Of a stretch of 24,000 nt of DNA, positions 1-24,000 are shown one piece after another. The notes beneath the pieces were generated by a model. The model ran no database searches. It had not been told where the DNA came from and saw only the letters and a program-made list of their open reading frames with translations. The stretch's first letter is position 1. Each line of letters begins with the position of its first letter. Both the position numbers and the translations under genes were made by a program. The stretch comes from Planctomycetota bacterium (GTDB lineage Bacteria; Planctomycetota; Phycisphaerae; UBA1845; PWPN01). The stretch lies in the NCBI GenBank assembly GCA_029550525.1, contig JAKPHF010000027.1, positions 23,839 through 47,838 on the forward strand. The letters are read 5' to 3'.

Positions 1-1221
1 TGCCGACTGCGTCTGCTCGAAGCGGTCACCGTCGTCGCAGTCACGGGCAGCAACGGCAAGACTACCACCAAGTCCATGATCGCCCATCTGCTGTCCGAGC
101 GATGGAAGGGCCGAGCGTCGATCAAGAGCTTCAACAACAACATCGGTGTGCCGTTGACGCTGTTGTCGGTCGAGCCGTCCGATGAGTTCGTCATCTGTGA
201 AGTCGGCACCAACGCGCCCGGTGAGATCGCCGAACTGGCTCGCCTGATCGAGCCGGAGGTCGCGGTGATTACCGGCGTGTCCGAAGCCCATCTCGAAGGC
301 CTCGGCTCGCTGGAGAAGATCGCCGATGAGAAGCTGTCGCTGCTCAAGTTCCTGCGTCCGGGTGGTTGTGCGATTCTCAATCACGACTGTGAAGCGGTTG
401 CCGCGGGGCTTAAGCGCGACCGTGCGTTCAACAAGATCAAGAAGGTGACGTTCGGACGCAATCCGGACGCCGACTTGCGGCTCACCGCGTACGCGCCGAA
501 GGTCAGTCCGGGAGCGGATGGCCAGTTGACCGGTTCGGTCGAGTTCACCATCAACGACCGGTTCCAGTATTGCCTGGCTGTGCCCGGGCGGCACAACGTG
601 TCCAATGCCCTGGCCGCCATTGCGGTGGCTCGGCGGTTCGGGATGGACCACGAGGAAATTGCCGCTCGGCTGGCGACGTTCACGCTGCCGCCCATGCGGT
701 TGGAGACGCTGCGGGTGGGGCGGTTGACGCTCATCAACGACGCTTACAACGCCAACCCGGCTTCGCTCGCTGCTGCCGTGGACGTGCTGCAGGACATGAA
801 GGCTCCCCGACGACGCGTCCTGATTGTGGGCGACATGCGCGAGCTGGGCAGCGAGTCCGAGCGGCTTCACCGCGAGGCCGCCGAAAAGATCGCCCACGCG
901 GGCGTGCAGATGGTGGTGGCGGTGGGCCAGCGGGCCAAGCTGGTCGCCCAGACCGTCAAGCAGGCCAGCGGCGGGGCGATCGAAACACACGCGTTCGGCA
1001 CGACCGAAACGGCCCGCAAGCGCCTGACGTCGTACCTGCGGCCCGACGACACCATCCTGATCAAGGGGTCGCGGGCCCTGGGGCTGGAGAAACTCGCGGA
1101 ACAGATTCGCGGCTGGGCGGAAACGCGCGGCTCGCGCGGCAGCGCGTCGCGGCAAGTGGCTCACCGGGACTCCGAGCGTTCCGGCCCGGCGACGGGCCGC
1201 CTTGCCTCGCCGTCGCGGTAA
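1..1221 (+). CDS. murF: UDP-N-acetylmuramoyl-tripeptide--D-alanyl-D-alanine ligase MurF, 5' end truncated by the window edge
   Basis: Frame 1 is open from nt 1. Translating nt 1-75 gives ...VVAVTGSNGKTTTKSM, the Mur-ligase P-loop, so the ATG at 76 is internal. Downstream motifs: PGRHNVSNALAA, NDAYNANPASL, VGDMRELG, LIKGSRALGLEK. It lies directly upstream of mraY. The C-terminal ~40 aa are an Arg/Ser/Gly-rich low-complexity tail. Confidence 0.9.
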   Translation, partial: CRLRLLEAVTVVAVTGSNGKTTTKSMIAHLLSERWKGRASIKSFNNNIGVPLTLLSVEPSDEFVICEVGTNAPGEIAELARLIEPEVAVITGVSEAHLEGLGSLEKIADEKLSLLKFLRPGGCAILNHDCEAVAAGLKRDRAFNKIKKVTFGRNPDADLRLTAYAPKVSPGADGQLTGSVEFTINDRFQYCLAVPGRHNVSNALAAIAVARRFGMDHEEIAARLATFTLPPMRLETLRVGRLTLINDAYNANPASLAAAVDVLQDMKAPRRRVLIVGDMRELGSESERLHREAAEKIAHAGVQMVVAVGQRAKLVAQTVKQASGGAIETHAFGTTETARKRLTSYLRPDDTILIKGSRALGLEKLAEQIRGWAETRGSRGSASRQVAHRDSERSGPATGRLASPSR

Positions 1222-1280
1222 GCCGGTGGAAACAAGGATGTCCTCCACCTCGCGTGGATTTATGATCGGATCAGTGCAGC

Positions 1281-2426
1281 GTGCTTTACCTGCTTTACGA
1301 ATGGTGGCGTGATTGGCCCGAAGGCCCCTACGCGTACAAGGATCCTCTGTTTCGAGGGACCTGCGCGATTCTCCTGGGCTTCGCCATCGTGTGGTTCATC
1401 GGTCCCAAGGTCATTCGCCAGCTGGCGATGCGAAAGATCGGGGACAACGCCGACTTCGACCACAGCCGGCTCAACGAGTTCCTCCGCGACAAGAAGAACA
1501 CGCCGACCATGGGCGGGATCATGATCATCTCGGCCATCGCCATCTGCGTGCTCCTGCTGAGTGATCTGCGGAACTACTACATCCGCTTGGGGCTGTTCTG
1601 CATGGTCTGGCTGACCGTGCTCGGCGGCATCGACGACTGGCTCAAGCTCACGGTGGCCCGCCGCAGCGGCACCCGCGACGGGCTGAAGAGCTACGAAAAG
1701 CTGCTCTTTCAAATCGGCCTCGGCGTGCTCCTGGGCATCTTCGTGTATCGCTACGGGCAGGAGAATTCGAACATGGCGATGCTGCGCGGGGCGTCCGAAG
1801 CGCTGCCCTCGTTCCGCATCCTGGTCGTGCCCTTTTACAAACCGGGTATCCTGCTAGGCATTCCGGCGTTTTTGATTCTCACCGTCCTGGTGACTGCCGG
1901 GACGTCCAACGCGGTTAACCTCACTGACGGCATGGACGGTCTGGCCGCCGGCTGCATGGCCTTGTGCAGTTTCGTGTTCATGGTTCTCTCGGCCATGGGC
2001 GGCGATCCCGCGCAGGCGCATCGTCTTTTGTTTCCGCATATTCCGGACACGGGCGAACTGGCCATTCTGTGCGGGGCCATCATGGGATCGTGCCTGGGCT
2101 TTCTCTGGTACAACTGCCATCCGGCCCAGGTGTTCATGGGCGACACGGGCTCGCTGCCTTTGGGCGGCCTGATCGGGTACGTGGCCATCGTGACCCGCCA
2201 GGAATTGATGCTGCTCATCGTGGGCGGCGTGTTCGTGATCGAGGCGTTGTCGGTCATCATCCAGGTGGGCTACTTCAAAACGACGGGCAAGCGGTTTTTC
2301 CGCGTGGCTCCGATTCACCACCATTTCCACCTGGGAGGCTGGACGGAGACGCAGACCGTGATTCGATTCTGGCTGGGGGCGGCCATTTTCGCGGGCGTGG
2401 CGCTGGCCACCATTCGGTTGAGATGA
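1281..2426 (+). CDS. mraY: Phospho-N-acetylmuramoyl-pentapeptide transferase MraY
   Basis: 381 aa polytopic membrane protein with a GTG start. Motifs: KKNTPTMGGIMII, SNAVNLTDGMDGLAAG, VFMGDTGSLPLGG, RVAPIHHHFHLGGW. Length and N-terminus (MLYLL...) match the MraY family. Confidence 0.95.
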   Translation: MLYLLYEWWRDWPEGPYAYKDPLFRGTCAILLGFAIVWFIGPKVIRQLAMRKIGDNADFDHSRLNEFLRDKKNTPTMGGIMIISAIAICVLLLSDLRNYYIRLGLFCMVWLTVLGGIDDWLKLTVARRSGTRDGLKSYEKLLFQIGLGVLLGIFVYRYGQENSNMAMLRGASEALPSFRILVVPFYKPGILLGIPAFLILTVLVTAGTSNAVNLTDGMDGLAAGCMALCSFVFMVLSAMGGDPAQAHRLLFPHIPDTGELAILCGAIMGSCLGFLWYNCHPAQVFMGDTGSLPLGGLIGYVAIVTRQELMLLIVGGVFVIEALSVIIQVGYFKTTGKRFFRVAPIHHHFHLGGWTETQTVIRFWLGAAIFAGVALATIRLR

Positions 2427-2463
2427 CCTGGTGGCGGCGGTTCATGACAGCAGGGGCGAGGCT

Positions 2464-3705
2464 ATGAGCATCACACTGCATGCCGAACAGAGCGAGCCCG
2501 ATCCCGTTTCGCAGCAGGATGACGCTGTCATCGAGCGGAAGGCCTGCGGCTGGGCTCGCTCGGTGATGATCATCGCCACTGCGGTCGGGCTGATGGGCAT
2601 CGGCGCGGTCATGACGTTCTCGGCCAGCGCCCGCATCGACGCGCCCGTCGGTGACGCTTCCATCTGGGAATCGCGCGTCTTCCGCCAGATGATCTTCACC
2701 GCGGCCGGTCTGACCACCATGTTGATCGTGGCCCGTATTCCGTATCGTTTGTGGACGGCCGGCAACGGTTTAGCGGCGGCGCTCGGTTTGCTCGCGGCCG
2801 TCGTCGCGGCCTCGCTGGTGTTCGTGCCGGGTATCGGCGTCGAACGCAACGAGGCTTATCGCTGGGTGCGAATCACGGGCGACCTGGTGTTTCAGCCGTC
2901 GGAACTGGTCAAGATCATGCTTCCCATCTTCCTGGCGGTCTGGATGACGCGGGGCCTGAGTGGCCAGCCCGAGCGAGTGGCCGACGCGTTTCGTCCACGA
3001 CATGACATTCGTCATTTCACGCGCGGCTTTCTGCCCGCCGTGGCCGCCATCGGCCTGGGTGTGGGCGTGGTCGGGATCGAGGACTTCGGAACGGCGGCCC
3101 TGCTGGGCGCCGTCGGCGGGGCCATGCTCCTGGTCGGCGGAGCGCGGATTGGGCACCTGCTGCTGCTGATCCTCCCGGCCGTTCCTGCTTTCGCTTATCT
3201 GCTGTTCAGCCGGGCCCACCGCATGTCGCGCCTTCTGACCTTCCTAGACATCTGGGAGGATCCGGCCGGCAAGGGCTACCAGGCCGTTCAATCGCTTTGC
3301 ACCATCGCCAGCGGCGGCTTCTACGGCCGCGGCCTGGGACGCGGGTTTGTCAAAGGCTACCTGCCCGAAGCGCGGACAGACTTCATCTTCTCGGTCATCT
3401 GCGAGGAGCTCGGGGTGATCGGCGCGGTGGCGGTCATTGCGTTGCTCATGGCGTTCCTGTGGCAATGCCGGCTCATCATGCGCGACTGCGCCGACCCCAC
3501 GGGCAAGCTGTTGGCATTCGGAATCGCCATGACTTTCGGCATCCAAGCAGTCATGAATATCGCGGTGGTCACGGTCTCGATGCCGACTAAGGGCATTTCA
3601 CTGCCGCTGGTCTCGGCGGGCGGCTCGGGCGTGATCTTCCTCGGCGTGCTGGTGGGTGTCCTGGCGAGCATCCCCCGGTATGGCGGGATCGTGGAGCGGA
3701 GTTAA
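2464..3705 (+). CDS. ftsW: SEDS-family peptidoglycan glycosyltransferase, FtsW by dcw context (FtsW/RodA family)
   Basis: About 10 TM segments. Motifs: FQPSELVKIMLPIFLA, GIEDFGTAALL, LPEARTDFIFSVICEELG, MPTKGISLPLVSAGGSGV. I prefer the ATG at 2464 (preceded by aggggcgagg). A GTG at 2431 is an alternative start. Confidence 0.85.
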   Translation: MSITLHAEQSEPDPVSQQDDAVIERKACGWARSVMIIATAVGLMGIGAVMTFSASARIDAPVGDASIWESRVFRQMIFTAAGLTTMLIVARIPYRLWTAGNGLAAALGLLAAVVAASLVFVPGIGVERNEAYRWVRITGDLVFQPSELVKIMLPIFLAVWMTRGLSGQPERVADAFRPRHDIRHFTRGFLPAVAAIGLGVGVVGIEDFGTAALLGAVGGAMLLVGGARIGHLLLLILPAVPAFAYLLFSRAHRMSRLLTFLDIWEDPAGKGYQAVQSLCTIASGGFYGRGLGRGFVKGYLPEARTDFIFSVICEELGVIGAVAVIALLMAFLWQCRLIMRDCADPTGKLLAFGIAMTFGIQAVMNIAVVTVSMPTKGISLPLVSAGGSGVIFLGVLVGVLASIPRYGGIVERS

Positions 3706-3718
3706 GAATCGGCTGTCC

Positions 3719-3828
3719 GTTGTCAGTGGTCAGGGGTTGGGACCTTGGTCCTTTTGTCAGTTGTGTTCACAACGGACTCATGGACCACGGGCCCACAACG
3801 GACCACTGACAACTGGCCACTGACCAAT
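3719..3828. repeat. Cluster of inverted and direct repeats with an ACTGAC core in the ftsW-murG spacer
   Basis: GTTGTCAGTGGTC (3719-3731) is the exact reverse complement of GACCACTGACAAC (3801-3813). Related copies are TTTGTCAGTTGTG (3753-3765) and GGCCACTGACCAA (3816-3828). CACAACGGAC is a direct repeat at 3768-3777 and 3794-3803. Confidence 0.6.
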
Positions 3829-3843
3829 GCCAATAGCAATCCA

Positions 3844-4989
3844 ATGAGTAATCGTCCCTGGTACGTTTTTGCCGGTGGTGGCACCGGCGGACATCTGTTT
3901 CCCGGGTTGTCGGTCGTCGATTCGCTGCGGCGGATGAACGAGGCCGACGTGTCCTTCTTCTGCACCGATCGTCCGATCGATCGCGACATCCTGGGGGCGG
4001 CCGGCGTGGAGGCGGTCGTACAGACCGTGCTGCCCTTTCCGGCCAAGCCGTGGCGGTGGCCGAAGTTCCTGCTGCGATGGGGGCAATCGGTGCGGTCATG
4101 CCTGCGAGCATTTTCGGCCCGACGGCCGGCGTTCGTCGTGGGCGCGGGCGGTTACGCTTCGGGCCCGCCCGTCTACGCCGCGGCCAAACTGGCGATCCCG
4201 ACATTTCTGCTGAATCCCGACGCGGTGCCCGGCCGAGCCAACCGCCACATGGCGGTCCGGGCGAACGTTCGGTGCGTGTTCGCTCAGTGGGAGGTCACAC
4301 GGCAACACTTTCCGGCCGGTGTGCCCATCGAGGTCAGCGGCTGTCCGGTGCGGCCGGCGTTCCGGCGAGCGGCTGGCTTGGCACCGGAGGCAATTCGGGA
4401 ATCGTTCGGGCTCGATCCGCATCGGCCTATGCTTCTGGTCACGGGAGCGTCGCAAGGGGCTCGGACAATCAATGAGGCCATGCTGACACTGGCAGGGGCG
4501 GTGGCGGCCGCTGATTGGCAGGTGCTTCATCTGAGCGGGGCGACCGATGCCGAGCGAGTCGAGCAGGCGTACCGGCAGTCGAACACGGGCCTGCGTTACC
4601 GCGTACTGGCGTTCACGGATCGCATGCCCGAGGCCATGGCCGCCGCCGACCTGATCATCTCGCGGGCGGGGGCTTCGACACTGTCGGAGATCCAGGCCAT
4701 GGGCAAACCGTCGGTGTTGTTCCCGTACCCGTACCACCGGGACCAGCATCAGCGTCATAACGCGGCTGTTCTGGCCGAGGCTGGAGCTGCCGTCCTCCTG
4801 GACGACGCCAAAGACGCCACGGCCAACGCCGCACAACTGGGCCCCGTTCTGGCCCGGCTCATGGGTGACGCCGCCGAGCGCGAGCGGATGGCGCGTGCCG
4901 CGTCGAGTCTGGACGTGCCCGACAGCGCGGATCGTATCGCGGCGCGCCTGTTGGAAGTGAGCCAACAAGGCGAAAAATTGCAGCGATAG
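3844..4989 (+). CDS. murG: UDP-N-acetylglucosamine--N-acetylmuramyl-(pentapeptide) pyrophosphoryl-undecaprenol GlcNAc transferase MurG
   Basis: Motifs: VFAGGGTGGHLFPG near the N-terminus, GAGGYASGP, LLVTGASQGARTINEA, IISRAGASTLSEI. The ATG at 3844 puts the G-loop at the family-typical position. The track start at 3745 would add 33 non-conserved residues encoded by the repeat-rich spacer. Confidence 0.9.
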   Translation: MSNRPWYVFAGGGTGGHLFPGLSVVDSLRRMNEADVSFFCTDRPIDRDILGAAGVEAVVQTVLPFPAKPWRWPKFLLRWGQSVRSCLRAFSARRPAFVVGAGGYASGPPVYAAAKLAIPTFLLNPDAVPGRANRHMAVRANVRCVFAQWEVTRQHFPAGVPIEVSGCPVRPAFRRAAGLAPEAIRESFGLDPHRPMLLVTGASQGARTINEAMLTLAGAVAAADWQVLHLSGATDAERVEQAYRQSNTGLRYRVLAFTDRMPEAMAAADLIISRAGASTLSEIQAMGKPSVLFPYPYHRDQHQRHNAAVLAEAGAAVLLDDAKDATANAAQLGPVLARLMGDAAERERMARAASSLDVPDSADRIAARLLEVSQQGEKLQR

Positions 4990-5156
4990 TGCGTGGATCA
5001 TTGCGTGTGACGAATCCGGCCGGACGGTCCACGCATCATGCCGTAAATGGTTCAAGCAAACACGCTTAAAAGCCCGATAAAACAAGCCTATTGGGTGCGT
5101 TTTTGAGTTCCACTCGCAACCGGGGAAGTGAATTACCACAACTGTCGGTTTCTTGC

Positions 5157-5185
5157 TTGGAACACGCTCGCCCATGGATTAACAT
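5157..5185 (+). promoter_or_regulatory. Weak candidate internal promoter upstream of murC
   Basis: TTGGAA (5157-5162), 17-nt spacer, TAACAT (5180-5185), in the lower-GC part of the murG-murC gap. Hexamer match only. Confidence 0.25.
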
Positions 5186-5368
5186 GTGAGCCCGAGTCGG
5201 CCAGGGCGCGACGGCCGACGACGATTGCCAGTCGGCTGGGGAAAGGGCCGGCCCATCAATCGCAACTGTGGCACCGGTCAAGGCTCTGGCGGGGACGGAC
5301 GACATCTGCAACCTTGGAGTCCCCGGTGATGTTGCTTCGCTTAACCGTCGTCTATAGGGAACACACAG

Positions 5369-6973
5369 ATGGATCGAAGCGCAAGGACGCGCTGCCTGTC
5401 TGATCGCGGCACAAAGCTGGAATACCATCCGCTCGGAGGCAACGGCAACGGGCATGGTAACGGCAACGGGGGCAAGGTGATCGTGCGCGCCGTGTCCGAG
5501 ACTCGCCAGCACGACGGTTCCGCGGCCGGCTCGCTTGACACGCCCGCGGAGTGGACGGCTCGCGGCAAGCGGGTGCATCTGATCGGCATCGGCGGGTGCG
5601 GCATGTCCGGGGCGGCGGCCGTCCTGCAGCGGCGCGGCGCCGTGGTCAGCGGCTCGGATCGCGTCGACTCGGCCGTGCTCCAGCGGCTGGCCGAGCAGGG
5701 CGTGAACGTGTTCATCGGCCAGAAGGGCGAGAACGTCCCCGCGTCCTGCGACTTGGTCGTTTGCTCCGCGGCGGTTAAGGAGTCCAATCCCGAACTGCAG
5801 GCCGCTCGACGCAACGGTGCCCGCGTCGTCAAATACGCTCAGTTGCTCGGGCTGCTCATGCGGGAGTTCGAAGGTGTGGCCATCGCCGGCACGCACGGCA
5901 AGAGCACCACGTCGGCCATGGTCAGCTACGTCCTGCGCGAGGTAGGTCTCGACCCCTCGTTCGTCATCGGGGCGGGTGTCGAACAACTCGGCGGTGGCTC
6001 CGGTGTCGGTTCGGGCCGGCAGTTCGTCGTCGAGGCCTGCGAGTACGATCGCTCGTTCCACAACCTCAGGCCGCGGATCGCCACCATTCTCAACATCGAG
6101 GAAGATCACCTCGATTACTATCGCGATCTCGACGAAATCATCGAGTCGTTCCGGACGTTCGCCCAACTGCTGCCGGCCGATGGTCTGCTGGTGGTCAACG
6201 GCGATGACCGCAACGCCATGCGGGCGGCCGCGGACATTCCCGCCGAGGTCCAGACCTTCGGGTTCGGCGGTGCGGCCGATTGGCAGCCGCGCATCCTGGA
6301 GACTGTGCAGGGCCGCTTCCGCTTCGAGGTGCTCTTCCGCGGCCAGCGAGTGGCCGAGATCATGATGGGCATTCCGGGCCGCCACAACGTGAGCAACGCT
6401 CTGGCGGCGATGGCTGTCTTCGCGCGATGCGGCGTGGATCTGCAAGCGGCGGCCGAGGCGGTCGGCCGGTTCCGCGGGGCGCAGCGCCGGCTCACGTTGC
6501 GCGGCACTGAGGCGGGCGTGCACGTCGTGGACGATTACGCCCATCACCCGACCGAGATTCAGGTCACGCTCAAGGCCGCTCGCGAGTTCTACACGCCGCG
6601 CAAGATGTTCGTGGTCTTCCAGCCGCACCAGCATTCGCGAACGCGGTTCTTGCTCAACGACTTTGCCCGCAGCTTTTCGGCGGCCGACGTCGTCGTCGTG
6701 CCGGACATCTATTTCGTGCGGGACAGTGAGTCCGAACGGGAGTTGGTGGCCGCCACCGACCTGGTGAACGAGATTCACCGCAACGGCGGCGAGGCCCGGT
6801 ACGAGCCGGATTTCGGTCGGATTGTGGCCATGCTGTGCGACGAGGTGCAGCCGGGCGATCTGGTGATCACCATGGGCGCGGGCAACGTTTGGCAGATCGC
6901 CGACAGCCTGCTGGCCGAATTGAAGGAAAAGAACGCCCAGCCGCGGAATATTACCCCCGCGACGGCGGGCTAG
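5369..6973 (+). CDS. murC: UDP-N-acetylmuramate--L-alanine ligase MurC (start codon uncertain)
   Basis: Motifs: VHLIGIGGCGMSGAA, AIAGTHGKSTTSAM, EACEYDRSF, NIEEDHLDYY, GRHNVSNALAA, DDYAHHPTEI. The conserved core begins about 65 codons after the ATG at 5369. The extension contains GGNGNGHGNGNGG, encoded by ggcaac-type repeats at 5439-5471. A GTG at 5477 is an alternative start. Confidence 0.9.
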   Translation: MDRSARTRCLSDRGTKLEYHPLGGNGNGHGNGNGGKVIVRAVSETRQHDGSAAGSLDTPAEWTARGKRVHLIGIGGCGMSGAAAVLQRRGAVVSGSDRVDSAVLQRLAEQGVNVFIGQKGENVPASCDLVVCSAAVKESNPELQAARRNGARVVKYAQLLGLLMREFEGVAIAGTHGKSTTSAMVSYVLREVGLDPSFVIGAGVEQLGGGSGVGSGRQFVVEACEYDRSFHNLRPRIATILNIEEDHLDYYRDLDEIIESFRTFAQLLPADGLLVVNGDDRNAMRAAADIPAEVQTFGFGGAADWQPRILETVQGRFRFEVLFRGQRVAEIMMGIPGRHNVSNALAAMAVFARCGVDLQAAAEAVGRFRGAQRRLTLRGTEAGVHVVDDYAHHPTEIQVTLKAAREFYTPRKMFVVFQPHQHSRTRFLLNDFARSFSAADVVVVPDIYFVRDSESERELVAATDLVNEIHRNGGEARYEPDFGRIVAMLCDEVQPGDLVITMGAGNVWQIADSLLAELKEKNAQPRNITPATAG

Positions 6974-7060
6974 AGGCGACGCCGGCCGGTGTGGAGATGC
7001 AGGTTTCCAGCCTGCCTCAGAATGCCGGCAGGCGAGTCGCACCAAAGCGAAACTGCGATC

Positions 7061-9082
7061 ATGAACGAGCTCCGCTCATATGCGTTTCTCGCCGATGAGG
7101 CGGCAGTTGGTACGGTCGAGCGAGATCGACCGCTGGCGCCGCTGACGCGCTATCGCCTGGGGGGCCGGGCCGAGTGCCTCGTGCGCCCGCAGAATCTCGA
7201 GCAGCTCGCCGAGCTCATCAAACGCTGCCGTCGCGAGAACGTGCCGGTGCGGATCCTGGGCGGCGGGGCGAACCTGCTGGTAGACGACGACGGCGTGGAC
7301 GGCGTCGTGGTGCGGCTCGACGCGCCGTTCTTCAAGCAGGTCGAGTACTGGGAGGCCGAGGGCTCGGGCAACGGCACCCCGCAGGGACGCGGACCGGTGC
7401 GGGTGCGCGCCGGTGCCGGCGTGGACATGGCTCGGCTGACGCTCGCTTCCGTACGCCGAGGCTTGAGCGGGCTGGAGTGCATGGCCGGCATCCCCGGGAC
7501 GCTTGGCGGCTGCATCCGGATGAACGCGGGCGGCCGCTGGGGCGAAATCGGCAACGTCGTCCGCGAGGTCGTGGTCATCGATGCTGACGGTGAGCTCCGG
7601 ACGCTCGATCGCGAGCAGGTCGGCTTCAGCTATCGGCACACCCGGTTGGGCGACGCCGTCATCTGCTCGGCCACGCTCGAACTCATGCCCGGCGATCCGC
7701 AGGAGATCCAGGCTCGCTACCAGGAGATTTGGAACATCAAGCAGGCCGGTCAGCCGTTGGGTGCTCACAGTGCGGGTTGCGTGTTCAAGAACCCGCCGGG
7801 TGACAGTGCCGGCCGTCTCATCGATGCCGCCGGTCTCAAGAACCGCCAGGTGGGCGGGGCGTTGGTCTCGCCCGAGCATGCGAACTTCATCGTCGCCCGC
7901 GAGGGGGGAACGGCTGGCGACGTGCTCGACCTCATCGATCTCGTGCGGCGTACGGTTGCCGAGAAGTTCTCGGTCAATCTGGAGCTGGAGATCGAGGTAT
8001 GGCGCGGGCGCGGCAAGCGGCTGACCCCGGGTCCGCAAAGCGACCTGTCCGCCATCGAACCGTCAGCCGTCATTCCCGCCGGCAGGACGCCGGCCGCCAA
8101 CGAAACGGAGTCTTCCATGACGCGCCTTGCTCGTCAACCCGTGGCCAGGACGCCCGCGAAAGCCGAAACCCGACGGACGCTGGCCATCACCGTGCTGTCC
8201 GGTGGTCCCAGTAGTGAACGCGAGGTCAGCCTCAAGAGCGGCCGAGCCGTCGCGGCGGCGCTCGAGTCGCTCGGCCACCACGTGACGGTCTGCGACATCG
8301 CGCCCGACAAGCTCGACGCGCTGGAGATTCCGGCCGACCTGGTGTTCATCGCGCTGCACGGCGCGTTCGGCGAGGACGGGCGTGTGCAGAGTCTGCTCGA
8401 AGAACGCGGCATCCGCTACACCGGTTCGGGCGCGGCCGCTTCCGCGCTGGCCATGGACAAAGTGGCCACCAAGCGTCGATTCGTCGAAGCCGAAGTGCCC
8501 ACGCCCCAGTTCGAAGTGGTCACCGCTGCCGACATCGACCGAGTGGTGCAGACGTGGCAATTGCCGGTGGTGGCCAAGCCGATCGCCGAGGGCAGCAGTA
8601 TCGACATTCGGATCATCCGCGATGCCCAAACGCTGCGGTCCGAGCTCCAGCGGTTGACGGCTCGCTACGGCCAGTGCCTGCTCGAATCGTTCGTGGACGG
8701 ATACGAGTTGACCGTGGGCATCCTGGGCACACAGGCGTTGCCGCCCATCGAGATCCGCACCCGCCGCGAGTTCTACACTTACGAAGCCAAGTATCTCGAC
8801 GACGATACGGAGTATCGTTTCGATATCGACCTGCCGCCGGCGGTCCTGGCGGAGGTGCAGGCGCTGAGCGTTCGCGCTCACCAGGCCCTGGGGTGTCGGC
8901 ACTTCTCGCGGGTCGATTGGCTGGTGGACCGCCGGACGCATCAGCCGTACGCACTGGAGGTAAACACCATCCCCGGCTTTACCGACCACTCGCTTCTGCC
9001 CAAGGCGGCGGGTCGGGCGGGGCTGAGCTTCCCGCAGTTGTGCGAGCGCATCATCGAGCTGGCCTATGGCCAGAACGACTGA
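7061..9082 (+). CDS. murB/ddl: Single ORF encoding UDP-N-acetylenolpyruvoylglucosamine reductase (MurB, ~7061-8005), a linker (~8006-8170) and D-alanine--D-alanine ligase (Ddl, ~8171-9082)
   Basis: MurB part: VRILGGGANLLVDD, MAGIPGTLGGCIRMNAGG, SAGCVFKNPPG, SPEHANFIV. Ddl part: VLSGGPSSEREVSLKSG, FIALHGAFGEDGRVQSLLE, ASALAMDKVATK, EVNTIPGFTDHSLLPKAA. There is no in-frame stop between the two parts. I prefer the ATG at 7061; ATGs at 6989 and 7022 are alternatives. Confidence 0.85.
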   Translation: MNELRSYAFLADEAAVGTVERDRPLAPLTRYRLGGRAECLVRPQNLEQLAELIKRCRRENVPVRILGGGANLLVDDDGVDGVVVRLDAPFFKQVEYWEAEGSGNGTPQGRGPVRVRAGAGVDMARLTLASVRRGLSGLECMAGIPGTLGGCIRMNAGGRWGEIGNVVREVVVIDADGELRTLDREQVGFSYRHTRLGDAVICSATLELMPGDPQEIQARYQEIWNIKQAGQPLGAHSAGCVFKNPPGDSAGRLIDAAGLKNRQVGGALVSPEHANFIVAREGGTAGDVLDLIDLVRRTVAEKFSVNLELEIEVWRGRGKRLTPGPQSDLSAIEPSAVIPAGRTPAANETESSMTRLARQPVARTPAKAETRRTLAITVLSGGPSSEREVSLKSGRAVAAALESLGHHVTVCDIAPDKLDALEIPADLVFIALHGAFGEDGRVQSLLEERGIRYTGSGAAASALAMDKVATKRRFVEAEVPTPQFEVVTAADIDRVVQTWQLPVVAKPIAEGSSIDIRIIRDAQTLRSELQRLTARYGQCLLESFVDGYELTVGILGTQALPPIEIRTRREFYTYEAKYLDDDTEYRFDIDLPPAVLAEVQALSVRAHQALGCRHFSRVDWLVDRRTHQPYALEVNTIPGFTDHSLLPKAAGRAGLSFPQLCERIIELAYGQND

Positions 9083-9138
9083 ATCGGCTATCATGAGGGC
9101 CAGGACCTGACACGCCGCGACTCGGGCGGCGAGGTCCG

Positions 9139-10023
9139 ATGGGTGGAGAATCCTTGAGTCGCAAGGTCAAGAAAAAGCGAAAGTCCAGAGCGCAGGAACG
9201 CTCGCACGAACCGCGCCTTGCCGGATTCGGCCCGCTGTTGCCGGTGGCCGGCGTCTTGACGGTGATCGTGCTGAGCATCTGCGGCCTGGAGTGGCTGCGC
9301 GGCCAGGTGCTGTCGAATCCGAAGTACAACCCCGAGCCGAAGATTCAGCTCGAATATCTGCCCGGCTCGGAGTGGGTTCAGCAGGAAGGCTGGTTGCCTC
9401 GCATTCAGGCGTCCATCCGGCTGCCCGACAAACCCTACATGGACGACAAGCTGCTCGAAGAGGTGGCTCAGCAGGTGGCGGCCACCGGCTGGGTGCGCCG
9501 GGTGTTGCAGGTCGAGCGCGGGATGGACGGGACCATCCGCGTCTGCTGCGACTATCGCCGCCCGATCGCCATGGTGCTGACCAACCGTGGCAAGTACATC
9601 CCGGTGGACAAGGACGGTGTGCGGCTACCCGAGGAATATGAGCGAGTGGAGGCTGACTCGGGTTGGATGCGCATCCTGGGCGTGCAGACCGAGCCGCCGC
9701 CGGTCGGAGGCTCCTACGAGAAGTTCCGCGGCGAGAAATGCGACGGGGCACATGCCGTGCGACTCGCGTTTCTGCTGTTCAGCCAACCGGAGACGGGCGA
9801 CAAAATCACCGGTATCGACGTCTCGAACTGCAGCGATATCATGTTGTACACCCGCGACGGCGGGAAATTCCGGTGGGGTTCGGCTATCGGATGCGAGGTC
9901 GAGGAACCCGAGCCGGCCTATAAATTGCGGAACCTCGCGCTCACTCTCAGGACAAGCTCCCCTCAGGCCTGCGCCGACCTCACCGTTTATCGGAACGGGG
10001 TTCTGGTACACTCCGGGCCGTGA
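9139..10023 (+). CDS. ftsQ: Cell division protein FtsQ/DivIB-like (bitopic, POTRA-containing)
   Basis: Basic cytoplasmic tail (KVKKKRKSRAQER), one TM segment (FGPLLPVAGVLTVIVLSICGL), then a POTRA-like block (LLEEVAQQVAATGWVRRVLQVERGMDGTIRVCCDYRRPIAMV...YIPVDKDGVRLP). The C-terminal end (KLRNLALTL...ADLTVYRNGVLV) resembles the FtsQ beta domain. It sits in the canonical position after ddl. Confidence 0.7.
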   Translation: MGGESLSRKVKKKRKSRAQERSHEPRLAGFGPLLPVAGVLTVIVLSICGLEWLRGQVLSNPKYNPEPKIQLEYLPGSEWVQQEGWLPRIQASIRLPDKPYMDDKLLEEVAQQVAATGWVRRVLQVERGMDGTIRVCCDYRRPIAMVLTNRGKYIPVDKDGVRLPEEYERVEADSGWMRILGVQTEPPPVGGSYEKFRGEKCDGAHAVRLAFLLFSQPETGDKITGIDVSNCSDIMLYTRDGGKFRWGSAIGCEVEEPEPAYKLRNLALTLRTSSPQACADLTVYRNGVLVHSGP

Positions 10024-10078
10024 GCCCTAAAGTCCAGCGGGCGATCGCCCGAAGAAGGCAGAATTAGCCGCATCAGGC

Positions 10079-10106
10079 TTGCGTTGAATGTTAGATTAGG
10101 TAATCT
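10079..10106 (+). promoter_or_regulatory. Weak candidate promoter upstream of the membrane-protein pair
   Basis: TTGCGT (10079-10084), 16-nt spacer, TAATCT (10101-10106), inside the only AT-richer patch of the ftsQ-downstream spacer. Hexamer match only. Confidence 0.25.
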
Positions 10107-10139
10107 GGCAGTCCCGCCACACGTGGCGAGAGGTGCTGG

Positions 10140-10952
10140 ATGCTGGATTTGCGCAAAACGCTGGAGCTGTTGGGTTGGGCGCGGGAGCTGTACGCCGGCT
10201 CGACGGGGACGGCGCCGGCTTGGCTGGACTCGTTCTGGGCGGCCGCCACGGCCGTTGTTATCGGGTTCATCCTGGCGTTTTGGGGCGGCCGCGTCCTGCG
10301 CGTCGGGTTCGTTTTCGCGTTCATGGCCGTCGGAGCCATCCTGGGCAAGGAGTTCGCCAGCTCGGTCCAGGTCGATCTACTGATCGGGCTGGTAGTGGGG
10401 GCCGGCGTGGCCGGAGCCATCGGCTACGTCGTTTATCGGTGGTGCCTGGGGATGACGGTGGCGCTGGTCGCCTCGCTGATTGTGGCGGCGACGTTTAGTG
10501 CCCCGGCCCTGCTGAACGAGCGGCAGGCGTTCGAGGACTTTCGATTGGGCGTGGGAACGGGCGAGTATCTCACGACGGGGACGACGCTGTACTCCTGGGC
10601 CACCGTGCGGGACTACTTCTGGGAACAGCCGCACGGTCGAGAGGTCACGGTCAAAGTTCTCGGGCCGGTGGCTCTGACTGCCCTCGTCGGCTTCGTGCTG
10701 AGCGTGCTGGCGCCACGGTTTGCGTCGATCCTGGCGACGTCCATCCTGGGATCGGCTCTGCTTGTGACCGGCGCAGGGGTGTTGCTTGCCAGTCGCTGGC
10801 CGGACCTGTGGTTATGGGTCCAGGAGCACGGCGGCTGGGCGGGGGCAGGGGTCATCTGCATCTGGCTGTGTTCGGTGTCGTACCAAACGACACATCCCGC
10901 GCGGCCCGCACTCCAGGCGCCGCTCGTGCCCTCGCCGGCTCCGGCGAGTTGA
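10140..10952 (+). CDS. Polytopic inner-membrane protein of unknown function (possibly DUF4203 / TM7S3-TM198-like), paralog A
   Basis: 270 aa with about 6-7 hydrophobic segments and a ~50 aa soluble insert (LLNERQAFEDFRLGVGTGEYLTTGTTLYSW...). Contains the motif GGRVLRVGFVFAFMAVGAILG. SD-like gagagg lies ~6 nt before the ATG. Codon third positions are GC-rich in this frame. Confidence 0.6.
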   Translation: MLDLRKTLELLGWARELYAGSTGTAPAWLDSFWAAATAVVIGFILAFWGGRVLRVGFVFAFMAVGAILGKEFASSVQVDLLIGLVVGAGVAGAIGYVVYRWCLGMTVALVASLIVAATFSAPALLNERQAFEDFRLGVGTGEYLTTGTTLYSWATVRDYFWEQPHGREVTVKVLGPVALTALVGFVLSVLAPRFASILATSILGSALLVTGAGVLLASRWPDLWLWVQEHGGWAGAGVICIWLCSVSYQTTHPARPALQAPLVPSPAPAS

Positions 10953-11022
10953 ACCGGCCCCGGCTTGTTCGAGTGGGTCGTGGGACGCCGATCGTTGACC
11001 AGTCATTGACAGGGGGGACTCA

Positions 11023-11646
11023 ATGATCACGCTGAATGTACCGTTCATCGTCGATGAGCTGGCCCGGCAGGAGATTGTCGTCGGTGGCTTTCTATTGGCC
11101 ACCGGCCTGTTGTTCATGCTCATGGGCCTGCGCTTGTCCCGGATGCTGGTGGCCCTGAGCTACGGCGTGATCGGGTTTGTCCTGGGCTGCAGCGTGCCGG
11201 CGCCGGACGAGGCTCGTATCGCGGCGGGAATGATCACCGCCCTGGGGCTGGCGGGCGCGAGCGTGTGCGTGGTCCGGCCGGCGGTGGCCGTCCTCGCCGG
11301 ATCCTGGGCAGGATTTGTGACCTTCCTGCTGGTCAGCAGGCTGGCCGCCGTTGACGATCCTATCGCCCTGGCCGTCGGCGGCGTCGTGTTCCTTGCCGCG
11401 GCGTCCATCACGTATGTCATGCTCCAGGAGATTATCGCCCTCGTCACCAGCCTCGAAGGCACACTTCTGTTCCTGGGCGGGCTCATCATCCTGATGAATC
11501 AGAGCCCGGTGTTCTGGACACACATGCGGAATCTGCTCGTCTCGAACGCGGTTTTCGGGCCCTTCCTCGTGCTGGCCGGAACGGTGATCGGCTACTACAC
11601 GCAAGTCGCCGAGCAGCAGAAGAAGAGTGCCGGGCGATCGGGGTGA
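11023..11646 (+). CDS. Polytopic inner-membrane protein of unknown function, paralog B of 10140-10952
   Basis: 207 aa with about 6 hydrophobic segments. It has the motif GLRLSRMLVALSYGVIGFVLG, with the same R-x-x-R-x10-G-x-[IV]-L-G spacing as paralog A. A second shared block is IIALVTSLEGTLLFLGGLIIL versus SILATSILGSALLVTGAGVLL. SD-like gggggga precedes the ATG. Confidence 0.6.
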   Translation: MITLNVPFIVDELARQEIVVGGFLLATGLLFMLMGLRLSRMLVALSYGVIGFVLGCSVPAPDEARIAAGMITALGLAGASVCVVRPAVAVLAGSWAGFVTFLLVSRLAAVDDPIALAVGGVVFLAAASITYVMLQEIIALVTSLEGTLLFLGGLIILMNQSPVFWTHMRNLLVSNAVFGPFLVLAGTVIGYYTQVAEQQKKSAGRSG

Positions 11647-11907
11647 GGCGATCGTTGCTTTACGAGGCTTGTGCCGCGACGCCGACAGAAGGCGTCTCCA
11701 CTCCATAGCAAGTAGCGCGCGCGTGAATTCCCCCAAATGACGGAGCGTCTATGCGCGCCGGCCGCGTCCGTGCTAAGCTAGGGCAGTTTTGTGCCGTTTC
11801 CGCCGAATCAGCGGTCTCAGGGAGCGGGCGTTTTGCGCCCGCCTGAGGCGGACAAGATGTCCGCCCCCCGAAATGCGGCAAGAGGACGGATGCGGAGATC
11901 ATCGCCC

Positions 11908-12696
11908 ATGGAATCGCAACTTGGCGTCGTATTGGACAGCTTTCGTCAACTCCCGAGAGAGGCCTTGCAGTCGGCGGCGCAGCTCGGTTTTCGCAAGGTC
12001 GAGATGCCGGCCGTCTCCGGGCCGGTCGCTCCCACCGAACTGACCGGCACGGGCCGGCGGCACCTGTCGAAATTCGTGAGCAGCCTGGGGCTGGAACTGT
12101 CGGCCCTGGGCGGTGATCTGGGCGGTACCCGCTTCACCGATAGCTCGAAGCTCGAACAATCGCTCGAGAAGACTCGAGCCATCCTCGAAATGGCCCGCGA
12201 TTTGCGCGTTCCCGTGGTGACCACGCATTTGGGGCCGATCACCGAAGCCGATCTGCAGGAGGGCTATCTGGTGGAAGCCGTTGAACAATTGGCTGACTGG
12301 TCCGACCGCACGGGCACGTTCGTCGCGTTCGAGACCGCCGGCGCCGACCCCGCCCGCTTCGCGGATCTGCTTCGGCGCATCAACTCGCCGACGTTGGGCA
12401 TGTGCTACGATCCGGCCAGCCTGTTGATCGACGGCTTCGAACCGCTGGCCGGCATCGAGCCGGTGGCCAACACCATCCTCCTCGCCCGGGCTCGCGACGC
12501 TCTGGCCGGCTCGTCGCAGCGTCCCGGCCGCGAAGTGCCGTTGGGCGAGGGCCAGATCGACTGGCCGGAGTATCTGGCCGCTCTCGATCAGGCGGGCTAC
12601 CGTAACGTGCCATTCATTCGGCGCACAGAAGCCCGACGCCCGCTCGAAGAACTCGCCGACGCCAAGCGCAAGCTGGAGCGACTCGTCAGGGCATGA
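11908..12696 (+). CDS. Sugar phosphate isomerase/epimerase-like protein (xylose isomerase-like TIM barrel family)
   Basis: About 262 aa from the ATG at 11908 (MESQLGVVLDSFRQLP...GFRKVEMPA). Pattern typical of AP-endonuclease-2/xylose-isomerase-like TIM barrels: VVTTHLG, VAFETAG, GMCYDPASLL, EGQIDWPEYLAALDQAGY. The track start at 11791 adds an Arg-rich, unlikely extension. Confidence 0.55.
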   Translation: MESQLGVVLDSFRQLPREALQSAAQLGFRKVEMPAVSGPVAPTELTGTGRRHLSKFVSSLGLELSALGGDLGGTRFTDSSKLEQSLEKTRAILEMARDLRVPVVTTHLGPITEADLQEGYLVEAVEQLADWSDRTGTFVAFETAGADPARFADLLRRINSPTLGMCYDPASLLIDGFEPLAGIEPVANTILLARARDALAGSSQRPGREVPLGEGQIDWPEYLAALDQAGYRNVPFIRRTEARRPLEELADAKRKLERLVRA

Positions 12697-12805
12697 CCGC
12701 CGGTCAGGCAGGGATTCACCACAGGGAGAGCTATCAGCTAGTCTTGTTCTGTCTTGTTCCCCATCAGTGCCATCCGTGGTTTGACTCGCGCGAGGATGCG
12801 GCGGC

Positions 12806-14560
12806 CTATCGTGGCTCGACGAGTCGCAGTTCGACGTTCTTGCCCATGGCGGGCACCGGGATGGTTACCGTATCGGTGGTTCGAGAGGGAGCGTTCTCAT
12901 AGCGGTATGTGACCAGCGAGACGTCGTCCCAGGTAGGATCCTCGCACGCGAGCGGCTGCGTGAAGACTCGCTCGAACCTGCTGGCGTCGGCGACCAGCTC
13001 GCGCAGCATGAGCCGCGGCGGCGTGTCCCATGAGCGGTCCTCGTCCGGGGCCGGCTGATCCGGTCGCGAAGCGGTGGGCAGACGATCCTCGAGCACGATG
13101 TAACGGATGCCCAGGCGATCGAGCAATTCCACGATATCCGCCGGCGATTCCACGTGCTGTGCGTAGCTGTAACGTGTGCGGGCAGCTCGGGAGTACAGTA
13201 GCTTGCTGGCTCGCATGGGGATGAGCCGTGCTGTTCGGTCCGGCTCGCCATCGAGCCGCCGCACATCGAAGATGAACTGACCGTCGCGAACGGCATCGAT
13301 GAGCACGAGATCGGCATCGGGCCGGCCGGCCAGATAGTCGACGGTCGGGCGCATATCGACCAGGCGTTGAGCCGGCGCGACAATCGCACCGATGCCGGCC
13401 GCAAGCAGAAGTAGAATGCTCAGCACGGCGGGTATGATGGAGACAGCCCGCCGAGGCCTGGCGCCTATCAGCCGCGCGACGTCGGCGCCGAACATCAACG
13501 CCACCGCGGGCGCGGCGAAGAACAGATAGCGTTCCTCCTTGGCGCAGATGAGCGTGGAGATCAGCCACCAGCCACCCGCCCATAGCACGAGTAGAACCAG
13601 TCCTCCCGGCGGACGCGCGGGAGCAGTGTCGGATGCGGATCGGCCCGCCACCAGCCGGCCGGTCAGGGCCGCCGCCAGGCCGAGCAGCATGGGCCAGCCG
13701 AGAATGCTTGGTGTTCGTGCCAGGTACCACGTCCAGTGTTCGAGCGTCAGCAGGTGTCGCCAGGGCGGCGTGCCGGCGACCAGTTGCGGGGCCAGCGCGT
13801 TCAAGCCGGCGGTGGCTCGCCCATAGGCGAAGATGATTGCCGCGGCCAGCGCCATCGGCACGACGAACTCCACTCGGCGGATGAGCTTCCACTGTCGCAG
13901 CAAGATCACGTGAGCGACGATCACCGGCAGGACGAATGCCGCGGTCTGCTTCGTGAGGTACGCGCCCGCACAGCCGACGGCCGTCAGCAGGCCCCATCGC
14001 CAGCCGGGCGAGCGCAGGCAGCGAACGTACGCCAGCAGGGCGAGGGCGATCCAAAACGTCGCCGGCCATTCGAGCATGACTTGCCGAGACCAGCTCACAC
14101 TGGCGGGCGTGACGATCGCGGCCAATGCTCCGATGAGGCCCGCCGTCGTGCCGAACAACTCGCGGCCGAGGAGGAACAACAGCCACACCGCGCCGACAAC
14201 GAACAACAGGACGGTCAATCGGGCGGCCAGAACCGAAATGCCCAACAGCAGAAACACCACTGCTTCGACCGCCGCGAACAGCGGCGGGTAGTACACCAGG
14301 ATGCCCAGGCATTGATGCTTCAGATAGTACTGTTCGGCCCATGCCTTCCACGCGCCGCTCGGCCATTCGCGCACGAGGTCGTGGAGGAACACGCCGTCCA
14401 TGGCGTGCAGCGGCGCATCGGACCAGGAGAATCCGCCGACGTGGATGTCGCGAGCGGCAATCACGCACGTGCACAGCAGGAGCGCCGCGAGACACAAGAA
14501 CGTGGTTCGCTTGCGGGGTTCGCGAATCGCAGGAAGGACAGAGGGGTCTGACATGGCCAA
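12806..14560 (-). CDS. GT-C fold membrane glycosyltransferase (family 39/83, ArnT/PMT-like) with a C-terminal soluble domain
   Basis: 584 aa. The N-terminal ~390 aa have 10 or more TM segments, with an acidic first periplasmic loop (SWSDAPLHAMDGVFLHD) and the YYPPLF...LTKQTA pattern typical of ArnT-like enzymes. The C-terminal ~190 aa are hydrophilic. Confidence 0.7.
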   Translation of the reverse strand: MAMSDPSVLPAIREPRKRTTFLCLAALLLCTCVIAARDIHVGGFSWSDAPLHAMDGVFLHDLVREWPSGAWKAWAEQYYLKHQCLGILVYYPPLFAAVEAVVFLLLGISVLAARLTVLLFVVGAVWLLFLLGRELFGTTAGLIGALAAIVTPASVSWSRQVMLEWPATFWIALALLAYVRCLRSPGWRWGLLTAVGCAGAYLTKQTAAFVLPVIVAHVILLRQWKLIRRVEFVVPMALAAAIIFAYGRATAGLNALAPQLVAGTPPWRHLLTLEHWTWYLARTPSILGWPMLLGLAAALTGRLVAGRSASDTAPARPPGGLVLLVLWAGGWWLISTLICAKEERYLFFAAPAVALMFGADVARLIGARPRRAVSIIPAVLSILLLLAAGIGAIVAPAQRLVDMRPTVDYLAGRPDADLVLIDAVRDGQFIFDVRRLDGEPDRTARLIPMRASKLLYSRAARTRYSYAQHVESPADIVELLDRLGIRYIVLEDRLPTASRPDQPAPDEDRSWDTPPRLMLRELVADASRFERVFTQPLACEDPTWDDVSLVTYRYENAPSRTTDTVTIPVPAMGKNVELRLVEPR

Positions 14561-14578
14561 CCGTCCAAGACGCCGGAT

Positions 14579-16294
14579 TCACGCGAACGAGATATCGATC
14601 ACTTGCATCTCGACGCTCACGCGGCCGTTGAACTCGTTGAGGCACGGCTCGTAGGCCACCCGGCACTGCCGCCGGACGCGCAGGGCTTCCAGCTTGTCCG
14701 CCTGGTCGAAGGCGATCGCCTTCATACGGCATCGGCCGTCGGTCAGGCAGAACTGGAGATGATTCGCACTCCTGCCCACCGCCCGCGGCTCCCCGTCCAG
14801 GTGCAGCACGGGCGAGGCGAACTTCGGTTTGTGGTTGCCCGCTCCGAAAGGCCCCAGCTTCTCGACCTCCCGGGCGAGTTGCACCGACCAGACGCTCGGG
14901 CCCGCCTCGGCATCGAGGTGAAGCGTCGGCTCCAGATCGCGGGCGGTCAGCGTTCGGTTGGCTCGCTCGACGAAATGCTCGGTGAACTCCTCCAACTTGC
15001 TGCGTTTGACGCGCAGTCCGGCGGCCATGGCGTGTCCGCCGTAGGTCAGAAGGTGATGGGCGCACTCTGCCAATGCCTTGTGCAGATCGAAATTGGGGAT
15101 GCTGCGGCCCGAGCCCTGGCCCTCGCCGTTGTCGAGCGAGATCATGAGCGTGGGCCGGCCGAACCGCTCGACCAGTCGCGACGCCACGATCCCGATCACG
15201 CCCGCGTGCCAGCCCTCGCCGGCCACCACGATGGCTCGCCGTGCGTCGGTGGCCAGCTTACGCTCCTGCACGATCTCGACCGCCTCGTTGAAGATCCGCC
15301 GTTCCAGGTTCTGGCGGCTGCGGTTCTGCTCCTCAAGGTACTGGGCGATTTCGCGGGCCCGCTTCTCGTCGGCTCGGGTGAGCAGTTCGGCGGCGAGCTG
15401 GGCGTGGCCCATCCGGCCGGCGGCGTTGAGCCGTGGAGCCAGCCAGAAGCCCACGTGATCGCTGTTGAGCTTCTGGTCGGCCAGCCGGGCTGACTCGATC
15501 AGCGCCGCGATCCCGCTCAGCTTGGACGCCTTCAGGTTCGCCAGGCCATAGCGAGCCAGCACCCGGTTCTCGCCCAGCAGCGGTACCACATCGGCGATCG
15601 TGCCCAAGGCCACCAGGCCCATCGCGCTGGTCAGGAATTCGCGAAACTCGGGTGACACTTTTTCGGCATTGCTGAGGTGCTTGGCGATGGCCCAGGCGAG
15701 CTTGAACGCCACGCCCGCCCCGCACAGGTCGTGGTTGGGATACTTGCCTTCGAGCCCGGGGTGCACGACCACGTGAGCGTCGGGCAGTGTGCTGCCCGGC
15801 CGGTGGTGATCGGTGATGACGGTGGTCAAGCCCAGGTCGCGGGCGAGGCGAATTTCTTCCACCGCCGTGATGCCGCAATCCACGGTAATGAGCACGTCGT
15901 AACCGTCGCGGGCAAGCTGGCGGACGGCATCGGCGTTCAGTCCGTAGCCTTCGTCGATGCGGTGGGGGATGTAGAACGAGACGTCAGCCCCGGCCAGCGT
16001 CAGCAGATGCCAAAGGATGGCCGTGCCCGTGATGCCGTCCACGTCATAGTCGCCGTAGATGACAATCCGCTTGCCCTCGTGCATCCGGGCGACGATGAGG
16101 GCGGCCGCCTCCTTGGCTCCCGGCAGTTCCTCGGGGGCGTGCAGCATGCTCATCCGCGGCTCGAGAAACGCCTTCATGGCTTCGGGCCGGTCGAGCCCGC
16201 GGTTGAACAGGAGCTGGACAATGAGCGGGTGGACCCCCAGCCGCCGGGCCATGCTTTCGCATCCCGGCCAGGGCTGCTTGATGATCCACTGCAT
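14579..16294 (-). CDS. recJ: Single-stranded-DNA-specific exonuclease RecJ
   Basis: DHH/DHHA1 motifs: IYGDYDVDGITGTAIL, LITVDCGI, VITDHHRPG, TYGGHAMAAGL. The ATG at 16294 is preceded by GGAGG at a 3-nt spacing. The track start at 16321 is a TTG. Confidence 0.9.
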   Translation of the reverse strand: MQWIIKQPWPGCESMARRLGVHPLIVQLLFNRGLDRPEAMKAFLEPRMSMLHAPEELPGAKEAAALIVARMHEGKRIVIYGDYDVDGITGTAILWHLLTLAGADVSFYIPHRIDEGYGLNADAVRQLARDGYDVLITVDCGITAVEEIRLARDLGLTTVITDHHRPGSTLPDAHVVVHPGLEGKYPNHDLCGAGVAFKLAWAIAKHLSNAEKVSPEFREFLTSAMGLVALGTIADVVPLLGENRVLARYGLANLKASKLSGIAALIESARLADQKLNSDHVGFWLAPRLNAAGRMGHAQLAAELLTRADEKRAREIAQYLEEQNRSRQNLERRIFNEAVEIVQERKLATDARRAIVVAGEGWHAGVIGIVASRLVERFGRPTLMISLDNGEGQGSGRSIPNFDLHKALAECAHHLLTYGGHAMAAGLRVKRSKLEEFTEHFVERANRTLTARDLEPTLHLDAEAGPSVWSVQLAREVEKLGPFGAGNHKPKFASPVLHLDGEPRAVGRSANHLQFCLTDGRCRMKAIAFDQADKLEALRVRRQCRVAYEPCLNEFNGRVSVEMQVIDISFA

Positions 16295-16476
16295 GGGCCT
16301 CCGTGCCTCCTCTTCCCCCAAATCTTCCGGCGAACCTCGCCGGCCGCGCCATGGCTCGCGATTTTAAAACCTGTCCTCGGCGGGGGCAATGTACCACCGC
16401 CCGGATGCCGGCACGCGGTTGCGAGACCAACCGGCCGGTTTCCCCGTGCAGGCAAGGCAGTGTGCAACTCGTGTAT

Positions 16477-17610
16477 TTACTCCACGACTTTGATCGCCTG
16501 GTGCGTTTCCGCGGAGCGGCGGGCGGCGTCGAGGATTTCCGCGGCGATCACGTTGGTTTCGAGCGACGACGGCCCCGATGGGACGATTCGGCCCCGCACG
16601 ACCGCGACGAGGTATGAGATGGGATCGTGGGCCGGGGGCGGGACGGGCTCGGCCTGAGCCTGCGAATCGCCCGCGCCGTCGAGCCGGAGTCGATACGATC
16701 CGCCGTCGGGGATCATCAGCGATCCGCGCTCGCCGTAGATCTCCATGTCCTTGCGGTTGAACGGCCAATTCCACGACGCCTGAATCACCACCTGGGCGTC
16801 GGGATAGGTCAGCACGATCGTGGCCTCGTCATCGACACGCCGATAGGTCGGATCAGACTTGAGGCGCTGCGTCACGGCCATCACCGAGGCCGGCCGCCGG
16901 TTGTCCATGAGCCAGGTCGCGAGATTGGCGCCGTAGCAGCCGAAGTCGTACAGCGCGCCGCCGCCGTTGCGGTCAGGGTCGGTGAGCCAGGCGACGAACT
17001 CGTCGGGCATGCCGATCTCCTTGGGGCCGCGGTGTCCGAAGTTCAGGATCATCCGATGCACCCGTCCGAGACGCTGGTCCTGCTTGGCGATCTGCCAAGC
17101 CGCACGCGCCGACGGATACCATGTGGTCTCATAGTTCACGAGCAGGTGGATGCCGGCGCGGGTGGCTGCTCGCTCCATGGCCCGGGCGTGTTCGGTGCTG
17201 ACCGCGAAAGGCTTTTCGACCATCACGTGAACCCCTCGCCGTGCGCAGGCTTCGACGACCTGCAGATGGTCGAACGTATCGGTGAACACTGCGACCGCTT
17301 CTGGCCGGGCCTTGGCGAGCATTTCCTCGAGATCCGAGAACAGAATGGCCGGGTCCAGCTTGTGATGATGCCGGCCGTAACGGTGCAGCAGATCGGGCCG
17401 CGCGTCGTACAGGCCAACGATTTCGACGTCGGGGTGATAGACGGCCGCCTGCAGGAATCCGTACACGTGCCCATGTACCAGACCGGCCACGCCGATCCGC
17501 AGCCGTGCGGGCTTACTGGCCGGCTCGTCGGCGAAAGCGGCGGAATCGCAGGCGAGAAGAACAAGTGCACACGAGATGAGGGCATTCAACCGCAACTGCA
17601 AGCGAAGCAT
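16477..17610 (-). CDS. Exported Gfo/Idh/MocA-family NAD(P)-dependent oxidoreductase
   Basis: N-terminal signal peptide MLRLQLRLNALISCALVLLACDSAAFA (possible lipobox LLAC, or an AFA/DE cleavage site). Rossmann motif RIGVAGLVHGHVYGF and the family EKP motif (VMVEKPFAVS). GGGAG lies 6 nt upstream of the ATG at 17610. ATGs at 17616 and 17673 are alternatives. Confidence 0.8.
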   Translation of the reverse strand: MLRLQLRLNALISCALVLLACDSAAFADEPASKPARLRIGVAGLVHGHVYGFLQAAVYHPDVEIVGLYDARPDLLHRYGRHHHKLDPAILFSDLEEMLAKARPEAVAVFTDTFDHLQVVEACARRGVHVMVEKPFAVSTEHARAMERAATRAGIHLLVNYETTWYPSARAAWQIAKQDQRLGRVHRMILNFGHRGPKEIGMPDEFVAWLTDPDRNGGGALYDFGCYGANLATWLMDNRRPASVMAVTQRLKSDPTYRRVDDEATIVLTYPDAQVVIQASWNWPFNRKDMEIYGERGSLMIPDGGSYRLRLDGAGDSQAQAEPVPPPAHDPISYLVAVVRGRIVPSGPSSLETNVIAAEILDAARRSAETHQAIKVVE

Positions 17611-17663
17611 CGACATCTCCCTTCCATTCATGGTCTGGTCCGAGATCACACGTGAGTGCATGC

Positions 17664-17677
17664 ACAAATGCATTTGT
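17664..17677. promoter_or_regulatory. 14-bp perfect palindrome ACAAATGCATTTGT (operator-like) upstream of the Gfo/Idh/MocA gene
   Basis: The palindrome is read directly from the sequence. On the minus strand it overlaps a perfect TTGACA hexamer (17680-17675). It abuts a second palindrome, TGCATGCA (17657-17664), and lies ~55-65 nt upstream of the start codon. Confidence 0.35.
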
Positions 17678-17745
17678 CAATGCTGGGAGGCCGGTCGTCT
17701 CGCCTCCCCCTTCGATGCGGGCAAGATGCCCGCCCCCCGACGACG

Positions 17746-18486
17746 TCAAGCGTTGATGTGCTTTCGCATGGCGGCCATGCGGACGGCGAACGGCGGGTGC
17801 GAGGCGAAGTAGGCGAAGATCTCCGGCAGGGCGTCCTGACCGCAGGTTGCTTGGAGACGCTCCATCATGCGAATGGCGGCGCGGGGATCGGCCCCGGCGC
17901 TGTGGGCGAGGCGCACGCCGAAGCTGTCGGCCTCGAGTTCCTGATCCTGAGTGTAGGCTGATTGCATGAGCTTGATGCCCATGCCCACCATGTGAGGGCT
18001 GAGTACGCGGCCGACGGGCGTGACTCGCGAGGCCACGTTGAACAGCGTGCTGCTGACCAGCCGGTCGAACGAATGACCGCGAACCACGTGACCGATCTCG
18101 TGGCCCAGCACGAAGGCGATCTCGTCGGGGTTGTGTTCGCACAATTCGAGCAGCGGACGCGTGACGTAGATGAACCCGCCGGGCACGGCGAACGCGTTAG
18201 GAGCATCAGCGCTCACCAGGTGAAACGCCCACTTGCGCTTGCGGTTGGTGAGCCGGCCGGCGAGCCTCGTGCCGATCTCCTCGACCCAGCGAGCAGCCTG
18301 CGGGTCGCGATCCGGCGGCAACTCCTGAGCCATGGCCGCCGCCATGTCGCGGCCCGTTTCGTACTCGGCCTGGAGGATCTCGTCTTCGCTGGCGGTCAGC
18401 GAGTTCCACACCCACTTGCCCTTGCGAATCTTGGGGCCGACGAGCCTTCCCAGGTTGTAGAAGAAGCCGGGCATCTCGTTCATCAT
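17746..18486 (-). CDS. M48-family zinc metallopeptidase
   Basis: HExxH zinc site in VLGHEIGHVVRGH, with upstream NAFAVPGGFIYVT and a downstream glutamate (QELEADSFG). The start is uncertain: ATGs at 18486, 18483 and 18474, and a TTG at 18513. Confidence 0.8.
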   Translation of the reverse strand: MMNEMPGFFYNLGRLVGPKIRKGKWVWNSLTASEDEILQAEYETGRDMAAAMAQELPPDRDPQAARWVEEIGTRLAGRLTNRKRKWAFHLVSADAPNAFAVPGGFIYVTRPLLELCEHNPDEIAFVLGHEIGHVVRGHSFDRLVSSTLFNVASRVTPVGRVLSPHMVGMGIKLMQSAYTQDQELEADSFGVRLAHSAGADPRAAIRMMERLQATCGQDALPEIFAYFASHPPFAVRMAAMRKHINA

Positions 18487-18602
18487 TGTGGTGGAGCCTT
18501 TCGTCAGGGGCAAGCCGCCGCTGTCTCTCGCCGCGAACCCGTGCTAAGATGCACCCGTTTGATGCCGCGTTTTCCCCACCCATTCATCGCAGGAGGTCTC
18601 GC

Positions 18603-20072
18603 GTGAGAGTATTTTTCGCCGCGCTTCTGGTCGTTGCCTTGCTCATACCTGCCGCCCGTGCCGATCTCGGTGATATCGCTCAGGTTCGCGATCGCACCAG
18701 CCACCGGGCCTCCAGCTACGACCGCACGGGCTGCAACGAGGACAGCATCGTCAGCTTCGCTCCCGGCACGACCGAGGTCCTGCTCGATACGCCCGGTCCG
18801 GGCCGAATCACGCATATTTGGATGACGCTTGCCCGGTTTCCGGGGCACGAGTTCGTCGCTCGCGACATTACGCTCCGCATCTATTGGGAGAACTCGGACG
18901 TGCCCTCGGTCGAGGTGCCGTTGGGCGATTTTTTCGGGCTGGGCCACGGCCGGCTCTACACGTACCAGTCGCTGCCCATGGCCGTGGGAGCCAACCCCGT
19001 GGCCATGAACTGCTACTGGCCCATGCCGTTCTACAAGCACGCTCGCATCGAGTTGTTCAACGCGGGTAACCGCAGCATCCGTCGGCTGTACTACAACATC
19101 GATTACGAACTGGGCGAGATTCCCCCGGGCCAGGGCTTGTTTCACGCATTATACAAGCGAAACCGGGCGCTGCCCGGCCAGTCGCATCTGAACAACACCA
19201 CCGGCGCTGACAACTACGTCATCCTCGAAACGCATGGCCGCGGACATTACGTGGGCTGCACGCTCGCCGTCGACGCTCTGCCCGGTAGTTGGTGGGGCGA
19301 GGGCGACGAGATGATCTTCATCGACGGGGCCAAGACGCCCACGATTATCGGCACGGGCTCCGAGGATTACTTCTGCAACGCCTGGGGCTACAAGAACTCG
19401 TTCAGCTATCCGTTCTACGGGGCGCCGCTGCTGGAGGACAAGGAGGACGGTGGCAAACTGGCCGTCGTCTATCGCTGGCACGTGCCCGATCCGGTCCACT
19501 TCCGCACGCACATCAAGGTCACGATGGAGCACCTGTGGGAATCCCATCTGCTCAACGACTACACGACCGTCGCGTATTGGTATCAGACTGAGCCGATGCG
19601 CGAGCGTCCGCCTCTGCCGCCGGCGGAGCAGAATCAGCCGGGCGGCGCCATGCGCTACGTGGACGCCACGTCGCTCGAAGCCGACTGCCGGGATCGCGGC
19701 ATCCAGGCCCGGGCGCTGACCGCCAATCTCGATCAGGGCTATGCCGGCGGAGGCTGGCTGGAGATCAAGACGGGCGGGCAGCCGGTCGAGTTGCGCATCC
19801 CCGTGCCGCGGCCGGGCATCTATGAGGTGAAGGCCAAGCCGGTGAACCACGTGCTGGCCGGCCCGATTCGCATGAGCGTGCCGGGCAGCGAACCCCGTGT
19901 GTTCGAGAAGATCGTGCCGCCTGCCGAGAAGCCCTGGACCGAGGGCGAAGTGCCCTTCGTGAGCCTGGGCACGGCCAGGTCCGTGGACGGCTACGTCGCA
20001 GTGACCGTCTCCGGCAGCCCGGTGATCGGCTTCGACGGTTTCCGTGTCACGCAAGTGGAAGCGGGGAGGTAA
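18603..20072 (+). CDS. Secreted DUF2961 / glycoside hydrolase family 172-like protein with an extra C-terminal ~130 aa domain
   Basis: The GTG at 18603 is preceded by AGGAGG (18591-18596) at 6 nt, giving the signal peptide MRVFFAALLVVALLIPAARA/DLGD. DUF2961 motifs: RITHIWMT, CYWPMPF, WWGEGDEMIFIDG, GTGSEDYF, YRWHVPDP. The tail after ~19640 looks like a beta-sandwich of unknown function. Confidence 0.75.
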   Translation: MRVFFAALLVVALLIPAARADLGDIAQVRDRTSHRASSYDRTGCNEDSIVSFAPGTTEVLLDTPGPGRITHIWMTLARFPGHEFVARDITLRIYWENSDVPSVEVPLGDFFGLGHGRLYTYQSLPMAVGANPVAMNCYWPMPFYKHARIELFNAGNRSIRRLYYNIDYELGEIPPGQGLFHALYKRNRALPGQSHLNNTTGADNYVILETHGRGHYVGCTLAVDALPGSWWGEGDEMIFIDGAKTPTIIGTGSEDYFCNAWGYKNSFSYPFYGAPLLEDKEDGGKLAVVYRWHVPDPVHFRTHIKVTMEHLWESHLLNDYTTVAYWYQTEPMRERPPLPPAEQNQPGGAMRYVDATSLEADCRDRGIQARALTANLDQGYAGGGWLEIKTGGQPVELRIPVPRPGIYEVKAKPVNHVLAGPIRMSVPGSEPRVFEKIVPPAEKPWTEGEVPFVSLGTARSVDGYVAVTVSGSPVIGFDGFRVTQVEAGR

Positions 20073-20080
20073 GGGGGAGG

Positions 20081-20108
20081 AGGCAGAAGGCAGCGGACAG
20101 GAGACAGA
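20081..20108. repeat. Degenerate heptamer tandem repeat within an ~80-nt polypurine tract
   Basis: AGGCAGA AGGCAGC GGACAGG AGACAGA, with CAG recurring every 7 nt. The surrounding region 20053-20131 is about 87% purine on the plus strand. Confidence 0.5.
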
Positions 20109-20122
20109 ATAGAAAGCAGGGG

Positions 20123-20162
20123 AAAAAAGAACGGACCGTCTCAGGTGACTGAGACGGTCCGT
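20123..20162 (-). terminator. Rho-independent terminator of the PEP-CTERM gene
   Basis: Perfect 14-bp stem: acggaccgtctcag (20131-20144) pairs with ctgagacggtccgt (20149-20162), loop gtga. On the minus strand it is followed by TCTTTTTTCC (complement of 20121-20130). A smaller 7-bp hairpin at 20176-20193 lies between the stop codon and this structure. Confidence 0.75.
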
Positions 20163-20216
20163 GGTCTTGGGTGGATTGCGTCCGAGGACGCAACCGTTAT
20201 TGCCGATACGAACCTC

Positions 20217-21473
20217 TTACCGCCGACGCAGGCAGGCCAGGCCGCCGAGCGCCAGGAGGAGCATGGTCGCCGGTTCGGGAACCAGCTGGACATTGGCGAA
20301 CTTGGCGCCCGCCGTATCACCCGACCGCTGGCCGCGGGACAGATCCCAGCCGCTGGCGATCCAGACGGTGATACCGTTGGTGCCCTGGCCCATGGCGGTG
20401 ACGCTCAGCGTCTCCCAGGCGTTCTTCAGGCTCTGGGCCTCGGACCAGATGATGTTGGGCGAGTTGGGGTCCATGCCGCCGGTGGGGTCGATGCCGATTC
20501 GCGAATCGGATGCCGCCGGGTCGTACGCGTAGACGTCGGCGGTCAGTGTCCACTCATGGGCGGGCAGCTCGTCGTTGATCCGCTGGAAGAAGTAGCGGCG
20601 GCCGCCGGCCTTCCACTGGTCGACATGCATCGCGAACCCGAATCCCTCCGCGTCGGGAACGGGCTCGATGCGATCGATTTGACCGGCCGACTCACCCATG
20701 GGCAGCCAGCCGTCGAACATGTACTGATCCTTCGCGTTGCCATCACCCGGGTTCAGCGACTTCCAGTTCGTTATGTTGGTGTGCTGACTGAAGTCGCCGT
20801 TGTGCAGGCTCTTGTAGACGATGATGGGCGACTCCAGCACGCGGACGCCGTCAGCGTGGCCGTTAAACTTGAATGCTTGGTCGAGGTTGCTGTAGGTCAC
20901 GCCCACATAAGCCGTGAGCTGGTCACCAGTCGCAATGACGCTCTGCTGGAACGACTGCTTGCCCATGGCGCCACTGGAGACCTCAAAGTAGTTCCCGTAC
21001 ATGTGGCTCACGCCGCCGGTGGGATTCGACCGCTGGTCCCCGGGCACGAGACCCCACTCGGGCCGAACGTTTACGGTGGGGGCCTTGCTCCATTGCTGTG
21101 TACCGATTATGTGATAGTGATAACCGGCCACGGTATTGATGACATGGCTGATGCCGTACGTGCCGCTGCCAGTGCCGGTGTCGCCGAAGATCACCGAGTG
21201 ACCGATGCGGAAGCCCGGATTCGGATAGACGTGGGACTCATCCTCATACTGGAGGGCAATCTTGGGATCCTGGCTCCAGGTGACGCCGATACCGCCGCCG
21301 CTGCCCGTCAGGTAGTACTGCCATTCGGGAGGCGTGTACGCAGGGTCTGTGGTGACCGGGCCCCCGTCCCACGTACTGGCGAATTCGCCATTGTAGTCCA
21401 CCCGCGTCGGGGCCGCGAAAGCCGCGACTGACGCTACGCTGCAGATCGCAAACACGACCAATGCTTTCTTCAT
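20217..21473 (-). CDS. PEP-CTERM-anchored secreted protein of unknown function
   Basis: The ATG at 21473 is preceded by GAGGAGGAG at 5 nt, giving the signal peptide MKKALVVFAICSVASVAAFA/AP. The C-terminus VPEPATMLLLALGGLACLRRR is a canonical PEP-CTERM sorting signal (PEP, TM helix, basic tail). GC3 is high in this frame. Confidence 0.8.
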   Translation of the reverse strand: MKKALVVFAICSVASVAAFAAPTRVDYNGEFASTWDGGPVTTDPAYTPPEWQYYLTGSGGGIGVTWSQDPKIALQYEDESHVYPNPGFRIGHSVIFGDTGTGSGTYGISHVINTVAGYHYHIIGTQQWSKAPTVNVRPEWGLVPGDQRSNPTGGVSHMYGNYFEVSSGAMGKQSFQQSVIATGDQLTAYVGVTYSNLDQAFKFNGHADGVRVLESPIIVYKSLHNGDFSQHTNITNWKSLNPGDGNAKDQYMFDGWLPMGESAGQIDRIEPVPDAEGFGFAMHVDQWKAGGRRYFFQRINDELPAHEWTLTADVYAYDPAASDSRIGIDPTGGMDPNSPNIIWSEAQSLKNAWETLSVTAMGQGTNGITVWIASGWDLSRGQRSGDTAGAKFANVQLVPEPATMLLLALGGLACLRRR

Positions 21474-21650
21474 GGGTTCTCCTCCTCGAGACAATTCTGC
21501 CGTACCGCGACAGAATGAGATGCCATACTCTTGCGACATGAGAGACTTGTGATGCCTTTCCGCTCTCCTTTTCGCCCGATTCGATCCGCCGCAGCGCACC
21601 CGTCAGCCCTCCACGTTCATCCAACGAGTGCGTATGGAGTTGTTTGTTGA

Positions 21651-21708
21651 ATCCTAGCGGCAAGACGGAGGGGATGTCAAGGCATATTTGCGGTTTAAAA
21701 CATTTTAA
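21651..21708 (-). promoter_or_regulatory. Predicted sigma70-type promoter plus upstream AT-rich motif for the PEP-CTERM gene
   Basis: Read on the minus strand: TTAAAATGTTTTAAA (21708-21694), 13 nt, -35 TTGACA (21680-21675), 18-nt spacer, -10 TAGGAT (21656-21651). This is an AT-rich island in a GC-rich background. Confidence 0.4.
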
Positions 21709-21815
21709 CTATGGGGCCGGTCCGGACAGGGAGCCGCCTCAACGCTGGCAGGCTACTTGCGTGTCGACAGGTCCGTCGGGTGCGGCAGAGAATGTCGCGG
21801 GGCCGGCGCCGGCCG

Positions 21816-21859
21816 GCCACGCTGGACGGCGACAGGGCGACAGCGTTGGCTCTTTTTTT
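21816..21859 (+). terminator. Possible orphan plus-strand intrinsic terminator
   Basis: A stem of ~9 bp with one bulge (gccacgctg 21816-24 pairs with cagcgttggc 21841-50) is followed by tcTTTTTTT (21851-21859). The loop is large (16 nt) and no annotated plus-strand gene ends here. Confidence 0.3.
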
Positions 21860-21942
21860 GGGACCTGCATCCGCCCGCACGCGAAGCTTCGCGACGGCGG
21901 AAAGCCGGCATCGGCGCCAGTCAAGTCGTAGTCGTAAGGCGC

Positions 21943-21978
21943 ATAAAACAACGGAGCCGGCCCGAAGACCGGCTCCGT
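21943..21978 (-). terminator. Rho-independent terminator of the DUF1559 gene
   Basis: 10-bp stem: acggagccgg (21951-21960) pairs with ccggctccgt (21969-21978), with an 8-nt loop. On the minus strand it is followed by TGTTTTATGC. It lies 28 nt after the stop codon. Confidence 0.65.
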
Positions 21979-22006
21979 GGGGTTGTCCGTGTGAATTTGA
22001 TCGAGC

Positions 22007-22906
22007 TTACGGCCGGCCGTGCTGCTTCTGGCCTTCGGACAAGCTCAAGACTGAGCCGTAACTCTTGAGTGCATCGGTATAGGTGGTTCCGCTGATCCAA
22101 CGTCCCTTGGTACGCACGCACAGATCCCGGGCCTGGAAGAATTCGCTTCTGGGTTCACCCAATGGTTTGACCGTACTGCCATGGGGGAGTTGCACGCGAC
22201 CCACGTGGGTGTCCACAAAGGCGATATTGCCCCAGCCCTTGCCCGTCCGCTGGAGGTGCCGGTCGCTTACGCCGTCCAAGTTCGCCCAGCCGCCATCAAA
22301 CATAGTGTCGGTGTTCAACTGACCAGAGAAATCGTGGTAGGTGAAATCCTCTTCGATGAACAAGGGCACATGTTCGAATGGGACTGTGGGAACGGTGCTG
22401 CCTGTGTGGTCGTTCGAATCATAAGGCGCCTTGCTCAGTCGATGGGCTCCGGCGAGCCATTCCGCATTCGCCCCGGAGATCAGGGTGTGAAGCGAGTAGC
22501 TGTGCGTGACCTTGTAGTCGCCCCGCTTTTGTACGTCGACGGGGCAGATGTAGCCCTGAGCCTGGCGACCCATATGCCGCCACAGCGCGCCACGCGAAGG
22601 CTGAATCACGACTCTGTCTGGGCCAGGGCTCTCGAGATCGTAGTACGGCCCAATCCAACTCACCGGCCGTCCACTGTCTTTCTGGCTGCGAACCCCGGGG
22701 AACCGACCCTTGTTTTCGGAGCTGAATGTGACGGCCGCGGTGGCGAGCGATTTGAGGTTGGCCTGACACGCCACCATGCGGGCTTGATCCCGGGCCGAGG
22801 CCAGCGACGGCAGGAGGATGGAGATCAGCAAAGCAATGATGGCCACGACGACCAGGACTTCAATCAGCGTGAACGCTGGGCGCTGAAACGCTTTTTTTCG
22901 TGACAT
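22007..22906 (-). CDS. Prepilin-type N-terminal cleavage/methylation domain protein, DUF1559-like (type II secretion pseudopilin-like)
   Basis: The N-terminus MSRKKAFQRPAFTLIEVLVVVAIIALLISILLPSL is the class III signal / N-methylation motif. The C-terminal GNIAFVDTHV resembles the H-X9-DG-type end of planctomycetal DUF1559 proteins. Confidence 0.8.
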   Translation of the reverse strand: MSRKKAFQRPAFTLIEVLVVVAIIALLISILLPSLASARDQARMVACQANLKSLATAAVTFSSENKGRFPGVRSQKDSGRPVSWIGPYYDLESPGPDRVVIQPSRGALWRHMGRQAQGYICPVDVQKRGDYKVTHSYSLHTLISGANAEWLAGAHRLSKAPYDSNDHTGSTVPTVPFEHVPLFIEEDFTYHDFSGQLNTDTMFDGGWANLDGVSDRHLQRTGKGWGNIAFVDTHVGRVQLPHGSTVKPLGEPRSEFFQARDLCVRTKGRWISGTTYTDALKSYGSVLSLSEGQKQHGRP

Positions 22907-22951
22907 GGGGTTTGCCCTCTGGGTCTGTGAACCGAATGCGACGTCACTCCC

Positions 22952-22998
22952 ATATTAAGGGACATCGGCTGTCCATTCAATACTTTTAAACGTTTTAA
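22952..22998 (-). promoter_or_regulatory. Predicted sigma70-type promoter plus upstream AT-rich motif for the DUF1559 gene
   Basis: Read on the minus strand: TTAAAACGTTTAAAA (22998-22984), 3 nt, -35 TTGAAT (22980-22975), 17-nt spacer, -10 TAATAT (22957-22952). The ATG lies 45 nt downstream of the -10. Confidence 0.45.
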
Positions 22999-23135
22999 TT
23001 GGAAAAAACGCACATCTCTGCGTCTGCCGCGGCTCTTGCGGGTATCTCCTCCGCTCCGGGGGCAGGAGGATGGCCGTTGTCATTGCAAAATTGTCCGTCC
23101 CACCGCAAACGAGCGTCGCCGGTTTGCCGTGCGGT

Positions 23136-23173
23136 ATAAAAAACGCAAGGCCTCCCGTGCAGGGAGGCCTTGC
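23136..23173 (-). terminator. Rho-independent terminator of the Cys-rich/dockerin-like gene
   Basis: 12-bp stem: gcaaggcctccc (23145-23156) pairs with gggaggccttgc (23162-23173), loop gtgca. On the minus strand it is followed by GTTTTTTAT. It lies 33 nt after the stop codon. Confidence 0.75.
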
Positions 23174-23206
23174 TCGTTTCACTCAGCGAGTCAGACCCAT
23201 TCGGAG

Positions 23207-24000
23207 TCAGTCGTTGCAGGTCGGATCCAGCGGGACGCTGGGGCCCGAGCCGCAACGCACGAATGGCCCGAAGTCGGCCAGATCAATCTTGCCATCGGGG
23301 CCGCCGTCCGGACCACCGGCCACGTCGTAGCAACTGCACTTGACCGGATCATCCGAGATGACGCCGGTGGTGGTGAGGCAGGCCTGCCAGATCGCGAAGT
23401 CCACCTGGTCCACGTCGTTATCGCCGTCGGTGTCAGGGATCACGTCCTGGCAAACCTTCCAGCGGCAATCGACCTGCTCGCAGGTCTTGCCGGGCTGGAA
23501 CGCTCCGCCCAACTCTTGGCAGTCGAACTCCATCTCCATGCTGCAGACGTTGCCCTTCTGGCAGCAGGCGGACATGCAAGTGACACCCTCGCAAGTGCTG
23601 CCGTCTCCGCCGTAGATGCCGCCTAGGCTGATGCACTCACCGAGGCTCACGTTGTAGCAGGCATCGCCGCGGGTGCAGCACGAGCCCGTGGGCGGGCACT
23701 CGGTCGGGGCGCTGTACAGACGGAACTGGGCATCGTTCTTGTCCAGCGTCAGAGCGAACACGTAGCAGGAGCCGTTGCGCTTGCCGAAGCCCAGCGACAT
23801 GACCCAGGCGTTCTCGCGCGGCGCGCCCTCGTCGCCGGTGGGCCCACCGGGATCGTTCGCCCCGACGGTGTAGACTTTGCCGACCGGGCCGTACGGACCG
23901 GGCCAGAAGTTGGATGGGACACCGAGATTGCCGCGGTACTGAATGGTGGAACCGCTGCTGACATACTTGTCGCCGCTCCAGCTCATCCAGGCCGAACCGT
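23207..24000 (-). CDS. Secreted Cys-rich repeat protein with a C-terminal dockerin-like (EF-hand-type) pair; the N-terminus lies beyond the window
   Basis: The frame stays open upstream of the ATG at 23986 to the window edge, and there is no signal peptide at that Met. There are two ~37 aa CC-x2-G-x2-C...LGG...G-x-TCE-x-V-x-C repeats. Two Asp-rich loops follow: DTDGDNDVDQVDF and GGPDGKIDLADF. Confidence 0.65.
   Translation of the reverse strand, partial: GSAWMSWSGDKYVSSGSTIQYRGNLGVPSNFWPGPYGPVGKVYTVGANDPGGPTGDEGAPRENAWVMSLGFGKRNGSCYVFALTLDKNDAQFRLYSAPTECPPTGSCCTRGDACYNVSLGECISLGGIYGGDGSTCEGVTCMSACCQKGNVCSMEMEFDCQELGGAFQPGKTCEQVDCRWKVCQDVIPDTDGDNDVDQVDFAIWQACLTTTGVISDDPVKCSCYDVAGGPDGGPDGKIDLADFGPFVRCGSGPSVPLDPTCND

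Follow-up and report, generated by a model that had tools for sequence, protein, structure and literature searches.

A murB-ddl gene fusion in a Phycisphaerae dcw cluster that probably arose by loss of the murB stop codon

A MurC-Ddl fusion enzyme has been described in Chlamydia trachomatis (McCoy & Maurelli 2005, as cited in PMC4803751 and PMC10214165), and its Ddl activity reportedly depends on the fusion. A MurB/C (MurC-MurB) fusion occurs in Verrucomicrobium spinosum and other Verrucomicrobiota (PMC4803751) and is essential (PMC12283558), and the characterised MurC-Ddl and MurB/C proteins work as intact fusions (PMC4803751). A survey of Mur chimeras lists MurE-MurF, MurC-Ddl, MurC-MurB, MurG-MurC, MurD-FtsW and MraY-MurG and argues that such chimeras stabilise a Mur complex (PMC10214165). 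Mur fusions are used to argue for a cytoplasmic complex of peptidoglycan-precursor enzymes, and they give structural studies a handle. MurB-Ddl is absent from this published catalogue yet abundant in databases, and we found no paper in the searchable literature that mentions a MurB-Ddl fusion, the Victivallales forms discussed below included.

We analyzed a 24,000-nucleotide stretch of DNA (the window) from a Planctomycetota bacterium of the Phycisphaerae. As the initial annotation had proposed, murB and ddl form one uninterrupted open reading frame (ORF) in which both domains are complete. The features are as follows.

5369..6973, + strand: murC, a separate gene upstream (Pfam Mur_ligase, Mur_ligase_M, Mur_ligase_C)
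7061..9082, + strand: fused murB-ddl ORF, a single 673-codon frame (673 aa plus stop)
7103..8002, + strand: MurB domain (UDP-N-acetylenolpyruvoylglucosamine reductase, EC 1.3.1.98), aa 15-314, by NCBIfam PRK13905
8003..8173, + strand: linker, aa 315-371 (57 aa), by junction comparison with split relatives
8107..8110, + strand: GGAG, the ancestral ddl Shine-Dalgarno (SD) sequence inside the fused frame, conserved in relatives
8117..8119, + strand: in-frame ATG, the ancestral ddl start codon, by homology to separate ddl starts
8174..9067, + strand: Ddl domain (D-alanine--D-alanine ligase), aa 372-669, by NCBIfam PRK01372
9139..10023, + strand: ORF in the ftsQ slot downstream, syntenic across all fused relatives

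The frame is open on the + strand from a GTG at 6989 to the TGA at 9080-9082, with possible starts at GTG 6989, ATG 7022 (686 aa, the JGI call) and ATG 7061 (673 aa). The free-standing murC upstream shows that Ddl is not joined to MurC at this locus, and the fused ORF has no Pfam Mur_ligase domains, which distinguishes it from the MurC-Ddl bifunctional enzyme family (NCBIfam PRK14573). The gene order in the Phycisphaerae dcw cluster is murF-mraY-ftsW-murG-murC-murB/ddl-ftsQ slot; the ORF in the ftsQ slot had no matches in Pfam or NCBIfam. With two complete enzymes in one ORF that is reproducible and conserved across species, the locus encodes a natural Mur-pathway chimera. The fused polypeptide would be about 73 kDa and would carry both enzyme activities.

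The MurB half is of the short type, like S. aureus 1hsk, with Pfam matches to FAD_binding_4 (PF01565, aa 38-182) and MurB_C (PF02873, aa 215-313). It scored 298.8 bits against the MurB equivalog PRK13905 (cut-off, 259), full-length in the profile, and 189.4 bits against TIGR00179 (cut-off, 144.5), so that both its domains and its scores place it in the MurB family. The best PDB match was 4pyt_A (E value of 1.2e-54, aa 14-313), and the AF2 pLDDT of the domain was about 86-97. Benson, Walsh and Massey reportedly established in 1997 that the general acid of MurB is a serine, Ser229 in E. coli, within the motif AGS(V/F)FKNP. The window protein reads AGCVFKNP, with Cys240 replacing this serine. Cysteine occupies the position in 62 of 75 fetched loci, split relatives included, and likewise in the MurC-MurB proteins of Verrucomicrobia. 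These comparisons indicate that Cys240 is a variant found across the lineage in an essential gene, unconnected with the fusion. It could plausibly act as the proton donor, and MurB activity is assumed here. A search of the genome for a second MurB found none.

The Ddl half matched Dala_Dala_lig_N (PF01820) and the ATP-grasp domain Dala_Dala_lig_C (PF07478, aa 483-666) in Pfam. Its scores of 333.3 bits against PRK01372 (cut-off, 243; full-length in the profile) and 276.1 bits against TIGR01205 (cut-off, 245.65) assign it to the Ddl family together with its domains, and the PDB matches included 8evx_A (E value of 9.5e-61) and E. coli DdlB 1iov (E value of 1.6e-59). The catalytic motifs EREVS, YEAKY, SRVDW, EVNTIPG and HSLLP aligned to solved Ddl structures. 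We take the catalytic and substrate residues of E. coli DdlB to be Glu15, Lys215/Tyr216, Arg255/Asp257, Glu270/Asn272 and Ser281; the equivalent E386, K577/Y578, R617/D619, E633/N635 and S644, assigned by motif recognition rather than structural superposition, are invariant across 31 fused proteins. Two Ddl-like paralogs on contig C80 scored only 155 and 115 bits against the Ddl cut-off of 243 and adjoin a KamA aminomutase gene, and we rejected them as Ddl substitutes for their scores far under the family cut-off and for this linkage. The only bona fide MurB and Ddl that the genome encodes are those of the fused ORF.

Because the sequence comes from a metagenome-assembled genome, a stop codon or frameshift could have been missed between two ordinary genes. 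Of 13 independent assemblies, drawn from different samples and made with different assemblers (ENA, NCBI, Logan and JGI), 12 carry the fused coding sequence without any nucleotide difference and the remaining one differs by a single synonymous SNP; the identical fused product was annotated on no fewer than 33 contigs from the same four sources. Five diverged relatives are fused too. These results effectively refute an assembly or sequencing error, to which we attach a vanishingly small probability.

Among about 90 related loci fetched from species-representative genomes, mostly of Phycisphaerae and Planctomycetota, the window locus was the sole fused one. In the others, murB and ddl are adjacent yet separate, with a murB stop, a spacer of 50-200 nt, and then a conserved GGAG-N6-8-ATG start of ddl encoding MTRL. 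The five further fused sequences, at 72-76% identity, have the same synteny, with the gene order of L096, L097 and L099 as in the window. The Ddl tree grouped the six fused sequences as monophyletic (81/71), with G001 and G002, two split genomes of the same genus, as their sister inside a 99/96 clade; this points to a single origin of the fusion within a small clade. The concatenated tree left G001 unresolved relative to the fused forms, and with moderate support for fused monophyly (81/71) it is possible that G001 is a secondary re-split. G001, G002 and other Phycisphaerae have orthologous murB and ddl genes (67-79% identity) in the same order and with the same ddl start motif, and in G001 the two genes are even in the same reading frame. 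They differ in having a murB stop, TGA in G001 and TAG straight after DVWR in G002. A tblastn match to residues 294-673 had made G002 a candidate for a fused form, which we rejected because its translated murB ends at DVWR and its ddl lies in another frame. The exact stop-loss mutation is not reconstructable by comparison, as the MurB tails are too diverged.

The initial annotation had also pointed to an internal GGAG and ATG as a possible separate start for Ddl, and this is a genuine candidate: it equals the conserved SD and start of the separate ddl genes in relatives. The two lie 6 nt apart, and a start at this ATG would give a 321-aa protein whose MTRLARQ beginning is homologous to the MTRL(A/V)(D/N)Q found where ddl is a separate gene. 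Relatives in the same family and order have GGAG-like motifs at the equivalent position. Nucleotide-level conservation covers the ancestral SD and ATG, third codon positions included, and ACGGAGT is unchanged across five sequences, four fused and one split, despite a dS of >1. The SD context at ddl is among the best in the cluster and better than that of murB's own start. A free 321-aa Ddl is therefore likely to be made from 8117 as well, judging from this conservation.

The loss of the murB stop, together with a GGAG/ATG that matches the ddl start of split relatives, identifies the linker as a former intergenic spacer. By comparison with those relatives it is made up of the former MurB tail, the old murB-ddl spacer, and the N-terminal Ddl extension of the family. 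Its described richness in Pro, Ala, Thr and Ser was confirmed (47% of residues, in the sequence that the initial annotation had quoted), and the peptides LTPGPQSDLSAIEPSAVIPAGR and TPAANETESSMTR are unique to the read-through region. Residues 318-370 had AF2 pLDDT values of <50 and are predicted to be disordered; the model of the whole fusion had confident domains, a pTM of 0.51, and no modelled interface. The AF2 input was a 31-sequence alignment, and six close fused sequences alone had given a pLDDT of 48. The dN/dS ratios of 0.31-1.72 for the linker versus 0.11-0.20 for the domains indicate that the linker is relaxed or weakly constrained and the domains constrained. We found no internal promoter or terminator when we searched the linker. 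A hairpin at 8078-8094 (GCCGGC-AGGAC-GCCGGC), in which P0004 and G001 seemed to carry compensatory changes, was rejected as a demonstrated element; RNAalifold gave only a 7-pair stem with 2 covarying pairs, and the fold did not exceed shuffled sequences in stability (z score of -0.65).

For 38 codons of such GC-rich spacer, the expected probability of an open frame is 0.49, and spacer frames were open in 13 of 27 cases among relatives. At odds of about 50%, the missing stop is unremarkable by itself. What goes beyond chance is the reproducibility and conservation of the fused frame, which was kept over linker lengths of 36, 37, 38 and 64 codons at a dS of about 1-1.8 between members. That six related sequences have all kept the frame does no more than hint at selection.

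The window is one of many places where MurB and Ddl are joined. The order Victivallales carries MurB-Ddl throughout (of 57 sampled genomes that gave a match, 53 have it), and it also occurs in Sphingomonadales, several Gammaproteobacteria, and a group near Nitrospira. The tree puts fused forms in eight separate positions, of which at least four are clearly independent, and the architecture makes up at least 23 clusters at 50% identity among the best 150 matches of an exhaustive search. MurC-MurB-Ddl triple fusions exist in sequence data. The initial annotation had tentatively taken the MurB-Ddl fusion to be undescribed; this stands for the searchable literature and the main survey (PMC10214165), but in sequence data the architecture is common, which comes close to overturning the novelty claim, except that public records label these proteins as single enzymes and not as fusions.

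We consider it probable, from these sequence comparisons, that the window holds a real and young gene fusion produced by murB stop loss between adjacent dcw genes. In the ancestor, murB and ddl would have been adjacent in the dcw operon and translated separately, with a GC-rich spacer of about 100 nt that by chance was stop free in the murB frame. Once the murB stop codon was lost, ribosomes would have read through the spacer and then ddl, the old spacer becoming a disordered linker of about 55 aa in a MurB-linker-Ddl product of the size given above. The ancestral SD and ATG, remaining in frame, would supply extra free Ddl, and the Ddl level would be at least that of MurB. The domains would probably act independently on a flexible tether, with Ddl still able to dimerise. 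Such a fusion is probably near-neutral, tolerated or weakly favored but not mechanistically required. The recurrence of independent fusions elsewhere fits simple stop loss.

MurB and Ddl catalyze nonconsecutive steps. Selection could nevertheless have favored their fixed stoichiometry or proximity, for instance within a cytoplasmic Mur-enzyme assembly, so that recurrence would reflect an advantage. The frame has been kept in all six descendants through at least three in-frame indels at a dS of >1, and the repeated origins, the order-wide presence in Victivallales, the triple fusions, and the published claim of complex stabilisation (PMC10214165) would all fit; against them stand the nonconsecutive steps, the split state of same-genus G001 and G002 and of about 90 other related loci, and a linker that is poorly conserved and predicted to be disordered, with no modelled interface. 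Adjacency and a roughly 1-in-6 chance of in-frame open read-through on stop loss suffice for the recurrence, and the retained internal SD and ATG suggest that Ddl is still needed separately. We regard such selection as unlikely, and it is just as improbable that recurrent MurB-Ddl fusion marks functional or physical coupling in a cytoplasmic Mur assembly, with the clade of the window at the earliest stage, its tether long and its internal start active. The initial annotation read the fusion as a possible sign of a Mur-enzyme complex, an idea that is unsupported, given the split same-genus genomes, the weakly constrained, disordered linker, and a recurrence that stop loss explains.

It is very unlikely that the locus effectively yields two proteins, the fused chain being rare or quickly cleaved in the linker and functional Ddl coming almost wholly from the internal start. 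The nucleotide-level conservation of the ancestral start, its stronger SD context than that of murB, and a long disordered linker that is a plausible protease target could be read this way. Without a stop, however, each ribosome that finishes MurB enters Ddl, which would make the fused chain at least as frequent as MurB; a cleavage motif in the linker is neither known nor conserved, and the characterised fusions act intact (PMC4803751).

Stop loss between adjacent genes, our preferred explanation, also counsels caution: neighboring genes with a GC-rich, stop-poor spacer between them need only lose a stop to fuse, and this can happen repeatedly, so a fusion by itself is weak evidence for a physical complex. 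The Phycisphaerae case is of use mainly as an evolutionary snapshot, with split sisters, a spacer turned linker, and an intact ancestral ribosome binding site and start codon side by side. How a bifunctional enzyme is born, and whether an internal start is kept once the genes have fused, are directly testable in this clade, and the window gives a clean, if modest, illustration of the origin of fusion enzymes.

The Victivallales (Lentisphaerota) proteins resemble the window protein in having MurB N-terminal and Ddl C-terminal and in their dcw origin, but they form a separate 100/100 clade of independent origin. Their fusion is old and fixed across the order, with connectors of about 10-15 aa in most and an internal Met in none examined, whereas the fusion in the window's clade is young and has a linker of 55-90 aa that still holds the ddl SD and ATG. 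The Chlamydia MurC-Ddl is likewise a two-enzyme peptidoglycan-precursor fusion with a C-terminal Ddl, from a dcw-type cluster of the PVC superphylum, and also joins enzymes of nonconsecutive steps; its N-terminal partner is MurC instead of MurB, and it is old, whereas the young fusion of the window retains the ancestral internal ddl start. Verrucomicrobiota MurB/C shares with the window protein a MurB in a natural Mur chimera of a PVC bacterium and the same general-acid cysteine, but there MurB is C-terminal with MurC as partner, and the fusion is conserved over whole orders and experimentally characterised. MurE-MurF of Bordetella pertussis (PMC10214165) similarly places adjacent dcw genes in one polypeptide, in forms with and without a linker, but joins consecutive steps through a rigid hydrophobic interface. 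The fusion in the window is a further variant of these known Mur chimeras.

The initial annotation read murB and ddl as one frame, and our analysis bore this out: the frame is open for 673 aa, and both domains score above curated cut-offs. The features of the window that concern us are the following.

7061 to 9082, + strand: fused murB-ddl ORF, from ATG 7061 to TGA 9080-9082 without interruption
8107 to 8110, + strand: internal GGAG, 6 nt ahead of the in-frame ATG at 8117
9139 to 10023: ORF in the ftsQ slot, with synteny kept in all relatives examined, fused and split alike

Alternative in-frame starts lie upstream of 7061 at ATG 7022 and GTG 6989. Pfam analysis of the fused protein identified FAD_binding_4 (aa 38 to 182), MurB_C (aa 215 to 313), Dala_Dala_lig_N, and Dala_Dala_lig_C (aa 483 to 666). 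The NCBIfam models matched at full length, with the MurB equivalog PRK13905 at 298.8 bits over aa 15 to 314 (curated cut-off, 259 bits) and the Ddl model PRK01372 at 333.3 bits over aa 372 to 669 (cut-off, 243 bits). Whole-length matches to solved enzymes were obtained for the MurB half (4pyt_A, E = 1.2e-54) and the Ddl half (DdlA 8evx_A, E = 9.5e-61; E. coli DdlB 1iov, E = 1.6e-59). The exact fused protein is recorded on many contigs, and the 2022-nt coding sequence was identical to that of the window in 12 of 13 contigs fetched from assemblies of separate samples (ENA, NCBI, Logan, and JGI), with one synonymous SNP in the remaining contig. On these sequence records, we regard the fusion as genuine and not an artefact.

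By Pfam, the fused gene is preceded by murF (partial), mraY, ftsW, murG, and murC and followed by the ftsQ-slot ORF, which itself had no Pfam or NCBIfam match; judged by its gene content, this neighborhood is a dcw cluster. The mraY gene is followed directly by ftsW, with murD absent between them (window 2424-2466). The longest MurC ORF carries a ~65-aa N-terminal extension with a GNGNGHGNGNGG low-complexity run ahead of the Mur ligase domain (window 5369-5570); the true MurC start is uncertain, and the called product is 504, 528, or 534 aa long, depending on the assembly.

We compared the junction with those of relatives in which the genes are split. The 40 related genomes compared belong to the same genus, family, and order; wherever one contig carried both genes, murB and ddl were adjacent with a stop between them. 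The window's locus was the sole fused one among ~90 classified from species-representative genomes (mostly Phycisphaerae, with other Planctomycetota). Among split relatives, the MurB C terminus falls a few to ~25 residues past a conserved '...LE(L/I)E(V/I)W', and a spacer of 50 to 200 nt is followed by a GGAG-like-N6-8-ATG that starts ddl as 'MTRL(A/V)(D/N)Q...'. The window junction reads '...ETESS-MTRLARQ...', encoded over ACGGAGTCTTCCATGACG. Because the split relatives show this common plan, the internal GGAG and ATG pointed out in the initial annotation are the ribosome-binding site and start codon of ancestral ddl. By the same comparison, the linker is the old MurB tail and the intergenic spacer, read in frame, together with a ~20-aa Ddl N-terminal extension typical of the family. 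Two stretches of the linker, ACGGAGT and ATGAC, do not vary even at third codon positions, which suggests that constraint acts on the nucleotides of the ribosome-binding site and not on the encoded peptide. The Shine-Dalgarno (SD) context of ddl is one of the best that the cluster has, the murB start has none, and a scan of the linker showed no promoter-like or terminator-like site. The internal ddl start proposed at 8117 in the initial annotation gains real comparative support from these data, since the SD and ATG of the split relatives are kept in frame.

A GC hairpin with a purine-rich AGGA loop (GCCGGC-AGGAC-GCCGGC, window 8078-8094) lies 13 nt 5' of the ddl SD. Hairpins of similar form occupy the same place in the fused gene of P0004 (GCCGAC-CGGAG-GTCGGC) and in the noncoding spacer of the split same-genus genome G001 (GGCGGGCA-AGGA-TGCCCGCC). 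Covariation in the window hairpin is thin (2 pairs), and its stability is not above that of shuffles (z = -0.65).

Five more fused proteins (P0003 to P0007; 671 to 703 aa, 72 to 76% identity) were found in other metagenomes with unchanged synteny. A MurB-plus-Ddl tree grouped them with the window and G001 in a 100/100 clade. A Ddl tree that also covered G002, another split genome of the genus, recovered the six fused forms as monophyletic (81/71) and sister to G001 plus G002, inside a 99/96 clade. The simplest reading is one fusion event within the genus-level group, kept in all six known descendants. The fusion is young, confined to a sub-genus clade, and flanked by split sisters.

Loss of a stop between adjacent genes can explain the window's fusion. 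Stops occur in the relatives' spacers at 0.019 per codon, giving a 0.49 expectation of openness over 38 codons, and 13 of 27 spacer frames were open, so that an open frame through such a spacer is unremarkable. Since the spacer is open about half the time and the frame must also match, a murB stop loss would reach ddl in frame roughly 1 time in 6. The six fused sequences are separated by dS values of ~1 to 1.8, and dN/dS was 0.14 to 0.20 for MurB, 0.11 to 0.17 for Ddl, and 0.31 to 1.72 for the linker up to the ATG. Their linkers, from VW to MT, span 36, 37, 38, 38, 38, and 64 codons; because these lengths differ, at least three indels would have occurred, all in frame. This is suggestive of selection against frame breakage and not compelling, because openness has a chance of 0.5 and the sequences are related. 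A 372-aa ENA fragment, P0009 (56 to 59% identity), runs from the C-terminal half of MurB through '...VWDQCRARQ...GVPLMTRLAERAA...' into Ddl, and its tail then degenerates, apparently by frameshift; it is either a further in-frame read-through that arose independently in a relative at family level or the product of an error-prone assembly.

With no stop after MurB, each ribosome that finishes MurB would go on into Ddl. The sequence thus predicts a 73-kDa fusion produced no less often than MurB. Extra initiation at 8117 would probably yield free Ddl of 321 aa, given that the SD and ATG are conserved. Ddl is a dimeric enzyme, and the tether, being long, should let fused chains dimerize together or with free Ddl. 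An AlphaFold2 model (31 fused sequences aligned) gave pLDDT values mostly of 86 to 97 for the domains and <50 for residues 318 to 370. These values, with a pTM of 0.51, fit two domains that fold independently and are joined by a disordered tether. The catalytic motifs of Ddl were invariant in all 31 fused proteins.

The source genome has no second MurB, and the two Ddl-like paralogs that it encodes on contig C80 scored 155 and 115 bits against the cut-off of 243, so the fused gene carries its sole bona fide MurB and Ddl. These paralogs are tandem ATP-grasp genes (locus L002, 316-3826, - strand; 32 to 35% identity to the Ddl domain) directly downstream of a KamA-family 2,3-aminomutase gene. They may form a beta-amino-acid ligation cassette. 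Ddl-like paralogs at comparably low match levels occur in several related genomes (G001, G004, G007, G019, G025, G029, G036, and G038).

In the MurB half, Cys240 (window 7778-7780, motif AGCVFKNP) replaces the general-acid serine (Ser229 in E. coli). Cys was present at this position in 62 of 75 fetched MurB loci, including split Phycisphaerae genes, Victivallales fusions, and Verrucomicrobia MurC-MurB proteins; Desulfuromonadales and the majority of the proteobacterial relatives retain Ser, and a single locus carries Gln. The literature that we searched held no comment on this lineage-wide change in an essential MurB.

The possibility that the pairing was undescribed stood for the literature searched and fell for the databases, where it is already widespread. 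We found no paper using MurB-Ddl or Ddl-MurB in the searchable literature, and MurC-Ddl and MurB/C were the sole fusions mentioned in the PVC-focused papers searched. An exhaustive search of 1.84 billion representatives placed at least 23 MurB-Ddl clusters, defined at 50% identity, in its best 150. Some 25 distant cluster representatives (613 to 770 aa) were collinear MurB-Ddl proteins, mostly with short connectors. All 13 fetched Victivallales/Lentisphaeria loci were fused, and the uninterrupted full-length frame was present in 53 of the 57 Victivallales genomes with a match (61 sampled). The exhaustive search also yielded seven proteins of ~1030 to 1080 aa (P0170, P0177, P0189, P0191, P0192, P0202, and P0240) that matched MurB and Ddl, with Ddl from near residue 750; the two checked with Pfam, P0170 and P0192, were complete MurC-MurB-Ddl triple fusions. 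Public names give MurB-Ddl proteins one enzyme each, MurB or Ddl. Fused forms fell at eight separate places in a 48-sequence tree, most clearly in Phycisphaerae, Victivallales, Sphingomonadales, and Methylococcaceae, each grouping with split genes of its own lineage; the others were two gammaproteobacterial lineages, a pair near Nitrospira, and one unplaced sequence.

The window's instance is chiefly valuable as a natural fusion at an early stage, testable for dual products. The published survey of Mur chimeras found in nature names MurE-MurF, MurC-Ddl, MurC-MurB, MurG-MurC, MurD-FtsW, and MraY-MurG, with MurB-Ddl missing (PMC10214165). MurB-Ddl is an undescribed variant within this known class of Mur chimeras and not a new kind of system.

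Follow-up and report, generated by a model that had tools for sequence, protein, structure and literature searches.

The dcw cluster of a Planctomycetota contig was found to end with ftsQ and to be followed directly by the genes of two paralogous membrane proteins of the DUF4203 superfamily, here called TM-A and TM-B. The best explanation of this arrangement, plausible rather than probable and held tentatively, is that the pair forms a heteromeric complex in envelope growth or division. Earlier surveys have mainly listed canonical division genes as present or lost. How planctomycetes manage to divide without FtsZ is recognised as an unsolved problem (PMC12673574, PMC5147048), and TM-A and TM-B offer a testable though unproven lead on division in these uncultured, FtsZ-less bacteria.

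Organisation of the dcw cluster

The window, that is the whole stretch of 24,000 nucleotides that was analysed, opens with murF at 1..1221 (+ strand; Pfam Mur_ligase_M, Mur_ligase_C), the 5' end of which is cut at the window edge with the frame open from base 1. It is followed on the same strand by mraY at 1281..2426 (Glycos_transf_4, MraY_sig1) and by the SEDS family gene ftsW at 2431..3705 (FTSW_RODA_SPOVE, E 4e-78), and murD is missing between these two. Further downstream, again on the + strand, lie murG at 3745..4989 (Glyco_transf_28, Glyco_tran_28_C), murC at 5369..6973 (Mur_ligase, Mur_ligase_M, Mur_ligase_C) and a murB-ddl fusion at 6989..9082, which is a single ORF of 697 aa (FAD_binding_4, MurB_C, Dala_Dala_lig_N, Dala_Dala_lig_C). 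The two genes of this fusion are separate in the related loci L002, L003, L005 and L011-L013. A sequence-divergent ftsQ at 9139..10023 (+) is succeeded by TM-A at 10140..10952 (+, 270 aa) and TM-B at 11023..11646 (+, 207 aa), both with seven predicted transmembrane helices. The preliminary description had reported a co-directional series from murF through mraY, ftsW, murG, murC and murB/ddl to ftsQ with two hydrophobic ORFs behind it, and the coordinates, the + strand and the Pfam matches agree with that account.

Downstream of TM-B, a xylose-isomerase-like TIM-barrel gene was identified at 11791..12696 (+; Pfam AP_endonuc_2, E 2e-26). The same gene is the next one after TM-B in L001, L002, L005 and L006 and is absent in L003, L011 and L012. 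An ORF of the same size follows TM-B in L009. A PMT_2-type glycosyltransferase gene was frequently seen close to related loci. An Rfam scan of the whole window gave no match. The lineage is Planctomycetota, and those relatives that carry a name are MAGs of Phycisphaerae or Phycisphaerales; organism names were attached to two of 30 clusters of relatives, both of them Phycisphaerae. The Phycisphaerae retain the remaining dcw cluster (PMC12673574, PMC12283558).

Structural identification of FtsQ

The ftsQ product had no match beyond noise in Pfam, NCBIfam or the PDB sequences, and a ribosomal protein S8 match (E 0.04-0.1) was discarded as noise. Five FtsQ orthologues returned nothing from Pfam even at E<=10, and none of 78 homologues carried a Pfam domain or the name FtsQ. 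In this protein, a basic N-terminal tail precedes a single transmembrane helix (hydrophobic residues 26-57) and a C-terminal domain of ~235 aa; the AF2 model reached a pLDDT of 89.6. In a Foldseek search of this model against the PDB, the top nine matches were all FtsQ (E 5.8e-8 to 3e-4, probability 1.0), including 2vh2, 5z2w, 8hhf, 6h9o, 2vh1 and 8bh1, with POTRA domains of BamA/Omp85 ranking after the FtsQ structures. Model and matches together describe the extracytoplasmic domain as a POTRA plus beta fold. The gene also lies directly after ddl in the window and in every longer related locus. The early naming of this ORF as ftsQ was right, by predicted structure and gene position and without a sequence-profile match, and the model identifies ORF 9139-10023 as a genuine but sequence-cryptic ftsQ. 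Since FtsQ of this lineage is invisible to sequence profiles, presence/absence tables built on COG or Pfam may undercount it. Of its usual companions, ftsB is reported lost across all Planctomycetota (PMC12673574).

Paralogy and family membership of TM-A and TM-B

The two proteins share two motifs of identical spacing. The first reads R51-x2-R54-x10-G65-x-I-L-G69 in TM-A and R37-x2-R40-x10-G51-x-V-L-G55 in TM-B, and the second T200-S-x2-G204-x6-G211 and T142-S-x2-G146-x6-G153, respectively. Both are present as first quoted, and their residues fall on columns that are invariant or at least 90% conserved in each family alignment. BLASTP of TM-A against TM-B was marginal (E 0.03), and hhalign of the TM-A family alignment (A1) against A2 gave a score of 36 with a probability of 53%. 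All controls scored lower: the maximum over 120 block shuffles was 30.9, and reversed controls gave 18-22. Against the broad TM-B alignment (A5), A1 reached a probability of 96.7% (E 3.8e-10) over 188 columns; this alignment is colinear and covers all predicted helices, with the TM-A loop as an insertion, and TM-A proteins score up to 50 bits against the broad TM-B HMM. Tandem duplication had been proposed for the pair, and the paralogy is upheld by profile comparison although the pairwise BLASTP is marginal: at the level of sequence profiles, the pair represents an ancient tandem duplication. The notion that they are unrelated ORFs that resemble each other in hydrophobic composition alone, for which the BLASTP value and the first hhalign probability might be cited, has a negligible chance of being right and is refuted by the shuffle and reversal controls, the colinear A1-A5 alignment and the independent links of both families to PF13886.

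The gathering cut-off of PF13886 is 29.2 bits. TM-A matched this profile below the cut-off (E 6.7e-5, 23.1 bits; profile positions 2-162 of 199), and TM-B had no direct match in Pfam at E<=0.1. Within the TM-A family, 10 of 20 members matched PF13886 at E<=1. A profile search with TM-B yielded 461 cluster representatives, and 60 of 109 TM-B relatives from the profile search matched PF13886 at E<=0.1 (best E 3.8e-9). Three of ten tested TM-B relatives passed the cut-off, namely P0221, P0241 and P0205 with 30.0, 35.6 and 30.4 bits, respectively, and two TM-B relatives are named 'DUF4203 domain-containing protein [Phycisphaerae bacterium]' by NCBI. The initial guess of a DUF4203 / TM7S3-TM198 affinity thus proved correct at the superfamily level through these relatives. 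By these profile matches, TM-A and TM-B are divergent members of the DUF4203 (PF13886, TM7S3/TM198-like) superfamily. PF13886, formerly DUF4203, is a broad family whose eukaryotic members include TMEM198 and TM7SF3. A literature search for 'DUF4203' returned no papers, and as there is no bacterial PF13886 member of known function, the family gives no mechanism.

Predicted topology

Hydropathy and the alternating loop charge in the family alignments fit seven helices with the N-terminus outside and the C-terminus inside. TM-A differs by a conserved insertion of ~53 aa between TM4 and TM5 (residues 121-173), which is the largest non-membrane segment of either protein and is predicted to be periplasmic. 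With this topology, the insertion would lie in the same compartment as the POTRA/beta domain of FtsQ and the peptidoglycan synthases. For TM-A, the AF2 model was of moderate quality (pLDDT 72.5, pTM 0.54) and drew helix pairs as single long helices; a Foldseek search of this moderate-confidence model against the PDB found nothing better than E 2.5 and was uninformative. Searches of Pfam and NCBIfam found no nucleotide-binding, polymer-forming, ATPase, GTPase or filament-type domain in TM-A or TM-B. Polar residues are conserved inside the helices, with T-S-x2-G in TM6 and a Q at the end of TM7, and no conserved intramembrane charged residue is common to the superfamily. Most of what is conserved is glycine, a pattern that suggests packing of helices.

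Conservation of the gene order downstream of ftsQ

Among ftsQ-anchored loci from a metagenome sample, 34 of the 38 informative ones had TM-A directly after ftsQ, and 17 of 19 had TM-B directly after TM-A. By these counts, the pair is conserved immediately downstream of ftsQ in many related lineages. The order ftsQ, TM-A, TM-B was found in all of L001-L006 and L009-L014 (L010 being on the complete chromosome CP070790.1) and, overall, in some 90% of the related loci that were informative, with FtsQ identities down to ~27%. The same-strand adjacency of the pair to dcw genes is conserved across divergent loci, and TM-A and TM-B themselves diverge to roughly 25-30% identity while the gene order is kept. 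The gap between ftsQ and TM-A had a median of 102 nt and a minimum of 19, some gaps being 19-47 nt, and the gap between TM-A and TM-B had a median of 51 nt. Neither ftsA nor ftsZ turned up in the vicinity of any related locus, in line with the original remark that the ORFs after ftsQ are not ftsA/ftsZ; they are DUF4203 membrane proteins. The 'vacated slot' of the preliminary description is a positional description only.

Departures from this order were also recorded. The pair is missing at four ftsQ loci (L047, L058, L064 and L067), and TM-A occurs without TM-B in L039 and L053. In L016, the TM-A/TM-B pair is located away from the dcw cluster, and in L007 and L008 a lone TM-B relative stands beside glycosyltransferase genes, which are of the GT2 type in L007. 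A genome scan with a narrow TM-B motif pattern returned two species genomes. In the literature, no report of this gene arrangement was found.

The spacer between ftsQ and TM-A

An extended -10-like promoter element, TGTTAGATT, is located at 10089..10097 (+), 42 nt ahead of the start codon of TM-A. It forms a conserved AT-rich block within an otherwise variable spacer, and its motif occurs once per locus, at that position alone. The pattern TGnTATAAT was matched at at least seven of eight positions in 10 of 43 loci (shuffles: mean 1.0, max 4) and at at least six of eight positions in 26 of 43 (shuffles: mean 8.4, max 16), the majority of the sites lying 24-48 nt before the start codon. A scan of the spacer with the sigma-70 consensus gave no site; the element became visible just by comparing many loci. 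From this conservation, the TM-A/TM-B pair probably has its own, predicted promoter. An early caveat that the pair may be a separate transcription unit is strengthened by this element, by the pair in L016 and by the four ftsQ loci without the pair.

The spacer also holds a perfect 14-bp palindrome, CGGGCGATCGCCCG, at 10038..10051, exactly as first described. It has no T-run and is absent from L002, L003 and L005, and it was ruled out as a terminator or conserved element. No terminator-like site was found in 10024-10139, which together with the gaps of 19-47 nt suggests at least some co-transcription with ftsQ. Given the promoter-like element of TM-A, the pair need not be co-regulated with ftsQ. 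Transcription of the pair would start at its own promoter, and some may also run through from ftsQ; the E. coli dcw cluster is comparable in having internal ftsQ, ftsA and ftsZ promoters.

A possible 5' leader stem spans 10103..10142 (+), in which AATCTGGCA pairs with TGCTGGATG and covers the start codon, with an inner CGCCA/TGGCG hairpin (RNAfold, -18.7 kcal/mol). The outer stem is common to L001, L002, L030, L026 and L017; both arms are invariant there and hence give no covariation signal. Folding of the whole spacer was no better than that of shuffles (z = -1.27). A Shine-Dalgarno-like GAGGTG lies at 10130..10135 (+), 4 nt before the ATG, and its AGGT is invariant in the five-locus alignment and recurs in most upstream regions.

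Candidate roles of the pair

Because the two genes keep a constant order and stay together away from the dcw cluster, we infer that TM-A and TM-B form a heteromeric complex in the inner membrane. Such a complex may act in envelope growth or division, a role suggested by gene linkage. Its likeliest task would be that of a membrane scaffold, or of a partner to the late divisome proteins that have been retained (FtsQ, FtsW and its transpeptidase). Generating force in place of FtsZ is an unlikely task for it. A more specific form of this proposal is rather unlikely: that TM-A/TM-B would be the lineage-specific heteromeric membrane core of an FtsZ-independent, Phycisphaerae-type divisome, which touches the periplasmic domain of FtsQ with the TM-A loop and itself positions or activates FtsW-dependent septal wall synthesis. 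Were this true, a bacterial DUF4203 protein would for the first time have an assigned function.

The main competitor, possible but somewhat doubtful, is that the pair serves as a general membrane module, for instance in the handling of small molecules or ions or in membrane homeostasis, which has no division role and adjoins ftsQ for historical reasons. This arrangement could have arisen, for instance, by deletion of ftsA-ftsZ from an ancestral ftsQ-ftsA-ftsZ-TM-A-TM-B arrangement or by one insertion, and persisted through the stability of the dcw cluster. The conserved promoter-like element of TM-A itself, the displaced pair in L016, the lone TM-B relatives near glycosyltransferases, the four ftsQ loci that end without the pair, the breadth of PF13886 with its eukaryotic proteins unlinked to division, and the lack of a nucleotide-binding or polymer-forming soluble domain are all in keeping with such a module. 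Most dcw genes of Planctopirus limnophila, ftsQ included, are non-essential (PMC12283558), so that a gene next to ftsQ need not matter for division. However, an order kept in ~90% of loci at 25-30% identity exceeds usual neutral persistence, and the short gaps without a terminator suggest some co-transcription with ftsQ. Were the pair unrelated to division, it would still provide two new DUF4203 subfamilies and clearly exemplify conserved linkage in a family without a known function in bacteria.

That TM-A and TM-B directly replace FtsA and FtsZ, by organising FtsZ-independent fission or forming its constriction machinery, is quite improbable. The pair does occupy the usual ftsA-ftsZ position, with strong linkage to ftsQ, in a phylum without both genes. 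However, both proteins are almost wholly embedded in the membrane, their largest soluble segment is the predicted periplasmic loop, and they carry no ATPase, GTPase or filament-type domain. Certain related ftsQ loci also do without the pair, and its closest relatives are, by the few NCBI names, Phycisphaerae MAGs.

It is very improbable that the pair handles a lipid-linked wall precursor or another envelope substrate, in a flippase-like manner or in carrier recycling, and shares with murG and ftsW the reason for its place in the dcw cluster. Polytopic proteins beside peptidoglycan precursor genes, the conserved intrahelical polar residues of TM6 and TM7, the GT2 genes adjoining the lone TM-B relative in L007 and the frequent PMT_2-type neighbour would fit this role. 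Against it, Pfam and NCBIfam searches gave no similarity to the MurJ, MOP, SEDS, DedA or UppP families, no charged residue in the membrane is conserved across the superfamily, and the predominance of glycines points to packing.

Comparison with known systems

Like PF13886 proteins, TM-A and TM-B are built around ~200 aa and seven predicted helices. They differ from that family in that both fall under the Pfam cut-off, in that they form a fixed pair of two paralogues beside ftsQ, and in the lineage-specific 53-aa loop of TM-A. We know of no report of a DUF4203 pair linked to chlamydial FtsQ. Chlamydia is likewise an FtsZ-less PVC lineage that keeps an FtsQ escaping routine annotation, according to the chlamydial study (PMC4643143), which concerns FtsQ and FtsL themselves. 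The FtsQ described here is similarly detectable by fold alone.

Compared with the classical ddl-ftsQ-ftsA-ftsZ end of E. coli and Verrucomicrobium spinosum, the gene order is alike up to ftsQ. Upstream, the present cluster deviates by the missing murD between mraY and ftsW and by the fused murB and ddl. In both arrangements, the downstream genes are co-directional, no terminator follows ftsQ, and a promoter-like element lies within the cluster. In place of the absent ftsA and ftsZ, however, the cluster described here continues with two integral membrane proteins without a cytoplasmic domain.

Gene layout and identity of ftsQ

The dcw (division and cell wall) genes of the window lie on the forward strand in the order murF (1-1221, frame open from base 1), mraY (1281-2426), ftsW (2431-3705), murG (3745-4989), murC (5369-6973), and a murB-ddl fusion (6989-9082, one 697-aa ORF), all assigned by Pfam. 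They are followed on the same strand by a 294-aa gene (9139-10023), assigned as ftsQ by its predicted fold and its position after ddl, by the ORFs TM-A (270 aa, 10140-10952) and TM-B (207 aa, 11023-11646), and by a xylose-isomerase-like TIM-barrel gene (11791-12696). Elsewhere in the window lie recJ and genes for an oxidoreductase, an M48 peptidase, a DUF2961 protein, and an N_methyl/DUF1559 protein of a kind typical of planctomycetes. None of the window ORFs scanned contained an ftsA or ftsZ domain.

Sequence searches gave the 294-aa protein no name. It and its orthologues (n=5) had no Pfam match even at E<=10, an NCBIfam match was lacking, and profile searches against PDB sequences returned noise only. 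Its 78 homologues were likewise without Pfam domains, and none was named FtsQ; where a name was given, it was 'hypothetical protein'. Some of the 78 came from metagenome-assembled genomes (MAGs) labelled Phycisphaerales, Planctomycetes, or Planctomycetota. The architecture is FtsQ-like, with a basic tail, a single hydrophobic helix (26-57), and about 235 residues after it. An AlphaFold2 model with 45 homologues as input was confident (pLDDT 89.6, pTM 0.78), and its top nine Foldseek matches in the PDB were all FtsQ (2vh2, 5z2w, 8hhf, 6h9o, 2vh1, 8bh1; E 5.8e-8 to 3e-4, probability 1.0, identity 12-21%), with POTRA domains of Omp85/BamA next below them. This modelled fold, together with the location behind ddl, identifies a genuine ftsQ that is cryptic by sequence. 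The preliminary description had placed ftsQ before TM-A and neither ftsA nor ftsZ after it, and both readings hold. The ftsQ of this lineage is identifiable by predicted fold only, where Pfam, NCBIfam, and PDB-sequence profiles fail, and surveys using sequence profiles could record it as absent.

Several further features of the layout were observed. At 1281-3705 of the window, and in the related loci extending there, ftsW directly follows mraY with no murD between them, so murD is elsewhere or missing. The murB-ddl fusion also occurs in the related locus L001 (675 aa); murB and ddl are separate genes in L002, L003, L005, and L011-L013, which marks the fusion as recent. Between murG and murC lies a 379-nt gap (4990-5368) without a convincing ORF or an Rfam match, and about 220-510 nt are likewise left between these genes in L001, L002, L003, L005, L011, L012, and L013; a promoter, a leader sequence, or an unannotated small gene could lie there. 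A predicted 722-aa ORF on the reverse strand (12897-15065), which shares about 490 nt with the 3' part of recJ, had no Pfam or NCBIfam match, and a PMT/PMT_2 glycosyltransferase gene stands at the equivalent place in L001, L005, and L012.

Conservation of the gene pair next to ftsQ

The gene order ending in murC, murB, ddl, ftsQ, TM-A, TM-B was kept at TM-A identities of 71, 53, 44, and 33%, and at a TM-B identity of 45%. It was also found in two species genomes, one of them the complete chromosome CP070790.1, in one Phycisphaerales MAG and two further contigs, and in locus L014, whose TM-B is about 26% identical to that of the window. Gene identities at the syntenic loci were confirmed by HMM scans.

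For an unbiased count, loci were retrieved with the ftsQ family alone, yielding 56 loci (27-51% identity, 52 non-redundant). Of the non-redundant loci, 38 extended 400 nt or more beyond ftsQ, and TM-A was the next gene in 34 of them; 19 extended 400 nt or more beyond TM-A, and TM-B came next in 17. The four loci without TM-A had only opposite-strand genes downstream (AbiEii-like, HEPN, FG-GAP) or no identifiable gene. For the annotated loci, the precomputed Pfam lists named neither ftsA nor ftsZ, and neither turned up among the genes scanned beside these four exceptions. Conservation of the triad is strong and deep, and within one large clade the pair is as a rule attached to ftsQ.

In two of the four exceptions (L047, L064), opposite-strand AbiEii-type nucleotidyltransferase or HEPN toxin-like genes come next, a pattern suggestive of the insertion of mobile defence or toxin-antitoxin cassettes at the cluster end. 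On the 8-kb contig L016, a TM-A-like gene of 329 aa, whose product has a long acidic insertion in a loop, adjoins a TM-B-like gene (251 aa) at 1579-3456, beside pheA and nuo genes and with dcw genes absent. L007 and L008 carry a TM-B relative alone. Linkage to ftsQ is thus breakable, and TM-A/TM-B is the tighter unit.

Family and predicted topology of TM-A and TM-B

TM-A and TM-B had been proposed as paralogues of a DUF4203/TM7S3-TM198-like family on the strength of two shared motifs. Both motifs were found exactly, on columns that are invariant or nearly so in the family of each protein, namely W48, G49, R51, L53, R54, G65, G69, T200, G204, and G211 in TM-A and G35, R37, G51, T142, S143, G146, and G153 in TM-B. 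Pairwise BLASTP was marginal (E 0.03). Narrow family profiles aligned over 149 colinear columns with a probability of 53%, an E of 1.3e-4, and a score of 36. Controls stayed below this: reversed alignments scored 18-22, and 120 block shuffles averaged about 18 (maximum 30.9). Against a broad TM-B alignment, the TM-A family reached a probability of 96.7% and an E of 3.8e-10 over 188 aligned columns, with TM-A 33-264 matched to TM-B 19-207 and TM-A ~124-175 as an insertion. TM-A proteins scored up to about 50 bits with the broad TM-B HMM.

At E<=1e-3, a full HMMER profile search with the TM-B family retrieved 461 cluster representatives, of which 210 remained at E<=1e-10. Pfam PF13886 (TM7S3/TM198-like), the former DUF4203, was matched by 60 of 109 scanned TM-B relatives (best E 3.8e-9); its 29.2-bit cut-off was passed by three of ten inspected, and two bear the NCBI name 'DUF4203 domain-containing protein [Phycisphaerae bacterium]'. 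TM-A itself matches directly at 23.1 bits (E 6.7e-5), short of the cut-off, and 10 of 20 TM-A family members also matched at E<=1. The profile comparisons and PF13886 links establish TM-A and TM-B as old paralogues within the DUF4203 superfamily, and the proposed kinship and family are both upheld. Literature searches found no mention of DUF4203 and no report of the ftsQ-TM-A-TM-B arrangement. The domain family is known but uncharacterised; the novelty lies in two paralogues that form a fixed pair, and in the conserved linkage of that pair to a cryptic ftsQ in a lineage without FtsZ.

Hydropathy and loop charge bias in the family alignments fit seven helices in both proteins, the N-terminus facing out and the C-terminus facing in, an orientation derived from the positive-inside rule and not from a dedicated predictor. 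We infer that the conserved 53-aa insertion of TM-A lies in the periplasm. The AlphaFold2 model of TM-A was only moderate (pLDDT 72.5) and had no PDB match.

Possible role of the pair

Published work leaves the mechanism of planctomycete division unsettled (PMC12673574, PMC12283558, PMC5147048). Judged by synteny, TM-A and TM-B may work as a heteromer and act in envelope growth or division, where they would most plausibly be a membrane partner for the late divisome that has been retained. Nearly as likely, they are a general membrane module that owes its place beside ftsQ to history, for example to deletion of an ftsA-ftsZ segment that once separated them from it; in Planctopirus limnophila most dcw genes, ftsQ included, are non-essential (PMC12283558), which calls for caution in equating linkage with importance. 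Direct substitution for FtsZ is unlikely, since the pair has no cytoplasmic domain able to polymerise or hydrolyse nucleotides. The ftsQ-TM-A-TM-B linkage is a concrete, testable lead on FtsZ-less planctomycete division.

Putative transcription signals upstream of TM-A

The 116-nt spacer between ftsQ and TM-A contains no terminator-like site. A 14-bp palindrome and a weak promoter-like element had been described in it. The palindrome is exact at 10038-10051 but lacks a T-run and is not conserved. Conserved in the spacer are an AT-rich block, whose end is about 40 nt from the start codon, and then GAGGTG just before the ATG. In the window the block is TGTTAGATT (10089-10097), similar to an extended -10 element. 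When 43 distinct loci were compared with TGnTATAAT, the best match reached at least 7/8 in 10 (shuffles: mean 1.0, maximum 4, 500 trials) and at least 6/8 in 26 (mean 8.4, maximum 16), with most matches 24-48 nt before the start codon. The longer -10-like motif occurred at the spacer position only, among the loci examined.

Just after the -10-like element (10103-10142), AATCTGGCA can pair with TGCTGGATG, including the TM-A start codon, and the stem encloses an inner CGCCA/TGGCG hairpin. The outer stem also forms in L001, L002, L030, L026, and L017; it could be a candidate leader for translational control, although both arms are invariant and covariation is uninformative. In the more distant clade (L048, L049, L052, L053, L062, L063, L066, L068, L070), the stretch some 30-80 nt ahead of TM-A holds a GAATATTAC-like box, a CGAATA-like box, and last an extended -10 close to consensus, mostly TGGTAGAAT. 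These could form a putative conserved regulator-binding site plus promoter.

The gap from ftsQ to TM-A has a median of 102 nt (range 19-296 nt) and that from TM-A to TM-B a median of 51 nt. Given the conserved -10-like element, the pair probably has its own promoter, and read-through from ftsQ is possible. The ftsQ-ftsA-ftsZ region of E. coli has internal promoters, and the promoter predicted here upstream of TM-A resembles them.
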